Below are positions 1 through 58,129 of a DNA stretch of 58,129 bases, in pieces; the first letter of the stretch is position 1; each line of letters starts with the position of its first letter. Source of the stretch: an uncultured Candidatus Saccharibacteria bacterium (GTDB taxonomy: Bacteria > Patescibacteriota > UBA1384 > UBA12157 > JAENIV01). Both the position numbers and the translations under genes were made by a program. Where the stretch lies: positions 1-58,129 of the forward strand of contig CAYZMA010000002.1 of NCBI GenBank assembly GCA_964479405.1. Direction: 5' to 3'. The notes under the pieces are model-generated. The model did no database searches. It saw only the letters and a list, made by a program, of their open reading frames with translations, and was not told where the DNA came from.

Positions 1-4
1 AAAG

Positions 5-49
5 AGGATATTTCTACTTTGCTTACAATAGGATATTACTACTTTGCTT
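5..49. repeat. Two 20-bp direct repeats (aggatatttctactttgctt / aggatattactactttgctt), 25 bp apart, upstream of a promoter-like site
   Basis: Read directly from the sequence. Copies lie at 5..24 and 30..49 with 1 mismatch. They sit 20-70 bp upstream of TTGACA at 71. Confidence 0.6.
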
Positions 50-70
50 TAACATGGGGTTGTTTTAAGG

Positions 71-100
71 TTGACATATCTGTGTATTTTATGCTATATT
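71..100 (+). promoter_or_regulatory. Sigma70-like promoter candidate: TTGACA (71..76), 18-nt spacer, TATATT (95..100)
   Basis: Hexamers read directly. It lies about 75 nt upstream of the ATG at 177. Not validated. Confidence 0.4.
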
Positions 101-176
101 AATAAGCTCTTCTTGAAAAAAGAGTTACTTTGAAAATCTAATCAAAATCATAATTGATAAACAGGGGGACGGATAA

Positions 177-1256
177 ATGCCAAGACCGATGCTGGCGTTG
201 CCGATGGGAAGGAAAGATTGGATAAGAGGTATAAGATGGAATTTTCTAAAATCCTGCGCGCCGATTCTTGATAAATTGGGCTGGTGTATTGGTGTTGAAG
301 TCAAGGGTTTGGTTTTAGAAGGTTGGGCGGAAGATTGTTTTAACAAGATTAAAGCTTTAGGCGGTCGTGTGACTTGGCATCCGCCGACTGATGCGATTGA
401 AAATATGGATAAAATGGAATTTGTTGCCAGCCAAGCCAACAATCTTATAGATTTTGGTTTGGAGGCAGTTACGATTCATTTACCGCCTCTGTTTCTAACA
501 AGTCAACCATTGATAGAAACGAGTCTAAAGCGCTATAATTCATCGGTAGATGCGGGCATTATGCTTGAGCATATTAAATCGCAGGTTAAGATACTGGTTA
601 AATTAAATAAAAAGATGGGTGGTATTCTCCAAATAGAGAATGTGTCGTTGATAAGTTGGAGCAAGGACGAAAATCATCGGCTGACATATCTTGCTTTGCG
701 CGCCGGTAGTTGGCTGGACATTGCTTGGATTAGTAAAGAAGTTGGGGTAAAAACTACCTTTGACAGCGAGCATTATAATTCTGCTCGGAATTTATTAATG
801 GGTATGATGGAAGACGATCTTTGTCGTTTGTCCCGTTGGCGAGTGCCAAGTTCAGCCAAGGTTGGCGAAGATGCTTATAAATTGCATTCAATCACTGGTT
901 ATTGGCTGAAAAAAGGACTGCCACCAGTTGCCTATCGGCAGATTGGTTTGATTGATTATATTGAATTAACTCAACCGACTCTTTTTCATTTGGGTGGAGG
1001 GACCCATGATGTGAACGAAAAGGGTGAATATACTAGTCATTTGCCAATTGATTTGTGTGATCCATATCAGATCAATACTTTAGATCTGATTTTGAGAAAA
1101 ATTCGTGAAACTAACGCCATCGGGGCAGTGGTAGAAGTTTGCGGTCGTTCCGAGGAGGAATGGTTTGGTTATTGGTCGCCACGGATAGAAAACGATGAAG
1201 TGGCTAAAATGCACACATATTTGACAGTTATGAATGAAATAAGCAGGGTAGGCTAA
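177..1256 (+). CDS. Hypothetical protein, possibly a xylose-isomerase-like TIM-barrel sugar isomerase/epimerase
   Basis: A 359-aa ORF with a GGGGGA purine run upstream of the ATG. Only weak motif resemblance (AVTIHLPP, LQIENVS, FDSEHY). The family is not confidently recognised. Confidence 0.45.
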   Translation: MPRPMLALPMGRKDWIRGIRWNFLKSCAPILDKLGWCIGVEVKGLVLEGWAEDCFNKIKALGGRVTWHPPTDAIENMDKMEFVASQANNLIDFGLEAVTIHLPPLFLTSQPLIETSLKRYNSSVDAGIMLEHIKSQVKILVKLNKKMGGILQIENVSLISWSKDENHRLTYLALRAGSWLDIAWISKEVGVKTTFDSEHYNSARNLLMGMMEDDLCRLSRWRVPSSAKVGEDAYKLHSITGYWLKKGLPPVAYRQIGLIDYIELTQPTLFHLGGGTHDVNEKGEYTSHLPIDLCDPYQINTLDLILRKIRETNAIGAVVEVCGRSEEEWFGYWSPRIENDEVAKMHTYLTVMNEISRVG

Positions 1257-1274
1257 AATAGTCTGCCCTTTTTT
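1245..1274 (+). terminator. Intrinsic terminator candidate
   Basis: Stem agggtaggc (1245..1253) pairs with gtctgccct (1261..1269), including two G-U pairs. The 7-nt loop contains the stop codon. A T6 run follows at 1269..1274. Confidence 0.55.
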
Positions 1275-1287
1275 AATATCCTATCAA

Positions 1288-1358
1288 TTGTCATTGCGAG
1301 GCCGGATGGCCGTGGCAATCTTTAAAATAGATTGCTTCGCTATCGCTCGCAATGACAA
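1288..1358. repeat. Palindromic intergenic repeat (ttgtcattgcgag ... ctcgcaatgacaa family), full hairpin copy
   Basis: Outer arms ttgtcattgcgag / ctcgcaatgacaa and inner arms gcaatct / agattgc were read directly. The 3' arm is nearly identical to 27584..27612. Confidence 0.8.
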
Positions 1359-1399
1359 ATAAGAGAAGCAAAAGCATTGGTGTCGGCTCTTGACAAAAG

Positions 1400-1427
1400 T
1401 TGACGAATGGGTAAAATTTGCTAAATT
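1400..1427 (+). promoter_or_regulatory. Promoter candidate: TTGACG, 16-nt spacer, TAAATT, with a TG extended -10
   Basis: TTGACG at 1400..1405, tTGc at 1419..1421 and TAAATT at 1422..1427. The 16-mer taaaatttgctaaatt recurs at 55414..55429 upstream of a tRNA. Confidence 0.45.
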
Positions 1428-1480
1428 GAAAATAGATAAAAAATAGATAAATTTAAAGCAAAACAAGGCGGAGGAAAAAT

Positions 1481-2455
1481 ATGAACGCAGGTGTTATTGG
1501 TGTAGGCAATATGGGGCGACATCATACTAGAAACTATGCTGAAATTTCCGGTGTTAATCTGGTAGCTATTTCAGATATTAATCCTAAAATCGGCAAAGAA
1601 ATTGCCGAAAAATTTAAATGTCAATACTATGAAAACTATAAAGATCTCTTAAAAAATGAAAAACTTGATTTAGTCACCATTGCCGTGCCAACCAAATTAC
1701 ACAAAAAGATTGCTCTAGATTGTATTACCGCTGGCGTTCATATTTTAATTGAAAAACCGATTGCTCTAAATGTTAAGGATGCAAAAGAAGTGGTTGAAAA
1801 AGCTCGGCAAAAAGGGGTTAAATTTACAGTTGGTCATATTGAAAGATTTAATCCGGCTGTTTTAAAGCTTAAGGAAATGATTGATTCGGGCAAGTTGGGT
1901 GAAATTATTTCGGTGGCGACTTTTCGTTTGGGACCACTACCTCCTCAAATTAAAGATGTCAATGTTGTGGTTGATATTGGCGTTCACGATATTGATATTA
2001 TGAATTGGTTTTTCTCTCGCCTACCCCGTAAAATTGTCGCTCAAGGCGGCAAAGCACTGCTGAAAAATCATGAAGATCATGTGGAGGCTTTTTTGGATTA
2101 TGGTAATGGTTCAGGTATTATGATGGCAAATTGGATTACACCTTTAAAAGTCAGAAAACTGACAGTTTCCGGCAAAAAGGCTTATGTTGAACTCAACTAT
2201 ATTACTCAAGAGCTGAATTTTTACGAAAGCAAGGTAATGGAGTCTTACGACGATTTTGGCGATTTTTTAATTAAATTCGGTGACGGTCAAGATAAAAAAA
2301 CCATTGCCGTTAATAATATTGAACCTTTGAAAGCGGAAATTAAGTCGTTTATTAAAGCAATTAAAGAAAACGGCCGGCCGGCAGTAACAGCGAGAGAAGC
2401 GATTGACGCTTTGGACATTGCCTGCAGGATTGATAGAATGATCCGCCGAGCATAG
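1481..2455 (+). CDS. Gfo/Idh/MocA-family NAD-dependent oxidoreductase, WbpB-like UDP-HexNAcA 3-dehydrogenase candidate
   Basis: N-terminal Rossmann motif GVIGVGNMGRHH. ILIEKPIA (EKP motif). GHIERFNPA. GGAGG SD. Sits next to an LbH acetyltransferase and a DegT aminotransferase. Confidence 0.8.
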   Translation: MNAGVIGVGNMGRHHTRNYAEISGVNLVAISDINPKIGKEIAEKFKCQYYENYKDLLKNEKLDLVTIAVPTKLHKKIALDCITAGVHILIEKPIALNVKDAKEVVEKARQKGVKFTVGHIERFNPAVLKLKEMIDSGKLGEIISVATFRLGPLPPQIKDVNVVVDIGVHDIDIMNWFFSRLPRKIVAQGGKALLKNHEDHVEAFLDYGNGSGIMMANWITPLKVRKLTVSGKKAYVELNYITQELNFYESKVMESYDDFGDFLIKFGDGQDKKTIAVNNIEPLKAEIKSFIKAIKENGRPAVTAREAIDALDIACRIDRMIRRA

Positions 2456-2470
2456 CTCGACGGGGAATGA

Positions 2471-2620
2471 CCAATTAATCTAATTATTCTAATTTCTAAT
2501 AGTTATTGTCATTCTGAGCGAAGCGAAGAATCTCCGACAAATGTCGGATGTTGCATTCGCGACAGATCCTTCACTGCGTTCAGGATGACATTAGGTTAAT
2601 TAGAATAATTAGAAATTAAA
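2471..2620. repeat. Composite nested palindrome filling the intergenic gap: AT-rich 9-bp-unit inverted arms around a GC-richer tgtcattctgagcg-type hairpin
   Basis: A 16-bp perfect inverted repeat, tctaattattctaatt / aattagaataattaga. Inner arms ttgtcattctgagcgaagcgaagaatct / agatccttcactgcgttcaggatgaca (2506..2590). Central hairpin tccgaca-aa-tgtcgga. Confidence 0.8.
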
Positions 2621-2622
2621 CA

Positions 2623-3294
2623 ATGCCTAAAATAAAAAAACAACAAAAGAAGGATTATTTCATCCATCCCACCGCTATTATTGAAGATGATGTTCAAATT
2701 GGCACTGGCACTAAAGTTTGGCATTATTCGCATATTCGCCAAAATACTAAAATCGGTCAAAACTGTATTGTTGGTAGCGGGGTTTTTATTGATGTTGAGT
2801 CAAAGATTGGCGACAATGTTAAAATTCAAAACAGGGCAATTATTTATCACGAGGCGATTATTGAAAATGGAGTTTTTATTGGTCCCAATGTTTGTTTTAC
2901 CAACGACAAAATTCCTCGGGCGGTTAATCCTGACGGTTCTTTAAAATTGGCTGATGATTGGGAAGTTTCAACCATTAAAATTGGCGAGGGTTCGGCAATT
3001 GGAGCTCACTCGGTTATTACTCCCGGAGTAACAATCGGCAAATGGGCGTTGGTTGGTTCTGGTTCGGTGGTGACTAAAGATTTGCCCGATTTTGCCATGG
3101 CTTTTGGTAATCCGGCCAGAATTCGGGATTTTGTTTGTAAATGCGGACAGAAGCTGAAAGAGGAAATTAGTCGTGATGAAGAAAATATCAAATTTCGTTG
3201 TAATTGCGGTTTGGAAATTACTATTCCTAAAAAAGATTATAAATTAAAAAGTGAACCGCCAACTGAAGAGAAGTTAAAAGTTTGGTTAAGATAA
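2623..3294 (+). CDS. Left-handed beta-helix (hexapeptide-repeat) N-acetyltransferase, WbpD/WlbB-like, with a C-terminal CxC..CxC zinc-ribbon-like tail
   Basis: Hexapeptide periodicity: IGTGTKVWHYSHI, IGQNCIVGSGVFI, IGDNVKIQNRAII, IENGVFIGPNVCF. The tail reads CKCG-x17-CNCG. Confidence 0.85.
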   Translation: MPKIKKQQKKDYFIHPTAIIEDDVQIGTGTKVWHYSHIRQNTKIGQNCIVGSGVFIDVESKIGDNVKIQNRAIIYHEAIIENGVFIGPNVCFTNDKIPRAVNPDGSLKLADDWEVSTIKIGEGSAIGAHSVITPGVTIGKWALVGSGSVVTKDLPDFAMAFGNPARIRDFVCKCGQKLKEEISRDEENIKFRCNCGLEITIPKKDYKLKSEPPTEEKLKVWLR

Positions 3295-3317
3295 AATATA
3301 CAAAATCCAAATGACAA

Positions 3318-4028
3318 ATGAAAATACATCCAGATTGGAAAATTAAAGAAGAAGTGATCAATGAAAATATCAAGACAATGTTTAAGAATCCGCCTTCTTA
3401 TTTTCGAAAAAGACTTGAAAAAATTGGTTTTTTTGGCAAAGACAAAATTATGCTAGACGCTGGTTGCGGCGCTGGTTATTGGTCAATTGCCGGTACTTAT
3501 TTGAATAAAAAAGTTTATGGTATTGATATCACGCCAAAATATTTGGCCTACGCTAAGATTTTGAAAAGTAGATTTAAAAAAAGAAATTTAGGATTAATTC
3601 TGGGTAAAATTGAAAAATTACCATATGAAAATAATTTTTTCGATTACATTATATCTTATAGCGTTTGGATGTTTACTGATAAAAATCAGTCATTGAAGGA
3701 ATTTTATCGAGTTTTAAAACCTGGTGGTAAGCTATATCTTGGTAGTATTACTGGTCCTGCTTGGTATCCTGGTTTAATAATAAAAGGATTAAAACTTGGT
3801 CGTAGAGAACTTATTATTTCTGGGTTTATATCAATATTTCGCGGATTGCCACTTTCGACAAAAAAAACGGGTCAAATTTTAGAAAGAAATAATTTCCAAG
3901 TTTTAGAAATTGCTGGCGATGGTGAAATCGGGGAGCAAAAAATTAAGGTCAAACCGATTTTGCCTGCCAAATTTTTAGGTTTTTGGAATATTTATGAAAT
4001 ATTAGCAATAAAAAAATTAGATAATTAG
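3318..4028 (+). CDS. Class I SAM-dependent methyltransferase
   Basis: Motif I LDAGCGAGYW. Post-I and motif II-like FDYIISYSV and LKPGGKLYL. Confidence 0.8.
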   Translation: MKIHPDWKIKEEVINENIKTMFKNPPSYFRKRLEKIGFFGKDKIMLDAGCGAGYWSIAGTYLNKKVYGIDITPKYLAYAKILKSRFKKRNLGLILGKIEKLPYENNFFDYIISYSVWMFTDKNQSLKEFYRVLKPGGKLYLGSITGPAWYPGLIIKGLKLGRRELIISGFISIFRGLPLSTKKTGQILERNNFQVLEIAGDGEIGEQKIKVKPILPAKFLGFWNIYEILAIKKLDN

Positions 4029-4031
4029 ATA

Positions 4032-4110
4032 AATAGATGAATAGATGAATAGATGAATAGAAAAATAGGGATACTGGTTACCCCTATTTATCCATTAGTC
4101 TATTAATCTA
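4032..4110. repeat. 8-bp tandem units (aatagatg x3, then aatagaaa and aataggga), a central hairpin, and inverted tagaNNaa-type units
   Basis: Units at 4032, 4040, 4048, 4056 and 4064. Hairpin aaataggg (4063..4070) pairs with ccctattt (4082..4089). The right arm ctatttatccattagtctattaatcta is the inverted counterpart. Confidence 0.7.
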
Positions 4111-4126
4111 AAAACTGGAGGTTTTT

Positions 4127-5227
4127 ATGCGTGTGAACATTGCTTCTCCTCAAATTGGGAAAGAGGAAATCAAGGCTGTTACGGATGTGATGAAGTCGGG
4201 AATGTTGGCTCAAGGGCCAAAAGTCAAGGAATTTGAAGAAAAATTTGCCAAGTTCATCGGCACAAAGTATGCCGTCGCCACTTCTTCAGGGACAACGGCA
4301 TTAGAGGTTGCTCTTCGCGCCCACGGCATCGGGACAGATGACGAGGTCATCACTACATCCTTTACATTCATAGCCAGCGCTAATTCTATTCTTTACACGG
4401 GCGCACGACCGGTTTTTACCGATATTAATGAGACAACTTTTAATCTTGATCCGGAAAAAATAGAAAAAGCCATCACCAAGAAAACAAAGGCAATTCTGCC
4501 GGTTCATCTTTATGGACAAGCTTGCGATATGACTAAAATTATGGCGATTGCGCGAAAGCATAAATTAATAGTGATTGAAGATGCTTGCCAATCTCACGGT
4601 GCGGAATATAGAAATAAAAAAGTTGGTTCTTTTGGTACGAGCGCTTTTTCTCTTTATCCGACTAAAAATATGACTACTGGCGAAGGCGGCATGATAACCA
4701 CGAATTCTAAAGAAATTTACGATCAAGCTAACTTAATTCGAGCCCATGGTTCAAAAATTAAGTATTATCACGATATTTTGGGTTATAATTACAGAATGAC
4801 CGATATTGAGGGAGCAATTGGTATTGAGCAACTTAAAAAGCTGAATAAATTTAACTCTTTAAGAATTAAAAATGCTAAATTTTTAAATAAAAATTTAGGT
4901 AAAATTGCGGGGATTATTGTGCCGGAGGAGGCTATGGGTGCAAAGCACGTTTATCATCAATACACTATTAGGGTGATTGGGGATTTTGGAGGAAGCCGCG
5001 ATAATGTCTTAAAAAAATTAACCGAAGCAGGTATTGGCACGGCCGTTTTTTATCCTTTGCCTTTGAACGAGCAGAAAGTTTATCAAGATTTGGGATACAA
5101 ATCAAACACGCCGATTGCCAAGAAAGTTTCTGAAGAAGTCTTGTCTTTACCGGTCCATCCGGAATTAAAAACAAGCGACTTAAATTACATTGTTAAAGCA
5201 TTTCAAAAGATGGCACAGCGCTCATGA
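4127..5227 (+). CDS. DegT/DnrJ/EryC1/StrS-family PLP-dependent sugar aminotransferase (WbpE-like)
   Basis: TSSGTTALEVAL, IEDACQSHGA, and SLYPTKNMTTGEGG (PLP-lysine context). GGAGG SD. Confidence 0.9.
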   Translation: MRVNIASPQIGKEEIKAVTDVMKSGMLAQGPKVKEFEEKFAKFIGTKYAVATSSGTTALEVALRAHGIGTDDEVITTSFTFIASANSILYTGARPVFTDINETTFNLDPEKIEKAITKKTKAILPVHLYGQACDMTKIMAIARKHKLIVIEDACQSHGAEYRNKKVGSFGTSAFSLYPTKNMTTGEGGMITTNSKEIYDQANLIRAHGSKIKYYHDILGYNYRMTDIEGAIGIEQLKKLNKFNSLRIKNAKFLNKNLGKIAGIIVPEEAMGAKHVYHQYTIRVIGDFGGSRDNVLKKLTEAGIGTAVFYPLPLNEQKVYQDLGYKSNTPIAKKVSEEVLSLPVHPELKTSDLNYIVKAFQKMAQRS

Positions 5228-5670
5228 AGGAAGTCATGGACACTAAAAATTATTGGCAAAAACGGCATTCACGGACGGATATTAGCACAGTTGGATTTAT
5301 CGGTTTTGGAATAACGTATAATTTTTGGATGTATAAAATCAAATCGATAGTTTTTAAATCAACTATAAAAATTCAAAAAGTTTTTTTTGCTATTCCCTTA
5401 ATGCTTACAAAAATGTTTTTTTGGCGACTTAAGGAAAAATATATTATTCGCGACTTTCATCCTTTGGTTTTATTTTATTTTTTTGGGATTTTGATGGGTT
5501 TAATTTCTATTTTTTTGTTTGTTCGGATAATCTATCTTTGGCCTATTTATGGTTTTGTGCCCAGCACCAGTTTTTTAGCTTGGATGTTGAGTATTATCAC
5601 TTCTTTGCAATTTACGATGTTTGCCATGTGGTTTGATATGGATTATAACAAAGACTTGAAAGGAAAATAA
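5224..5670 (+). CDS. Small membrane protein that looks like a fusion of two gene remnants: a methyltransferase N-terminus plus a GtrB-like GT2 C-terminal 2-TM domain
   Basis: The C-terminal ~95 aa is colinear with the C-terminus of the GT2 at 25422..26378 (FFWRLKEKYIIRDFHPLV.. vs FFWRLKIKYIIEDFHPLV..; FAMWFDMDYNKDL vs FAMWFDMDNNKDL). The N-terminus NYWQKRH..VGF.GFG..YNFWMYK resembles class I methyltransferase starts. ATGA overlap with the upstream gene. Confidence 0.5.
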   Translation: MKEVMDTKNYWQKRHSRTDISTVGFIGFGITYNFWMYKIKSIVFKSTIKIQKVFFAIPLMLTKMFFWRLKEKYIIRDFHPLVLFYFFGILMGLISIFLFVRIIYLWPIYGFVPSTSFLAWMLSIITSLQFTMFAMWFDMDYNKDLKGK

Positions 5671-6612
5671 ATGGGAAAATATATTGTTACCGGCGGCGCC
5701 GGTTTTATCGGTTCAAATATTGTCAAAGAATTAGTTCGCCGCCATCAAAAAGTAAAGGTTATTGATAATTTATTAACTGGTAAAAAGCAAAATATCAAGG
5801 ATATTATCAAAGAGATAGATTTTGTTAAAGGAGACATTTGCAATCTCAAATTACTCCAAAAAGAATTTCAGGGATATGATTATGTTTTGCATCAAGCCGC
5901 TTTAGTTTCTGTGCCCCGCTCTATTGCCGAGCCTGAAAGAAGTAATAAAAATAACATAGATGGTACCTTAAACGTTCTGATTGCCAGCCGGGATCAAAAA
6001 ATTAAAAGAGTGGTTTGCGCTTCTTCCAGTTCGGTTTATGGAGATATCAAAAGCGATTTTAAAATAGAAGGCAAAACCGGCCAGTTACTTTCTCCTTATG
6101 CTTTAACCAAATATGCCAGCGAAGTTTATTGTCGGCTTTTTTATCAAATTTATGGTTTAGAGACGATTTGTTTAAGATATTTTAATGTTTTTGGCCCCAA
6201 TCAGAATCCGGAAAGCCAATATGCGGCTGTTATCCCAAAATTCATTACCGGCATTTTTAAGGGTATAAGACCAGTCATTTTTGGTGATGGTCGCCAATCA
6301 CGAGATTTTACTTTTGTCAAAAATAATGTTGAAGCCAATATCTTAGCCGCTCATTCAACAAGAGGGGCTGGAGAAGTTTTTAATATCGCTTGTGGTCAAA
6401 GCTATAGCTTGAATGATTTAGTGAGCTTAATTAATCAAGAGTTAGGAACTAAAATCAAACCAGTTTATCAAAAACCGAGGCATGGCGACATTAAAGACTC
6501 CAAAGCTGATATTAATAAAGCTAAAAAAATACTTGGTTATAAACCTGTAATAAATTTTGAAGAAGGTTTAAAGAAAACACTTAAATGGTACCAAGAAAAA
6601 TTGAAATACTAA
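5671..6612 (+). CDS. SDR-family UDP-N-acetylhexosamine C4-epimerase, WbpP/TviC-like
   Basis: TGGAGFIGSN, VLHQAALVSVPRSI, NIDGTLNVLIA, SPYALTKYASE (YxxxK), LRYFNVFGP, YAAVIPKF, GDGRQSRDF. From memory, it is colinear with WbpP along its whole length. Confidence 0.75.
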   Translation: MGKYIVTGGAGFIGSNIVKELVRRHQKVKVIDNLLTGKKQNIKDIIKEIDFVKGDICNLKLLQKEFQGYDYVLHQAALVSVPRSIAEPERSNKNNIDGTLNVLIASRDQKIKRVVCASSSSVYGDIKSDFKIEGKTGQLLSPYALTKYASEVYCRLFYQIYGLETICLRYFNVFGPNQNPESQYAAVIPKFITGIFKGIRPVIFGDGRQSRDFTFVKNNVEANILAAHSTRGAGEVFNIACGQSYSLNDLVSLINQELGTKIKPVYQKPRHGDIKDSKADINKAKKILGYKPVINFEEGLKKTLKWYQEKLKY

Positions 6613-6641
6613 TACAATACTAATACGAACTAACTCAAATT

Positions 6642-8102
6642 ATGATTGCACATTTTAAACGTTTAACAGGTCAAATATTTTATTATGGTTTAGGTGATAT
6701 AGCGACAAAACTTATTACTGTTTTAATTTTACCTATTTTTGCTCGTTATTTAACACCGGCTGATTTTGGTGTGGCTTCTATTTTAATAGTGAGTACTATT
6801 TTAGTTTCTGGTTTAGCTGATTTAGGTCTTTCGGTTAGCACTTACCGTTTTTATTATGAAGGAAAAGATCAAAATAAATTTCGCTTAATTTCAACTGTTC
6901 AAATTTTTTCAACTTTAATAACAATTATTATTGCTTTTGTAGTAATATTTTTCTCTCAATCTTTGTCGCAAATATTCTTTAAAACTTCTGATTATAATTA
7001 TATTATTATTTTGGCATTTTTAAGCATTCCTCTTAACAATCTGACTGTTGCTCAAATCAATCGTTTGAAATTGGAAAATAAGGCCAAAGTTTGTGCCAAT
7101 ATCCAAATTACAAAAGCCTTAACGGATATTATTTTTAAGGTTATTTTAATTATTTTTTTAAAACATGGCATAAATGGGTTATTTGAAGGTCAAATAATCA
7201 ATGCTACTATCTATGCGATTATTTTTATAATTTATTCATTGAGGATTACTGGATTCGGATTTTCCTATACACTTTTAAAAAAAATGCTTAGATTTGGTTT
7301 GCCTTTTGCCTTTAGTCCTATTTTTTTTTGGATTTTAAATTGGGCTGATCGACTAATTTTAGGTAGAATGACTAATATGACCGAGGTTGGACTCTATACA
7401 CTTGGCTATACTGTTGGGATGGCGGTGATGCTACCCGTAGGTGCTTTTACGACGGCATGGCCAACTTTTTATATGTCGGTTATTAAAGAGCCAAAGGCTA
7501 AAAAATTTTTCTCTCTTGTGTTGACTTATTTTTCTCTTATTATTGGCTATTTTGCCTTATTGATTATTATTTTGTCACCCGATTATTTTTATTTTTTGAC
7601 TCCGGTCCAATTTCATAGCGCTTATACAATTGTTCCAATGGTTGCTTTTTCTTATATTTTCTTAGGTCATTATTCTATTATGATTACCGGTACTTATTTA
7701 AAACGTAAAACATTTTATATTTTTATAACTGAAGTTTTGGCTATAATCATTAACTTAGGGCTATTATTTCTTCTTGTTCCTCGCTTCGGTAGAATAGGTG
7801 CGGCTTGGGCGACCCTTGGGTCTTATTTTGCCTTACCGGTTATAATCTATGCCTTGACTTTTAAAGTCTTCCCGATAAAATATGAATACAAAAGGTTAAT
7901 TCAAATTTTAATAGCCATACTAATTGTTTTGTGGATTAATCAGTTTTTATATGCACCTAATATTTGGAATTTGTTTTTAAGATTGCTCATTTCCTTATTT
8001 TATCCTCTCATTTTATTATTAATGGGATTTTTTGAAAAAACAGAAATTAAATTATTAAAATTAAATTTTGCTAAATATTCATCAAAAATTATTAAAAAAT
8101 AA
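6642..8102 (+). CDS. wzx: Wzx-like MOP-superfamily polysaccharide flippase (copy 1)
   Basis: 486 aa with about 12-14 hydrophobic segments. The layout is typical of polysaccharide biosynthesis proteins, and it sits in a glycan locus. Confidence 0.7.
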   Translation: MIAHFKRLTGQIFYYGLGDIATKLITVLILPIFARYLTPADFGVASILIVSTILVSGLADLGLSVSTYRFYYEGKDQNKFRLISTVQIFSTLITIIIAFVVIFFSQSLSQIFFKTSDYNYIIILAFLSIPLNNLTVAQINRLKLENKAKVCANIQITKALTDIIFKVILIIFLKHGINGLFEGQIINATIYAIIFIIYSLRITGFGFSYTLLKKMLRFGLPFAFSPIFFWILNWADRLILGRMTNMTEVGLYTLGYTVGMAVMLPVGAFTTAWPTFYMSVIKEPKAKKFFSLVLTYFSLIIGYFALLIIILSPDYFYFLTPVQFHSAYTIVPMVAFSYIFLGHYSIMITGTYLKRKTFYIFITEVLAIIINLGLLFLLVPRFGRIGAAWATLGSYFALPVIIYALTFKVFPIKYEYKRLIQILIAILIVLWINQFLYAPNIWNLFLRLLISLFYPLILLLMGFFEKTEIKLLKLNFAKYSSKIIKK

Positions 8103-8129
8103 AAAAAACAGCTCTAAACTTAGAAAAAC

Positions 8130-8876
8130 ATGAAAATAACCATAATTTGTAAAAAAATAAAAAAAATTATTTCATCTCTAAATAAACCCTTGAGTCGTCT
8201 TGAGCAAAGAATTGCTAACAAGGGAGAGAGATTGGTGCCAAAGTCGCCTAGCGATCCGGAAGTTATTCGTCACCAGAGTTCTTATAATTTTTTTAAAAAA
8301 ATTATTCTCAAAGATCAAAAATATCTAAAATTTAAAAAGATAGGTATTATTGATTTGGGTTGTGGTGTTGGATATGGATGTAAAATATTGTCAGAACTTA
8401 AAAATGTCAAGATAACTGGTGTGGATATATCGGCTGAAGCTATTGAATATTCTAAAAAAAATTACAAAGCGTCAAATATTAATTATTGTCAAACTGATTT
8501 GAAAAAATTTATCCCTAACATGCCAAAATATGACTATGTAGTATCTCGGGGGGTATTTGAGCATATGCAGAAGGGGTTAGAATTAGCTCATAAAAGCGCA
8601 TGGCACTATCGGCTAATCTTTGATGTCCCTTATAATGAACCGCCCAAGATCAACCAGTTCCATTTAATTACTAGAATAACTGAAAAAAATTTTTTAAAAT
8701 TCTCCAATGTAGAATTATTTTATCAAGATTTAGATGGTGTAATTTATGATCAAGATACCAAACCGACTCGACCCAATATGATTATTTGTGTTGCTAGTTC
8801 TTCTAAAATGAAGAAGATTAAACAAAATAAAATAAAATTTCCTTTATCGTCTTGGCAAGGAAAAAAACTTATATGA
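8130..8876 (+). CDS. Class I SAM-dependent methyltransferase
   Basis: GERLVP..H..SYNFF leader, motif I IIDLGCGVGYG, and later GVFEHM. Confidence 0.75.
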   Translation: MKITIICKKIKKIISSLNKPLSRLEQRIANKGERLVPKSPSDPEVIRHQSSYNFFKKIILKDQKYLKFKKIGIIDLGCGVGYGCKILSELKNVKITGVDISAEAIEYSKKNYKASNINYCQTDLKKFIPNMPKYDYVVSRGVFEHMQKGLELAHKSAWHYRLIFDVPYNEPPKINQFHLITRITEKNFLKFSNVELFYQDLDGVIYDQDTKPTRPNMIICVASSSKMKKIKQNKIKFPLSSWQGKKLI

Positions 8877-9586
8877 ATATTTATTGGATGCCTAGAAAAA
8901 AGTTAGATTTAATTATTAAGCAGAAAATAAAACCGTCGGCTATTGTCTTAGATATTGGGTGTGGTATCCGACCGCAAAAATTTCAAAAACCTCTTATTCA
9001 TATTTGTTGTGAACCATTTGGCCAATATGTTGAAGAATTACAAAAAATCATTTATCGGAAAAAATGGACCGACAGGTTTGTGGTTATTCAAGCTGATTGG
9101 TCTATGGCTGTCAAAATATTTCCTCCTTTTTCGGTAGATGTAATTTTTTTAATTGATGTGATTGAGCATCTTCCTAAGACAGAAGCGCTGGCCTTACTTA
9201 AAAAAACAGAAAAAATTGCTCGTAAGCAAATAATTATTTTTACTCCTTTAGGATTTTTAGTGCAAAAACATCCTGATGGCAAAGATGCATGGGGGATGGA
9301 AGGTGGTAAGATGCAAGAGCATCGATCTGGTTGGGAATTATCGGATTTTGATGACACATGGGAAATTTATGCCACCGATAAATATCATACGACTGACAAT
9401 CTTGGTCATTTCTATCATAAACCCCATGGTGCTTTCTATGCTGTTAAAGATATAATTTTGCCCAAAAAAAAGATTAGTATTTGGGAAAGCAATTTTTTTC
9501 AGGACTTAACTGAATTCGGCCAAAAATATTTTAGGAAAATAAAAAGGATAATCCATCTAAAAAATATTAAGGAACGCAATGAATAA
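8873..9586 (+). CDS. SAM-dependent methyltransferase-like protein
   Basis: VLDIGCGIRPQ and FLIDVIEHL. I prefer the ATG at 8873 (ATGA overlap with the upstream stop) over the TTG at 8852 in the ORF track. Confidence 0.65.
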   Translation: MNIYWMPRKKLDLIIKQKIKPSAIVLDIGCGIRPQKFQKPLIHICCEPFGQYVEELQKIIYRKKWTDRFVVIQADWSMAVKIFPPFSVDVIFLIDVIEHLPKTEALALLKKTEKIARKQIIIFTPLGFLVQKHPDGKDAWGMEGGKMQEHRSGWELSDFDDTWEIYATDKYHTTDNLGHFYHKPHGAFYAVKDIILPKKKISIWESNFFQDLTEFGQKYFRKIKRIIHLKNIKERNE

Positions 9587-10421
9587 TAACGGCCAAGAAA
9601 AAATTACCTACGAAATAAAACCGCCCAGAGGTTTGATTAAAATTGATTTTAAAGAAATTTGGCAATATCGCGATCTCCTATATATTCTCATTTGGCGTAA
9701 TATTAAAATCCGCTATAAGCAGACGGTTGTTGGTGTTGGTTGGGCAATCTTCCAGCCATTGGTGACAATGGCAATTTTTACTGTTTTCTTTGGTCGACTA
9801 GCCAAAATTCCATCAGATGGTATCCCTTATCCTATCTTTGTTTATGCCGGTCTTTTGTATTGGAATTATTTTTCTTCTGCCTTAACAACGGCGAGTGATT
9901 CTTTGATTGAAGATGAAAGTATTATTAAAAAGGTCTATTTTCCAAGAATTATTGTGCCTATTTCAACAGCGGCGACTCCTATTATTGATTTTTTCTTTTC
10001 AATGTTAGTGCTTTTTATCTTAATGTTAGTTTTCCATTTTACACCCAATTTCTGGGGGATTCTTTTAATTCCAGTTTTAATCTTGATTACCTTTGTAGCT
10101 GCTAGTGGCTTAGGTTTGTTCTTGGCTTCTTTAAATGTTAAATATAGAGACGTTCGTTATATTTTAGGATTTTTTATCCAAATTTTATTTTTTGTTTCAC
10201 CAATTATTTATCCAGCTAGCATTGTTCCGGCTAAATTCAAATTAATTTTTTATTTAAATCCAATGTCTGGAGTTATTACTTTAGCTAGAGACACATTATT
10301 GCATCATTTTTCACCCAATTGGCTTTTGTTGCTGATAAGTTTTGGTACTAGTCTAATTTTTATTATTGGTGGTACTATTTATTTTAGAAAAACCGAAAGA
10401 TTCATAGCGGATATTTTGTGA
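9579..10421 (+). CDS. wzm: ABC-2-type polysaccharide export permease (Wzm/TagG-like)
   Basis: IWQYRDLLYILIWRNIKIRYKQTVVGVGWAIFQPL signature and 6 hydrophobic segments. Directly upstream of the ATPase gene. Confidence 0.9.
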   Translation: MNNNGQEKITYEIKPPRGLIKIDFKEIWQYRDLLYILIWRNIKIRYKQTVVGVGWAIFQPLVTMAIFTVFFGRLAKIPSDGIPYPIFVYAGLLYWNYFSSALTTASDSLIEDESIIKKVYFPRIIVPISTAATPIIDFFFSMLVLFILMLVFHFTPNFWGILLIPVLILITFVAASGLGLFLASLNVKYRDVRYILGFFIQILFFVSPIIYPASIVPAKFKLIFYLNPMSGVITLARDTLLHHFSPNWLLLLISFGTSLIFIIGGTIYFRKTERFIADIL

Positions 10422-10428
10422 GGTTTAG

Positions 10429-11664
10429 ATGACTAAAAGTGTGATTAAAGTTCAAAATTTAGGTAAAAAGTACAAAATTGGTTTAAGAGAACCTTATTAT
10501 TCTCTCCGTGATTCGGTTGCTAATTTATTTAAAAAGAAAAAGCCTAGAGATGAATTCTGCGCGCTTCAAGGTATTAATTTTGAAGTTAAAGAAGGGGAAG
10601 TGTTGGGGATAATCGGACCAAACGGTGCTGGGAAAAGTACTTTGCTAAAAGTAATTTCACGCATTACTCCTCCTACCACTGGTCGTGTGTTGATTCAAGG
10701 AAAAATCGCCTCGCTTTTAGAGGTAGGGACTGGTTTTCATCCGGAATTAACAGGAAGAGAGAATATTTATTTAAGTGGAGCAGTTTTAGGTATGAGTCGA
10801 GCTGAAATTAGCAAAAAATTTAATCAAATTGTTGAGTTCTCGGGAATAAGCCAGTTTATAGATACACCAGTGAAGCGTTATTCAAGTGGGATGTATGTTC
10901 GTTTAGCATTTTCAGTTGCGGCTCACCTTGAACCAGATATTTTAATCATTGATGAGGTTTTGGCTGTAGGAGATGCTAATTTTCAAAAAAAATGTCTTGG
11001 GAAAATGGGAGAAGTAAGTCAAGGTGGTCGAACGGTCTTATTAGTTAGTCATAACATGCATTCAATTTTAAGTTTAAGTTCACGTTGCTTATTTCTTTCT
11101 AAAGGAAAGCTTATCCAGAGTGGAGAACCCGAGAAGGTAGTTAAGGCCTATCGGGAAAGTGCCAGTGGCAATTCTCAAGGGAAAACTAATTTAACTAAAG
11201 CAGCTCATTATGGTGATGGTTCAGCTTGCTTTACTCATATTAGTCTTCGTGATCCGGAAGGAAATCCGATTTTTGTGACCGGTTGTAATATTGAGGTAGA
11301 ATTAACGATTAAGGCCTACGAGAATATCAGTAATGCTAATGTGGCTATTGTTATTTCTGACGAACAAGAAAACCGCCTAATTGATGTTAATACCTTAATT
11401 AAAGGTTATAGTTTAGATTTAAAAAAGAAACAGCAGGCCAAAGTGATTTTTTTATTAAAAAATGTTCGTTTGCAACCCGGCGTTTATACTGTTGCTGTTT
11501 GGATGGGTGCTTTTGCTAGTCATGAAATTGATGCAGCAAAATATGCGAGTTCTTTTGAAATGGAGGCACGACGAGAAGATGTTTTGTATACAAGTCCTTT
11601 TCCCGGTGTCTATGCTTGCGAATTTGATTACAAAATAAAAAAAGATAGAGGCAAAGGAATTTAA
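10429..11664 (+). CDS. wzt: ABC polysaccharide export ATPase (Wzt/TagH-like) with a ~160-aa C-terminal beta-rich extension (Wzt_C-like glycan-binding domain candidate)
   Basis: Walker A GPNGAGKST, signature YSSGMYVRLAF, Walker B ILIIDEVLAVGD. The extra C-terminal domain runs GDGSACFTHISLRDPEGNPIF..VELTIKA..VAIVISD.. Confidence 0.9.
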   Translation: MTKSVIKVQNLGKKYKIGLREPYYSLRDSVANLFKKKKPRDEFCALQGINFEVKEGEVLGIIGPNGAGKSTLLKVISRITPPTTGRVLIQGKIASLLEVGTGFHPELTGRENIYLSGAVLGMSRAEISKKFNQIVEFSGISQFIDTPVKRYSSGMYVRLAFSVAAHLEPDILIIDEVLAVGDANFQKKCLGKMGEVSQGGRTVLLVSHNMHSILSLSSRCLFLSKGKLIQSGEPEKVVKAYRESASGNSQGKTNLTKAAHYGDGSACFTHISLRDPEGNPIFVTGCNIEVELTIKAYENISNANVAIVISDEQENRLIDVNTLIKGYSLDLKKKQQAKVIFLLKNVRLQPGVYTVAVWMGAFASHEIDAAKYASSFEMEARREDVLYTSPFPGVYACEFDYKIKKDRGKGI

Positions 11665-12377
11665 TGGCGATTTTTACTTTTCTTAAATTAATGATCAAAA
11701 AATTTATTTATCTCTTTTCTCTTCCTGGGAAAGTGCAAAAATTAGAATATCACAATTTTAACCGGCGTTATTACACGATTGAGCAGGTGGCAGCCTATTT
11801 AGTTGGCGCGAAAATTCATGGCGATTATTTAGAGTTTGGCGTCTATCAAGGAGCAATTTTTATCCATGCTTATAAATGGTTAACTTCTCAATTTGACAAG
11901 ATGCGTTTTTTTGCTTTTGACTCATTTGAGGGTCTGCCGGAACCAAAAGGTATAGACAATCTGAATGATTATTCCAGTAATTATCATTTCCATGAATTTG
12001 CTTGTTCAAAGGAGAGTTTTTTAAGAAATTTAAAAAAGGCCAAGCTTAATTTGGAGCGGGTAAAAGTGGTTAAAGGCTGGTTTAACAAAACTTTAAAATC
12101 AAATAAATTAAAAAATTATGGAATTAAGAAAATTTCTGTTGCTTGGATTGATTGCGATTTATACGAATCTACTGTGCCTGTGCTAAAATTTATTACGCCA
12201 TATTTAGAACGTGGGTCAGTGATTGTTTTTGATGATTGGCATGCCTTCAGAAATAATCCTAATTATGGTGAGCAGAGAGCTTGTCGAGAATGGTTAAAAC
12301 AGAATCCAAAGATTAAATTAGCTGAATTATTTACTTATGGATATGGAGGCATTGTTTTCACGGTAACCTCTTGTTAA
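11664..12377 (+). CDS. TylF/MycF-like sugar O-methyltransferase
   Basis: GDYLEFGVYQG, FDSFEGLPEP, WIDCDLYEST, VIVFDDW. Confidence 0.7.
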   Translation: MAIFTFLKLMIKKFIYLFSLPGKVQKLEYHNFNRRYYTIEQVAAYLVGAKIHGDYLEFGVYQGAIFIHAYKWLTSQFDKMRFFAFDSFEGLPEPKGIDNLNDYSSNYHFHEFACSKESFLRNLKKAKLNLERVKVVKGWFNKTLKSNKLKNYGIKKISVAWIDCDLYESTVPVLKFITPYLERGSVIVFDDWHAFRNNPNYGEQRACREWLKQNPKIKLAELFTYGYGGIVFTVTSC

Positions 12378-12381
12378 AAAT

Positions 12382-13422
12382 ATGAAAAAAAAGAATTTAA
12401 AAAATAAACAACAATATTTCAACAGCTTTGATTATTTGAAAGTTTTTTTTGCTATTTCTATTGTGGCTTGGCATACCAAAGCATTAGGTCCGACAAGTTT
12501 GGTTAATAGTCAATTAAATCTCAATCTTAAAGAGATTATTTATGGTAATCTTTTTTTGGTCGCAGTTCCTATTTTTGCTCAAATCTCCTTGTTTTTATAT
12601 ATTTACAATCGAGAAATTAAAAAAAATTATTTTTGGGGAAGAATATTTTATCTTATCATATTGTATTTATTTTGGATGGCCTTGCTAATTATTTTATTTT
12701 ATGCTGGTAATCGGGCTAAGCTTCAAACTCTGGAGTTTTGGCTTTCTGGTGGAGCATCACCCTTATATTTTCTTTTGGTGCTTGTAGTAACAACAATTGT
12801 GATGGAAGTATTTTTTCTACTTAAAAAACTTTTAAATGAACGAATTTTTATATCTATCTCTGTATTATTACTGCTGATTTCAACTTTAGTTTTGGTATTT
12901 AAAGTTAATTTGGTAAATTTCATGATTCCTAAATATTTGCCACTCCTTATGTCTCATTGGAGCCCAATTAATTTTTTACCATATGTTTTTTCTGCTCTTC
13001 TTTTTTTCTATTTATATCAAAAGAATTATTTTAGAAATAAAAATATACAGGTTATGGCTCTTATAACCTGTTTTATAATTATTTTAATTGCCTATTTTGA
13101 ATATAGATTTATACCAAATCCGATTTATTTGCAGTATGACGGTATGATTATCCCCCCATATAGTCGTTTATCAATTATTTTAAGCACGATGTTAATTTTA
13201 TATATTTTTTTAAATCGGGAAGACCGGCCGTCAATAATTGTCAAAAAAATGTCCGAGCTAACACTGGGAATTTATATTTTACATGTTTTTGTAATGAACC
13301 TTCTTGCCGGTTTTTCGTCAGCTTATTATCAAATAATTAAAAACAGTGTTGTCTACTTTGGATTAGTTTTGTTAATTTCTTTAATCTTAACTTATTTAAT
13401 TAAACAGAAAAAAATAATTTAA
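12382..13422 (+). CDS. Acyltransferase-3 family integral membrane protein (sugar O-acyl/acetyltransferase candidate)
   Basis: FDYLKVFFAISIVAWH N-terminal motif and about 10 hydrophobic segments. Confidence 0.6.
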   Translation: MKKKNLKNKQQYFNSFDYLKVFFAISIVAWHTKALGPTSLVNSQLNLNLKEIIYGNLFLVAVPIFAQISLFLYIYNREIKKNYFWGRIFYLIILYLFWMALLIILFYAGNRAKLQTLEFWLSGGASPLYFLLVLVVTTIVMEVFFLLKKLLNERIFISISVLLLLISTLVLVFKVNLVNFMIPKYLPLLMSHWSPINFLPYVFSALLFFYLYQKNYFRNKNIQVMALITCFIIILIAYFEYRFIPNPIYLQYDGMIIPPYSRLSIILSTMLILYIFLNREDRPSIIVKKMSELTLGIYILHVFVMNLLAGFSSAYYQIIKNSVVYFGLVLLISLILTYLIKQKKII

Positions 13423-13425
13423 AAA

Positions 13426-14631
13426 ATGACACCTAAAAAAAAGAAAATTCTAATTATTGCTTTAGCTCAAAGCACACATACTCATGCTTGGATTGATCTA
13501 ATTTCTAAGGAAAAGTTTGAGGTGCGCCTTTTTGGGGTCAAAAATACTAGTCCCAGCATTAAGATCAGCTCATTTTACTATTGTTTGCAAGAAAATTACC
13601 CGTTTATTAACCAGAAACCAAGTAACAATCGTTTGTTGAAAATGCTAAGAAAATTATTATTTGTTTTTGACTATTTTAAAGGGTATCGTTTAGAAAAGAA
13701 GTGGTTGAGTCGGATTATTCAAAATTGGCAACCCGATATTATCCATACGCTTGGTATTGATCCGGCCGCATTGCACTTTATGGATGTTCGGTCTAAATTT
13801 AAACTTGGACCAAATTATCGTTGGGTTGTGACTATTAGAGGCGGTTCGGACATAGAGTTAGAAAGATTTAGTCTGACTAACAAAAAAATATTCAAAAAAA
13901 TCTTTCAAGAATGTGATCTTGTCATTGCTGATAATAAAATTACTTATTCATACGCTTTTGAGTTAGGTCTTAATAAAAACAAAAAACCGAGCCTAGAATT
14001 TATTCCCGGTACTGGCGGAATGGATATCGAAAAATTATCTAGTTTAAGGAAACAAAAAACATCCCAGAGCCGAATTATCCTTTGGCCAAAAGCTTGCGAA
14101 GCAACTTACTCAAGAGGTTTGCCGGTTTTAGAGGCCGTAAAAATCGCTTGGCCCAAAATTGTTCCCTGTAAATTTATTATGACTGCTTGTGATCAAGATT
14201 TTATTAAATGGCTTAATACTTTGGACGAAGAAATTCGTCAAAATATTCAAACTTATAATCGAATTCCTCGAGCAGATTTACTAAGGATTATGGCCAAATC
14301 AAGAGTAATACTATTACCATCATTAATTGACGGTGTACCTAACAGTTTGTATGAAGCGATGGCTTGCAGGACTTTACCCATAGTTTCTCCTCTTAAAACA
14401 ATTAAAACCGTTGTTAACCAAAAGAATGTTTTATTCGCCAGGAATTTATATCCAAATGAAATTGCCAACGCTTTAATTAAGGCAATGAATAACGATCAAA
14501 TGCTTGAAAAAATAGTGGAAAATAATTTAATTTTAGTCGAAAAAATCGCTAATCGTAAAAAAATCGCTGCAGAAGTTAATGATTTTTATTGGAAATTATC
14601 TGAAGATAAAAAGATTATAAAAAATAAATGA
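13426..14631 (+). CDS. GT-B fold glycosyltransferase (GT4-like)
   Basis: C-terminal LLPSLIDGVPNSLYEAMACRTLPIVSP motif. Confidence 0.75.
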   Translation: MTPKKKKILIIALAQSTHTHAWIDLISKEKFEVRLFGVKNTSPSIKISSFYYCLQENYPFINQKPSNNRLLKMLRKLLFVFDYFKGYRLEKKWLSRIIQNWQPDIIHTLGIDPAALHFMDVRSKFKLGPNYRWVVTIRGGSDIELERFSLTNKKIFKKIFQECDLVIADNKITYSYAFELGLNKNKKPSLEFIPGTGGMDIEKLSSLRKQKTSQSRIILWPKACEATYSRGLPVLEAVKIAWPKIVPCKFIMTACDQDFIKWLNTLDEEIRQNIQTYNRIPRADLLRIMAKSRVILLPSLIDGVPNSLYEAMACRTLPIVSPLKTIKTVVNQKNVLFARNLYPNEIANALIKAMNNDQMLEKIVENNLILVEKIANRKKIAAEVNDFYWKLSEDKKIIKNK

Positions 14632-15629
14632 ACCGAAAAAAACTAATTAATTTTTATTTAAAAATCCGTCGTGGATTATTTTTAATTATCAATTTTTTCT
14701 TTTTGAATCCCGTAAACCTAGAGGTTTTTAAAAGAGTGGCGATGTATGGGTATGGGAGTGACAAATGTCTTAAAAAAGGTTTTTTACCTCTGCCAGTCCA
14801 TTTTTATTCACCTATACCAGATATTGAAGATCTTGAAAAAAGAAAAATTTGGGATAAAAAAAGTGAACTTAAGGGAATTGATTTTAATCAAAAAAAACAA
14901 TTGATTCTTCTAAAAATATTAGGTCGTAAATATTATCAAGAGTGTCGTTGGCCACTTAATCCAACTAAAAATCCGGCCGATTTTTTTATTGACAATTCTG
15001 GTTTTAGCTTTGGTTGCGCCGCAATTTTATATACGATGATTCGGGAATTTAAACCTCATCGTATTTTTGAAATTGGTTCGGGTAATTCGTCACAAGTGAT
15101 TTTTCAAGCCATTAGAACTAATCAAAAAGAAAACCAAATTAATAAAACATCCTATACTATTATTGATCCATATCCAGGCAGATATGTAATTAATAGAGAA
15201 GTTAAATATAATAGATTAATTAAGAAAAGGGTTGAATTAATGAACCCTGTAATATTTAATGAACTAGGTAAAAATGATATTTTATTTATTGATTCCAGTC
15301 ACACCTCGAAAATTGGCAGTGATGTTAATTTTCTCTATCTTGACATTTTGCCAAGATTGAGACCGGGTGTAATTATCCATATTCATGATATAAATTTACC
15401 TTATGAGTATTCCAAAAATTATGCTACAAGCGAATGTTTTCGTCAATTTTGGAATGAACAATATTTACTCCAAAGTTTCCTGACTTATAACCATAACTTT
15501 GAAATTTTATTAGCCATGGGATATATTATGGTCGATCACCTAAAAGATTTTAAATTAGCTTTTCCGACTTATGATAGTAAAATTCATGAATTATCTAGTG
15601 GTAGTTTTTGGATGAGAAAAAGTAGGTAA
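14628..15629 (+). CDS. Class I SAM-dependent methyltransferase (Methyltransf_24-like)
   Basis: HFYSPIPD leader, IFEIGSGNSS, LFIDSSHT, IIHIHDI. ATGA overlap. Confidence 0.65.
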   Translation: MNRKKLINFYLKIRRGLFLIINFFFLNPVNLEVFKRVAMYGYGSDKCLKKGFLPLPVHFYSPIPDIEDLEKRKIWDKKSELKGIDFNQKKQLILLKILGRKYYQECRWPLNPTKNPADFFIDNSGFSFGCAAILYTMIREFKPHRIFEIGSGNSSQVIFQAIRTNQKENQINKTSYTIIDPYPGRYVINREVKYNRLIKKRVELMNPVIFNELGKNDILFIDSSHTSKIGSDVNFLYLDILPRLRPGVIIHIHDINLPYEYSKNYATSECFRQFWNEQYLLQSFLTYNHNFEILLAMGYIMVDHLKDFKLAFPTYDSKIHELSSGSFWMRKSR

Positions 15630-15632
15630 GTA

Positions 15633-17036
15633 ATGAAAATATTGTTTATTGTAAAATCTGAAAGTATTCAAACAGCGCGTTGGATTTCTCAAATCAATGA
15701 TCAGGGTTGGGAAATTCATCTTTTTCTCAGCACATACGAAAGTGATAGTATCCTAGAGATAAAAAACGTGACTATTCATCGTTCAGTTTTTCCTCGGGTA
15801 GGGGAAATTGATCAGTTAATTATATTTAAAAGCGGACGGCTCCAACTCAATAGGATAATAACATTTTTTAAAAAAATCCGTGATAAAATCAATCCAAATT
15901 TCCGCGCTACTCAACTCAAAAAAATAATCGAAAAAATAAAACCTGATATTATCCATTCCTTAGGATTTCAATCTTCGGGATATTTGACCTTGCAAGCAAA
16001 ACAAATTTTTCAAGGTAAATTTCCTATTTGGATTGCATCAAATTGGAACAATGATATCTATCAATTTAGCAGTTCTCAAACAGAAAAATTTGAAATAAAA
16101 AAACAAGTAAAAGAATGCGATTATTATTCTTGCGAATGCAAAAGAGATTTTTCTTTGGCAAAAGAAATTGGTTTTGAAGGTAAAATTTTGCCAATTTTTC
16201 TAAATTCTGACGGATTTAACTTAAAGGAAATATCTTCTTGGCGTAAACCTTTGTCACAGAGAGATATAATTATGATAAAAGGAGAATTTGATCTTTATGA
16301 TCGTATTATGGTGCCATTTGATGCTTTAAATTTTTGCATGCCTGATATAAAAAAATATAAAGTTGTGATATATTCAATCTCTGATCATTCTCTTATTGCC
16401 AAGGAAGCGGAAAAATTTCAGAAGAATACAGGTGTCAGGGTTAAGGTGTTGAGTCAAGATATTTCGCCTCAACAAATTTTGAAACTACACGGCAAAGCTC
16501 GTATTTCAATTGATTTAAGTTTAAATGATGCAATGAGTCAATCATTTTTGGAAGCGTTGACGATGGGTTCTTTCCCAATTCAATCGAGTGCGACTTGCGC
16601 TCATGAATGGATTAAAAATGGCGAGACTGGGATAATTGTGCCACCGGAAGATTCCAGAGCCATTGCTAAAGCAATTAAAAGAGCAATCCAAGAAGACAAA
16701 ATGATCAAAGAAGCAATTAAACTCAATTGGCAAACCGCCCAAAAAAAATTGGACTGTCAATTAATAAAACAAAAAACTTTGGATTTTTATCAAATGGTTT
16801 TTAAAAATTGTTCTACTCCAAAATTAAAGATTAATTGGTTTAAACGAGGTCAAAATATTGTGATTGAAATGTTTTTGATAATTTGGATTATTTTTTTTAT
16901 GTTAGCATCATTGGTGAAATTTGGTATCCAAGGGTTTCAAGTGTTGAGGCCGACTGGCAAGATTTCTTCCAAAATTGAAATCATTGTTTGGCAAGCAAAT
17001 CAATGGCTAGAACAACATATCTGGAGAACATTTTGA
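15633..17036 (+). CDS. GT4-like glycosyltransferase with a C-terminal transmembrane anchor
   Basis: SQSFLEALTMGSFPIQS..GETGIIVPPED. Hydrophobic IVIEMFLIIWIIFFMLASLV near the C-terminus. Confidence 0.7.
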   Translation: MKILFIVKSESIQTARWISQINDQGWEIHLFLSTYESDSILEIKNVTIHRSVFPRVGEIDQLIIFKSGRLQLNRIITFFKKIRDKINPNFRATQLKKIIEKIKPDIIHSLGFQSSGYLTLQAKQIFQGKFPIWIASNWNNDIYQFSSSQTEKFEIKKQVKECDYYSCECKRDFSLAKEIGFEGKILPIFLNSDGFNLKEISSWRKPLSQRDIIMIKGEFDLYDRIMVPFDALNFCMPDIKKYKVVIYSISDHSLIAKEAEKFQKNTGVRVKVLSQDISPQQILKLHGKARISIDLSLNDAMSQSFLEALTMGSFPIQSSATCAHEWIKNGETGIIVPPEDSRAIAKAIKRAIQEDKMIKEAIKLNWQTAQKKLDCQLIKQKTLDFYQMVFKNCSTPKLKINWFKRGQNIVIEMFLIIWIIFFMLASLVKFGIQGFQVLRPTGKISSKIEIIVWQANQWLEQHIWRTF

Positions 17037-19045
17037 ATATAACTTTTTTAGCATCATTAATTTATACTTTATTTTATGTTCTTGCTAATCTTTTATTGGG
17101 TTTAATTTTGTTAAAAGTGCTATTTCGGCGCCAATGGGGGCAATATTCATTCTTAGTCATTTTAACAACCAGTTTTCTTCTTGGACAAGGTATTCTTGCC
17201 GCTATTTGGCAGTTATTGGGTTTGGTAGGGCAATTTAAAGTTGGCATTATTTGGGGAATTTTAGCATTGGTTAGTGTGGTGAGCATTTTCATCTGGTATG
17301 ATTTATTTCAGCTTATTAAAAGAACAATCAAAAATACATGGGTAGCCTTTATTAACATATCATTTTTATGGAAATTGCTTTTATCAATGATATTTTTATT
17401 AATGTTCTTTTTTGCCGCTGGTTCAATTATTTTACCTCCATCAGGTGATGCCGAAGCTTTTTATATGGTTTTGCCAAAAATCATGGCCCACACTGGTATT
17501 TTAAAACCTCAACCCAATTACTATGAATTTTCTAAAATTGGTTTATTGGGAGAGATGCATTTCGCAGCTTTAATGGCCATTGCTAATTTAGTCGCGACTA
17601 AATTTTTTGTTTGGTTTACAATGCTGGCAGTAGCTAGTTTTTTAATATCAATTGGAACAAAAACTAATCTTAAAACCAAAGGTCAAATTATTGCTTTGGC
17701 AATTTTATTTACTTCTACGACTTTTACTAGTTACATTACTGATGGAAAAACAGATATTTTTAGCGCGGCTTTTGGTTTGGCTACTTATTATTGGGTGCTG
17801 GAAACAAGAAGAAAAGGCTGGCTACCTCTTGTTTTAACAGGGTTATTTATGGGCTTTGCGATTGTGGCTAAATTATCTAACGCCATAGTAATCGTCCCGG
17901 GTGTTTTATTAATACTTGGCTGGAATCGTTATAATGATTTTAAGGATGATCGGCAAGCAATAAAAATCTTTTTTAAGCAATTAATAATATCATTATTAAT
18001 CTTAGGCCTGTTTGTAGGTGTAGCTTTGATACCCCATTTTATTAAAAATAAAGTTCTTTTTAATGATCCATTAGGTGTTTCTGAAAAATATGAGAATTTT
18101 CAATGGATTTATCCAATTTGGGCTTCAACTCGAATTTTATATTCTTTTTCTTTGTCAACTCCTAGACCGACATCTACCCCAACTCCTACCCCTATCCCAA
18201 CTCCTGCACTAACTCCTGCACTAACATTAACACCTATACCAATTACCGAGCCGACCGTCATACCATCTTCCCCAGCTGTTATCAATAAAAAACGTAACAT
18301 AATTTTTACTTTTTTAACCTATCCTTTAGCTTTTGTTTTTGGTAATCGTCCAGGACAGGGAGGCAGTCTATCAGTCTTAATTATTGCATTTTTACCGTTC
18401 TTATTATTTTTACGACCAATTAAACTCGTCCAGAAACAGATTTTAGCGATGGCCTTGCTGGGCTTGGCAATTTGGCTAGTTGTCCGTGCTTCAGCCACGA
18501 CCCCTCGTTATATCCTGCCAACTTTATTGCTTTTTATACCAGCTGTTGCCGCTGGCACAGAATATATTTTTCAAAAAATGAATTATTTTTTATTAAAATT
18601 GACCATTATTGGCAGTATGTTTCTCATTCTCTTGGTTTTTTTGACAATTCATTTTAATATATTTATGCGGTTTGGCTTGATTGCTCTGGGTCGATCAGAT
18701 CCGACAGTGCTTTATGGACCACATTATCCGGCATTACAATTTATTAATCAAAAAGCGTCTGACGGGGACAGAGTCTTCTTGGTCGGCTATTATGGCTTTT
18801 TTCTTAGACCAGATCTTTTAGCCAAGATGGATGACAATCAAGAAAAACTAGATATAATTCTAACCATACAAGCAACCCCTTGGGAATATATGTATAATCA
18901 TAATTTTAAATATGTCGTTGTGCAAAAAGCTCCCCATCTTCAGGCCGAGGACAGTTTAAATCTTAGTCCCAGACCAGATTGGCTAAATATTCAAAAAATA
19001 TATTCAGACACAATGACAGATATATATTCATTGGAGAAAAAATGA
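17003..19045 (+). CDS. Large polytopic membrane protein, GT-C-like. A divergent paralogue of the 46285..52915 triplet with a Pro/Thr-rich insertion
   Basis: About 14 hydrophobic segments. A GDAEAFYMVLPKIMAHTG loop motif lies where the triplet has GDPFYH. The hydrophilic C-terminal domain ends ..KYVVVQ..IYSDTMTDIYSLEK, like the triplet. The ATG at 17003 is preferred over the TTG at 16988. Confidence 0.6.
   Translation: MARTTYLENILNITFLASLIYTLFYVLANLLLGLILLKVLFRRQWGQYSFLVILTTSFLLGQGILAAIWQLLGLVGQFKVGIIWGILALVSVVSIFIWYDLFQLIKRTIKNTWVAFINISFLWKLLLSMIFLLMFFFAAGSIILPPSGDAEAFYMVLPKIMAHTGILKPQPNYYEFSKIGLLGEMHFAALMAIANLVATKFFVWFTMLAVASFLISIGTKTNLKTKGQIIALAILFTSTTFTSYITDGKTDIFSAAFGLATYYWVLETRRKGWLPLVLTGLFMGFAIVAKLSNAIVIVPGVLLILGWNRYNDFKDDRQAIKIFFKQLIISLLILGLFVGVALIPHFIKNKVLFNDPLGVSEKYENFQWIYPIWASTRILYSFSLSTPRPTSTPTPTPIPTPALTPALTLTPIPITEPTVIPSSPAVINKKRNIIFTFLTYPLAFVFGNRPGQGGSLSVLIIAFLPFLLFLRPIKLVQKQILAMALLGLAIWLVVRASATTPRYILPTLLLFIPAVAAGTEYIFQKMNYFLLKLTIIGSMFLILLVFLTIHFNIFMRFGLIALGRSDPTVLYGPHYPALQFINQKASDGDRVFLVGYYGFFLRPDLLAKMDDNQEKLDIILTIQATPWEYMYNHNFKYVVVQKAPHLQAEDSLNLSPRPDWLNIQKIYSDTMTDIYSLEKK
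18155..18274 (+). other. Pro/Thr-rich low-complexity insertion (STPRPTSTPTPTPIPTPALTPALTLTPIPITEPTVIPSSP) inside the membrane protein
   Basis: Read from the translation. The DNA contains the 12-bp tandem aactcctgcact x2 (18199..18222). Local GC is clearly higher than in the flanks. Confidence 0.85.
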
Positions 19046-19929
19046 AAAAAAAAGTTTTAATTGTTGGTGCGACTGGTATGTTAGGCAATGGGATACTTTA
19101 CGAACTTTTAAAATACAAAGACCTTGAGGTTTTTGGTACAACTCGGTTTGACGAGGCAAAGAAATATTTTAATTTTAAAACCGTCCAGAAAATTATTAGT
19201 TTTGTTGACATTGAAAATACAGAGTGTTTAATAAAAGTATTTAAAGAAGTTAAACCCGATGTTGTTTTAAACTGTGTTGGATTAATTAAACAAGTGATGA
19301 GTGATAATGATAAAGCTTTAGCCATCTCGATGAATGCTTTGTTCCCACATCGCTTAGCTGCTCTTTGTGGTCTTTCTGGAGCACGATTAATTCATTTTAG
19401 CACTGATTGTGTCTTCAGTGGCAAAAAAGGCTTCTACCAAGAATCTGATGTCTCTGACGCTGAAGATATTTATGGTAGGACCAAGTATTTAGGTGAAGTT
19501 ATTTACGATCATTGCGTAACGGTACGGACTTCGATTATTGGTCATGGTTTAGAAAGTCACGTTTCTCTTATTGATTGGTTCTTGACTCAAAAGGGAAAAA
19601 TCAGGGGTTATAATCAAGTGATTTACTCTGGATTACCCACGATTGAGCATGCCCGCATTATTGCCAAGTATATTTTGCCAAATGAAAAACTTAAAGGTTT
19701 ATATCATATTTCTGGCCGGCCGATTGCCAAATACGACTTACTTAAAATTATTGCGGAAGTATATGGCAAAAAAATTACTATTGATCCTTATGATGGTGTT
19801 AAACATGATTTGTCATTGGACTCAACCCGTTTTATGCGAGCGACCCAATACAATCAGCCAAGCTGGTTAAATTTAATCAAAAAGATGTATCGGTATTATC
19901 AGTCAAATTCTAATTTTATCAAGTATTAA
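19042..19929 (+). CDS. RmlD-type SDR reductase (dTDP-4-dehydrorhamnose reductase family), candidate 4-reductase of the 6-deoxy-L-HexNAc route
   Basis: VLIVGATGMLGNG and YGRTKYLGE (YxxxK), about 295 aa. ATG at 19042 has a GGAG SD and an ATGA overlap. The ORF-track start at 18979 is a TTG inside the upstream gene. Confidence 0.75.
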   Translation: MKKKVLIVGATGMLGNGILYELLKYKDLEVFGTTRFDEAKKYFNFKTVQKIISFVDIENTECLIKVFKEVKPDVVLNCVGLIKQVMSDNDKALAISMNALFPHRLAALCGLSGARLIHFSTDCVFSGKKGFYQESDVSDAEDIYGRTKYLGEVIYDHCVTVRTSIIGHGLESHVSLIDWFLTQKGKIRGYNQVIYSGLPTIEHARIIAKYILPNEKLKGLYHISGRPIAKYDLLKIIAEVYGKKITIDPYDGVKHDLSLDSTRFMRATQYNQPSWLNLIKKMYRYYQSNSNFIKY

Positions 19930-19937
19930 GGAGCAAA

Positions 19938-21002
19938 ATGGGTCTTTTTTCACGTAAGAGAATTTTAATTACCGGGGGGACAGGATCGCTCGGTAAGATA
20001 TTAGTCAAACGTTTGCTTTCGGGCGAAGAAGGGTGTCCCGAAAAAATTATTATTTTTTCAAGGGACGAAGCTAAGCAACATGAGATGCGTTTGACATATC
20101 AGCATAAAAAAAATCCGACTGATGAGGTGATTTACAATAACTTTCAGCAAATGGTTGAATTTCGAATCGGCGATGTTAGAAACTATGATTCAATTTGCCC
20201 AGTTCTTAAAAATGTGGATATAGTGATCAATACGGCGGCATTAAAACAAGTTCCATCGTGCGAATATTTTCCCTTTGAAGCCGTTCGCACCAATATTATC
20301 GGGGCGGAAAATATCATTCGAGCGCTTCGTGAGAATGATTTTCCAGTGTCAACGGTCGTTGGTGTTTCAACCGATAAGGCTTGCAAGCCGGTCAATGTAA
20401 TGGGAATGACCAAAGCACTCCAAGAACGACTATTTATTTCGGCCAATATTTTTGTGCCTAAAACAAGGTTTATCTGTGTCCGTTACGGCAATGTTTTGGC
20501 TTCTCGTGGTTCGGTCATACCGATGTTTCATGAGCAGATTAAAAATAATCTGCCGTTGACGGTAACTACTCAAGATATGACACGTTTTCTTTTGCCTTTA
20601 AATCAAGCAGTAGATACGGTTTTTGTCGCCATTGCTAATGCCGGTGCTGGCGAAACCTATATTCCCAAGGTTAGATCTTCTTCTGTAATGAATCTAGCCG
20701 AGGCCTTGATTGAAAAACGTTCCTTAGAAATTAAAATTACTGGTATCAGACCAGGTGAAAAAATTCACGAAATCTTAATTTCCGAGGAAGAAGTTTGGCA
20801 TACGGTTGAACGTGGTAATTATTATGTGATCAAACCAATTCTACCTGAATTAATGGAGATTGATCACGAGCCATTTGTGGTTAAAATCGGAGAATACAGT
20901 TCGGCGCAAAATCCGATGGATTTAAAGGAAACCAGCGCCATGCTAGAACAACATCATCTTTTTTACAGTAATAAGCAAGAAGAAGGAGAATTACTTAAAT
21001 GA
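19938..21002 (+). CDS. UDP-GlcNAc 4,6-dehydratase/5-epimerase of the FnlA/CapE/WbjB/WbvB type
   Basis: ILITGGTGSLGK, IFSRDEAKQHEM, AALKQVPSCEYFPFEAVRTNIIGAENI, STDKACKPVNVMGMTKAL, RYGNVLASRGSVIPMF, IRPGEKIHE. Confidence 0.85.
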   Translation: MGLFSRKRILITGGTGSLGKILVKRLLSGEEGCPEKIIIFSRDEAKQHEMRLTYQHKKNPTDEVIYNNFQQMVEFRIGDVRNYDSICPVLKNVDIVINTAALKQVPSCEYFPFEAVRTNIIGAENIIRALRENDFPVSTVVGVSTDKACKPVNVMGMTKALQERLFISANIFVPKTRFICVRYGNVLASRGSVIPMFHEQIKNNLPLTVTTQDMTRFLLPLNQAVDTVFVAIANAGAGETYIPKVRSSSVMNLAEALIEKRSLEIKITGIRPGEKIHEILISEEEVWHTVERGNYYVIKPILPELMEIDHEPFVVKIGEYSSAQNPMDLKETSAMLEQHHLFYSNKQEEGELLK

Positions 21003-22087
21003 AAATAATGACTATATTAGGTACGCGGCCGGAAATTATTCGTCTATCCAGAGTCATTCCTTTACTTGATCAGTATTCTGAACACATTGTGGTTCATACC
21101 GATCAAAATTATGACAAACGGTTGAAAGATATATTTTTTCAAGAATTAAATTTACGGCAACCAAATATCGGCTTTGTTTCAAAATCATCAACTGCAATGG
21201 AGCAAATCGGGAAAATTATTGTCGGTTCGGAAAAGATCCTTAATCAATTTAAACCTGATCGCCTTCTAATTTTAGGCGATACCAATAGCGCTATCTCGGC
21301 TTTTGTTGCTAAAAGAATGGGTATCAAAGTTTTTCATATGGAAGCAGGTAATCGTTGCTTTGATAATCGCGTGCCCGAAGAGGTGAACAGGCGGGTTATT
21401 GACCATGCGACAGATATTGCGATGCCTTACACCGAAAGAAGTCGAGCAAATTTGCTACGAGAAGGCATTGCTTCCGATAATATCTTTGTGACGGGCAATC
21501 CTATTAAAGAAGTGCTTGATTTCTATGAGTCCCAAATTAGCGCCAGCCCAATTTTAAAAAAGTTTAAATTGGAGTCAAAAAAATATTTTTTAGTCACCTT
21601 ACATCGTGAAGAAAACGTGGATATTGAGAGCCGATTGATTAGTTTTGTTCAGGCCTTTAATTTATTGGTAAAAGAATATAAATTGTCGCTTATTTGGAGT
21701 GTTCATCCTCGAACGGCTCGAAGGCTTGAGGGGTTAAAAATTAAAATTGATTCGCGAATTCAATTATCTAAACCATTTGGACTCTTTGATTTTGTTCGTT
21801 TAGAAAAAAATGCTTTTGGTGTTTTATCAGACAGCGGTACGGTTCAAGAAGAATGTTGTATTTTTAAAGTGCCAACAGTTACCTTGCGTGATGTTACCGA
21901 ACGGCCGGAAACAATTGAAGTTGGTAGTAATTTTCTAGCCGGCTGCGATCCTAAAATGATTTTAAATGGCGTTAAACTTGTTACTCAAAGACAATTATGG
22001 CAACCGCCATCAGAATATCTGGTCAAAAATGTCAGTCAAACAATCGCAAATATTGTCCTAGGGTATTATTGTGAACAAAAAAAATGA
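20999..22087 (+). CDS. Non-hydrolysing UDP-HexNAc 2-epimerase of the FnlC/WbjD/WbvD type
   Basis: ILGTRPEIIRLSRV, HTDQNYD, LGDTNS, FHMEAGNRCFDNRVPEEVNRRVIDH, HREENVD. ATGA overlap. Confidence 0.85.
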   Translation: MKIMTILGTRPEIIRLSRVIPLLDQYSEHIVVHTDQNYDKRLKDIFFQELNLRQPNIGFVSKSSTAMEQIGKIIVGSEKILNQFKPDRLLILGDTNSAISAFVAKRMGIKVFHMEAGNRCFDNRVPEEVNRRVIDHATDIAMPYTERSRANLLREGIASDNIFVTGNPIKEVLDFYESQISASPILKKFKLESKKYFLVTLHREENVDIESRLISFVQAFNLLVKEYKLSLIWSVHPRTARRLEGLKIKIDSRIQLSKPFGLFDFVRLEKNAFGVLSDSGTVQEECCIFKVPTVTLRDVTERPETIEVGSNFLAGCDPKMILNGVKLVTQRQLWQPPSEYLVKNVSQTIANIVLGYYCEQKK

Positions 22088-24162
22088 AAACGAATCCCAA
22101 AGTCTCAATTATTGTTCCAGTCTATAATGGCTCTAATTATCTAAAAGAAGCGATTGAGTCTGCTTTGACCCAGACTTACAAAAATGTTGAAATTATTGTG
22201 ATCAATGATGGCTCAAATGATCAAGGAGCAACTGAAAAAATTGCTTTAAACTTTGGTCGTAAAGTCCGTTACTATAAAAAGAAAAATGGTGGTGTCGCTT
22301 CAGCGCTTAATTTTGGTATTCGAAAAATGACTGGGAAGTATTTTTCTTGGCTAAGCCATGACGATATTTATTTTCCACAAAAATTAGAAAAACAGATTGC
22401 TTTTTTACAAAAGAAGTCAAAAGATACCATTATTTATAGTAATTTTGTTATTATTGATCAATTTGGTCATTTAGGTAAAACAATCAAGATTCATCCTCCA
22501 ATTAAATCCAGATTAATCCATACTATTATAACTAATCGTTTCATTCACGGGTGCACTCTTTTAATTCATAAATCGGCTTTTGATAAAGCTGGTTTTTTCA
22601 ACGAAAATTTGCGAAATACTCAAGACTATGAACTTTGGTTTCGCTTTATTGCTTTAGACTTTAATTTCGTTCATCAAAATGAAGTTTTAGTGAAAGCTCG
22701 ACATCATGCTAAACAAACTTCATTATTGACTAATGACGTTCAGATTAATGAAGAAGATAATTTATATTATTGGGCTATAAATAGATTTCTGCCTAAACAA
22801 ATTTTTCCAAAAACAAAAAATTTATCTTTAGATTACTTAAATTTATCCTTATTTTTGAAAATTCATGGTTGTACCAAAGCATCTCAATTAGCTAAACATT
22901 TGAGCTTCCGTCGTATGACTTATCAGAATTTCTTTTTTAATTTTTTATTTTATCTTTACTACCTTTTATGGCCGAAAAATTTGATCAATACTTTACAGTT
23001 TATAAATTGTGCTTTACGTAGATTAAAAAGAAGAACTTGCAAAATATCTTATTCTAATGTGAAGGAGGGACAACCGCTTAAAATTTGTATTATAGGTAAT
23101 ATTACTTCTATACACAATCAAAAATTGATTGATTTTTTAAAGAAACAAAATTATGATATTCATTTTATCTCTACTCATAAAGGCAGGGTGTCGGGCATCA
23201 ATAACTATGATCTTTCCAGACGACATTTTGAGCCGAAATTTTGGTGGTTTTTGAGATCAATTTTTTTGAGTCGGAAACTAATCCGAAAAATTAACCCTCA
23301 TCTTGTCCAAGGGCAATATTTAGCACTTGGTGGCATCTTTGCCTATCTTTCAGGTTTTCGTCCTTATGTTGCTGGTGTTTGGGGGACCGAAGTTTTAGAG
23401 TTTGAGCAATTCGGGATTTTAAAATATTTGATAAAAAAAACTCTTTTAAATGCTGATTTAATGATCGGTAGCTCTTACGTTTTAAAGGAAGCGGCAGTTT
23501 CTATCGGTGCTGATCCGACAAAATTTCATTTAGTGCGTTTTGGTGTTGACTTAGACATTTTTAAACCTGTTTCTACTAAATATTTGCGGCAAAAGATAGG
23601 GTTAAAAGACGAAAAAGTGATTTTTTCGCCAAGGACAATAGATACTATTTACAATACTAAAACTTTAGTGAAAGCTTTTGAACTTATAGTTCAAAAAGGC
23701 AGATTCAAATTAGCGCTTTTAAATCAACCGTTTAATCAATCTTATTCCAAAGAAATTAAAGATTATATTATCAATTATCAACTTGAGAATAAAGTAATCT
23801 TTCTGCCCTCAGTTGAAAATTCAAAAATGGCTGATTATTACAATTTGGCCGAAGTAGTGGTTTCAATCCCTAAGTCTGATAGCGCCGCCGTATCATTTTT
23901 AGAAGCAATGGCCTGTGAAAAAAAAATTGTAGTTTCTGATTTACCTTATCTTAAAGAATGGCAACATGGTCAAAATTTTTGGCGGAGTGAAATTAGAGTA
24001 GATAAATTAAGTAAAGTTTTACTTATGGCATTAAATAAACCAGTTACAGAGTTTGCGTCGACAGGTCGTCTTAATAGACAATTGGTGCGACAGAAAGCAG
24101 ACTTGAAAACTTGTTTTGACGAACTTGATAGTCTTTACCGACAAATTGTCAAGGCTGTTTAA
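22084..24162 (+). CDS. Two-domain glycosyltransferase: N-terminal GT2 (GT-A) plus C-terminal GT4-like (GT-B)
   Basis: N-terminus: VSIIVPVYNGSNYL..IIVINDGSND..WLSHDDIY. C-terminus: VSFLEAMACEKKIVVSDLPYLKEW. The C-terminal ~365 aa is colinear with the C-terminus of 39703..41946. Confidence 0.8.
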   Translation: MKTNPKVSIIVPVYNGSNYLKEAIESALTQTYKNVEIIVINDGSNDQGATEKIALNFGRKVRYYKKKNGGVASALNFGIRKMTGKYFSWLSHDDIYFPQKLEKQIAFLQKKSKDTIIYSNFVIIDQFGHLGKTIKIHPPIKSRLIHTIITNRFIHGCTLLIHKSAFDKAGFFNENLRNTQDYELWFRFIALDFNFVHQNEVLVKARHHAKQTSLLTNDVQINEEDNLYYWAINRFLPKQIFPKTKNLSLDYLNLSLFLKIHGCTKASQLAKHLSFRRMTYQNFFFNFLFYLYYLLWPKNLINTLQFINCALRRLKRRTCKISYSNVKEGQPLKICIIGNITSIHNQKLIDFLKKQNYDIHFISTHKGRVSGINNYDLSRRHFEPKFWWFLRSIFLSRKLIRKINPHLVQGQYLALGGIFAYLSGFRPYVAGVWGTEVLEFEQFGILKYLIKKTLLNADLMIGSSYVLKEAAVSIGADPTKFHLVRFGVDLDIFKPVSTKYLRQKIGLKDEKVIFSPRTIDTIYNTKTLVKAFELIVQKGRFKLALLNQPFNQSYSKEIKDYIINYQLENKVIFLPSVENSKMADYYNLAEVVVSIPKSDSAAVSFLEAMACEKKIVVSDLPYLKEWQHGQNFWRSEIRVDKLSKVLLMALNKPVTEFASTGRLNRQLVRQKADLKTCFDELDSLYRQIVKAV

Positions 24163-24188
24163 TTAAATATTAACCTTTTTATCAAAAT

Positions 24189-25373
24189 TTAGACTAATAG
24201 TTTTTTATAAAAATCAATTAATTTAGCTTCTTCAAGATTCCAATTATACTTTTTACGAATCCAAAATAGACCGTTTTTTTTCTTTTGTAAAATATTTTTT
24301 GGTTTTTTTATAATTTCTTTGATAATATTTTTAATTGACTGCTGACTTGAAAACTCATCTAATAAGTAACCAGCCTTAGTTTCATTAATAATTTGACCAA
24401 TGGCTGGATAATTTGGGGCTATCACCGCTACACCAGAAATCATATAATCAAATAATTTATTAGGTAGGGAATAATAATTATTAAGACAACGGCGATCCGT
24501 GGCCACAATCCCCAGATCGAATTTAGACAATTCTTTAAAAAATTTCGTTTGGTCTATAATTATTTGACGGATGGTCACTTGAGGGTTATTTAACAAAACC
24601 GGATTTCGTTCCAGTTCTTCAATATTACACAGAATATCTAAGTGCCAAAGCTTAGAATTGTATTGATTTAATTCTTTGACGATTGTTTCAATAATTTCAT
24701 TCCGACCTTTTTTCAAACTGCCTTGATAAATAAACCGTAAAGGATAGTGGATTTTAGGTTGTACCAAAGTATATGAATTGAAAGGAACATTTTTTAATAT
24801 TAAAGGCATTTTCTTGAATCGGGGATATTGTTTTAATAAAAAAATTTCCGCGAACTTGTTAATCGTAATAAAACCATCAACCCAAAAAGAAGCAAATTTT
24901 TCAGTCAGTAAAATAAAAGGACGAAAGGGTTTAAAACTAGCCATTTCGGTGGCTATCTCATGAGAATCGTAAATTAATTTAACGCGACCAAATTTTAGCA
25001 TTTTAATCAATAATCCGGCGATCAGAGTGTCAACATCGTGACAGTGAATTATTTTGAAATTAAGATTATTAGCCACACGAACAATATTGATCAAATTGCT
25101 GATTAAACCCCAAATTATTCTGGGCATTGCGGAAGAGATTTTTTTATCCTTAAACCCAGGTAAATAAACCCGATCTTTAAGAGATAATAATTGAATTTGA
25201 TCAAATTTGGTAATTTTGCTTTGATTATTAATGAGGTAGATAATAGTTACTTCAAAACCGATGCTTATAAGGGTTTTTGCTTCCTTGTAAACTCTTGGAT
25301 CAATTTTGGGAATCAAGAAATCATGCCCCAAAAGCATCAAGACTGGAAATTGTTTTAACTTCAGCTTTGACAT
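24189..25373 (-). CDS. GT4-like glycosyltransferase, an inverted single gene and a paralogue of 43274..44389
   Basis: IHCHDVDTL..LIYDSHEI and NYYSLPNKLFDYMISGVAVIAPNYP, colinear with YHAHDLDGL..LIYDSHEL and YYYSLPNKIFQYIAAETPILGSNFP. Confidence 0.75.
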   Translation of the reverse strand: MSKLKLKQFPVLMLLGHDFLIPKIDPRVYKEAKTLISIGFEVTIIYLINNQSKITKFDQIQLLSLKDRVYLPGFKDKKISSAMPRIIWGLISNLINIVRVANNLNFKIIHCHDVDTLIAGLLIKMLKFGRVKLIYDSHEIATEMASFKPFRPFILLTEKFASFWVDGFITINKFAEIFLLKQYPRFKKMPLILKNVPFNSYTLVQPKIHYPLRFIYQGSLKKGRNEIIETIVKELNQYNSKLWHLDILCNIEELERNPVLLNNPQVTIRQIIIDQTKFFKELSKFDLGIVATDRRCLNNYYSLPNKLFDYMISGVAVIAPNYPAIGQIINETKAGYLLDEFSSQQSIKNIIKEIIKKPKNILQKKKNGLFWIRKKYNWNLEEAKLIDFYKKLLV

Positions 25374-25421
25374 AGATTTGATTTTATGCTAATTATTTGT
25401 TTAATTCAAGGTAAGGGAAAA

Positions 25422-26378
25422 ATGTATAAAGAAAAAAAAGTCGGTGTGGTTGTGCCGGCACACAATGAAGAAAAAATGATTACCAATGTCATTAAAACGA
25501 TGCCTGATTTTGTTGATCAAATTATCATTATTGATGATTTTAGTCAGGATCGGATGGTAACAATGATTCAAGCTGCGGTTAAAATATATCACAAGAAAGT
25601 CAAAATTATCAGACATGCTCGAAATGAAGGTGTAGGGGCGAGTATCGTGTCTGGATATGCTTATGCCCTTACACAAAAACTTGATGTTATTGCGGTGATG
25701 GCCGGTGATGCCCAGATGGATCCAAAAGAGTTAAAAGATATTATAAATCCTATTATTAATGGACGGGCTGATTATGTTAAAGGCAATCGTTTGATTTATG
25801 GCCAAGCTTGGAAAAAGATACCAAAAGTTCGTTATTTAGGTAATTCTGTTTTATCACTTTTGACAAAAATTGCTTCGGGTTACTGGCATGTGTCTGATTC
25901 TCAAACTGGTTATACCGCTATTTCTCTGCAAATGCTTAGAAAGATACCGATCAATAATCTTTATAAGCGATATGGTTTTCCTAACGATCTTTTAGTGCAT
26001 CTTAATATTTTTCATGGTCGAATCAAAGAAATTCCGATTAAACCAATTTATAATATGGGTGGTAAATCAGGTATTAGATTATGGAAAGTTATTCCGACAA
26101 TATCTTGGTTGCTTTATCGAAGGTTTTTCTGGCGGCTTAAGATCAAATATATTATAGAAGATTTTCATCCTTTAGTTTTTTTCTATTTTTTTTCTATTCT
26201 ATTAGGATTGGCCAGTTTAATTTTATTGATACGATTGATTTATATTTTAATACAAGTTGGGAGAATCCCGCCAATCAACGCTCTTGCTTTATTCTTTTGC
26301 GCAATTATGGCCAGTCAATTTTTATTTTTTGCGATGTGGTTTGATATGGATAACAATAAGGATTTGAGAGTTAAATAG
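25422..26378 (+). CDS. GT2 polyprenyl-phosphate sugar synthase-like enzyme (GtrB/CsbB/ArnC/DPM1-like) with a C-terminal 2-TM domain
   Basis: VGVVVPAHNEE, IIIIDDFSQD, VMAGDAQMDP, and two C-terminal hydrophobic helices. ATG at 25422 is preferred because 25386 would leave only 12 bp to the divergent gene. Confidence 0.8.
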   Translation: MYKEKKVGVVVPAHNEEKMITNVIKTMPDFVDQIIIIDDFSQDRMVTMIQAAVKIYHKKVKIIRHARNEGVGASIVSGYAYALTQKLDVIAVMAGDAQMDPKELKDIINPIINGRADYVKGNRLIYGQAWKKIPKVRYLGNSVLSLLTKIASGYWHVSDSQTGYTAISLQMLRKIPINNLYKRYGFPNDLLVHLNIFHGRIKEIPIKPIYNMGGKSGIRLWKVIPTISWLLYRRFFWRLKIKYIIEDFHPLVFFYFFSILLGLASLILLIRLIYILIQVGRIPPINALALFFCAIMASQFLFFAMWFDMDNNKDLRVK

Positions 26379-26385
26379 AAATGTA

Positions 26386-27609
26386 ATGAACATATTTTTT
26401 ATTCCTTCATGGTATCCTTCGCGGGAAAATCCAACAGCTGGCAATTTTATTAGAAACCAGGCGGTTGCCCTTGGGAAGTATTATCAGAATGTCCAAGTTA
26501 TTATCAGTCTTTGGGGCAATGAAGGGACTAAATTAAATTTTGAGCATCCTTTAAAAGTATTGCCTTATTTAATAAATAATATTTTAGATAAACCATATAT
26601 TTGTGAAATCTCGTCGCGCGTTTTTGAATTCAATCAGCCGGCGCTGGAATGGTCTGCGAGATTATTTCGGGGAAATATTAATTCTATTTTAAAAGCTAAC
26701 GAAAAGAATTTCCAAAAAACCCAAAAAAAGTTTGGTCAAATCGATCTCATTCACGCCCATGTCAGTTTCCCGGCGGGCTTTGTGGCAATGAAATTAGCAA
26801 AGCAGTATAATCTGCCATATATTATTACCGAACATATGGGCCCTTTTCCGTTACTGCCTTTTTTAGGAAACTCCCGTTTAATGCCGTTGGTTTTAGAACC
26901 TCTTAAAAAAGCCAATCTTGTCATTGCTGTCAGTTCTAAATTACAAGCGGAACTATGGAAATTTAAGATCAAATCAACGGTGGTGCCAAATCTTATTAAC
27001 GAAAATTATTTTAAATATTTCCCTCAAAAAATTGGTTCAAACTTTAACTTTTTTTCTTTGGGCGAGATTTCGAAGGAAAAAGGTTTTGAGGATTTAGTTT
27101 ATGCTATTGCTATCGCCGTTAAAAAAGACAAAAATTTAATATTTCGAATCGGTGGAAATGGCAAATGCTTAAAAAAATATCAAAAACTGGCCCAAATTTT
27201 AAAAATAGACTCCGAAGGAGTCCCCTTTGGGGATCAAAATGTTAAATGGCTCGGAGCTTTAAATCATCAAGAAGTTCTTAAAGAATTTCAACATTGTAAT
27301 GCTTTTATCTTGCCCTCGCATCACGAATCATTCGGGATGGTTTATTTGGAAGCGCTGGCCTGTGGTCGCGCAGTAATTGCCACGTGCTGTGGCGGTCCAG
27401 AAGACTTTGTAAGAAAAGAAAACGGTCTTTTAGTAGAGAAGGGAGACATCCAAGCAATTGCTTCAGCTATGGTCAAAATAAAGGAAAATATCAAAGATTA
27501 TCCACCGGCAAAAATTCGCTCGAATATTCTCCAAGAATACTCTACCAAAGTAGTATCAAAAAAGATTATCGATCTCTATAAAAAGATTGCTTCGCTTCGC
27601 TCGCAATGA
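26386..27609 (+). CDS. GT4 glycosyltransferase whose last 8 codons and stop lie in a palindromic-repeat half-site
   Basis: ILPSHHESFGMVYLEALACGRAVIAT..GLLVEKGD (E-x7-E region). The C-terminus ..KIASLRSQ* is encoded by agattgcttcgcttcgctcgcaatgacaa. Confidence 0.8.
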   Translation: MNIFFIPSWYPSRENPTAGNFIRNQAVALGKYYQNVQVIISLWGNEGTKLNFEHPLKVLPYLINNILDKPYICEISSRVFEFNQPALEWSARLFRGNINSILKANEKNFQKTQKKFGQIDLIHAHVSFPAGFVAMKLAKQYNLPYIITEHMGPFPLLPFLGNSRLMPLVLEPLKKANLVIAVSSKLQAELWKFKIKSTVVPNLINENYFKYFPQKIGSNFNFFSLGEISKEKGFEDLVYAIAIAVKKDKNLIFRIGGNGKCLKKYQKLAQILKIDSEGVPFGDQNVKWLGALNHQEVLKEFQHCNAFILPSHHESFGMVYLEALACGRAVIATCCGGPEDFVRKENGLLVEKGDIQAIASAMVKIKENIKDYPPAKIRSNILQEYSTKVVSKKIIDLYKKIASLRSQ

Positions 27610-27612
27610 CAA
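27584..27612. repeat. Half-copy (3' arm only) of the tgtcattgcgag palindromic repeat, overlapping the end of a CDS
   Basis: agattgcttcgcttcgctcgcaatgacaa compared with agattgcttcgctatcgctcgcaatgacaa at 1329..1358. Confidence 0.8.
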
Positions 27613-27666
27613 GGGCGTTGCTCAAGTTTAATTTTTATGGTAAAAAAGAAAACTAGAAGGTAATTT

Positions 27667-29556
27667 ATGTGCGGGATTTGCGGCACAATTAATTTAGATA
27701 AAAAACCGGTTGAAAAAAAAGTTTTACAAAAGATGGCTGATGCACTTATTCATCGCGGACCGGACGACGAGGGTTTTTTTGTGGAAAAAAACATTGGTTT
27801 GGGTCATAGGCGACTTTCCATTATTGATTTATCAAAAGCGGGTCATCAACCGATGTTTTATAATAATCAAAATTTGGTCATTGTTTTTAATGGCGAAATT
27901 TATAATTATATTGAAATCCATAAAGAACTAGTTAAAAAAGGTTATAAATTTAAATCTAAAACTGATACCGAAGTTATTTTGGCCTCATATCATGAATGGG
28001 GGGAAAGGTGTCTTCAAAAATTTAACGGAATGTGGGCCTTTGTTATCTATGATAAAAAGAAAAAATTAATTTTTGCTGCTCGCGACAGGTTAGGCGTTAA
28101 GCCATTCTATTATTATTTTGATCAAGACAAATTTCTTTTTGCTTCGGAGATTAAGGCAATTTTAGTCCATCCGGAAATTAAAGCTCAAGAGAACGAACAA
28201 ATTGTTTGGGATTATTTAATTTGTGGTCTGGTGGATCATGGCGAAGAAACTTTTTTTAAAGGAATTAAAGAGTTGAGGGCAGGACATTATTTAGTTTTAA
28301 GAAAAAAGAAAATAGAAATAAGAAAGTATTGGGATTTGGACCCAGAAGCCAAAACGACATTTAAAAAAGATTCCGAATACGCAGAGAAATTTCGCGAGCT
28401 TTTTGCTGATTCGGTAAAACTGCGGCTTCGCAGCGATGTGCCGATTGGTACTTGTTTATCTGGTGGGCTTGATTCATCGGCAATCGTTTGCGTAGTTAAT
28501 AATTTTTTAAAGAACCAAAATAAAATTGAACAAATAGGTTTATGGCAAAAAACTTTTTCTTCTGTTTATGACAAGAAAAAATATTCGGGTTGTGATGAAC
28601 GGCAATTTATCAATGAAGTCATCAGAAAAACTAAAGTTAAATCTCATCTTGTTTTTCCTGATGGTAAAAAATTAGTTAGAGAAATAGAAAAAGTGATTTA
28701 TCACCAAGATTATCCTTTTTCTTCAACTAGTATTTATGCTCAATGGAATGTTTTTCGTTTAGCTAAACAAAACAGTGTTAAGGTTATACTTGATGGTCAG
28801 GGAGCGGATGAGCAATTGGCCGGTTATCATCCATTTTTTGGAATCTATTTTTGCCAGTTATTGCGGGATTATCGCTTAGGTCGTTTGTTTTACGAAACTT
28901 ACAAATATTCCAAAAATCACAATAACTCAGTTTTTAAAGTTTTAAAAGATCTTTTTGTCAATTTGGGGCAAAAAGGCGTTTTTGGCGGATTCTTTTCCCG
29001 TTTTATTAAAAATCAATGGTCGGAATACGATCTCTTTTTGCCAGAGTGGCGAAATAAATATCAGCCACCAGCGATGATTCAGCCAACCGATAATGTATTT
29101 AAAAATGCGCTCCATAGCGGTTTCAAAATGGGTTTGGTTTCCCTCCTGCGATACGAAGATCGGGATTCAATGGCATTTTCGATCGAATCGCGCGTACCGT
29201 TTTTGGATTATCGTTTGATTGAATTTATTTATTCGCTTCCTGATAATCAAAAAATTAATCAGGGACAAACCAAATGGGTGATGCGTCAGGCTTTAAAGGG
29301 AATTTTACCAGAAAAAATCCGTAATCGCCAAGATAAAATTGGTTTTGCTACTCCGGAACAAATTTGGATGAAAAACGAATTAGGTGAAGAGATGAAAAAA
29401 GTTTTTGCTTCAAAAAGATTTAACAATCGCGGTTATTTTGAGCCAGGAAAAACTTTGGAATATTTTGAAAATTATTTAAAGGGCGACAACACGAACTATC
29501 CACTATTTTGGCGCTTGTATTGTCTGGAAATATGGTTTAGAGTGTTTATAGATTGA
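27667..29556 (+). CDS. Glutamine-hydrolysing asparagine-synthase-family amidotransferase (AsnB/WbpS-like)
   Basis: N-terminal MCGI nucleophile, GHRRLSIIDL, and PP-loop CLSGGLDSSAIV. 629 aa. Confidence 0.9.
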   Translation: MCGICGTINLDKKPVEKKVLQKMADALIHRGPDDEGFFVEKNIGLGHRRLSIIDLSKAGHQPMFYNNQNLVIVFNGEIYNYIEIHKELVKKGYKFKSKTDTEVILASYHEWGERCLQKFNGMWAFVIYDKKKKLIFAARDRLGVKPFYYYFDQDKFLFASEIKAILVHPEIKAQENEQIVWDYLICGLVDHGEETFFKGIKELRAGHYLVLRKKKIEIRKYWDLDPEAKTTFKKDSEYAEKFRELFADSVKLRLRSDVPIGTCLSGGLDSSAIVCVVNNFLKNQNKIEQIGLWQKTFSSVYDKKKYSGCDERQFINEVIRKTKVKSHLVFPDGKKLVREIEKVIYHQDYPFSSTSIYAQWNVFRLAKQNSVKVILDGQGADEQLAGYHPFFGIYFCQLLRDYRLGRLFYETYKYSKNHNNSVFKVLKDLFVNLGQKGVFGGFFSRFIKNQWSEYDLFLPEWRNKYQPPAMIQPTDNVFKNALHSGFKMGLVSLLRYEDRDSMAFSIESRVPFLDYRLIEFIYSLPDNQKINQGQTKWVMRQALKGILPEKIRNRQDKIGFATPEQIWMKNELGEEMKKVFASKRFNNRGYFEPGKTLEYFENYLKGDNTNYPLFWRLYCLEIWFRVFID

Positions 29557-29557
29557 A

Positions 29558-30259
29558 ATGAAATGTGATTTTTCCGTTAAACATTACCAGGAAATTTTAG
29601 AAAAAGCATTAAAAGATGATTTTAAAATTATTAATTTCCAAAAACTCAAAAAAGCTCAAAAAAGCTCAAAAATAATTTTATTGCGTCATGATATTGATTG
29701 CTCTCCTAGGAGAGCTTTGGAAATTGCTAAAATTGAAAATAATTTAAAAATTAAATCAACTTTCTTTGTCAGGGTTCATGGTGAATTTTATCATCCTTTT
29801 GATCGGATTACTTTTCCGGTTCTTAAGGAAATTATTAAAATGGGTCACGAGATTGGTCTGCATACTGAAGCTAGGAATCTTGCTTTGGAATTTAAGATGA
29901 ATATGATTGATCTTTTTAAAATAGAAAAGAAAATACTGGAAACAATGCTGTCTATTAAGATTGAGTCTGCTTCCGAACATGCGGATTTTGGACGAACAAA
30001 AGATTACTGGACGAATCACTTTTTTACAAAAGTAAAAAAAGAAAAAGTCGGGATTAAAAATTTTCCTCAAGAGAAAAGATTTCAAGAATTTCATTATCTT
30101 TCCGATAGTCTAGGTCATTGGCGCGAAGGTTGTTTGTGCCAAAACTTTCAAAAATACCAATATATTCAAGCATTGATTCATCCTGATCATTGGGGTAAAA
30201 ATGCTTGTTTGGAATTAAAGAAGTTAAGAGCTTGTAATAATCTTGGTAATATTTTATGA
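29558..30259 (+). CDS. Putative polysaccharide deacetylase-like (divergent CE4-like) protein
   Basis: ILLRHDIDCSPRRAL motif, then HEIGLHTE and ASEHADF His/Asp-containing motifs. The assignment is weak. Confidence 0.4.
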   Translation: MKCDFSVKHYQEILEKALKDDFKIINFQKLKKAQKSSKIILLRHDIDCSPRRALEIAKIENNLKIKSTFFVRVHGEFYHPFDRITFPVLKEIIKMGHEIGLHTEARNLALEFKMNMIDLFKIEKKILETMLSIKIESASEHADFGRTKDYWTNHFFTKVKKEKVGIKNFPQEKRFQEFHYLSDSLGHWREGCLCQNFQKYQYIQALIHPDHWGKNACLELKKLRACNNLGNIL

Positions 30260-30281
30260 TTAAAAAACTTAGAGGAGACTA

Positions 30282-31256
30282 ATGAATATTAAAGGCAAGA
30301 AGATTTTAATTACCGGTGGCGCCGGCTTTATTGGCTCTCATATTGTTGACGAACTACTTGAGGAGAAAGTTGGGCAAGTTATTGTTTTTGATAATTTTAT
30401 TAGAGGAACTCGTAGCAATTTAAGTCAAGCTCTTAAGTCTAAAAAAGTAAAAATTATTAAGGGCGATATTACAAATTTTAGTCAAATTAACCGAGCAATG
30501 AAAGGCGTTAATTGTGTTTTTCACGAAGTTGCTTTGTGGCTATTGGATTGCGAGAAAAGACCACGGGATGCTTTTGAGATCAATGTTGATGGCACTTTCA
30601 ATGTTCTAGAAGCTTGTGTTAAAAATAGAGTGAAAAAAATTGTAGCTGCCTCTTCTGCAAGTGTTTATGGTGATGGTTTGTATTTTCCGACTGACGAAAA
30701 CCATCCTTTCAACAATTATTTATTTTATGGTGCCAGTAAAGTGGCTGATGAACAACTTTTTAAAGTTTTTTGGAAAAAACATGGTTTAGATTATGTGGCG
30801 TTACGTTACTTTAATGTCTATGGCAAGCGTCAAGAATATAGTGCTGCTTACACATCAGTAATTATGAAGTTTATTAATAAGTTGTCGGCTCGTGAGCGTC
30901 CGGAAATATTTGGTGACGGTTCGGCAACAATGGATTTAATTTATGTTGGAGATATTGCTAAGGCCAATATCTTGTCAATGAAATCAGATGTTACTAACGA
31001 AGTTTTTAATGTTGCTACTGGTGTTGAAACCTCTTTAAAACAGTTATTAGACATTTTAATGAATTTAATGAAAGCAAAGGTTGAGCCAATTTATAAACCT
31101 TATGATCAACAGTTAGTCAGTCGACGATGCGGTTCAACGAAAAAAGCAAAAAAAATGCTTGGTTTTAAGGCAGAAAAATCTGTCAAAGACGGAATTAAAC
31201 TAGTGCTTGATTGGATGATTGAGCAAAATATTGTTCCTGAATCTCCTAAAAAATAA
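30282..31256 (+). CDS. NAD-dependent sugar epimerase/dehydratase (extended SDR)
   Basis: ITGGAGFIGSH, SSASVYG, YGASKVADE (YxxxK), LRYFNVYG. Confidence 0.85.
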   Translation: MNIKGKKILITGGAGFIGSHIVDELLEEKVGQVIVFDNFIRGTRSNLSQALKSKKVKIIKGDITNFSQINRAMKGVNCVFHEVALWLLDCEKRPRDAFEINVDGTFNVLEACVKNRVKKIVAASSASVYGDGLYFPTDENHPFNNYLFYGASKVADEQLFKVFWKKHGLDYVALRYFNVYGKRQEYSAAYTSVIMKFINKLSARERPEIFGDGSATMDLIYVGDIAKANILSMKSDVTNEVFNVATGVETSLKQLLDILMNLMKAKVEPIYKPYDQQLVSRRCGSTKKAKKMLGFKAEKSVKDGIKLVLDWMIEQNIVPESPKK

Positions 31257-32395
31257 TGAAAATTAATATTACCAATCCTCAATTTAGTAAAGAAGAATTG
31301 CAAGCGGTTAAAGAAGTTTTGGACTCAGGCTGGGTGGTTCAAGGTCCAAAGGTAGCGGCATTTGAACAAAAAATTTGCCAATACACAAAGGCACCTTTTG
31401 CTATTGCTACCTCTTCTTGTACAACTGGGCTTCATATAGCTTTGCGAGCTTTAGATATTAAATCGTCCGATGAAGTAATCGTACCGGCTTTCACCTTTGT
31501 GGCAAGCGCCAATGCTTGTGAGTATGTTGGTGCCAAACCAGTTTTTGTTGATATCTCGCTTAAAACTTTTAATATCGCTATTGAGCAAATTGAAAAAAAA
31601 ATTACTAAAAAAACCAAAGCCATTATGCCGGTTCATCTGTTTGGTTTGGCGGTTGAAATGACAGAAATTTGTAAAATAGCGCGGAAATATCAATTAAAAA
31701 TTATTGAAGATGGCGCTTGCGCTTTAGGCACAAATTATGAAAATAAGCATGTTGGGCTCTGGGGTGACTTTGGGGTTTTTAGTTTTCATCCACGTAAGGC
31801 TATTACCACTGGGGAAGGTGGTATGATTATTACTCAAAAAAAGAATTTGGCTGAAAAATCTTTTTCTTTAAGAAATCACGGCGCAGCTATCTCAGATTTT
31901 GCTCGTCATGAAAAAGCCGGAGCTGGTATGTCAGAGGTAAATATTCTTGGTTATAACTACCGCATGACAGATATCCAAGCGGCCATCGGCGTGGTCCAAA
32001 TGACTAAACTAAAAGAAATTTTAGGCAGGAGAGCGAATAAGGCAAATATATACAATCAAGCTTTTCAAAATCATCCGTTTTTAAGAACGCCAATTACACC
32101 GTCATATTCCAATCATGCTTATCAATCTTACGTTCTTTTGGTTAGAGAAAATTCGCCTTTAACTCGCGATGAAATTTCTCTTCATTTGGCTAAAGCTGGT
32201 ATTGCGACTCGTCAGGGGACTCAAAATGTGCCACTTTTAGGTTTTTATTGTAAGAAATATGGCTATAAAAAACAGGATTTTCCTTGCGCTACATCAGCCG
32301 AGGCCAATACTTTAACTATTCCGCTTTATGCTCAAATGACTAAAAAAGAACAAGATTATGTGATTAGTGAAATCTTGAAATTATTTAATCAATAA
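31256..32395 (+). CDS. DegT/DnrJ/EryC1-family PLP-dependent sugar aminotransferase (second copy)
   Basis: TSSCTTGLHIAL, IEDGACALG, SFHPRKAITTGEGG. TAATG overlap. Confidence 0.9.
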   Translation: MKINITNPQFSKEELQAVKEVLDSGWVVQGPKVAAFEQKICQYTKAPFAIATSSCTTGLHIALRALDIKSSDEVIVPAFTFVASANACEYVGAKPVFVDISLKTFNIAIEQIEKKITKKTKAIMPVHLFGLAVEMTEICKIARKYQLKIIEDGACALGTNYENKHVGLWGDFGVFSFHPRKAITTGEGGMIITQKKNLAEKSFSLRNHGAAISDFARHEKAGAGMSEVNILGYNYRMTDIQAAIGVVQMTKLKEILGRRANKANIYNQAFQNHPFLRTPITPSYSNHAYQSYVLLVRENSPLTRDEISLHLAKAGIATRQGTQNVPLLGFYCKKYGYKKQDFPCATSAEANTLTIPLYAQMTKKEQDYVISEILKLFNQ

Positions 32396-32396
32396 A

Positions 32397-33299
32397 ATGT
32401 CCAAAATATTAATTACAGGAGCGTCTGGTTTTATTGGCCAGCACCTTTTTAGAAGATTAAAAAAAGAAGGTTTCTCTGTTTTTGGTATTTCAAGAACAGG
32501 CGGTTATATTGATGATCAAAAAATATTTTCTTTAGATCTTCAAAATAAAGAAGAAGTTAATAATTTTTTAAAAAATAAAAAGATTGATTGTATTATTCAT
32601 CTGGCGGCGCTTGTGCCCCAATCTTTTAATGATCAAACAGCTTACGAATCTTTGTACGAAAATTTTGTTAGCACTTTTAATCTTTTGGAGGTGCTAAAAC
32701 AAGATCAAATTAAAAAATTTGTTTTTGCTTCCAGTATGTCGGTTATCGGTCAACCGCCTAAAAAATCTTTAGACGAAAATATTCCAGTTGAGCCGACAAA
32801 CTTTTATTCTTTAAGCAAATATTTTGGCGAAAAAATGAGTCAATTATTTGGTTTAAAATTTAAAAAGAAAGTAATAATACTTAGAATTTCAGCGCCATAT
32901 GGACAGGGTCAAAAAGAAGGCTCGGTTATTCCTCTTTTTATTAACCAAGCCTTAAAATCGGAAAATTTAATTGTTTTAGGTCAAGGTAAAAGACTGCAGG
33001 ATTTTATTTATATTAGTGATATTGTTGAAGCTTTTGTATGTGCAATTAAATATCCGGCTTGTGGTATCTATAATCTTGCTAGTGGTCAGTCTACAAACAC
33101 TTATAAATTAGCAAAAATAATTTTAAAATTAATTCCGGAAAGTCATTCAAAAATTATTTTAAAAGGCATTGATACTCAGGAAAAATATCAACTTCGGGTT
33201 AATATCTCTAAAGCAAAAAAAGATTTAAAATATATTCCTAAAGTCTTAATTAAAGATGGTATTGGAAATTATATTAATTATTTAAAAAGGCAAAAATGA
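32397..33299 (+). CDS. NAD-dependent sugar epimerase/reductase (SDR)
   Basis: ITGASGFIGQH, YSLSKYFGE, LRISAPYG. Confidence 0.8.
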   Translation: MSKILITGASGFIGQHLFRRLKKEGFSVFGISRTGGYIDDQKIFSLDLQNKEEVNNFLKNKKIDCIIHLAALVPQSFNDQTAYESLYENFVSTFNLLEVLKQDQIKKFVFASSMSVIGQPPKKSLDENIPVEPTNFYSLSKYFGEKMSQLFGLKFKKKVIILRISAPYGQGQKEGSVIPLFINQALKSENLIVLGQGKRLQDFIYISDIVEAFVCAIKYPACGIYNLASGQSTNTYKLAKIILKLIPESHSKIILKGIDTQEKYQLRVNISKAKKDLKYIPKVLIKDGIGNYINYLKRQK

Positions 33300-33964
33300 A
33301 AATTGCACTTATTTCCGATATTCATGGTAATTATTCTGCTTTTAGAGCAGTTTGGGCTGAAATTAAAGATTATTCCTTAATTATGAATGTTGGTGATATT
33401 ACTGGTTATTATCCGGACATTAACGAATCTTTAAAATTACTTAAAAATAAAAAAGTAATTAATATTTTTGGGAATCATGATCATTATTTGCTTGATGGTA
33501 AGTTGCCATTTGGTAAAGCGGAGTTTTTGAAAAAACCTTTTCTGAACAATTTATCAACCATCACGCAAGATAATTTAGCTTTTTTACAGTTGTTGGAAAG
33601 TTCTCTAATTTTAAGTATTAACAATTTAACAATTGGTCTTTTTCATGGCAGTTTAGATAATTTTGAAGAATATACTTATGCCGATAACAATTTTGAGGCA
33701 TTTAAAAATTCCGGTTTAGATGTGGTTGTTTTAGGACACACTCACCAACCAATGCTGAAAAAAATCAATCAAACTTTAGTCGTAAATCCTGGTTCTGTTG
33801 GTCAACCAAGAGGTCTTGAAAAAAAATCCTGCTATGCTATCTTTGATACTCAGGCTAAAAAAGTGGAATTTAAAAAAGTTTATTATAATCAAACTGAAAT
33901 TTGCCAAAAAATTGAGTTGCTAGGTTATGATCGTCAGGTAATTGATATTTTAAAGGAAAAATAA
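33296..33964 (+). CDS. Metallophosphoesterase (YfcE/MJ0936-like)
   Basis: ISDIHGN, VGDITGY, GNHDHY, LFHGS, LGHTHQP, NPGSVGQPR. ATGA overlap. Confidence 0.85.
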   Translation: MKIALISDIHGNYSAFRAVWAEIKDYSLIMNVGDITGYYPDINESLKLLKNKKVINIFGNHDHYLLDGKLPFGKAEFLKKPFLNNLSTITQDNLAFLQLLESSLILSINNLTIGLFHGSLDNFEEYTYADNNFEAFKNSGLDVVVLGHTHQPMLKKINQTLVVNPGSVGQPRGLEKKSCYAIFDTQAKKVEFKKVYYNQTEICQKIELLGYDRQVIDILKEK

Positions 33965-33968
33965 AATA

Positions 33969-35054
33969 ATGAGTAAAAAAATAAGAGTTTTAATTACTGG
34001 TGCCGGGGGTGGAAATGTTGGTATTCAGGTAATGGATGCTTTAAAATTGGCGAAAAATTCTTATTACATAGTTACTACCAATGTTGAGGCTCAAAAAACT
34101 GGTTTGTACGAAGGAGATATTGGTTATCTTGTGCCCCCGGCCAGTCATATAGACTATATTCCAAAATTATTAAAGATTGCCAAGAAAGAGGGAATTCAAG
34201 TTATTATTTCTGGATCCGAACCGGAAATGATGGTTATGTCAAAAAATAGAACCGCTTTTGAAAAAAAAGATATACTAGTTTTAATTAACTCAGAAATAGT
34301 TATTGATACTTGTCAAGATAAATACCAAACAATGCAGTTTCTTGAAGAAAATAAATTTTTATATCCTAAATTCACAGTTTTGAAAAAAAATACTTTACCT
34401 TTGGGATTTTCTTTTCCGGTTGTAGTTAAGCCTTCAAAAGGTGGTGGTGGTTCTAAAAATGTTTTCATTGCTAGAAATACCAAAGAACTGATTTTTTATC
34501 GTCAATTATTTGCCCAACAAAATTTAATTATGCTAATTCAAGAATATATTGGGACAGCTGATGAGGAATATACAGTTGGTGTTTTGACTGATTTTAAAGG
34601 AAATTTAATTGAATCAATTGCTTTAAAAAGAATTGTTTCAGGCACTCTTTCAAAATTAATTGAACTTAAAGATTTACCTCCTCGTCAAAATCAATCACTG
34701 GTTTTGTCATCAGGGATTTCACAAGGTTTTGTTGACGACTACTACGATGTTAGAAAATATTGTGAAAAAATTGCTCAACAACTCCATTCAACTGGTCCAC
34801 TTAATATTCAGTGCCGGAAGACTAAACAGGGAATTTATACAATGGAAATAAATCCTCGGTTTTCCGGGACTACCTCTATTCGGGCTTTACTCGGTTTCAA
34901 TGAGCCAGATATTTTAATTAGAAAAAATTTATTGGGCGAAAAAATAAATCAAGTTAAATATAAAAAGGGATTGGTTTTAAGAGAATTTCGTATGAAATAT
35001 ATTGATTTTAATCAACTGAAAAAGATAAATAAACAAAAGTATTTAATTAACTAA
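33969..35054 (+). CDS. ATP-grasp superfamily ligase (carbamoyl-phosphate-synthase-L-like fold)
   Basis: ITGAGGGNVG, VVVKPSKGGGGSKNVFIA, IQEYIGTADEEYTVGV, MEINPRFSGT. Confidence 0.75.
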   Translation: MSKKIRVLITGAGGGNVGIQVMDALKLAKNSYYIVTTNVEAQKTGLYEGDIGYLVPPASHIDYIPKLLKIAKKEGIQVIISGSEPEMMVMSKNRTAFEKKDILVLINSEIVIDTCQDKYQTMQFLEENKFLYPKFTVLKKNTLPLGFSFPVVVKPSKGGGGSKNVFIARNTKELIFYRQLFAQQNLIMLIQEYIGTADEEYTVGVLTDFKGNLIESIALKRIVSGTLSKLIELKDLPPRQNQSLVLSSGISQGFVDDYYDVRKYCEKIAQQLHSTGPLNIQCRKTKQGIYTMEINPRFSGTTSIRALLGFNEPDILIRKNLLGEKINQVKYKKGLVLREFRMKYIDFNQLKKINKQKYLIN

Positions 35055-35058
35055 ATTT

Positions 35059-36291
35059 ATGGCACTCATTAAAAGACTTATTTTACCTCTTCAATATCTT
35101 ACTATTGGCATTTTTTTTATTTTATTGCCTTTATTATTTTTGTATTGCCGTATAAGATATTTTTTAAAAAGAGTTTTTAAGAAAAAACCCAATATTTTAT
35201 TTTCTTTCTTAGGAATTCAAATTAATTTTTTGACGGCGAAAGCGGTCAAAACCCAAGGGTTTTCAGCAAATGTCTACATGCTTTCTTGCGCACCCTTTGT
35301 GGAAAATATTTGCTGGGGTTTTAATCTTAAAAAACATTTTATTTTAAGATATCTGGTTTATCTTACTGACTATACTTTAATTTTTATCTGGGCGTGTATT
35401 TTTTATGATATTTTTGAGTTTAATTTCCGGGGTGGACTGTTAATGCATTCACATTTACAAAAAATCGAACCCCAATTATTAAAAATATTAGCCAAAAAAG
35501 TGGTTATTTATGGTTATGGGTCAGATTGTAAAATTTTATCTGATGTTAAAAAGCAGGCAAAATACAATAATGCCATGGATCGTGACGGTTCGAGTGAAAA
35601 TATTAACGACAATATTACAAGAAAAAATGTAGAACGGGCTAAGCGCTATGCCAATGTTTTGATTGCTGGTGGTGATCTGATTCATTTTGGATCAAAAGGA
35701 ATTTTTATGCCTTTGGCTTTTGATTTAAAACCTTGGAAATTTAAAGCGCTGAAAAAGAAAAAAATAATTACAATTATTCACTCAACTAATCACAGGAGTC
35801 ATAAAGGTAGTCGATTTATTATTGAAGCAATGGAGAAATTACAAAAAAATGGTTTGCCAATTAACTTTAATTTAATTGAAGGTAAGAGTTATAAAAATTG
35901 TAGAAAATTATATTATCAAGGTGACATTTTTATCACCGATGTTATTACTGGCTGGCATGGTTTGACTGCTTGTGAAGCAATGGCATTAGGTAGACCGGTA
36001 ATTGCTTATTTAAGACCCGATATTAAACCGTTTCATAATTATTATGCTAAAGATATTCCAGTTGTTAGTGCTAACCCTGATAATCTAGAAAAGCAAGTAA
36101 AAAAGTTAGTTAGCGATTTTAAATTAAGACGGGAACTTGGTCAGAGGGGAAGACAATATGTAATTAAATATCACTTCCTTGATTTTGTTGGAGCTTTAAG
36201 AGCTGTGGTTTATGATTTTATTTGGCAAAATAAAAAAATCAATCAAAAGATTTTTGAACAAGAAATAAAAAGAAGAAAAGTGATTGTATGA
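35059..36291 (+). CDS. Membrane-anchored GT-B-like glycosyltransferase, a paralogue of 38736..39710
   Basis: N-terminal hydrophobic helix. HSTNHRSHKGSRFI and ITGWHGLTACEAMALGRPVIAYL are colinear with HAPSNSKVKGTLYV and LIGWYGGLAVEAMAMGKVVMAFL. Confidence 0.5.
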   Translation: MALIKRLILPLQYLTIGIFFILLPLLFLYCRIRYFLKRVFKKKPNILFSFLGIQINFLTAKAVKTQGFSANVYMLSCAPFVENICWGFNLKKHFILRYLVYLTDYTLIFIWACIFYDIFEFNFRGGLLMHSHLQKIEPQLLKILAKKVVIYGYGSDCKILSDVKKQAKYNNAMDRDGSSENINDNITRKNVERAKRYANVLIAGGDLIHFGSKGIFMPLAFDLKPWKFKALKKKKIITIIHSTNHRSHKGSRFIIEAMEKLQKNGLPINFNLIEGKSYKNCRKLYYQGDIFITDVITGWHGLTACEAMALGRPVIAYLRPDIKPFHNYYAKDIPVVSANPDNLEKQVKKLVSDFKLRRELGQRGRQYVIKYHFLDFVGALRAVVYDFIWQNKKINQKIFEQEIKRRKVIV

Positions 36292-37763
36292 AAAAAATAT
36301 CTTTAGAAAAATATTTTGTCGGACTTTCCAAAGACAGTTTAATTTATGGAATGGGAAATGTAGTTTTAAGAGTTTTAACTATTTTTACCGCCCCAATTTT
36401 TACTAGAATTTTTGCGCCACAAGAATACGGTGTTATTAGTTTGATTGCATCTATTATTTCATTCTTGAGTCTGTTTTTAATTTTTGGCATGGATAGCGCT
36501 ATTTTTATTAGTTTTTATGAATACAAAAAAGAAAGAAAATTAATTATTTCCTCGGCATTTTGGTTTTTATTTAGCTGGGGCTTAATCTTAATGTCTTTAG
36601 TAAGTATTTGGTCTGGAAGTATTTCAAATCTTATTTTTAAAACTCCAGTTTATCAACCGTTGTTCTTAATAACATTTTCAACCACTTACTTAACCTTGTT
36701 AATTAATTTAGCCAAAATTGTTTTTCGATTAGAATTTAAGGCTAAAACTTTTGCTATTGTGACTGCCGTTAATGCTTTTGTGGCTACTGGTTTAATGATA
36801 TTTTTTGTTGCGTATCTTAAAAAAGGGTTGATGGGTTATTTTGAAGGTCAGCTCATTGGTATTTTTGTCACAATGCTACTGGCACTGTATCTTATTAGGA
36901 AAAATTTACAATTTAAAGTTAATTTAAAGCGACTTAAAGAAATGGTTCTTTTTGGTGCTATGATTGTGCCGACATCTTTGTCTTTTTTTGTGTTTGATCT
37001 TTCCGACAGATTTTTTATTAATCACTACCGGAATTTAACAGAGCTAGGTCTTTACTCTATTGGCATTAACATTGCTAGTTTGATTGTTTTTTTCTCGTAT
37101 TCGCTTGGGCAAGCTTGGTCGCCACAAGTGTTAAAAATGTATTTTGAAACCAAAAAAGTATTTTATCAATTTGTGCCTCGCTTTTTTGTTTATTATTTGA
37201 TTTTCTTTTTTGGTTTGGCTGCGATCATTTCTCTTTTTGGTCAGGAAATTTTAATAGTTATGACAACGGAAAAATTTTATGCCGCTTCTTTGGTAATTGC
37301 TCCCCTAACATTAGCGATGGTTTTTGCGGCGACAAATCAGATAACATCTTTAGGAATAAATATTTCTCGGCATACAAAGTATTTTGCTTTTTATACAGGG
37401 TTAGCGGCGCTTTTAAATATCGGATTAAACTTTCTTTTAATTCCAAAATTTGGGATGGTTGGTGCTGCTTGGTCAACAGTGATTTCGTATTTATTTTTAA
37501 CAATTGCTTACTTTATTAATAGTCAAAAATTTATTTATCTTAAAATTGATTGGCAAAAAATTATTAAATTGGTAATATTAAGCCTTGCTGTGATACTACT
37601 TGGGTCAAAATTATGGCAATTTGGTTTTTGGAGTAATTTGGCGATTAAATTTTCAGAACTTGGTTTTCTTGTAGTCATGTTGTATTTATTAGGGGTGATT
37701 GAAAAACAAGAAATTGATTATTTAAAAATAATATTGAAAAGATTCTTAAGAAGGAGTGTTTAA
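36288..37763 (+). CDS. wzx: Wzx-like MOP-superfamily polysaccharide flippase (copy 2)
   Basis: 491 aa with about 12-14 hydrophobic segments. The layout matches 6642..8102 (GMGNVVLRVLTIFTAPIFTRIF vs GLGDIATKLITVLILPIFARYL; FGMVGAAWSTVISY vs FGRIGAAWATLGSY). Confidence 0.7.
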   Translation: MKKISLEKYFVGLSKDSLIYGMGNVVLRVLTIFTAPIFTRIFAPQEYGVISLIASIISFLSLFLIFGMDSAIFISFYEYKKERKLIISSAFWFLFSWGLILMSLVSIWSGSISNLIFKTPVYQPLFLITFSTTYLTLLINLAKIVFRLEFKAKTFAIVTAVNAFVATGLMIFFVAYLKKGLMGYFEGQLIGIFVTMLLALYLIRKNLQFKVNLKRLKEMVLFGAMIVPTSLSFFVFDLSDRFFINHYRNLTELGLYSIGINIASLIVFFSYSLGQAWSPQVLKMYFETKKVFYQFVPRFFVYYLIFFFGLAAIISLFGQEILIVMTTEKFYAASLVIAPLTLAMVFAATNQITSLGINISRHTKYFAFYTGLAALLNIGLNFLLIPKFGMVGAAWSTVISYLFLTIAYFINSQKFIYLKIDWQKIIKLVILSLAVILLGSKLWQFGFWSNLAIKFSELGFLVVMLYLLGVIEKQEIDYLKIILKRFLRRSV

Positions 37764-38764
37764 TGACAATTGATGAGATTTATCCAAAATTTAGTAAAAT
37801 GTATCGCAAAGCTCTTGTAACTGGTGGCGCGGGTTTTATTGGTTCGCATATTTGTGAAGAATTAGTAACACGCGGATTTCTGGTTATTTCAATTGATGAT
37901 TATTCGGCGGGTAAAAAAGAAAATCTTAAACACTTAAAAAAATACCAGAATTTTCAAGAAGTAAATTGTGATATTACCGACAAGAAAAAGTTATCACGAT
38001 ATTTTAAAGACGTGGATATTGTTTTCCATAATGCGGCAAGTAAAAAAAGCGTTTGTTTAATTAATCCTTTGAGAGATTTGGAAGTTAATGGCGGAGGGAC
38101 TTTTAGCTTGTTAGAACTAGCAAAAGAAAATAAAATAAAAAAATTTGTTCAAGCTTCTACTGGTTCGGTCTATGGCGAAGCCCTTTATTTTCCCCAAGAT
38201 GAAAATCATTTGACTAATCCCGTTTCTTATTATGGGGTGAGTAAATTAGCTGGTGAAAAATATGTTCAAGTTTTTCATCATCTTTACGGGCTTAATACCA
38301 CGGTTCTACGATATTTTCATGTTTATGGATCCCGTCAAGAATCAAATGAATTTGGCGGAGTGGTAGCCATTTTTATTTGGAATATATTAGAAAATAAAAG
38401 ATCGGTAATTTTTGGCACCGGTCGGCAAGAAAGATCTTTTACTTATGTTGACGATATTATAAAAGTAAATCTTTTAGTGGCAATTAAAAAAGAATCTAAT
38501 GGGCAAATTTATAATTGCGCTTCGGCCATTAAAGTGACTATTAATGAACTTTATAAGTTTGTTAGCGATGGCTTTGGCTATAGCTCAAAACCTATTTATA
38601 AGAATTGGGTCTTGGGTGATATTAAAAAATTTGAAATTGATAATTCTAAACTTTTAAAGCTTGGGATGACTTTTGATAAAAATTTCAAACAAAAATTAAA
38701 TTCAATTATTAAGGAAGCGAAATTACAAATTAAAAATGTCAAAAAAGGACCCCCTAAAAAGTAG
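37763..38764 (+). CDS. NAD-dependent sugar epimerase/dehydratase (extended SDR)
   Basis: VTGGAGFIGSH, STGSVYG, YGVSKLAGE, LRYFHVYG. Confidence 0.85.
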   Translation: MTIDEIYPKFSKMYRKALVTGGAGFIGSHICEELVTRGFLVISIDDYSAGKKENLKHLKKYQNFQEVNCDITDKKKLSRYFKDVDIVFHNAASKKSVCLINPLRDLEVNGGGTFSLLELAKENKIKKFVQASTGSVYGEALYFPQDENHLTNPVSYYGVSKLAGEKYVQVFHHLYGLNTTVLRYFHVYGSRQESNEFGGVVAIFIWNILENKRSVIFGTGRQERSFTYVDDIIKVNLLVAIKKESNGQIYNCASAIKVTINELYKFVSDGFGYSSKPIYKNWVLGDIKKFEIDNSKLLKLGMTFDKNFKQKLNSIIKEAKLQIKNVKKGPPKK

Positions 38765-39710
38765 ACGAATTTTTGTTGGCTTCAATAGCGCTGGCGCCGC
38801 TGGCATCTGGAGTTTTACAAGAGTTCTTAGAAGGAGGGGATACCAAATTGATTTTTACGGCATGGGAGAAATTAGTTTTAATATGCCGGTAGATTTTTTG
38901 TTAAAATTTTCTGATTATCCGTTACGATCATTTATTCAAAGATTTATTTATTTTTTCAAAATATTACCAAAGTATAATGTTTGGCACTTTAATTATATGG
39001 AAGTGTTTTTCTTTTATCCTCTTAATCTTTTAATCCTTAGGATTCTGGGTAAAAAAATTGTATGTACTTTTCGTGGTTCGGAAGTGCGCTCAAAGCTTCG
39101 TATGAAAATATTTTGTTTTTTAGCAGATGAGGTTGTGCTTACTGGTCCGTTTTTAGTAAAGTCTGTTGATCGATATGACATTATTATCCCATATGCCCGT
39201 AATGTCCAAAATTTAATAACACAAACAAATAAATCAAATAATCAAAAATTGACTGTTTTACACGCGCCAAGCAACTCAAAGGTGAAAGGAACACTTTATG
39301 TTGAAAAAGTTTTTAAACATTTGAATAAATTATATCCCCAAGTAGAATTTAAAATTGTTGAAGGGTTAAATCATGACGCTTTATTGAACGAGATGATTAA
39401 AGCCGATATTGTTATTGATCAACTTTTAATTGGTTGGTATGGTGGCTTAGCAGTAGAAGCAATGGCAATGGGTAAAGTAGTGATGGCTTTTTTAGATACA
39501 GACTATTTTCAATTTGTTGATTTCGGTTCAGATTTACCTATAATAAACACAAATATTTGGACTCTTAAAAGAGATTTAGAAATGCTTATCAATCACACTG
39601 AAGATTTCAAACGATTTAGGATTGAAGGAATGAAATTTGCGCGTAAATATCATGACTCTAAAAAAATTGCCGAAAAATACTTAACCATATATCGAGGCTC
39701 TGATGAATAA
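38736..39710 (+). CDS. GT-B-like glycosyltransferase, a paralogue of the C-terminal part of 35059..36291
   Basis: HAPSNSKVKGT and GWYGGLAVEAMAMGKVVMAF. The start is uncertain (29-nt overlap with the upstream gene). Confidence 0.5.
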   Translation: MSKKDPLKSRRIFVGFNSAGAAGIWSFTRVLRRRGYQIDFYGMGEISFNMPVDFLLKFSDYPLRSFIQRFIYFFKILPKYNVWHFNYMEVFFFYPLNLLILRILGKKIVCTFRGSEVRSKLRMKIFCFLADEVVLTGPFLVKSVDRYDIIIPYARNVQNLITQTNKSNNQKLTVLHAPSNSKVKGTLYVEKVFKHLNKLYPQVEFKIVEGLNHDALLNEMIKADIVIDQLLIGWYGGLAVEAMAMGKVVMAFLDTDYFQFVDFGSDLPIINTNIWTLKRDLEMLINHTEDFKRFRIEGMKFARKYHDSKKIAEKYLTIYRGSDE

Positions 39711-41946
39711 AAAAGTTCTTTTTATTTCATATTTTTTTCCGCCAGTTGGCGGGATCGGAAGTCTTAGAATTAGTAAATTTGTAAAATTCCTACCGCAATT
39801 TGACTGGCAAACATATGTTTTAACGGTTAAAAAAGCATTTTATCCAATTGTTGATGAGGATTTGCTTAAAGAAATACCTCCAAGCGTTAAAGTTGTGAAA
39901 ATAAATTATTTTGAACCGGCGTTTTGGTCTAGAAATCGGCTTTGGAGATCTTTTTTAGCTTATGCTTTGTACCCATTAATATTATTTCCTGATCGACAAT
40001 TTTTATGGTTTTTACCAGCTTTAATATCTTCTTACAAAATAGTTAAAGCCAATCATATAAAAGTTATTTTTACCTCTTCCTCTCCAATTTCTAATCATTT
40101 AATTGGATTTTGTCTTAAAAAAATAACAAAAGTTAAATGGGTCGCCGATTTTAGGGACGAATGGACACAAAGTTCTTATCTAAAATTTTTAACTCCAGTT
40201 CATCGGTATTTGGCAGGAATATTAGAAAAACTTATTTTAAAAAATGCCGATCAAATTACTACTGTTTCGGATGGGTTAACAGATTCTTACCAAACAATGC
40301 TTAATAAAAATTCCGAAAAATTTACGACCATTACTAATGGTTTTGACGGCCAAGATTTTTTGAACTTAAATAAAAAATTATCCAAAAATAAATTGGTTTT
40401 AGCTCATGCTGGCTCTCTCTATGGTTCAAGGAAAGCCGATATATTTTTAATAGCTTTTAAAGAATTAAATTTTAAAGATGTTGATTTAAAATTTATAGGA
40501 CTTAAAAAAAGATTATCACATAAGGAGTCACTAGAAGAATTAGCTAAGGCGAATGTCTTATTATTGATTCTCTCGCCGATGGATAATTCTTCGGTAATGA
40601 CAGGTAAAATATTTGAGTATCTTGCTTTGCGTCGGCCGATTTTAGCCCTCGCTCCCGAAAAATCAGGTGCAACCAAACTTATTAAAAAATTAAAAGTTGG
40701 TGAAGTTGTAAATCCAGAAAATAAATTGGAAATTAAAAAAACATTATTAAAAATGTATCAAAAATGGCTCAAAAATGATTTAACAATCCCTAGGGTAAAT
40801 ATAGAACAATATGAGAGAAAAAAATTGACAGGAAATTTAGCTGAATTATTCAATAAATTAATAGAAAAAAATTCAAAAATTAAATTATGTTTGATCGGTA
40901 ATATTCAGTCTTCGCAAAACCAGAGTCTTTGCAATTATTTTGTTAAAAAAGATTATGAGGTTCATTTTATCACTATTAAGCCAGGAAATACTAAAGGAAC
41001 AAAAACTTATTTACTTACAGATAGCAGTTTTACGCCGTGGTATTTTATAAAATCGCTTTATAAAATTAAAAAGATTATTCAAAAAATTAAACCAAATATT
41101 GTTCATGGTCAGGATCTGGTTTTTGCTGGCATTTGGGCATATCTTTCAGGATTTAGACCTTATGTGGTGACGACTTGGGGATCGGATGTTATGAACTATG
41201 ATAAATTTATTAAGACGGAGAAATATTTGATCAGAAAAACTTTACAAAAAGCCGATTTGGTAACAGTTTCGTCAGAAGCTTTACAAAAACAAGCTGAAAA
41301 GATTGGCTTGATTAAAAATAAAGCTCGAATGATTCATTTTGGCATTGATTTAGATATTTTTCGAAAAAAATTTTTGAAATCACCCCGCCAGCCGATGGAT
41401 AAAATTATTTTTTGTCCTCGCACAATTGGGCCAATTTATAACATTGATATTTTAATTTTAGCTTTTGCTACGATAGCCGAAAAAGATAAAAACATTCGTT
41501 TAGCGCTCTTAGAAAATATTGCTGACGAGAATTATCTATTAGAAATTGAAAAATTAATTATCAAATATAATTTGGTTGATAAAGTTATTTTTTGGACAAA
41601 GGTTGATAATCGAAGAATGGTTGATTACTATAATCAAGCAGAGGTAATAGTATCTATTTCTTCTTCAGATGGTTGCAGTGTCTCTTTTTTGGAAGCGATG
41701 GCGTGCGAGAAAAAAATTGTTGCCACCGATTTGCCGTATATTCAAGAATGGAAAAATGGCAAAAATTTATGGCAAGTACCCGTCAGAAATGTAGAAGCGA
41801 CAATTATAGCAATATCAGGCGCTTTAAGATATCCTTTATCAAAGTGGCAGAAACTTGGCGAAGCCAATCGTCGAATGGTTGCCGAAAAAGCCGAAATAAA
41901 TAATAATTTTGAAAAACTAAATAAATTTTATCAATCATTAATTTAA
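39703..41946 (+). CDS. Two-domain glycosyltransferase: N-terminal GT-B (GT4-like) plus a C-terminal GT4-like module shared with 22084..24162
   Basis: N-terminus: VLFISYFFPPVGGIGSLRISKF. C-terminus: IKLCLIGNIQS.., AYLSGFRPYVV, VSFLEAMACEKKIVATDLPYIQEW. Confidence 0.75.
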   Translation: MNKKVLFISYFFPPVGGIGSLRISKFVKFLPQFDWQTYVLTVKKAFYPIVDEDLLKEIPPSVKVVKINYFEPAFWSRNRLWRSFLAYALYPLILFPDRQFLWFLPALISSYKIVKANHIKVIFTSSSPISNHLIGFCLKKITKVKWVADFRDEWTQSSYLKFLTPVHRYLAGILEKLILKNADQITTVSDGLTDSYQTMLNKNSEKFTTITNGFDGQDFLNLNKKLSKNKLVLAHAGSLYGSRKADIFLIAFKELNFKDVDLKFIGLKKRLSHKESLEELAKANVLLLILSPMDNSSVMTGKIFEYLALRRPILALAPEKSGATKLIKKLKVGEVVNPENKLEIKKTLLKMYQKWLKNDLTIPRVNIEQYERKKLTGNLAELFNKLIEKNSKIKLCLIGNIQSSQNQSLCNYFVKKDYEVHFITIKPGNTKGTKTYLLTDSSFTPWYFIKSLYKIKKIIQKIKPNIVHGQDLVFAGIWAYLSGFRPYVVTTWGSDVMNYDKFIKTEKYLIRKTLQKADLVTVSSEALQKQAEKIGLIKNKARMIHFGIDLDIFRKKFLKSPRQPMDKIIFCPRTIGPIYNIDILILAFATIAEKDKNIRLALLENIADENYLLEIEKLIIKYNLVDKVIFWTKVDNRRMVDYYNQAEVIVSISSSDGCSVSFLEAMACEKKIVATDLPYIQEWKNGKNLWQVPVRNVEATIIAISGALRYPLSKWQKLGEANRRMVAEKAEINNNFEKLNKFYQSLI

Positions 41947-41973
41947 TTTTTTAGAAAAATTATTAGGAGAAAG

Positions 41974-43263
41974 ATGGAAAAAATTAATCAAAAACAAACT
42001 TTTGCTATTGTTGGTTTAGGTTATGTTGGATTACCTTTGGCAATCGAGTTTGCTAAAGTGGGTCTGAATGTCATTGGTTTTGATGTTGATACCCAAAGGA
42101 TTACCAAACTTAAAGCTTTTCGTGATTTTAGACAAGAATTTACTGCAAAAGAATTAAAATCTGTGTCCATCCATTACACTAATCGGGCTGATGAACTGCG
42201 AAAGGCATCAGTCATAATTGTTGCTGTGCCCACACCAGTTAACGTGGCCAACCAGCCGGATCTGCAACCTCTCAAGGAAGCAAGTTCTTTGGTGGGAAAA
42301 AATTTAGCTAAAAATACCCTTGTTATTTTTGAATCTACCGTTTATCCAGGTGTAACGGAAGAAATTTGTCAACCGATTATTGAAAAAGAAAGCGGTCTGA
42401 AATGTTCTGATGATTGGCAAATTGGCTATTCGCCGGAACGGATAAATCCTGGCGACAAAGAACATATGCTTGTTAACACGACTAAAATCGTTTCTGGCAA
42501 GGATAAAAAAACTTTAAATAAAATGGTTGAAATTTATTCCCTGATTTGTAAAAATGGACTTCACGAAGCGCCTAATATCAAAACAGCTGAAGCGGCGAAA
42601 GTGATTGAAAATATTCAGCGCGATCTTAACATTGCCTTAATGAATGAATTGTCGCTTTTATTTCATCGAATGGATATTGATACCAATAAAGTTCTAGCCG
42701 CCGCGGGGACAAAATGGAATTTTTTGCCTTTCCGCCCTGGTTTAGTAGGTGGTCATTGTATTGGTGTTGATCCTTACTATTTGACTTATAAAGCCGAAGA
42801 ATTGGGTTACCATACTCAAGTTATCTCTGCCGGACGCCGAATTAATGATTATATGGCGGAATTTGTCGCCGACTTATTAATTACTGGCTTAATTGAGGCG
42901 GGTAAAAATATTCAAAAGGCCAAAGTCCTGGTGATGGGTTTAACTTTCAAAGAGAATCTAGGCGATACTCGTAATTCTAAAATTGCCGCGACAATTAATA
43001 AATTACAAAAATTTGGTCTAAAAGTTTTTGGGATTGATCCATATCTTTCCAAAAGTCGCATTAAAAAAGAATTTCATCTTCAGGCAATTTCTCACCTTTC
43101 TGGTCAATATGAAGCCGTAATTTTGGCGACTCCTCATCGAGAGTTTCTAGATCAAGAAAAAAAGATTTTGGAAATAATTTTGCCAAAAAAGATTTTGATT
43201 GATGTTAAAAATGTTTTTCCTAAACTTAAAACAAAACCAGACCTTATTTATAAAAGTTTGTAA
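41974..43263 (+). CDS. UDP-N-acetylhexosamine 6-dehydrogenase of the TviB/WbpO/VipA type
   Basis: FAIVGLGYVGLPLAIEF, VAVPTPV, ESTVYPGVTEE, GYSPERINPGDK, AEAAKVIENIQRDLNIALMNEL, KWNFLPFRPGLVGGHCIGVDPYYL. Colinear with TviB from memory. Confidence 0.9.
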   Translation: MEKINQKQTFAIVGLGYVGLPLAIEFAKVGLNVIGFDVDTQRITKLKAFRDFRQEFTAKELKSVSIHYTNRADELRKASVIIVAVPTPVNVANQPDLQPLKEASSLVGKNLAKNTLVIFESTVYPGVTEEICQPIIEKESGLKCSDDWQIGYSPERINPGDKEHMLVNTTKIVSGKDKKTLNKMVEIYSLICKNGLHEAPNIKTAEAAKVIENIQRDLNIALMNELSLLFHRMDIDTNKVLAAAGTKWNFLPFRPGLVGGHCIGVDPYYLTYKAEELGYHTQVISAGRRINDYMAEFVADLLITGLIEAGKNIQKAKVLVMGLTFKENLGDTRNSKIAATINKLQKFGLKVFGIDPYLSKSRIKKEFHLQAISHLSGQYEAVILATPHREFLDQEKKILEIILPKKILIDVKNVFPKLKTKPDLIYKSL

Positions 43264-43273
43264 TTGATATCAA

Positions 43274-44389
43274 ATGATAAAAAAAATTTGCATGCTCACA
43301 ACCAGCGAGATTTTTCATGACTCACGAATTCTAAATGAAGCAGAGACCTTAAATAAGAAATATCAAGTAACAATATTGGCTCGTAAATATTCTGGGCAAA
43401 AAAACCAAAATTATAAATTTAAGATTAAACTTATAGATTATTTTAAACTACCATTCTTTCAATTAAACATTTTTTCATCATTTTTTTCTTTAGCTAAAGC
43501 GGCTTTTAAAGAAAACCCCGATATTTATCATGCACATGATCTTGACGGGCTTTTATGTACTATGCCCGCAGCTTTGGTTAAATGCAAGACATTAATTTAT
43601 GATTCTCACGAGTTATGGTCTGATACATACCCTTTTGCTAATCTAAGGGGTATTCAGTGGCTTTTGCCAGTTTTGGAAAAAATATTAATGACAAAAGTCA
43701 GAAGTGGTATTACGGTTAATGACTCTCTGGCAAAAATACTTCACTTAAAATATGGCAAAGATTTTATTTCTCTTTACAATACTCCTACCTTAAAAAAGTT
43801 AACTAAAACCCAATTGAATCTTAAAAAGGAATTTCCTGATAAAAAAATTATTCTTCATCTTGGTGCGGCCGACGAAGGCCGGGGAATGGAGGAGATGATT
43901 GAAGCGGTTAAGTTTCTGCCAAAAAACAATATTATGGTTTTTATTGGTGGTGGAAAAACAGAAAACGAACTGAAAGAACTTATTAAAAAAGAAAATTTGG
44001 CAAAAAAAGTTCACTTTTCTCTAGCAGTACCGCCAGAGCAAATAATTTCAATTGTTAAACAAGCTGATCTGGCTTTGGCGTTGACTCAACCAATTTCTAA
44101 AAGTTATTACTATTCGTTGCCGAATAAAATTTTTCAATATATTGCGGCTGAGACACCGATTTTAGGCAGTAATTTTCCAGAATACAAAAAAATTATACTT
44201 CAAAATAATATTGGCGAAGTGGTAAATCCAGCTAGATCGAAATTAATTGCTCAAAAAATTATCAGTATGACTAAGCCAATTGTCCAGAAGAAATACCGTC
44301 GTAACCTTGTGGGATTGGCTAAAACAAAATATAATTGGTCCATTGAAGAAAAAAAACTTGTCAAGTTCTATCAAAATTTGGTAGATTGA
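43274..44389 (+). CDS. GT4-like glycosyltransferase, a paralogue of 24189..25373
   Basis: See 24189..25373. YHAHDLDGL, LIYDSHELW, YYYSLPNKIFQYIAAETPILGSNFP. Confidence 0.75.
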   Translation: MIKKICMLTTSEIFHDSRILNEAETLNKKYQVTILARKYSGQKNQNYKFKIKLIDYFKLPFFQLNIFSSFFSLAKAAFKENPDIYHAHDLDGLLCTMPAALVKCKTLIYDSHELWSDTYPFANLRGIQWLLPVLEKILMTKVRSGITVNDSLAKILHLKYGKDFISLYNTPTLKKLTKTQLNLKKEFPDKKIILHLGAADEGRGMEEMIEAVKFLPKNNIMVFIGGGKTENELKELIKKENLAKKVHFSLAVPPEQIISIVKQADLALALTQPISKSYYYSLPNKIFQYIAAETPILGSNFPEYKKIILQNNIGEVVNPARSKLIAQKIISMTKPIVQKKYRRNLVGLAKTKYNWSIEEKKLVKFYQNLVD

Positions 44390-44394
44390 ATCTA

Positions 44395-45486
44395 ATGAAA
44401 AAAATTATCACCATTATCGGCGCCAGGCCTCAATTTATTAAAACACCTTTAGTTTCTAAAGAAATTAGAAAATTTGCCAAAGAAATTTTGGTTCATACAG
44501 GTCAACATTATGATGCTAATATGTCGGCGGTCTTTTTTAATGAACTTAAAATTCCCAAAGCTGATTATAATTTAAATGTTGGCTCTGGAAATCAAGGACA
44601 ACAAACTGGCGAAATGTTGGAAAAAATTGAACAAGTTTTACTTAAAGAAAAACCAGATTTAGTAATTATTTACGGTGATACAAACTCAACTGTTTCTGGA
44701 GCATTGGCAGCAGTTAAATTACATATTCCAGTGGCTCATATTGAATCAGGTATGCGTTCTTATAACAGACAAATGCCGGAAGAAATAAATCGTATAATTT
44801 CAGATCATATATCCGAACTTTTGTTTTGTTCAACCATGTCTTCAGCAAAAATATTAAAAGAAGAAGGAATTGCAAAAGGGGTTTATTTTGTGGGGGATGT
44901 GATGGCAGATATACAGAAAAAAATCCGAAATCCGAAATCCGAAATCCGAAACAAATTATTTAAAACTCTAAATATCAAACCAAAAGAATATATTTTGGCG
45001 ACGGTCCATAGGCAAGAAAACACCGATATTAAAGAAAATTTAGAAAATATTTTTAAGGCGATGGGGCAGATTGGAGAGACAATAATTTTACCTTTGCATC
45101 CTAGAACTAAGAAGGCGATTAAAACTCATAAACTTCAAACATTAGTTGATAAAAACTCAAATTTGCGACTAATAGAACCAATTGGTTATCTTGAGATGCT
45201 TGCTTTAGGATCAAGTGCAAAAATGATTTTAACTGATTCTGGCGGAGTTCAAAAAGAAGCTTATTTAAATAAAGTGCCTTGCATTACTTTGCGTAAAGAA
45301 ACTGAATGGATTGAAACAATTCAATCTGGCTGGAATCAATTAGCAAATACCAATGTGAATAAAATAGTTCGTTTAGTCAAAAACTTTCCTAAACCAAAAA
45401 ACCATCCTAATTTTTTAGGTAATGGGAAGGCCTATCTAGAAATAGCTCAAAAGATTAAAGAATTTTTAATAAGAACTAAAATTTAA
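44395..45486 (+). CDS. wecB: Non-hydrolysing UDP-GlcNAc(A) 2-epimerase (WecB/WbpI/MnaA family)
   Basis: IIGARPQFIK, HTGQHYD, YGDTNST, HIESGMRSYNRQMPEEINR, VHRQENTD, TDSGGVQKEA. ATG at 44395 is preferred over the TTG at 44386. Confidence 0.9.
   Translation: MKKIITIIGARPQFIKTPLVSKEIRKFAKEILVHTGQHYDANMSAVFFNELKIPKADYNLNVGSGNQGQQTGEMLEKIEQVLLKEKPDLVIIYGDTNSTVSGALAAVKLHIPVAHIESGMRSYNRQMPEEINRIISDHISELLFCSTMSSAKILKEEGIAKGVYFVGDVMADIQKKIRNPKSEIRNKLFKTLNIKPKEYILATVHRQENTDIKENLENIFKAMGQIGETIILPLHPRTKKAIKTHKLQTLVDKNSNLRLIEPIGYLEMLALGSSAKMILTDSGGVQKEAYLNKVPCITLRKETEWIETIQSGWNQLANTNVNKIVRLVKNFPKPKNHPNFLGNGKAYLEIAQKIKEFLIRTKI
44922..44949 (+). repeat. Perfect heptanucleotide tandem repeat (aatccga) x4 inside the 2-epimerase CDS
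   Basis: Read directly. It encodes ..KKIRNPKSEIRNK.. in the inter-domain linker. The unit length is not a multiple of 3. Confidence 0.9.
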
Positions 45487-46244
45487 TATTTATAGTCACT
45501 TAGTTTAATGTAATTGTATTGACCGATTCTTACAGGTCCATTAGGGGCGATTTTTAGCATTGTTTTATCTCTTAAGTCAATAACACTAACCTTAACTTTT
45601 AGATTGCTCATATGTTCGCGGGCTTTTGAATTTTTTTCATCAGTTGCCGTTAAAAAGAATACTTGGCTGTTGGCATGTTTGCCGGCTACTTGTTCTTCAA
45701 TTGATTGGTCAAGCCAAATATTAGTGGTTGGGTCCAAAACTTGCCAGCGGTCATTAAGTTTTATCTCTATAATTCCATGACCTGGATAAATTGCTAAAGT
45801 TCTAAATTCGTATCCAGATTTATCCAGTAACATGGCAAGCAATGCGGTATAATTTCCGCAGTGCAAATAATCACCACCCCATATTAATTCTTTGATTGAT
45901 AATTCTTTAAGACTTCTTTCGTTGTAATAAGCCGACATATGAACAAAATTCATGTAGAACAGGGCCTTTAATTTTCTCTCGTCAGTTGTACCGGCCATTT
46001 TGGCGAAAGTCTTATGATATTTGACTAATCGTTTATCTAATTTTTGATCTACGATGGTTGCATTGTCTTCATTACCGTCTAGTATTTCATCTTTGTTAAA
46101 TATTTTATAGTAAGCTTTGGATGAATTAGGGTCTAGGTAAATAAATTGGCGCCAACAAAAATATCCGATTAGAGCAAGGATTAAAATTGAGATAAAAATT
46201 AGTATTGCCAGACGGATTTTTGAGGAAAATATTTTATTTAGCAT
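45483..46244 (-). CDS. Membrane-anchored transglutaminase-like (Cys-His-Asp fold) protein
   Basis: N-terminal hydrophobic helix (LAILIFISILILALIGYF). YLHCGNYTALLAMLLDKSGYEFRTLAIYPGHGIIEIKLNDRWQVLDPT fits the transglutaminase-core order C..H..D. Confidence 0.6.
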   Translation of the reverse strand: MLNKIFSSKIRLAILIFISILILALIGYFCWRQFIYLDPNSSKAYYKIFNKDEILDGNEDNATIVDQKLDKRLVKYHKTFAKMAGTTDERKLKALFYMNFVHMSAYYNERSLKELSIKELIWGGDYLHCGNYTALLAMLLDKSGYEFRTLAIYPGHGIIEIKLNDRWQVLDPTTNIWLDQSIEEQVAGKHANSQVFFLTATDEKNSKAREHMSNLKVKVSVIDLRDKTMLKIAPNGPVRIGQYNYIKLSDYKY

Positions 46245-46250
46245 TGTATT

Positions 46251-46278
46251 TTGAATATACTACTCTAAATGATATATT
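46251..46278 (+). promoter_or_regulatory. Promoter candidate TTGAAT, 16-nt spacer, TATATT, ending 6 nt before the ATG at 46285 (leaderless or near-leaderless transcript)
   Basis: TTGAAT at 46251..46256 and TATATT at 46273..46278. There is no SD-like purine run in the 6 nt before the ATG. The whole divergent intergenic region is only 40 bp. Confidence 0.4.
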
Positions 46279-46284
46279 TAAAGT

Positions 46285-48543
46285 ATGAATTTGTTTTTTC
46301 ACAAGAAACAGACATTTTATGTTTATTTTTCTTGTTTTTTAGTTCTCAATTTTATTTTACTAATAAATAACTTTTTCCCGTCAAGACCGGTAATGATATT
46401 TTCAACTTTTTTAAGTGCAATATTTATTCCGGGGTATGTTTTAAGTCGCGTTATAAAAATTCAATACGAAGGTTTTGTTGGTCAGCTAATTCTGTGGCTA
46501 ACTCTAGGCTTAAGCTTTAATCTTTTACTTTGTTTCTTGGCTGTTGTTGGTGGTTTAACAATTTCAGTTTTTTTACAATTTTACTTTGTCGCTATGGCAT
46601 TATTGTTGATTGTGGCTTTTGTTTTGGAATTGCTAAAACCTGCTGATCAAGAAATAAAAATCAGTTTAAATTACCGAGAAATTTTTAAGGCTCAGAATCT
46701 AATCTATTTTTTCTTGTTTATCTTAATAGTTTTAGTTTTGGTGACAGTTGATCAATTGGGAACAAATTTTACCGGTGATCCGTTTTATCATCTCTCTTTT
46801 ATGCGCAAGGCTATTGAAGGTCAACCAATGACGATTAATAATTTGAGCTATCTTAAGAATGATTTTCCAATTGCCTATGTAATTCCACTAAGTCATGTTT
46901 TCTTAACATTGTTTGTGAAATTGACCAACAGTAATATTTTTACTCTCTACCGTGAGCTTTCTACCGTTTTAACGCTTATTTCTTTTTTGGTCTGGTATTG
47001 GTTATTTGTTAAAGTTTTACCTAATCGTCAAGTAGCTTTTTTAGCGCTTTTTTTATTGATACTTTATTATTTTGATAAAAACGCTTATTTATATACCCGT
47101 TTAGCAATTCCGGATACCTTTGGTAATTTAATTTTGTTGCCGTTGTCATTTGGTTTGGTAATTAACTATGTTTTTGACAAATCTTCAACTTACAAACATC
47201 TGATTATTGTTTCGTTAATGATTGCTTTGATGGGTTTGTATCATTTTACTCAATATTTTTATTTTCTTTTAGCAATGGGACTGTGGGTTGTGCTATATGC
47301 AATATTTAACTATAAAAAAGAAGATTTTTGGTTGATTTTGAAAAAAATATTTCAATGTATTTTTGTCAACATGATTTTAATTGTACCAATTTTGCTTTTC
47401 TGGTTATTAAAGAACAATACTTTTAGTAAAAGTCTTCAGGTTTTTTCGGCAGTGACTAGAACTTCTAATAATGATCGGTTTGAAAAATTTTCGCCTTACA
47501 TGCAGTTGTCTTATGTCTTTTTGCCATTTATAATTCTTTTCTTCAAAAAATACCGGTCGCTTATTTTTCTTTTGAGTGTTTTTCTGGTTGGTCCTTTAAT
47601 TTACAATATTCCTGGTTTAGAAAATTTGATGCGTCATTATTTTAGTCATATTTTTGTAAATCGTCTTTATGGCAATTTAGGAGAATGGCCTTATGCTATT
47701 TGGGCTTTAGTATTGTTTTTTCTTTTTATTTTGGTTGACAGGTTAATGATAAAATTAAATGCCTTTTCAAAATATCTTAAATACTTAATTAATAGTGTTC
47801 TTGTAGTTATTTTGGGATGGATGTTTTATTTACAAAGTAAGGAAGGTAAAATCTTATCTTATTACAATCAAATTTTTCGTTCAGAAGGACTACACAATTG
47901 GCTAAGTGGCAGTTATCATTGGCTGATCCCGCTTACGATGGCAGTTGCTCTAGCGCTCTACATTGGTCAAAAATATTCGCTTAAAATAAATAATTTTTTT
48001 GAGTTTAAAAATATTCAAAATCAATCAACAGTATTAATTTTAATGTTGATTGTAGTCTTTTTTATATTGTCACCTGCTTATAATCATTTAAGTGTTTATG
48101 CTAATAAGGTGTTAGTCAATAACCACTTTTTTTCTGTTGCCACAGACCCAACATTGGACATTATTAATCCAACTCAATTTGGTGGAATGGAAACCATTGA
48201 GTTTATTAAAAACAATATTCCGTCTAAATCTGTTTTTGATACCAATTCTAGGGCAAATTATTCTTTGCCAACATTGGTTGATGTTCATATGGCTTCTTGG
48301 ACGAATAATGATGATGTTGATCCGACAAAATTATATCAAGGTTTGTATGAAAAAATTCCGCTTAACGACAAACTTAATTTACTTAAAAAAGGCGACATTG
48401 ACTATATTATTTATGTCTATAATAAAAACAAAGAGTTGGCACCATTTGAGGCCTATCCGAAATACTTTAAAAAAATATATACTAATACCAATGCAGTGAT
48501 TTTTCAAATAGATAAAATAGCAGTTAAAAATAGTTTATACTAA
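46285..48543 (+). CDS. Giant polytopic membrane protein, GT-C-like, unassigned family (tandem paralogue 1 of 3)
   Basis: 752 aa with about 15 hydrophobic segments and a ~130-aa hydrophilic C-terminal domain. Motifs IFIPGYVL, GDPFYHLSFMRKAIEG, AYVIPLSH, IPDTFGNLILLPL, FVNRLYGNL are shared with the next two genes. Confidence 0.6.
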   Translation: MNLFFHKKQTFYVYFSCFLVLNFILLINNFFPSRPVMIFSTFLSAIFIPGYVLSRVIKIQYEGFVGQLILWLTLGLSFNLLLCFLAVVGGLTISVFLQFYFVAMALLLIVAFVLELLKPADQEIKISLNYREIFKAQNLIYFFLFILIVLVLVTVDQLGTNFTGDPFYHLSFMRKAIEGQPMTINNLSYLKNDFPIAYVIPLSHVFLTLFVKLTNSNIFTLYRELSTVLTLISFLVWYWLFVKVLPNRQVAFLALFLLILYYFDKNAYLYTRLAIPDTFGNLILLPLSFGLVINYVFDKSSTYKHLIIVSLMIALMGLYHFTQYFYFLLAMGLWVVLYAIFNYKKEDFWLILKKIFQCIFVNMILIVPILLFWLLKNNTFSKSLQVFSAVTRTSNNDRFEKFSPYMQLSYVFLPFIILFFKKYRSLIFLLSVFLVGPLIYNIPGLENLMRHYFSHIFVNRLYGNLGEWPYAIWALVLFFLFILVDRLMIKLNAFSKYLKYLINSVLVVILGWMFYLQSKEGKILSYYNQIFRSEGLHNWLSGSYHWLIPLTMAVALALYIGQKYSLKINNFFEFKNIQNQSTVLILMLIVVFFILSPAYNHLSVYANKVLVNNHFFSVATDPTLDIINPTQFGGMETIEFIKNNIPSKSVFDTNSRANYSLPTLVDVHMASWTNNDDVDPTKLYQGLYEKIPLNDKLNLLKKGDIDYIIYVYNKNKELAPFEAYPKYFKKIYTNTNAVIFQIDKIAVKNSLY

Positions 48544-48547
48544 TATT

Positions 48548-50701
48548 ATGGTCAAACATCTTGTTTGTTTAGTATTTGGGTTATTAATTTTTGTTCTTGG
48601 AATAATTTTTCCCGGAATTTTTAGTAATCCGTTATCGTTCACTATATATTTTTTGTATATTATTTTTCTACCAGGTTGGCTTATAGGACAAATTTTAAAA
48701 TTACCAACCAATGAATTAATCAATAGTATTTTAATTTATTTTGTTTTAGGAATAGGTTTTTATTTGGTAATTAATTTCTTGGCTATTGTGGCTGGAATTA
48801 AAATATCTGTTCTTTTAGTAATCATCTTCACTCTTTTAGGAATATTATTTGTGATCTCTTTTGTTTTGAATGGTAGAAAATTAGAGAATATAAATTTAGA
48901 TTTTCAGAAATTGTTTAAAATTGTTTTTAGCCGTCCAAATGTGTTTTTCTTGATTCCAATAGCAATTGGTGGATTTATAATTTGGCTTTTGGCTTTACAA
49001 GGACCTAATTTAAATGGTGATCCTTATTTTCATTTAGCAATCATTCGTAAGGCATTGGAAGGGAGCTCTCTTTCCAGTCGAGCATTGGCTTTAACAGAAA
49101 CTCAACTAATTAATATTGCTTATGCTTTTCCTGCTTGGCATATTTTCTTGGTAAGTGTGGGAAAATTTTTGTCATTAGATGTTTTTGCTATTTGGACAAA
49201 CATCATCTTTGCTTTAACAATAATTTCTTTTTTTGTTTGGTATTATTTAGCAAAAATAATTTTTAAAAATGTCATTTGGGCTGTTGTAGGTCTAACTTTA
49301 ATGCTGATTTTTACTGTCTACAGTGGTCCAGGGTATTTGTTTAGTCGCTTAGGCGTGCCAGATACATTAGCTCAACTTATTCTTTTGCCTCTTGGTTGGG
49401 GGTTAGCGCTGGATTATATTTTAAATTCAAAAACAAAAATTTTAATTCCAGCATTGGTAATAGCTTTTGCTTTACTGGCTGTTCATGCACCACATTATTT
49501 TTATTTACTAATATCTATGATATTGTTTGGAATTATTTACGCCATAACTAATTTTAAAAGCGATGATTACAGATTAGTTTTACGACGGTTTGCAAATTTT
49601 GTGTTGATTAAGGTAGTAATATTGGTGATTTTAGGAATAACTATTGAGATAAAATCAGGTAGTTTAATTTTTTCTTTAAGTCAATTTATGCAAATTACCG
49701 ATGGAACATTTTTTTCAGTCACTTGGCAAAAATTTGGGTTACTTTATAAATACGGGTATTTGTTATTACCACTTTTTATTTTATTTTGGCGGTTTAAAAA
49801 TCTGCAATTTATTTTTACTCTTATGATTCTGGCACCTTTAATTTATTGGACTCCATTGAAGAATGTTTTAAATCAATTACTAAGTGGAGTTTTTATTGAC
49901 AGGTTACTAGCTAACACAGCTTTGTATTTCTTTGTCTTTGCTTTTATTTTGGAACTAGGATTTCTTTTGGTTGATAGTTGGGTGCAAAAACAATCAAAAG
50001 TAAGTCTTACACTTATAAATTTAGTTTTGGTTGTAATTTTTACTGGATTAGTAATTTTAGAAATTAGAACCCAAGTAGTTTCGGATTTTACTTATCAGCT
50101 TTTTTATGATAAAATGACCAATGCTTGGGTTAATAATTATTCATTATGCCTATTAGGTTTAGTATTGCTTCTTGTGTTGATATTGTCTTTAGCAAAAGTT
50201 TCTAAAAAAATTGATCTTGAAAAAAATTTTACTCAACCTATATCAGTTTTTATTTTGTTTTTAATAATTTCTTTTATTTTGGTTTCGCCTTCATTTGTTA
50301 ATGCTAAAAATATAACCCAAAATTCAGTAAAAAAAGGACAAGAATATTTTTTGGCAGGTATCAATAATGACAGTAACGCACTAAATTTTGTTCAATCTAG
50401 GATTCCTGTAAAATCAACTATTCTAACAGACGGAGGCACATCTAAAAGCTTGGTGGTTTTAACTAACCAATATGTGGCATACAATATTGGCTCGGCTTAT
50501 GAGAAAAAATTTCAATGGGTTTTTGATTCTACCACTTCAGATGAAGCCAAAGCAGAAATTGTGACTGATCCAAAATGGGCGATCGATTATATTTATTTGG
50601 CAAAGCCTTCTTTGGAAGATACTCACTTTAAAGCACACACTGAAATTTATCAGTTAATTTATAATAATGGCCAAACGGAGATATATAAAATAATAAAATA
50701 G
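48548..50701 (+). CDS. Giant polytopic membrane protein, GT-C-like, unassigned family (tandem paralogue 2 of 3)
   Basis: 717 aa. Motifs IIFLPGWLI, GDPYFHLAIIRKALEG, AYAFPAWH, VPDTLAQLILLPL, FIDRLLANT. Confidence 0.6.
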   Translation: MVKHLVCLVFGLLIFVLGIIFPGIFSNPLSFTIYFLYIIFLPGWLIGQILKLPTNELINSILIYFVLGIGFYLVINFLAIVAGIKISVLLVIIFTLLGILFVISFVLNGRKLENINLDFQKLFKIVFSRPNVFFLIPIAIGGFIIWLLALQGPNLNGDPYFHLAIIRKALEGSSLSSRALALTETQLINIAYAFPAWHIFLVSVGKFLSLDVFAIWTNIIFALTIISFFVWYYLAKIIFKNVIWAVVGLTLMLIFTVYSGPGYLFSRLGVPDTLAQLILLPLGWGLALDYILNSKTKILIPALVIAFALLAVHAPHYFYLLISMILFGIIYAITNFKSDDYRLVLRRFANFVLIKVVILVILGITIEIKSGSLIFSLSQFMQITDGTFFSVTWQKFGLLYKYGYLLLPLFILFWRFKNLQFIFTLMILAPLIYWTPLKNVLNQLLSGVFIDRLLANTALYFFVFAFILELGFLLVDSWVQKQSKVSLTLINLVLVVIFTGLVILEIRTQVVSDFTYQLFYDKMTNAWVNNYSLCLLGLVLLLVLILSLAKVSKKIDLEKNFTQPISVFILFLIISFILVSPSFVNAKNITQNSVKKGQEYFLAGINNDSNALNFVQSRIPVKSTILTDGGTSKSLVVLTNQYVAYNIGSAYEKKFQWVFDSTTSDEAKAEIVTDPKWAIDYIYLAKPSLEDTHFKAHTEIYQLIYNNGQTEIYKIIK

Positions 50702-50728
50702 CAAAGCTAACTTTGCGCGGAATTTTTT
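50701..50728 (+). terminator. Weak hairpin plus T-run between paralogues 2 and 3
   Basis: gcaaag-ctaa-ctttgc (50701..50716), then gcggaa and T6 (50723..50728). The stem is short and AT-rich, so it may only attenuate. Confidence 0.3.
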
Positions 50729-50740
50729 AGCAAGGAAAAT

Positions 50741-52915
50741 ATGAAGATTAGAGTCGTTTATCTATATTTGGGATATATTGTTTGGCTAGTCTCTTTAGTA
50801 TTTTTAATTAAAATTTTGCATTTAAACAATACTGTGTTAGGAATTACATTGGTTTTTTTGACTTTAATTCTTACTCCTGGCGTTTTACTTTTCCGGTTGA
50901 TTCCTTTTGGAGCTGAAAATAATGCCGCTAAAATACTGTTAATTATTGGTCTCAGTTTTGGTTATTATTTTTTGCTTAATTTTTTAGCAATTGTAACTAG
51001 CTTAAGTCTTTATTATCTGAGTTTGGTTACTTTTTTCTTAATTCTAATTTTGTTTATTATTGCTTTAATCAAAGATTGCAATAATGTATCTGAAGTAAAT
51101 ACTTCCTGGTTTAAAAAACAGTCAATAACCGATTATCTTATTTTATTAATTTTAGTTATTAGCTCAATTTTTGTTTTTCTAATGATGAGTGCCCAGTCAG
51201 AAAAATTAATTGGCGATGGTTGGTTTCATTCGGCGATTTTGCAAAAAATTATTTCAAGTGACAATTTAAATCCATATAATCTTTGGGTAACAAAAACGAC
51301 ATCTTTGAATTTAGTTTATTCCTTTCCGATTTGGCATATTTTGGTGGGAGAAATATCAAAGTTGATTAATGCCTCAATCTTTACGACTTTAAAGCAGGTC
51401 TTACTACCTTTATCTATTTTTACTTTAATTACATGGTATTGTTTAATAAGTGTTATTTTCAAAAACAAATATCTTGTAACTGTTGTGTATCTGTCTTTCT
51501 TTCTAGTTTTTCTTAAAGATAATAATTTTTATTATCTTGTGGCTGTTACTTCACCAGATTCTTTTAATCGATTATTTTTATTACCATTAATAATGGGAAT
51601 TGTTGTCAATTTAATATTTTTTAAGAAATCAAAAAATATTCCTACCATTATCCTGATTAGTTTATTGGCAATATTTTTGGGATTAGTCCACTTTATTCAA
51701 TTTATTTATTTAATAATTATTCTTGTTGTTTTTGTAATTCTTCTTTTTATTTTCTTTAGAAAAAAAGATTCTCTAGTTAAGTCGGTGTACTTGTTAGGTG
51801 GTTTGGTATTATTTGTTTTACCATACCTTTTAATTCATTATCAGTCTGTAATAAAATTTTTGAATGAAAATTCTATTTATTTTGTTAATAACAAAATTGA
51901 TTATCGTCCCTATCCAGGAATGAATATCATTTATCGTTATGCAATTTTGATTTTAGTGCCGATATTACTTTTTTTAAAGAAATATCCTCGTCTTATTCTT
52001 TTATACGCTATTGGCTGTGTCTCTTTGATTATTTATTGGCCATATTTTGGTTTAAAAGGTTCATTTTATGAATATCTTGGAAAGATTTTTGTTGATCGAT
52101 CTTTAGCGAATTTACCCCATTTTATTTTTTTCGGATTTGCTCTATTCATGGTTTTAATTGGTATTAATTATTTGACAGTTAAATTATTTAAGAAATTTAT
52201 TTGGGTTGCGAATATTTTGATAGCAATACTTGTTTTAACTTTACCGCTTTATAAGAATACTGTTATATATTTTGTTAAAAATATTCTTTATTCAGAAACT
52301 TTATTTTTTAATGGTCTGTCATTTTGGTTAGCATTATTTGTTGTAATTATTCTTACAATTACAATTTATGTTTTAACTTACAAAAAAAGTGTCACAATCC
52401 CTTCGCCATTTAATAACTTAAACTTTGTTTTATGGATGCTTTTAATGGTTATAGCTTTAACTTTGCCTTATTTTGAAAGTGCAAACAAAGTCTTGACTAA
52501 TAATCCAAATGGGAGCTTAATTACTGACAGGACATCAAAATATGCGATTGAAACAGAAAATTATGGAGGTGAAAAAACAGTTGATTTTTGGAAATCTCAG
52601 ACTAGAAAAGTATTTTTAACCGATAATGTAACAATGTCTCAGCTAATTTTGCTTTATTCCGATAATTATGTTGCCGAATACCCTTATGGTATTTCAAAAT
52701 TTAATTTTAGTCTTGATTTTTACCAACCAGATCAACCAGACGATATTAAATTTACTCTCTTAAACAATCGAGAGATAAATTTTATAGTAACAAGAGATAC
52801 ATCTGAACAATCGTTTTTTAATCGCTACCTAGATCATTTTAAAAAAGTTTATGAAATACACTATATCAATAAGAATAAAAACAAGGAACTTTATATTTAT
52901 CAATATTTAAAGTAA
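50741..52915 (+). CDS. Giant polytopic membrane protein, GT-C-like, unassigned family (tandem paralogue 3 of 3)
   Basis: 724 aa. Motifs LILTPGVLL, GDGWFHSAILQKIIS, VYSFPIWH, SPDSFNRLFLLPL, FVDRSLANL. AAGGA SD. Confidence 0.6.
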   Translation: MKIRVVYLYLGYIVWLVSLVFLIKILHLNNTVLGITLVFLTLILTPGVLLFRLIPFGAENNAAKILLIIGLSFGYYFLLNFLAIVTSLSLYYLSLVTFFLILILFIIALIKDCNNVSEVNTSWFKKQSITDYLILLILVISSIFVFLMMSAQSEKLIGDGWFHSAILQKIISSDNLNPYNLWVTKTTSLNLVYSFPIWHILVGEISKLINASIFTTLKQVLLPLSIFTLITWYCLISVIFKNKYLVTVVYLSFFLVFLKDNNFYYLVAVTSPDSFNRLFLLPLIMGIVVNLIFFKKSKNIPTIILISLLAIFLGLVHFIQFIYLIIILVVFVILLFIFFRKKDSLVKSVYLLGGLVLFVLPYLLIHYQSVIKFLNENSIYFVNNKIDYRPYPGMNIIYRYAILILVPILLFLKKYPRLILLYAIGCVSLIIYWPYFGLKGSFYEYLGKIFVDRSLANLPHFIFFGFALFMVLIGINYLTVKLFKKFIWVANILIAILVLTLPLYKNTVIYFVKNILYSETLFFNGLSFWLALFVVIILTITIYVLTYKKSVTIPSPFNNLNFVLWMLLMVIALTLPYFESANKVLTNNPNGSLITDRTSKYAIETENYGGEKTVDFWKSQTRKVFLTDNVTMSQLILLYSDNYVAEYPYGISKFNFSLDFYQPDQPDDIKFTLLNNREINFIVTRDTSEQSFFNRYLDHFKKVYEIHYINKNKNKELYIYQYLK

Positions 52916-54106
52916 ATTTTCTTCCAAAACTCTATAAAAATTGTCATCAGAGAATTGTCTGATTGCCAGTTGACGAGCATTTTGGGAGAATTTTTTTAAT
53001 TTTTGAGGGTTCTGATAAAGTTCTAAAATTGCCTTGGCAAGCATTTGACTATCACCCGGAGCCACAACAATCCCAACTTGATTTTTTTCAATCAATTCTT
53101 TAAGATTTTTACCGGCGCAGGCGACAATTGGCTTACCGCAACCAAGGTATTCCGAAGTTTTGGTCGGTAAAGCATTGTCGGAAAAGAATTTGTTTTTGGA
53201 AAGCGAAATAATGCCTAAATCGGCCGCATTAATCAGTTCAACAATTTTTTCCGTTGGCTGGCTGTTGATAAAAGACATATTTTTTAGTTTGGCATTTTCG
53301 GCGGCAGTAATAAGGTTACCTTTGTCCTCACCCTCGCCAACCATTAATATCTTTATTTTTGGGTATTTTTTTAAAATTGATGCTGCTTCAATCACAGTTT
53401 TAAGATTTTGAACTTGAGTCAGAGAGCCAACATAAATAATGATAAAATCTTGGGGAAGAAGACCAAGTTTTTGCCGATTTATTTTTATAGGTTTAAAAAT
53501 ATTGGTATTAACCGTATTAAGGAGGGCCACAACTTTATTTTGGGGTGTACCCATTTCAATAATTGTTTGGCGGATTTCTTCGGTAGCGCAAAAGATTTTA
53601 TTGGCGCGAAGATAATAGTATTTTTCTAAATTTTTAAGAATTTTTTTGATCAAACCATTACTTTTATAACCCAGTTCAAAAGCGGAATCTGGCCAAAGGT
53701 CGCGGACATCAAAAATAAATTTACCTCCGCCTATTCGCCGGGCAAAAAGACCGGCTAGTCCGGAGAAAAAATTGGGTGAAGAGACAATAACTAAGTCAAA
53801 AGTGGGCATAAAAAGAACAGCGACGCAACATGAAAAAACAAACATCAAATGATTAAAGGTTCTTTTAATAAAACCCATATTTGGGGTAGGAAAATCCCAA
53901 ACGCGAAAAATTTTAACATTATTTTCAAAAGATTTGACCCACAATTGACCACGATATTCTTTAGGTAATATACCGGTGGGATACGAGGGTAGACTAGTTA
54001 AAACCGTGACATTATGTTTTTTAGCTAAAAATTCAGCCATTCTAACCATTCGTTTAACTGGCGATTTAATTGGCTGATACCAATGGCTAATGAGAAGTAT
54101 TTTCAT
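52907..54106 (-). CDS. GT4 glycosyltransferase of the WbuB/WcaI-like type (candidate L-6-deoxy-HexNAc transferase)
   Basis: MKILLISHWYQP..LTSLPSYPTG N-terminus and LPTKTSEYLGCGKPIVACAG..VGIVVAPGD. ATGA overlap with the upstream small membrane protein gene. Confidence 0.65.
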   Translation of the reverse strand: MKILLISHWYQPIKSPVKRMVRMAEFLAKKHNVTVLTSLPSYPTGILPKEYRGQLWVKSFENNVKIFRVWDFPTPNMGFIKRTFNHLMFVFSCCVAVLFMPTFDLVIVSSPNFFSGLAGLFARRIGGGKFIFDVRDLWPDSAFELGYKSNGLIKKILKNLEKYYYLRANKIFCATEEIRQTIIEMGTPQNKVVALLNTVNTNIFKPIKINRQKLGLLPQDFIIIYVGSLTQVQNLKTVIEAASILKKYPKIKILMVGEGEDKGNLITAAENAKLKNMSFINSQPTEKIVELINAADLGIISLSKNKFFSDNALPTKTSEYLGCGKPIVACAGKNLKELIEKNQVGIVVAPGDSQMLAKAILELYQNPQKLKKFSQNARQLAIRQFSDDNFYRVLEENLL

Positions 54107-54456
54107 TTTCTTTTCTTAACATTCTTTAAGGCCAAAGCTCTTACAAGTCTGGTGATTTCTTTTTCTTGTTCATTACTTTTGACATAAAGACGATAAGTGG
54201 CGTAAAAAAGAGCAACAATACTTAAGAAAAACATGGCATCATTGCCCCTCTCCATGCCGAGCATTTTAGCTAAAAAGTTTGTTTTACCGGGGATAAAAAC
54301 TAAAAGAATCATCAATGCCCAAACAAACGACCAAAAAATTAACTCTTTGTAATTTAAATCTTTACTTCTAAATCTAATTAAAACTCGCGACCAAGCAAAA
54401 ATGGCAAATAGGGTAAAGATAATTTTTATTAGAGCTAAACCGCCAAAAATATGCAT
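54103..54456 (-). CDS. Small 3-4-TM membrane protein, DUF2304-like from memory, with a basic C-terminal helix
   Basis: 117 aa. MLGMERGNDAMFFLSIVALFYATYRLYVK..EITRLVRALAL resembles the G-RG-D...RL..R.LA pattern that I recall for DUF2304 proteins paired with GT2 genes. Confidence 0.5.
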   Translation of the reverse strand: MHIFGGLALIKIIFTLFAIFAWSRVLIRFRSKDLNYKELIFWSFVWALMILLVFIPGKTNFLAKMLGMERGNDAMFFLSIVALFYATYRLYVKSNEQEKEITRLVRALALKNVKKRK

Positions 54457-54468
54457 GAAATAAAATTT

Positions 54469-54580
54469 CCAATTATTCTAATTAATCTAATTGACCTAAT
54501 AAACTTCTAATTTCTAAAATTATTTTTGGATATTTTAACATTAGATATTAGGATTTGATTAGAATAATTAGGTTAATTGG
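54469..54580. repeat. AT-rich inverted arrays of 9-bp ctaatta-type units, the same family as the outer arms at 2471..2620
   Basis: Left arm ccaattattctaattaatctaattgacctaat. Right arm attagaataattaggttaattgg. The reverse complement of the right arm, ccaattaacctaattattctaat, shares the same units with the left arm. It lies in a 204-bp gap inside a minus-strand gene string. Confidence 0.7.
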
Positions 54581-54660
54581 GATTTGGGAATTTATTGTTT
54601 ACTTACTAAAAAATCTTCTATATTTCGGAATATTGAAATTCCGCGACGATTTTTTAAAAT

Positions 54661-55347
54661 TCACTTTGAAAAAAATCGTCTATATATTAACTTAGATATT
54701 ATTCTGAAACCATTAATGTTTTTTTGCCCTTTTCCCAAAGAGTATTTAGTATAAATGCTAGTGATGGGCACTTCAAGTAATTTTAAATTGTTTCGGTTAA
54801 TTTCATAGAAAAATTCAGAAGAAACCTCCATTTTGTTTGACTGAAGGTCAATTAGGTCAATGGCTTTGCGATTGAACGCGCGGAGACCCGATTGCGAATC
54901 AGTCGTCCACACCCAAAAGAAAAAGAAGGTAATTAAGTTTAGACCCCAAATACCAATAATTCTGTACCAAGGCATGCCGTCGGTTTTTTTTAGGCGCGAG
55001 CCAATAACAACATCGGCTTTTTTTTGAGTTAGAGGTTTTAAAACCGGCCAAATATCTTCCTGATTGTGTTGACCGTCGGCATCAAAAGTTAGAAGCAAGT
55101 CAAAATTATTTCTTCTGATGTATTCAAAACCGGTCCCTAAGGCGCCACCTAAACCGCGATTAAGATCGTGCTCAATGACAATTACTTTTAATTTTTGGGC
55201 AATTTCAACTGTTTTGTCTTTTGAGCCGTCGGAAATAACAATAATTTGCGTTTGACTAATTTTAGGAAAGCGACGGGGGATTGATTTAATAACTTTTGCT
55301 AAAGTTTTTTCTTCATTGTAAGCCGGAATAAGAATTGCCAGTTTCAT
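54661..55347 (-). CDS. Short soluble-type GT2 (DPM1/PpgS/dolichyl-phosphate-glycosyltransferase-like polyprenyl-phosphate sugar synthase candidate)
   Basis: LAILIPAYNEE, IIVISDGSKD, LTFDADGQHN. The ATG at 55347 is preferred over the upstream in-frame ATG at 55395. Confidence 0.8.
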   Translation of the reverse strand: MKLAILIPAYNEEKTLAKVIKSIPRRFPKISQTQIIVISDGSKDKTVEIAQKLKVIVIEHDLNRGLGGALGTGFEYIRRNNFDLLLTFDADGQHNQEDIWPVLKPLTQKKADVVIGSRLKKTDGMPWYRIIGIWGLNLITFFFFWVWTTDSQSGLRAFNRKAIDLIDLQSNKMEVSSEFFYEINRNNLKLLEVPITSIYTKYSLGKGQKNINGFRIISKLIYRRFFSK

Positions 55348-55413
55348 GGTGTTTTTAATATATGATATAAAAAAATAAAATGACAGTTTCGTCAAGGGTA
55401 TGGATAGTGAGAC

Positions 55414-55429
55414 TAAAATTTGCTAAAAT
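55414..55429 (+). promoter_or_regulatory. Extended -10 promoter candidate (tTGcTAAAAT) for the tRNA-Ser gene
   Basis: taaaatttgctaaaat ends 10 nt before the tRNA 5' end. It shares 15 of 16 positions with 1412..1427. Confidence 0.45.
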
Positions 55430-55439
55430 GTGTTTGTAT

Positions 55440-55526
55440 GGAAGGGTCGCATAGCGGACTAGTGCGCCTGTCTTGAAAACAGGTGATCATGCAAGTGATC
55501 CGTGAGTTCGAATCTCACCCCTTCCG
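55440..55526 (+). tRNA. tRNA-Ser: tRNA-Ser (anticodon UGA), no encoded CCA
   Basis: Acceptor ggaaggg/cccttcc. Anticodon stem cctgt/acagg with loop cTTGAaa. Long variable arm gatca..tgatc. T-arm gtgag-ttcgaat-ctcac. Discriminator g. Confidence 0.9.
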
Positions 55527-55650
55527 TATATTTTGGGTATGTTTTATAAATAGTAATTTTTAGGCTTAGCAAGGGATAATTTCATAACTTGATATTCCAA
55601 TTTGGAACATCAAGATGGAGAGGAACTAGAAAAAACCTAGGAGTTAAATT

Positions 55651-57324
55651 ATGACAAATAATCAAGATTGGGAAAATTTAAACGAACAAGAACTTATTGA
55701 AATTCTCAAAAATGGTAAAATTAATGAAAAAAATATTGATGAATTTATGAAAGTCTTGGAGAAAAAAGGAATGAACGGTTCAATTATGCGTGTTGATAAC
55801 TTAGCACCAGAAGAAGAAAAGGCATTGAAGGAATATCTTGATTATCATAAAAATATACCAAAGAATCCGCAAAGTCCAAAAGAAATTTCTCAGGCGATAA
55901 AAGTTTTATCAGATTCTGTGGCTAGTTTAGAAAGTCTTAAAAAGGCGATTATTACTTTAGCTCATACTGGTAAGCTTGATGCTTATGAAGCGCTTGAAAA
56001 TTATGCTCAAAATCCTCGTAAGGAACTTTCAATCTGGCTTCAACAGGCTCTTCAGGAATGTAAAATGTTTTTAAAAAGCGATCTTTTGGATCGACCAGTA
56101 GTTGAAAAAGGAGACATAGAATCTGTTAGTTTGGGTAATGAAGTTTTAGCCAATGATTTTTTTCAGGATTTTTTGACTTTCTTAAAATCTTTGAAAGAAC
56201 ATCCTCTAGAGCTGACGGTAAATAATAACTTACAACTCAAAGAAATTGAAAAGTTGGGTAAGATTTTCAAGACTGATATTTACCACCGTTCAGAAAAAGG
56301 CGAGGTTCTTTTTCCTATAAGAAGCGAAGAGGAGGTATTTCATCTCCAATTTATTCGAGTTTTGGGAAAAATTATGAAACTCTCTACTCAACGTAAAAAT
56401 AAGTTAAAAATTACTCGTTTTGGGCTCAAGTTTTTAGAATTTTCGCCATTTGAACAATTTGTTGATATTATACTTAATTATTTAGGGGAATACAATTGGG
56501 CTTATTTAAGGTCTTATGCTGGACACAATTCAAAGTCAATCCCCGAAGTTCTACAAAAAAATCAAGGGTTGATTTACTCAAGGTTAATGTTTGAAAAAGA
56601 CTGGTTAGATTTTAAAAATTTTGCCAAGTTTTTAAAAAAAGAACTAGCTTTAACTTGGGATTATATTGATGGTGAAATTGAGACTTTGTTAGTTAAAGAT
56701 TTAGCGCGCTTTGGGCTTATTGAATACGAAGAAAAGAAAAAATTAAAGGGTTATTTTGAAGAAGTTTCGAAATTTCGTTTGACAAAGTTGGGAAGATTAA
56801 TTATCCCGATGTATTTAGAAACCTACAATCCGCCCGTTGCACTTCCTAAGGGCAAAAATATTAATGTGGTTTTGCCGACGATTAAACTAAAATATCTTGA
56901 TAAAGGAAAGAATGTTCCTAAACGTCCAGATGCTCGCTGTCACTTTTGTGACAAAACTAATATTGTTATTGGTGCTTATTTAGATACTTATACTAATAGT
57001 CCAAAAGTTGTTTGTGAGGATTGTGCGATTGATAATTATCAAAAAGATTTTGGCTATAAAACGCGTGAAATTGCGATGGCTCGTCGCCGTCGGATGTTTG
57101 ATGTGACTTATTTATTTTTTGAGATGGTTCTAGACCAATATTTAGCTCAAAATAAAATGCCTTTTATTGAAAATATAAATGAAGTAGAATATGATCGTTT
57201 AATGAACTTGTCTCGAGAAGTATTTAACGCATCTCTTAGCCGGCAAGAGAAAATTGAGCTTGAGGAAACTTACAATCAGTCGGAAATAGAAGAAAGACTT
57301 AGAGAATTGCTTAAAAATATCTAA
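55651..57324 (+). CDS. Hypothetical protein with a C-terminal CxxC..CxxC zinc-ribbon-like motif
   Basis: 557-aa ORF with an AGGAG SD. RCHFCDK-x22-CEDCA. No recognisable enzymatic motif. Confidence 0.6.
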   Translation: MTNNQDWENLNEQELIEILKNGKINEKNIDEFMKVLEKKGMNGSIMRVDNLAPEEEKALKEYLDYHKNIPKNPQSPKEISQAIKVLSDSVASLESLKKAIITLAHTGKLDAYEALENYAQNPRKELSIWLQQALQECKMFLKSDLLDRPVVEKGDIESVSLGNEVLANDFFQDFLTFLKSLKEHPLELTVNNNLQLKEIEKLGKIFKTDIYHRSEKGEVLFPIRSEEEVFHLQFIRVLGKIMKLSTQRKNKLKITRFGLKFLEFSPFEQFVDIILNYLGEYNWAYLRSYAGHNSKSIPEVLQKNQGLIYSRLMFEKDWLDFKNFAKFLKKELALTWDYIDGEIETLLVKDLARFGLIEYEEKKKLKGYFEEVSKFRLTKLGRLIIPMYLETYNPPVALPKGKNINVVLPTIKLKYLDKGKNVPKRPDARCHFCDKTNIVIGAYLDTYTNSPKVVCEDCAIDNYQKDFGYKTREIAMARRRRMFDVTYLFFEMVLDQYLAQNKMPFIENINEVEYDRLMNLSREVFNASLSRQEKIELEETYNQSEIEERLRELLKNI

Positions 57325-57325
57325 G

Positions 57326-57829
57326 ATGAAAGATTTAATTGTTCAAGAAATAATTGAGCAAAAGATTTATTTAATTCGGGGTCAAAAAGTGATGCTGGAC
57401 CACGATTTAGCTGTGCTTTATGAAGTACCGACAAAACGATTAAATGAGCAGGTTAAAAGAAATAAGAAAAGATTTCCTAATGATTTTATGTTTTTGCTAA
57501 CTTGGGATGAAACAATAGGTTTAAGGTCGCAATTTGCGACCTTAAAGGATAAAGAACATAAAAAATATCGTCCTTATGCTTTTACAGAACCGGGGGTGGC
57601 GATGCTCTCAAGTGTTCTTAATTCTGATAGAGCAATCCAAGTCAATATTCAAATTATTAGAACATTTATCAAACTAAGAAAACTTTTGGCAACCCACCAA
57701 GATTTACTAAAGAAAATTGAAGAAATGGAAAAAAGATATGACAAACAATTTAGAATTGTTTTCCAGATAATGCGAGGACTAACTGATTCGCCCAAAGAAT
57801 CGGGCAAAAAAATTGGTTTCCAACCGTAA
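57326..57829 (+). CDS. ORF6N-domain (KilA-N-related) DNA-binding protein
   Basis: IYLIRGQKVMLDHDLAVLYEVPTKRLNEQVKRNKKRFPNDFMFLLT..RSQFATL..YRPYAFTEPGVAMLSSVLNSDRAIQVNIQIIRTF is the classic ORF6N pattern. A 1-nt gap separates it from the upstream gene. Confidence 0.85.
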   Translation: MKDLIVQEIIEQKIYLIRGQKVMLDHDLAVLYEVPTKRLNEQVKRNKKRFPNDFMFLLTWDETIGLRSQFATLKDKEHKKYRPYAFTEPGVAMLSSVLNSDRAIQVNIQIIRTFIKLRKLLATHQDLLKKIEEMEKRYDKQFRIVFQIMRGLTDSPKESGKKIGFQP

Positions 57830-57874
57830 CTTTACTGGTCAAAAAGGGAAAAAAGGGATATACTTAAAATACGG

Positions 57875-57965
57875 GGAGAGGTCGCATAGTTGGCTTAGTG
57901 CAGCTTCCTGCTAAGAAGCTGACCTCGCAAGGGGTCCGTGGGTTCGAATCCCACCCTCTCCGCCA
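57875..57965 (+). tRNA. tRNA-Ser: tRNA-Ser (anticodon GCU), with encoded CCA
   Basis: Acceptor ggagagg/cctctcc. Anticodon stem gcttc/gaagc with loop ctGCTaa. Long variable arm. T-arm gtggg-ttcgaat-cccac. Discriminator g followed by cca. Confidence 0.9.
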
Positions 57966-58129
57966 ATTTTCACTTTTTGTGAAATCGTAAGAAACAGCCT
58001 CGGCGCAAAGCGCCTCGGCATGGTATTTTTCCGCAATTTTGAAGGCATTTTTGAAATCGCACGCCAGCGTGCGGTCGGCAATGCGGAAGTTCGAACCAAT
58101 CTTTTTGAGAAAATCCCGAATCCGTTCGG

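Follow-up and report, generated by a model that had tools for sequence, protein, structure and literature searches.

A putative extracytoplasmic glycosylation cassette with multiple GT-C-fold paralogues at one end of a Patescibacteria surface-glycan locus

Results

The window is a stretch of 58,129 nucleotides from an uncultured bacterium of groundwater. It contains a surface-glycan locus of ~55 kb in all, Patescibacteria (Berkelbacteria-like) in origin, the end of which is marked by a tRNA-Ser(tga) gene (55439..55527, plus strand). Next to it, on the minus strand, lie a gene with an ATG start for a GT2 glycosyltransferase of 228 aa (54661..55347), a spacer of 204 bp (54457..54660), a gene for a 117-aa DUF2304 membrane protein (54103..54456) and a gene for a WcaI/WbuB-like GT4 (52907..54106), whose start is joined to the DUF2304 stop by an ATGA overlap read in the sequence. 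This string converges on three plus-strand genes for large GT-C-fold membrane proteins, paralogue 1 (752 aa; 46285..48543), paralogue 2 (717 aa; 48548..50701) and paralogue 3 (724 aa; 50741..52915); the stop regions of paralogue 3 and the GT4 overlap, both stop codons lying within 52907..52915. At the far end of the triplet, a gap of 40 bp separates paralogue 1 (from 46285) from a divergent, minus-strand gene for a membrane-anchored transglutaminase-like protein of 253 aa (45483..46244, bordering the gap), and beyond this is a plus-strand gene of the UDP-GlcNAc 2-epimerase family (44386..45486; Pfam Epimerase_2, 4.7e-98). A first-pass annotation made from the sequence had placed all of these module ORFs, the 204-bp gap, the ATGA coupling, the convergent stops and the divergent 40-bp gap, and each of them is present; its identifications of the GT2, the small membrane protein, the GT-C enzymes and the transglutaminase fold likewise hold by the profile or fold evidence given below. 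Outside the cassette, the window is a glycan locus that includes Wzm/Wzt (with a Wzt_C domain), a pair of Wzx-like genes, numerous GT4 genes and genes for sugar-nucleotide enzymes. The cassette itself is devoid of a flippase gene, the two Wzx-like genes lying elsewhere in the locus, whose annotated ORFs showed no gene for an LCP-type ligase.

Analysis of the GT2 revealed a Pfam Glycos_transf_2 domain (1.8e-28) and, in the translation, the DAD and NEE motifs reported earlier. Its best NCBIfam match, over the full length, was PpgS (1.9e-42), followed by AglJ (3.1e-27), dolichyl-P hexose transferase, PgfS and ArnC, with all scores below the equivalog cut-offs; against PpgS the score was 145 bits compared with a cut-off of 370 bits, and given this distance the sugar of the window enzyme may differ from that of PpgS. 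The best solved-structure matches were DPMS (5mlz), ArnC and GtrB. All best matches were polyprenyl- or dolichyl-phosphate sugar synthases, and no processive or soluble-acceptor GT2 was among them, in agreement with the prediction that this protein is a lipid-sugar synthase. By sequence, the GT2 groups with polyprenyl-phosphate sugar synthases as a putative enzyme of the PpgS/GacI type. A hydrophobic scan detected one weak internal segment and no C-terminal transmembrane helix pair, and relatives of the GT2 are likewise 228 aa long. The window holds a second, weaker candidate polyprenyl-phosphate sugar synthase, a GT2 of 330 aa (25386..26378; AglJ 2.8e-15, PpgS 9e-14). The ORF at 5224..5670, which had been taken for a GT2 remnant, showed neither a family match nor similarity to the GT2.

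The 117-aa protein gave a clear match to Pfam DUF2304 (3.7e-24), covering 103 of the 106 profile positions; this was its only hit in the Pfam scan, with no match to the GtrA/GtcA family. Two hydrophobic segments exceeded the scan threshold, while reading of the sequence together with the published topology of GacJ suggests three helices. DUF2304 had been counted earlier among flippase-like families; instead, its members GacJ and Rv3632 bind and stimulate their GT2 (bioRxiv 10.1101/180810), and the product of the adjacent, stimulated GT2 feeds a GT-C enzyme (bioRxiv 10.1101/180810; PMC9671496; PMC3485146). By analogy, the 117-aa protein, a GacJ/Rv3632 homologue, is the presumed activating partner of the GT2. 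In 11 related loci, as in the window, the DUF2304 gene lies directly downstream of the GT2 gene. In relatives with gene calls or clear ORF ends the two genes are 3-75 bp apart (14 bp in L001, ~3 bp in L009), compared with 204 bp in the window, where the gap described as repeat-filled proved to be an imperfect palindrome of ~120 nt with a fold z-score of -6.1. The arms of this palindrome recur at 2470..2613, within a second palindrome (2468..2616).

The third gene of the string matches Pfam Glycos_transf_1 (9e-31) and the NCBIfam WcaI family (1.3e-52, below the cut-off of that model), which bears out the description of a WbuB-like GT4. In relatives the GT4 is always found beside GT2-DUF2304, and is as constant as these two genes.

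The three GT-C-fold proteins (717-752 aa) are paralogues sharing 27-29% identity. None of them matched a Pfam or NCBIfam model, even at E <= 10 for Pfam, but homologues at 40-48% identity match DUF6541 or DUF6077 (P0002 at 58 bits, P0016 at 40 bits), indicating that the window proteins are related to these families and have diverged. An AlphaFold2 model of paralogue 2 (pLDDT 91.2, pTM 0.92) was compared with solved structures by Foldseek, and all of the best 25 matches were GT-C enzymes (STT3, AftA, DPY19, ArnT, AglB, PglB and AftB), with STT3 as the top match, AftA giving the best TM-score and ArnT and DPY19 scoring similarly. Residues Asp158, Asp272, His313 and Arg452 are invariant: all three paralogues retain them, as do 32 family members. 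The modelled paralogue 2, and by paralogy its two neighbours, are thus predicted with confidence to carry a GT-C fold, as the earlier reading of a GT-C-like triplet had it. The only candidate for the fourth GT-C-like gene claimed in that reading, at 16988..19045, encodes a polytopic membrane protein with no family match and no profile similarity to the triplet. With only three GT-C genes verified and 5224..5670 not a GT2, the accompanying count of four GT-C genes served by two to three synthases is not supported. Each of the three paralogues has a best-matching counterpart across lineages. In one related locus (L015), a gene for an SLH-domain surface protein adjoins the GT-C genes.

These structural matches raise the question of whether a single sugar or a whole oligosaccharide is transferred. 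In an archaeal-style pathway, an AglJ-like GT2 would start a glycan on polyprenyl monophosphate, the GT4 would extend it in the cytoplasm, and one or more GT-C proteins would transfer the flipped short oligosaccharide to protein (S-layer, pilin) or to a wall acceptor. AglJ as the second-best NCBIfam match of the GT2, the invariable presence of the GT4 in the same operon, overlapping DUF2304, STT3 as the top Foldseek match and the SLH-domain protein of L015 are consistent with such transfer. However, the WWDxG motif of oligosaccharyltransferases is found in 0 of the 32 family members, and AftA, with the best TM-score, as well as ArnT and DPY19, with similar scores, all use monosaccharide lipid-phosphate donors. 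Furthermore, WcaI/WbuB-type GT4s normally act on diphosphate-linked glycans, and to our knowledge the partners of DUF2304 proteins come from single-sugar donor systems only. We therefore consider transfer of a whole oligosaccharide unlikely.

Comparison of related loci showed the GT2-DUF2304-GT4 string, or that end of it which is visible, to be convergent with the last GT-C gene in 14 of 14 distinct loci with enough flanking sequence (the window, L001, L003, L009, L013, L014, L015/L027, L016, L019, L022/L023, L026, L031, L032 and L033), in line with the synteny expected of a functional module. Across these loci the identity of the GT-C proteins falls as low as 28-33%. Elsewhere the locus is reshuffled among lineages: PHP, TrmB, Wzx and AsnB genes are inserted, GT-C paralogue 1 is lost or moved, and the transglutaminase-like gene is present in some and absent from others. 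Yet in all 14 loci, even the minimal locus L032 with its single GT-C gene, the GT4 string and the last GT-C gene still adjoin at an unbroken convergent junction. This persistence argues against the possibility that the string and the GT-C genes are not partners and were merely co-inherited in a large glycan locus, the GT-C proteins drawing their donor from another synthase, such as that at 25386..26378, or acting as polymerases or ligases. The existence of that second synthase candidate would fit co-inheritance, as would the origin of all compared loci from one narrow Patescibacteria/Berkelbacteria clade (the family of the anchored protein occurs in 3 GTDB species representatives only), owing to which some of the conservation in gene order may stem from common ancestry. 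On balance we regard mere co-inheritance as very improbable.

The 253-aa protein carries one N-terminal transmembrane helix with a charge bias that predicts a catalytic domain outside the membrane. Alignment of 58 diverse relatives revealed an invariant Cys129-His156-Asp171 triad; Pfam Transglut_core was matched by 24 of the 58, and by the 253-aa protein itself only at E = 0.21. Its model (pLDDT 94.3) retrieved with Foldseek 3isr, TglA, a TGase, PNGase, PeiP, TgpA and NATs, these solved-structure matches spanning ~100-260 alignment columns (~110 for the best) with TM-scores near 0.3. The zinc-binding CxxC pairs of PNGase are absent, the only cysteines being Cys30, in the transmembrane helix, and Cys129. 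As judged from the model and the triad, this is a divergent transglutaminase-like protein with a Cys-His-Asp triad on the predicted core fold, and the N-anchored, divergently transcribed transglutaminase-core protein of the first-pass annotation is recovered in fold, triad and single helix.

Its place in the module stood only in part. The gene is a recurrent neighbour, present in ~10 of 16 related loci, and it is missing from about a third of them, indicating that it is a recurrent accessory rather than a core part of the cassette. Its usual neighbour is the UDP-GlcNAc 2-epimerase gene, the convergent pairing with which recurs in L001, L003, L012, L013, L029 and L010. The protein could be a housekeeping enzyme of the wall or envelope in general, such as an endopeptidase acting on peptidoglycan, found at the locus edge by chance and with no specific link to the GT-C proteins. 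In keeping with this, the gene is transcribed alone, against the direction of the genes on either side; L014, L015/L027, L019/L020, L023, L024 and L031 lack it while their cassettes are intact, and in L005 it lies beside enolase and phosphatase genes, away from glycan genes. The distant relative found in L011 is without a GT-C neighbour, and among the relatives by fold are the wall endoisopeptidase PeiP and TgpA. Conversely, in ~10 distinct loci, and at 43-75% identity, the gene stays within 5 kb of GT-C genes although rearrangements have occurred; it sits between GT-C genes in L009 and adjoins them as a tandem duplicate in L029. We give a housekeeping role almost an even chance.

Discussion

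From homology, fold and gene order we infer that the cassette is probably a glycosylation system of the GacI/GacJ/GacL or PpgS/Rv3632/Rv3779 type that acts outside the membrane with a polyprenyl-phosphate-sugar donor. The GT2, the DUF2304 protein, the GT-C fold and the synteny together support the earlier suggestion that this end of the locus decorates or transfers a glycan outside the membrane. At the cytoplasmic face, a complex of GT2 and DUF2304 would transfer a single sugar (probably an N-acetylhexosamine) from its nucleotide-activated form to polyprenyl monophosphate. The lipid-phosphate-sugar would then be flipped across the membrane, where the three GT-C paralogues would take it as donor and attach residues to the surface glycopolymer that the other genes of the ~55-kb locus make, each paralogue presumably serving a different acceptor position or linkage. 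The co-transcribed WcaI-like GT4 would act in the same pathway, most likely building the acceptor site on the lipid-linked glycan. In lineages having it, the anchored transglutaminase-fold protein may be an accessory thiol enzyme of the same envelope layer outside the membrane, probably hydrolysing or transferring an amide bond on a wall peptide or at a glycan-peptide link. That it is a dedicated fourth component, a thiol enzyme outside the membrane that would couple the GT-C product to a peptide acceptor (wall stem peptide or S-layer protein), trim it there or anchor it anew in ultra-small bacteria whose locus has no LCP-type ligase gene among its annotated ORFs, seems doubtful to us; if true, such a component together with three ancient, non-redundant paralogues of an uncharacterised GT-C family would represent a new envelope-assembly route for Patescibacteria.

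Among known systems, GacI/GacJ/GacL and PpgS/Rv3632/Rv3779 are the closest models, because the DUF2304 proteins of these sets, GacJ and Rv3632, act by binding and stimulating the GT2. GacI/GacJ/GacK/GacL add the GlcNAc side-chain of the group A carbohydrate in Streptococcus pyogenes. As judged here from the genes, the window would share with Gac a short GT2 that makes a polyprenyl-phosphate-sugar, a DUF2304 gene directly downstream, a GT-C enzyme that transfers outside the membrane and an acceptor polymer from the same locus, ABC-exported in Gac, with Wzm/Wzt present in the window as well. Unlike in Gac, the GT-C proteins of the window belong to a different, uncharacterised family near DUF6541/DUF6077 with two or three conserved paralogues, and the cassette, in a Patescibacterium, lacks a Wzx gene, includes a co-transcribed WcaI-like GT4 and often adjoins a transglutaminase-fold gene.

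The layout of PpgS (Rv3631)/Rv3632/Rv3779, recollected correctly in the first-pass annotation (PMC9671496, PMC3485146), serves galactosamine decoration of mycobacterial arabinogalactan and has a Corynebacterium counterpart in Cgp_0394/0393/0658. PpgS, the full-length best NCBIfam match of the window GT2, is stimulated by the DUF2304 protein Rv3632, and the final transfer falls to a GT-C enzyme; the Corynebacterium set, like the window, includes one extra cytoplasmic glycosyltransferase (Cgp_0396). In mycobacteria the GT-C gene is far from ppgS, whereas in the window it is adjacent and convergent. The sets GtrA/GtrB/GtrC (O-antigen glucosylation) and CsbB/GtcA/YfhO (teichoic acid glycosylation), invoked alongside, fit less well, since the small protein is DUF2304 and not GtrA/GtcA; unlike GtrB-type enzymes, the 228-aa GT2 is also without a C-terminal transmembrane pair. 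The mycobacterial Aft/Emb arabinosyltransferases resemble the window in the best TM-score (AftA) and in having several GT-C paralogues with a single donor synthase, but no sequence-level similarity was found and no decaprenyl-P-arabinose pathway genes were seen. The oligosaccharyltransferases STT3, AglB and PglB differ from the GT-C family in their WWDxG motif. The 253-aa protein resembles the Transglut_core superfamily (TgpA, PeiP/PeiW, bacterial transglutaminase-like cysteine proteases and PNGase) in core fold and Cys-His-Asp triad; it shares with TgpA a catalytic domain predicted outside the membrane, held by a single N-terminal anchor rather than a polytopic domain, and lacks the zinc-binding cysteines of PNGase. 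Taken together, a three-part machinery that adds sugars outside the membrane is known, and what sets the window apart is an uncharacterised GT-C family in conserved multiple copies, an always co-placed WcaI-like GT4 and an accessory thiol enzyme.

Organisation of the cassette

The genes of the cassette lie between 45483 and 55347, and the ORF listing confirmed the coordinates proposed for all of them. The minus strand carries a GT2 gene (54661..55347; 228 aa, ATG start), a gene for a small DUF2304 protein (54103..54456; 117 aa) and a GT4 gene (52907..54106), and the plus strand carries three GT-C-fold ORFs (46285..52915; 752, 717 and 724 aa), beyond which a transglutaminase-like protein is encoded on the minus strand (45483..46244; 253 aa). 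Inspecting the junctions, we found that the ATGA overlap of the DUF2304 and GT4 genes, the overlapping convergent stops of GT4 and paralogue 3 (52907..52915) and the divergent 40-bp gap between the transglutaminase-like gene and paralogue 1 are all present in the sequence, as the first-pass annotation had described. A promoter and terminator scan of 45000..55800 returned fewer matches than shuffled sequence and is therefore uninformative. The 204-bp gap between the GT2 and DUF2304 genes (54457..54660) exists as reported; its "repeat-filled" content is instead a palindromic element (54460..54590; fold z-score -6.1). A second intergenic palindromic hairpin at 2468..2616 (fold z-score -11.3) has arms of ~24 nt (TCYAATTATTCTAATTAAYCTAAT) in common with it around a different centre (4 matches versus 0 expected), and the two resemble members of a small MITE- or REP-like repeat family. 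In relatives hardly any sequence separates the GT2 and DUF2304 genes; in the window the palindrome lies between them.

The GT2 matched Pfam Glycos_transf_2 (1.8e-28), and its top NCBIfam match was the polyprenyl-phospho-GalNAc synthase PpgS (1.9e-42, full length, under the cut-off), followed by AglJ, dolichyl-P hexose transferase, PgfS and ArnC. The solved structures nearest to it by sequence are dolichyl-P-mannose synthase, ArnC and GtrB, and, like the short PpgS/GacI type, it is without the C-terminal transmembrane pair. The 117-aa protein covered almost the entire Pfam DUF2304 model (3.7e-24); it had been thought flippase-like, whereas on the precedent of GacJ DUF2304 is presumed to activate the synthase. 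The GT4 matched Pfam Glycos_transf_1 (9e-31) and is WcaI-family-like by NCBIfam.

The three large proteins belong to a GT-C family

The three large proteins of the window (paralogue 1, 46285..48543; paralogue 2, 48548..50701; paralogue 3, 50741..52915) are paralogues of 27-29% identity. Direct Pfam and NCBIfam searches gave nothing significant for them and sequence and profile searches of solved structures nothing relevant; against solved structures, fold comparison alone succeeded for this family and for that of the transglutaminase-like protein. The AlphaFold2 model of paralogue 2, made from an alignment of 32 sequences, is confident (pLDDT 91.2, pTM 0.92), and all 25 of its best Foldseek matches among solved structures are GT-C glycosyltransferases, including STT3, AftA, DPY19, ArnT, AglB, PglB and AftB, with the highest TM-score, 0.54, for AftA. 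Gly157-Asp158, His162, Lys168, Pro271-Asp272, His313 and Arg452 are invariant in the family and kept by all three window paralogues. By secondary structure, Asp158 opens a short helix that follows transmembrane helix 5, and we infer that it is the counterpart of the catalytic Asp in the first external loop of GT-C enzymes, with four extra N-terminal helices ahead of it. Membership of the oligosaccharyltransferases was rejected because the WWDxG motif is absent from the family. Homologues all come from metagenomes of Patescibacteria, and DUF6541 or DUF6077 is frequent among them; literature searches on these two domains, or on Patescibacteria together with GT-C, found nothing.

Two variants of these genes were seen among the related loci fetched for comparison. 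In L006 (1..403) the slot of paralogue 3 is occupied by a 1014-aa protein whose C-terminus is GT-C-family-like and which also matches the glucuronyl C5-epimerase C-terminal domain. In two Berkelbacteria genomes paralogue 2 is split into two ORFs (L009 7699..9956; L010 1332..3430), which may be due to a frameshift, pseudogene formation or misassembly.

Conservation of the convergent arrangement

To compare gene order, the ORFs of 34 fetched loci were scored with the window proteins and with family profiles. The window derives from a groundwater metagenome, and the annotation of its relatives is Patescibacteria or Candidatus Berkelbacteria. The last GT-C gene is faced convergently by GT2-DUF2304-GT4, or by the visible end of this unit, in 14 of 14 distinct loci (the window included) with enough downstream sequence. 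The arrangement extends to loci whose GT-C proteins are 28-35% identical to those of the window (L014, L015, L026, L031 and L033) and is kept in the minimal locus L032, which has a single GT-C gene. Relatives match paralogues 1, 2 and 3 individually, and the triplication is therefore old, with no copy lost overall; in several lineages paralogues 2 and 3 are the only ones close by.

The transglutaminase-like protein is a recurrent accessory

The 253-aa protein had no significant direct match in Pfam or NCBIfam (Transglut_core, E = 0.21), and sequence and profile searches of solved structures yielded nothing relevant. Its model is confident (pLDDT 94.3), and its fold matches are a transglutaminase-like putative cysteine protease (3isr), TglA, streptococcal TGase and PNGase, as well as the pseudomurein endoisopeptidase PeiP, the TgpA periplasmic domain and arylamine N-acetyltransferases, at TM-scores near 0.3 over ~100-260 alignment columns (~110 for the best match). 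A literature search on TglA found nothing. An exhaustive profile search collected 194 cluster representatives of the family; among 58 diverse relatives Tyr107, Cys129, His156 and Asp171 are the sole invariant columns, and 24 of the 58 match Pfam Transglut_core. The protein has a single N-terminal transmembrane helix with ~3 positive charges before it and a net charge of +0.4 after it, a bias from which the catalytic domain is predicted to lie outside the membrane.

Of 16 distinct loci whose upstream flank is usable, about 10 contain the gene. It mostly converges on a UDP-GlcNAc 2-epimerase gene and lies <5 kb from the GT-C genes, and on the complete Berkelbacteria chromosome OY969116.1 (L009) its position is between GT-C genes. 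It is absent from L014, L015/L027, L019/L020, L023, L024 and L031. This patchy occurrence makes it a recurrent accessory and not a core member. A strict presence/absence link with paralogue 1 was unsupported by a hand tally (both in ~7 loci, the enzyme only in ~3-4, the paralogue only in ~2-3, neither in ~4). A dedicated partner of the glycosylation system and a housekeeping wall enzyme are both tenable readings. The gene recurs beside the GT-C genes, and in L005 it is surrounded by unrelated genes. A scan of species-representative genomes with the family found only 3 loci. That it is a true fourth component of the system we consider unlikely.

In L029 (852..2402) a tandem pair of transglutaminase-like genes stands between the 2-epimerase and GT-C genes. 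Of the loci without the gene, L015 has an SLH-domain surface protein (8568..9731) and L014 an unannotated 207-aa protein (9302..9925) in the corresponding position, divergent from the first GT-C gene. The presence of an SLH domain hints at a possible role of the glycan as a wall polymer that anchors surface proteins.

The surrounding glycan locus

The cassette lies inside a glycan locus of ~55 kb with Wzm/Wzt (Wzt_C), two Wzx-like genes, many GT4s, FnlA/B/C-like genes, a UDP-sugar dehydrogenase and two 2-epimerases. The ABC exporter, with its Wzt_C glycan-binding domain, and the two Wzx-like flippases map to 6642..8102, 9579..11664 and 36288..37763; the locus may thus combine two routes of export, or have a flippase to spare for the lipid-P-sugar. 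An RmlD-like reductase, a Polysacc_synt_2 (FnlA/CapE-like) dehydratase and a second UDP-GlcNAc 2-epimerase family gene (18979..22087) form a trio that resembles the UDP-L-FucNAc pathway, and such a pathway would fit with a WbuB/WcaI-type GT4. Large fused glycosyltransferases are encoded at 22084..24162 (a 692-aa GT2-GT4 fusion) and 39703..41946 (747 aa); the latter has a C-terminal GT4 (residues 448-746), its relatives have two GT4 modules, and in relatives its gene is conserved beside the cassette. A context look-up for the window protein at 31256..32395 gave no record.

The GT2 at 25386..26378 is a weaker candidate for a lipid-P-sugar synthase, and the supposed GT2 remnant at 5224..5670 was rejected. 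Four GT-C-like genes had been counted in the first-pass annotation; the three of the cassette were verified, and the candidate for the fourth (16988..19045) had no Pfam or NCBIfam match and a profile-profile probability of 0.3% against the GT-C family. Its product, a polytopic membrane protein of 685 aa, contains a Pro/Thr-rich linker (PTSTPTPTPIPTPALTPALTLTP...) and might be a further GT-C-like enzyme. At the end of the locus a tRNA-Ser pair (tga, 55439..55527; gct, 57875..57965), the only RNAs found with Rfam, brackets a 557-aa family-less protein and an ORF6N-domain protein (57326..57829; a phage-regulator-like DNA-binding domain), and this stretch may be a small mobile or integration-prone patch.

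A proposed pathway and its precedents

[quoted passage not shown] In mycobacteria and corynebacteria PpgS and Rv3632 yield polyprenyl-P-GalNAc, the donor with which the GT-C enzyme Rv3779 decorates arabinogalactan (PMC9671496, PMC3485146). The first two components of both systems recur in the window cassette, and its third component has the GT-C fold. Together with the glycan-locus setting, these features make a lipid-P-sugar/GT-C pathway the best-supported reading, and we regard it as likely: the donor would be synthesised inside the cell, flipped across the membrane and used outside by three specialised GT-C enzymes acting on the glycopolymer of the locus, for which the constant GT4 would prepare the acceptor. 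Alternatively, though improbably, the GT4 might build a lipid-P-oligosaccharide on the donor, as happens in the AglJ pathway of haloarchaea.

Because the organisms are uncultured, there has been hardly any work on the cell envelopes of Patescibacteria (candidate phyla radiation). The cassette offers a concrete, testable pathway with a GacI/J-like donor synthase and a new GT-C family with defined candidate catalytic residues, and it extends the DUF2304-assisted lipid-sugar scheme well beyond Firmicutes and Actinobacteria. Its core logic is already known, and the advance is therefore incremental, which would change only if a mechanistic coupling of the accessory enzyme came to light. New are the host phylum, the uncharacterised multi-copy GT-C family and two recurrent extra partners absent from the known schemes, namely the obligatory WcaI-like GT4 and the accessory transglutaminase-fold enzyme.

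What the first reader, a model, noticed from the sequence alone, without database searches (positions are those of the whole stretch)
46285..52915. Tandem triplet of ~720-aa, ~15-TM paralogous membrane proteins that I cannot place in a named family (candidate new GT-C-like clade)
Seen in the sequence:
- Three consecutive same-strand genes encode proteins of 752, 717 and 724 aa, with gaps of 4 and 39 bp.
- The proteins are colinear. Each has an N-terminal block of 4-5 hydrophobic helices with a conserved PG motif (IFIPGYVL / IIFLPGWLI / LILTPGVLL).
- A loop follows with GDPFYHLSFMRKAIEG / GDPYFHLAIIRKALEG / GDGWFHSAILQKIIS.
- Further shared motifs are AYVIPLSH / AYAFPAWH / VYSFPIWH, IPDTFGNLILLPL / VPDTLAQLILLPL / SPDSFNRLFLLPL and FVNRLYGNL / FIDRLLANT / FVDRSLANL.
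- Each ends in a ~130-aa hydrophilic domain that finishes with ..IDYIIY../..IYKI-type strands.
- Overall identity looks low, so the copies are old and diverged.
- A fourth, more distant copy sits at 17003..19045.

Established knowledge: GT-C enzymes (ArnT, PMT, PglB, YfhO, mycobacterial arabinosyltransferases) are large polytopic proteins. They carry an acidic residue in an early extracytoplasmic loop and have a soluble extracytoplasmic domain. They use polyprenyl-phosphate-linked donors.

Inference: these are extracytoplasmic glycosyl or oligosaccharyl transferases or polymerases. The triplication may reflect different acceptor or donor specificities.

Two points are unusual. The candidate catalytic Asp loop comes after an extra 4-5-TM module rather than after TM1. 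I also do not see the hallmark motifs of the STT3/PglB, Wzy or WaaL families.
Basis: partly seen in the sequence, partly recalled or inferred. Interest (0 to 1): 0.8.

Follow-up and report, generated by a model that had tools for sequence, protein, structure and literature searches.

The report
Three tandem GT-C glycosyltransferase paralogs
Three neighbouring genes in a Patescibacteria (CPR) sugar-polymer gene island encode old, diverged copies of an unstudied membrane glycosyltransferase family that most likely adds sugars to a cell-surface glycan from outside the membrane, which makes it a new branch of a well-known enzyme type, not a new kind of system.

Summary
The triplet is real: three co-linear ORFs of 752, 717 and 724 aa, 25-28% identical over their full length (E = 1e-31 to 6e-71).

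An AlphaFold model of the middle copy (pLDDT 91) matches only GT-C enzymes in the PDB (STT3, AftA, DPY19, ArnT, PglB, AglB, AftB). It shows 17 TM helices: 4 extra N-terminal helices plus a 13-TM core and an outward-facing C-terminal alpha/beta domain. The invariant D158-x3-H162, H313 and R452 sit on the outer face, paralleling AftA's D128/R132/R415.

The window proteins hit no Pfam or NCBIfam model, but orthologs at 48% identity pass the DUF6541 threshold, so the family is not entirely unplaced.

The "fourth copy" is not a copy. It belongs to a separate, borderline PMT_2 GT-C family.

The three copies are three ancient orthologous clades. g2+g3 are always followed by convergent GT4, DUF2304 (GacJ/Rv3632-like) and PpgS/GacI-like GT2 genes (9 of 9 places with downstream DNA). 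g1 is facultative and usually travels with a membrane-anchored transglutaminase-fold protein.

Best reading: a multi-GT-C version of the known three-component extracytoplasmic glycosylation pathway, restricted to Patescibacteria. Function is inferred, not shown. Interest is moderate.

The parts
46285..48543 (+). g1: 752-aa GT-C-fold paralog (g1-type clade). It is facultative: present in 6 of the 10 places where its slot is readable.
   Evidence: ORF. 28% identical to g2 (E = 6e-71) and 27% to g3 (E = 1e-38). Clade assignment. Presence and absence across loci.
48548..50701 (+). g2: 717-aa GT-C-fold paralog (g2-type clade), the modelled copy. It has 17 TM helices plus an outside C-terminal alpha/beta domain.
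   Evidence: ORF. AF2 model pLDDT 91.2, pTM 0.92. Foldseek matches only GT-C enzymes. Orthologs pass the Pfam DUF6541 gathering score.
50741..52915 (+). g3: 724-aa GT-C-fold paralog (g3-type clade). It always accompanies g2.
   Evidence: ORF. 25% identical to g2 (E = 1e-31). Clade assignment. g2+g3 are adjacent in all 10 places that reach the g3 position.
48548..48871 (+). g2 residues 1-108: extra N-terminal module of 4 TM helices that precedes the GT-C core. It carries the conserved P42-G43 motif.
   Evidence: Helices 2-26, 28-50, 57-82 and 86-108 in the AF2 model. P42/G43 are conserved in all clades and in the second tier. No Pfam match, GtrA included.
49016..49051 (+). g2 residues 157-168 (GDPYFHLAIIRK): start of the first long outside loop, holding the candidate catalytic D158, its partner H162, and K168.
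   Evidence: Invariant in A1 and across clades: D158 in 123 of 126 sequences. It sits directly after TM5 and opens a juxtamembrane helix. Parallels AftA D128-x3-R132 (PMC10265970). The equivalence is inferred, not superposed.
49361..49363 (+). g2 D272 (P271-D272), on the outside loop between core TM3 and TM4: candidate second acidic residue.
   Evidence: Invariant in the g2 and g3 clades. D in 40, H in 13 and N in 2 of 55 g1-type sequences. Loop side.
49484..49486 (+). g2 H313, at the outside tip of a short helical hairpin (299-312 / 314-334).
   Evidence: Conserved in 126 of 126 sequences, second tier included. Position from the AF2 secondary structure.
49901..49903 (+). g2 R452 (FxxR motif) in an outside loop with membrane-parallel helices: candidate binder of the donor phosphate.
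   Evidence: Conserved in 124 of 126 sequences. Parallels AftA R415, which contacts the decaprenyl-phosphate phosphate (PMC10265970). Inferred.
50321..50698 (+). g2 residues 592-717: extracytoplasmic C-terminal alpha/beta domain with 5 strands.
   Evidence: AF2 secondary structure. Follows TM17 on the outside face. Comparable to the alpha5beta5 soluble core of AftA and other prokaryotic GT-C enzymes.
54661..55395 (-). 244-aa GT2: PpgS/GacI-like polyprenyl-phosphate sugar synthase, the candidate maker of the lipid-linked donor.
   Evidence: NCBIfam PpgS E = 2.4e-42 over profile positions 4-223 of 226 (145 bits, below the equivalog cutoff of 370). Next come AglJ, a Dol-P-hexose transferase, PgfS and ArnC. 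70-92% identical and syntenic in 8 related loci.
54103..54456 (-). 117-aa small membrane protein of the DUF2304 family (GacJ/Rv3632 family), the candidate activator of the GT2.
   Evidence: Pfam DUF2304 E = 3.7e-24. GacJ and Rv3632 stimulate GacI and PpgS (bioRxiv 10.1101/180810; PMC9671496). Syntenic at 77-93% identity.
52907..54106 (-). 399-aa GT4 (WcaI-family) cytoplasmic glycosyltransferase. It is convergent with g3 and overlaps it by 9 bp. It is always part of the conserved block; its role is unknown.
   Evidence: NCBIfam WcaI-family subfamily model E = 1.3e-52 and Pfam Glycos_transf_1. Syntenic at 65-88% identity.
45483..46244 (-). p253: membrane-anchored, outward-facing transglutaminase / papain-like-fold protein with a C129-H156-D171 triad. 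Transcribed divergently from g1.
   Evidence: No Pfam or NCBIfam hit. 28-member family; the named members are Patescibacteria. AF2 pLDDT 94.3. Foldseek matches a putative cysteine protease, TglA, a TGase, PNGase, PeiP and TgpA. Triad conservation. Accompanies g1 in 5 of 6 places with g1.
44386..45486 (+). UDP-GlcNAc 2-epimerase, conserved directly upstream of the module (possible UDP-ManNAc supply).
   Evidence: Pfam Epimerase_2 E = 4.7e-98. Syntenic at 64-72% identity.
36288..37763 (+). Wzx-like (Polysacc_synt_3) membrane protein: candidate flippase of the system. Unproven.
   Evidence: Pfam E = 1.2e-21. Present in the conserved upstream block of L002, L007 and L008. GacK, the GAC side-chain flippase, is Wzx-like.

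Best explanation
g1, g2 and g3 are three anciently diverged paralogs of an uncharacterised GT-C (GT-C-A type) membrane glycosyltransferase family. In the searches run here the family was seen only in Patescibacteria.

Proposed mechanism:
1. On the cytoplasmic face, the PpgS/GacI-like GT2, helped by the GacJ/Rv3632-like DUF2304 protein, loads a sugar (probably a HexNAc) onto polyprenyl monophosphate.
2. A flippase, possibly the Wzx-like protein, moves the lipid-linked sugar to the outer face.
3. Each GT-C paralog transfers that sugar to its own acceptor position on a surface glycan made by this >55-kb island. D158 acts as catalytic base, stabilised by H162, and R452 holds the donor phosphate.
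4. g2+g3 form the obligatory pair. g1, together with the transglutaminase-fold protein p253, is an optional extra step.

Shown: paralogy, GT-C fold, outside-facing conserved residues, and conserved synteny with the donor-synthase pair.
Inferred: the roles of individual residues, the monophosphate donor, the identity of the sugar, the acceptor, and one paralog per linkage.
For: - **Paralogy:**
- **Fold:** AF2 pLDDT 91.2. The 25 best PDB matches are all GT-C enzymes. AftA gives the best TM-scores (0.46 by query, 0.54 by target), and non-GT-C matches fall to TM ~0.1.
- **Topology:** about 20 K+R in predicted inside loops against 8-10 in short outside loops, in all three clades.
- **Conserved residues:** D158, H162, K168, W197, H313 and R452 are kept in all three clades and in the weaker second tier, so all three copies look catalytically competent.
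- **Precedent for the residue pattern:** AftA uses D128 stabilised by R132 four residues later, with R415 on the donor phosphate (PMC10265970).
- **Donor-synthase pair:** GT2 is PpgS-like (E = 2e-42) and the small protein is DUF2304 (E = 4e-24). GacI/GacJ feeding GacL and PpgS/Rv3632 feeding Rv3779 are established GT2 + DUF2304 + GT-C pathways. Three-component systems with more than one GT-C have been noted (PMC11127046).
- **Synteny:** g2-g3 followed by GT4-DUF2304-GT2 in all 9 places with downstream DNA (the window plus L001, L002, L004, L005, L007-L010), even where g2 is only 32-35% identical.
- **Subfunctionalisation:** three orthologous clades in a fixed order g1-g2-g3.
Against: - There are no biochemical data for any member, and no paper mentions DUF6541, DUF6077 or their accessions.
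- The Foldseek TM-scores are modest (0.39-0.54) and no residue-level superposition was available. The D158/H162/R452 equivalences therefore rest on position in the predicted secondary structure.
- The GT2 scores below the PpgS equivalog cutoff (145 against 370 bits), so the sugar is unknown.
- No flippase is assigned with confidence.
- The same GT2/DUF2304 pair could instead, or also, feed the PMT_2-like GT-C at 16988-19045.
- STT3 and PglB, which use diphosphate-linked oligosaccharides, score as well as AftA and ArnT.
- The island has two Wzx-like proteins and no recognisable Wzy or WaaL.
- The conserved GT4 between g3 and DUF2304 has no role in the model.
- D272 is replaced by His or Asn in 15 of 55 g1-type proteins.
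Confidence: 0.6

Rival explanations
1. The three proteins use polyprenyl-diphosphate-linked oligosaccharides flipped by the Wzx-like proteins. They would then act as en-bloc transferases, ligases or polymerases, for example onto an S-layer or pilin protein or a wall polymer, in the manner of PglB/AglB. They would fill the role of the missing Wzy/WaaL.
For: - STT3, PglB and AglB are among the best structural matches, and the core has 13 TM helices like PglB.
- The window has two Wzx-like proteins and no recognisable Wzy or WaaL.
- An SLH-domain surface protein sits beside the two-copy loci L008 and L009.
Against: - The WWD(Y/W)G motif is absent from 126 of 126 sequences.
- The C-terminal domain is only ~125 aa.
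- The tightest conserved linkage is to a PpgS/GacI-like synthase and its DUF2304 partner, which make monophosphate-linked single sugars.
- AftA, a monophosphate-donor enzyme, gives the best TM-scores.
Confidence: 0.2
2. g2 and g3 (with or without g1) form an obligate hetero-oligomer, as Pmt1-Pmt2 and EmbA-EmbB do. The extra N-terminal 4-TM module would form the interface. The complex would extend one glycan processively instead of decorating three independent sites. This can coexist with the best explanation.
For: - g2 and g3 are adjacent in all 10 places that reach the g3 position, and the gene order is fixed.
- In AftA the two helices outside the GT-C core form the dimer interface, and Emb and Pmt enzymes work as dimers (PMC10265970).
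- The PG motif in the N-module is conserved across all clades.
Against:
- Adjacency is equally explained by sequential steps of one pathway.
- All three copies keep the full set of catalytic-type residues, so none looks like a mere scaffold.
Confidence: 0.25
3. The proteins are not enzymes but transporters or structural membrane proteins. In that case the similarity among them, and to GT-C enzymes, is that of generic polytopic helical bundles.
For: There is no direct Pfam, NCBIfam or PDB sequence match for the window proteins.
Against: - Transporter structures appear only at Foldseek probability <= 0.08 and TM-score ~0.1, while 25 GT-C entries score 0.98-1.00.
- The invariant outward-facing Asp, His and Arg residues fit a GT-C active site.
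- The genes sit inside a glycan-synthesis island next to a lipid-sugar synthase.
Confidence: 0.03
4. The triplet is a recent, redundant local duplication, or includes decaying copies, with no functional differentiation.
For: The genes are tandem, on one strand, and of similar length.
Against: - The copies are only 25-28% identical.
- Each has its own orthologs at 36-52% identity in other Patescibacteria, in the same order.
- All three ORFs are intact and keep the conserved residues.
Confidence: 0.02

Closest known systems
AftA (GT85), the priming arabinofuranosyltransferase of Mycobacterium tuberculosis (PDB 8IF8)
   Same: - Best structural match by TM-score (0.46 by query, 0.54 by target).
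- Extra N-terminal TM helices outside the GT-C core.
- A catalytic Asp at the start of a two-helix outside loop, with a stabilising basic residue four positions later.
- A conserved Arg for the donor phosphate.
- A small C-terminal alpha/beta periplasmic domain.
- A polyprenyl-monophosphate donor (PMC10265970).
   Different: - No detectable sequence similarity: the profile search of the PDB finds nothing at E <= 10.
- Four extra helices instead of two, and 17 TM helices instead of 13.
- His instead of Arg at the +4 position.
- Occurs as a conserved set of 2-3 paralogs.
- Different phylum, and presumably a different sugar.
GacI-GacJ-GacK-GacL (Streptococcus pyogenes group A carbohydrate) and PpgS-Rv3632-Rv3779 (mycobacterial arabinogalactan GalN): three-component extracytoplasmic glycosylation systems
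   Same: - A GT2 polyprenyl-P-HexNAc synthase, a DUF2304 activator and a GT-C transferase encoded together.
- A Wzx-like candidate flippase nearby.
- An ABC-transporter-type polysaccharide pathway in the same island.
   Different: - The GT-C component belongs to another sequence family.
- There are two or three GT-C enzymes instead of one.
- A conserved GT4 and, with g1, a transglutaminase-fold protein are part of the block.
- Nothing has been tested experimentally.
Pfam DUF6541 (PF20176) and DUF6077 (PF19554), uncharacterised integral membrane protein families
   Same: - Orthologs of g2 pass the gathering scores: DUF6541 at 41-58 bits against 29, and DUF6077 at 37-40 bits against 27.
- The matches cover the N-terminal ~430 residues, including the PG motif, the GD loop and the PD motif.
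- The weaker second-tier relatives also sit at these thresholds.
   Different: - None of the three window proteins reaches E <= 10 against either model.
- Only about two thirds of the DUF6541 profile is matched.
- Neither family has a known function or any paper in the searched library.
STT3/PglB/AglB oligosaccharyltransferases (GT66)
   Same: - Best Foldseek E-values (7e-6).
- A 13-TM GT-C-A core with acidic residues on the first and second outside loops.
- An outward-facing C-terminal domain.
   Different: - No WWD(Y/W)G motif in 126 sequences.
- A C-terminal domain of about 125 aa instead of several hundred.
- An extra N-terminal 4-TM module.
- Genetic linkage to a monophosphate-sugar synthase.
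PMT_2 / GT39-GT83-type GT-C enzymes (ArnT, PMT), including the window's own protein at 16988-19045
   Same: - Same fold class: ArnT 5EZM and 5F15 match at E ~8e-5.
- Same island.
- A weakly similar extreme C-terminal strand motif: hhalign probability 24.7% over 44 columns.
   Different: - No PMT_2 hit for g1-g3.
- The membrane cores are not alignable by profile-profile comparison.

Membership tests
GT-C fold superfamily (GT-C-A class) | Polytopic membrane domain whose 3D arrangement matches solved GT-C enzymes | tested here: met
   AF2 model pLDDT 91.2, pTM 0.92. Foldseek PDB ranks 1-25 are all GT-C enzymes (STT3, AftA, DPY19, ArnT, PglB, AglB, AftB) at probability 0.98-1.00 and TM-score 0.29-0.54. 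Non-GT-C matches have TM ~0.1.
GT-C fold superfamily (GT-C-A class) | Conserved acidic residue at the start of the first long extracytoplasmic loop, which carries two juxtamembrane helices | tested here: met
   D158 is conserved in 123 of 126 sequences. It follows TM5 and opens helix 159-170, with a second loop helix at 196-208. The loop is predicted to face outside. Equivalence to the catalytic Asp is inferred from position, not from a superposition.
GT-C fold superfamily (GT-C-A class) | Use of a polyprenyl-phosphate-linked sugar donor | not testable with these tools
   Only contextual support: a conserved adjacent PpgS/GacI-like GT2 and DUF2304 gene.
Pfam DUF6541 (PF20176) / DUF6077 (PF19554) | Score at or above the Pfam gathering threshold | tested here: inconclusive
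   The window proteins g1-g3 give no hit at E <= 10. 17 of 32 aligned family members hit DUF6541 (best E = 5.6e-16; 58.4 bits against a cutoff of 29) and 6 hit DUF6077. This is a divergent branch that the current models only partly capture.
STT3/PglB/AglB oligosaccharyltransferases (GT66) | WWD(Y/W)G motif in the C-terminal domain, and sequence match to STT3 | tested here: not met
   WWD occurs in 0 of 126 sequences. There is no Pfam STT3 hit and no PDB sequence hit.
AftA family (GT85) | Sequence similarity to AftA_N / AftA_C | tested here: not met
   No Pfam hit. The family profile against PDB sequences, which include 8IF8, finds nothing at E <= 10. The similarity is structural only.
PMT_2 / GT39 / GT83 (PMT, ArnT) | Pfam PMT_2 or PMT match | tested here: not met
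   No hit for g1-g3 or for the 32 family members. By contrast, relatives of the protein at 16988-19045 score 24.5-34.6 bits against PMT_2, and 6 of 8 pass the 26.1 cutoff.
Three-component extracytoplasmic glycosylation system (Gtr / Gac / PpgS type) | Polyprenyl-phosphate sugar synthase (GT2) encoded with the GT-C | tested here: met
   The GT2 at 54661-55395 matches PpgS at E = 2.4e-42 over the full length, followed by AglJ, a Dol-P-hexose transferase, PgfS and ArnC. It is syntenic in all related loci that have downstream DNA. It scores below the PpgS equivalog cutoff, so the sugar is unknown.
Three-component extracytoplasmic glycosylation system (Gtr / Gac / PpgS type) | Small DUF2304 partner of the synthase (GacJ / Rv3632 type) | tested here: met
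   Pfam DUF2304 E = 3.7e-24 for the ORF at 54103-54456. The role of GacJ and Rv3632 comes from 10.1101/180810 and PMC9671496.
Three-component extracytoplasmic glycosylation system (Gtr / Gac / PpgS type) | Dedicated flippase for the lipid-linked sugar | tested here: inconclusive
   Wzx-like proteins lie at 36288-37763 and 6642-8102. The first lies in the conserved upstream block. No GtrA-like protein was found, and the N-terminal 4-TM module gives no GtrA match.
Three-component extracytoplasmic glycosylation system (Gtr / Gac / PpgS type) | Demonstrated transfer of the sugar to a completed glycan outside the membrane | not testable with these tools
   Requires biochemistry or genetics.

The most novel reading that the evidence does not exclude
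This would be a Patescibacteria-specific new glycosyltransferase family whose extra, conserved N-terminal 4-TM module assembles g2-g3 (with or without g1) into a hetero-oligomeric machine for building glycans outside the membrane. That machine would work together with an outward-facing transglutaminase-fold enzyme. Because the GT-C genes diverge far faster than their 65-93%-identical neighbours, they would act as serotype-like determinants of the surface glycan. Through that glycan these epibiotic, reduced-genome bacteria could meet hosts and phages.
Probability: 0.15. Interest if true: 0.7.

Novelty: new variant of a known kind. Interest (0 to 1): 0.45.

Why it matters
Patescibacteria (CPR) are a large, mostly uncultured group with tiny genomes, and many live attached to other cells. 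Almost nothing is known about how they build their surface. A conserved block that devotes about 6.6 kb to two or three large GT-C enzymes, inside a >55-kb glycan island, suggests that modifying the surface glycan outside the membrane matters to them.

If it is characterised, the family would probably found a new CAZy GT family, as GT136 did. It would also give function to the DUF6541/DUF6077 families. It offers clear mutational targets (D158, H162, H313, R452) and a testable donor pathway (GT2 + DUF2304).

It does not reveal a new type of mechanism. GT-C enzymes and three-component glycosylation systems are well established.

Tried and rejected
- **Direct family searches.** Pfam and NCBIfam scans of the four proteins gave only noise (REJ, TgpA_N, TraG, InlK at E >= 0.08).
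- **PDB sequence searches.** Searches with g2, with the family profile, and with the g4 sequence and profile found nothing meaningful.
- **Fourth copy.** Rejected by BLASTP, by hhalign with the single sequence and family against family, and by its own PMT_2-type relatives.
- **Another long ORF as a copy.** The 692-aa ORF at 22084-24162 is a soluble GT2-GT4 fusion.
- **GtrA-like N-terminal module.** There is no GtrA hit, or any consistent hit, for ten N-terminal segments at E <= 10.
- **OST membership.** The WWD motif is absent.
- **Promoter and terminator scan of 45300-55800.** Uninformative, with fewer sites than in shuffled sequence.
- **Literature.** No paper mentions DUF6541, DUF6077, PF20176, PF19554 or IPR046671. 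Nothing relevant combines GT-C with Patescibacteria or CPR.
- **My first hydropathy script.** It produced overlapping segments. I replaced it with helix boundaries from the AF2 model plus loop charge counts.
- **Suspected masking in L002.** The slot where g1 is missing holds no N runs. It holds small unrelated ORFs instead.
- **PDB sequence search with p253.** It gave only a spurious PARP2 match. The fold search was informative instead.

Full report
**1. The observation**

The ORF listing finds three same-strand ORFs at 46285-48543 (752 aa), 48548-50701 (717 aa) and 50741-52915 (724 aa), separated by 4 and 39 bp. I call them g1, g2 and g3.

Pairwise BLASTP aligns the proteins end to end:
- g1/g2: 28% identity, E = 6e-71
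- g1/g3: 27% identity, E = 1e-38
- g2/g3: 25% identity, E = 1e-31

The paralogy is therefore real and old.

- BLASTP gives E = 2.
- hhalign of the triplet family profile against it gives probability 0.3%.
- A family-against-family comparison matches only the last ~44 residues, at probability 24.7%.
- Its own homologs sit at the Pfam PMT_2 threshold (24.5-34.6 bits, 6 of 8 scanned passing the 26.1 cutoff), and one is named a GT39-family protein.

It is a second, separate GT-C-type enzyme in the same island.

**2. Family placement**

None of the window proteins matches Pfam-A or NCBIfam at E <= 10 beyond noise. Neither g2 nor a 32-sequence family profile matches any PDB sequence.

A search of 5.8 billion proteins with g2 returned 36 relatives. 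The few that carry names are from Patescibacteria, and all six genome loci are from Patescibacteria MAGs, including Berkelbacteria and Saccharibacteria.

Scanning the aligned family gave these results:
- 17 of 32 members match DUF6541 and 6 match DUF6077.
- Orthologs 44-48% identical to g2 pass the DUF6541 gathering score (58.4, 52.3, 43.4 and 41.4 bits against 29).
- The match covers their first ~430 residues.

So the triplet is a divergent branch of two uncharacterised Pfam DUFs, not a wholly unplaced family. No paper in the library mentions either DUF or its accessions.

An exhaustive profile search of 1.84 billion representatives found only 753 proteins at E <= 1e-3 and 109 at E <= 1e-30, so the family is small. 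A weaker second tier (600-680 aa, matching only residues ~36-510) also sits at the DUF6077/DUF6541 thresholds. Two of its members carry C-terminal domains: one has carbohydrate-binding F5/8-type-C modules and one has TPR repeats.

**3. Fold and topology**

AlphaFold2 on the family alignment gave a confident model of g2 (pLDDT 91.2, pTM 0.92).

Foldseek against the PDB returned 25 GT-C entries as the top 25 matches: yeast and human STT3, AftA, DPY19, ArnT, PglB, AglB and AftB. Probabilities are 1.00 (0.98 at rank 25), and AftA gives the best TM-scores (0.46 and 0.54). The first non-GT-C entries have probability <= 0.08 and TM-score ~0.1. All matches belong to the GT-C-A class.

The helix order reads as follows:
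- Four N-terminal TM helices (2-26, 28-50, 57-82, 86-108), then a positively charged loop.
- TM5 (129-151), followed by a 60-residue loop that opens with G157-D158 and contains two helices (159-170 and 196-208).
- Twelve further TM helices.
- A C-terminal alpha/beta domain with five strands (592-717).

That makes 4 + 13 TM helices.

Counting Lys+Arg in loops across 100 family sequences gives about 20 in the predicted inside loops against 8-10 in the short outside loops, in each clade. This supports an N-in topology. It places D158, D272, H313, R452 and the C-terminal domain outside the cell.

**4. Conserved residues**

I aligned 55 g1-type, 33 g2-type, 12 g3-type and 26 second-tier sequences (counts include the window proteins). 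P42-G43, D158, H162, K168, W197, H313 and R452 are conserved in all groups. D272 is invariant in the g2 and g3 clades but is His or Asn in 15 of 55 g1-type proteins. All three copies therefore look catalytically competent.

The AftA structure paper (PMC10265970) reports four relevant points:
- The GT-C core of AftA is TM3-13, and two extra N-terminal helices form the dimer interface.
- The catalytic Asp128 lies on the first long loop and is stabilised by Arg132 four residues later.
- Arg415 contacts the donor phosphate.
- In EmbA/B/C the catalytic Asp lies on ECL2 instead of ECL1.

The pattern D158-x3-H162 plus R452 parallels this. That equivalence is my inference from position, because no residue-level superposition was available.

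The N-module gives no GtrA match or any other consistent Pfam match. The WWD motif of oligosaccharyltransferases is absent from all 126 sequences.

**5. Genomic context**

The window is essentially one glycan-synthesis island that ends at a tRNA-Ser (55439-55527). It encodes:
- a Wzm/Wzt ABC exporter with a Wzt_C domain;
- two Wzx-like proteins;
- numerous GT4 and GT2 enzymes;
- DegT aminotransferases, epimerases and dehydratases;
- two UDP-GlcNAc 2-epimerases and a UDP-sugar dehydrogenase;
- an AsnB-like amidotransferase, an ATP-grasp enzyme, an acyltransferase and methyltransferases.

Three minus-strand genes lie immediately downstream of g3, convergent with it:
- **GT4 (52907-54106):** a WcaI-family glycosyltransferase.
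- **117-aa membrane protein (54103-54456):** matches Pfam DUF2304 at E = 3.7e-24.
- **244-aa GT2 (54661-55395):** its best NCBIfam match is the polyprenyl-phospho-GalNAc synthase PpgS (E = 2.4e-42, full length, below the equivalog cutoff). AglJ, a dolichyl-phosphate hexose transferase, PgfS and ArnC follow.

DUF2304 is the family of GacJ and Rv3632. These bind and stimulate GacI and PpgS, the enzymes that make HexNAc-P-polyprenol. That lipid-linked sugar is then used outside the membrane by the GT-C enzymes GacL and Rv3779 (bioRxiv 10.1101/180810; PMC9671496). Such three-component pathways are widespread, and versions with several GT-C enzymes have been noted (PMC11127046).

**6. Comparative loci**

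Ten related loci were examined (L001-L010).

- **Three clades:** BLAST assignment of 180 family proteins plus the locus ORFs shows three orthologous clades, matching g1, g2 and g3.
- **Fixed order:** the order g1-g2-g3 is kept wherever the genes are present.
- **Core block:** g2 and g3 are adjacent in all 10 places that reach the g3 position. They are followed by GT4-DUF2304-GT2 in all 9 places with downstream DNA. This holds even where g2 is only 32-35% identical (L007-L009).
- **Facultative g1:** g1 is present in the window, L003, L004, L005, L006 and L010, and absent from L002, L007, L008 and L009. L001 begins inside g2, so its g1 slot is unread.
- **Divergence contrast:** across loci the flanking genes are much more conserved than the GT-C genes.

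| Gene | Identity to the window protein across loci |
|---|---|
| UDP-GlcNAc 2-epimerase | 64-72% |
| GT4 | 65-88% |
| DUF2304 | 77-93% |
| GT2 | 70-92% |
| g1 | 41-52% |
| g2 | 32-49% |
| g3 | 36-47% |

In L001 the flanks are 88-93% identical while g2 is 49% and g3 is 36%. The DUF2304 protein is also membrane-embedded, so membrane location alone does not explain the contrast.

**7. The g1 companion**

The 253-aa minus-strand gene at 45483-46244 (p253) has no Pfam or NCBIfam hit. Its family has 28 members, and the named ones are Patescibacteria.

Its AF2 model (pLDDT 94.3) shows one N-terminal TM helix followed by an alpha/beta domain. Foldseek matches that domain to transglutaminase / papain-like enzymes: a putative cysteine protease, TglA, a TGase, PNGase, PeiP, the TgpA periplasmic domain and arylamine N-acetyltransferases. 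C129, H156 and D171 are conserved.

p253 accompanies g1 in 5 of the 6 places with g1. In L004 it lies between g1 and g2. In the two-copy loci L008 and L009 an SLH-domain protein occupies that position. What p253 does is open. An outward-facing amidase or transamidase acting on the same glycan or lipid-linked sugar is a speculation only.

**8. Interpretation**

Most likely (about 0.6), the locus is a multi-GT-C version of the three-component extracytoplasmic glycosylation pathway.
1. GT2 + DUF2304 make a polyprenyl-monophosphate sugar.
2. A flippase, perhaps the Wzx-like protein in the conserved upstream block, exposes it on the outer face.
3. g2, g3 and the optional g1 each transfer it to a different acceptor position on a surface polymer made by the island.

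The main rival (about 0.2) is transfer or polymerisation from a diphosphate-linked oligosaccharide, in the OST style. The STT3/PglB matches and the lack of a recognisable Wzy or WaaL favour it. The missing WWD motif, the small C-terminal domain and the donor-synthase linkage argue against it.

A hetero-oligomer formed through the N-module is compatible with either reading and is untested (about 0.25). Non-enzymatic or recently duplicated, redundant readings are effectively excluded.

**9. Verdict**

The GT-C interpretation is supported by fold, topology and context.

The finding is a new, unstudied variant of a well-known enzyme type and pathway, seen here only in Patescibacteria. It has a conserved two-or-three-paralog layout, a 4-TM N-terminal add-on and an unusual transglutaminase-fold companion. 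It is worth a note for CPR cell-surface biology and as a candidate new GT family. It is not a categorically new system.

Noticed in passing
window 45483-46244 (minus strand): A conserved 253-aa protein with no family match. It has one N-terminal TM helix and an outward-facing transglutaminase / papain-like domain with a C129-H156-D171 triad. Its family has 28 members, and the named ones are Patescibacteria. It co-occurs with the g1-type GT-C in 5 of 6 places that have g1.
   Followed up: yes
window 16988-19045 (+): A 685-aa polytopic protein whose relatives sit at the Pfam PMT_2 threshold, so it is a separate GT-C-type enzyme. It carries a Pro/Thr-rich low-complexity insert (about residues 385-425, PRPTSTPTPTPIPTPALTPALTLTPIPITEP...) in a long loop. 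It has an invariant GD154 after several N-terminal helices, much like the triplet. Its homologs lie on contigs of the same lengths as contigs carrying triplet homologs (204140 and 89975 bp).
   Followed up: partly
window 44386-55395 compared with L001, L002, L004, L005, L007-L010: The GT-C genes are only 32-52% identical between loci, while the flanking epimerase, GT4, DUF2304 and GT2 genes are 64-93% identical. In L001 the flanks are 88-93% identical against 36-49% for the GT-C genes. This suggests accelerated divergence or allele replacement of the GT-C genes, as in serotype loci. No selection or recombination test was run.
   Followed up: partly
L008 6568-7731 and L009 908-2056 (minus strand): In the two-copy loci (g2+g3 only), an SLH-domain protein of 382-387 aa sits directly upstream, where p253 sits in the three-copy loci. 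From general knowledge, SLH domains bind wall polysaccharides. This hints that the acceptor is a wall polymer.
   Followed up: no
L002 6742-9848: The slot where g1 and p253 would be is filled by small ORFs. By eye these look like a nucleotidyltransferase/HEPN (DUF86)-type toxin-antitoxin pair and small regulators. There are no N runs there. This reading was not tested with a family search.
   Followed up: partly
window 9579-11664: A Wzm/Wzt-type ABC polysaccharide exporter with a Wzt_C carbohydrate-binding domain. Together with two Wzx-like proteins (6642-8102 and 36288-37763), it suggests the island serves more than one glycan export route.
   Followed up: partly
window 22084-24162 and 39703-41946: Two unusually long soluble glycosyltransferases. 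One is a 692-aa GT2-GT4 fusion. The other is a 747-aa protein whose GT4 domains occupy only residues ~394-723, leaving an unassigned N-terminal ~390 residues.
   Followed up: no
window 55439-55527, 57875-57965, 55651-57324 and 57326-57829: Two tRNA-Ser genes (TGA and GCT anticodons) bracket a 557-aa protein with no family match and a 167-aa ORF6N/Rha-like DNA-binding protein. The first tRNA marks the end of the glycan island. An ORF6N protein also follows the GT2 gene in L010.
   Followed up: partly
window 48137-48499 (+): A 120-aa ORF lies entirely inside g1 in another reading frame. It is almost certainly a spurious ORF produced by AT-rich sequence.
   Followed up: no
window 38736-39710 (+): A 324-aa protein with no Pfam or NCBIfam match. 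It is conserved at 53% identity in L002, inside the syntenic block upstream of the triplet.
   Followed up: no
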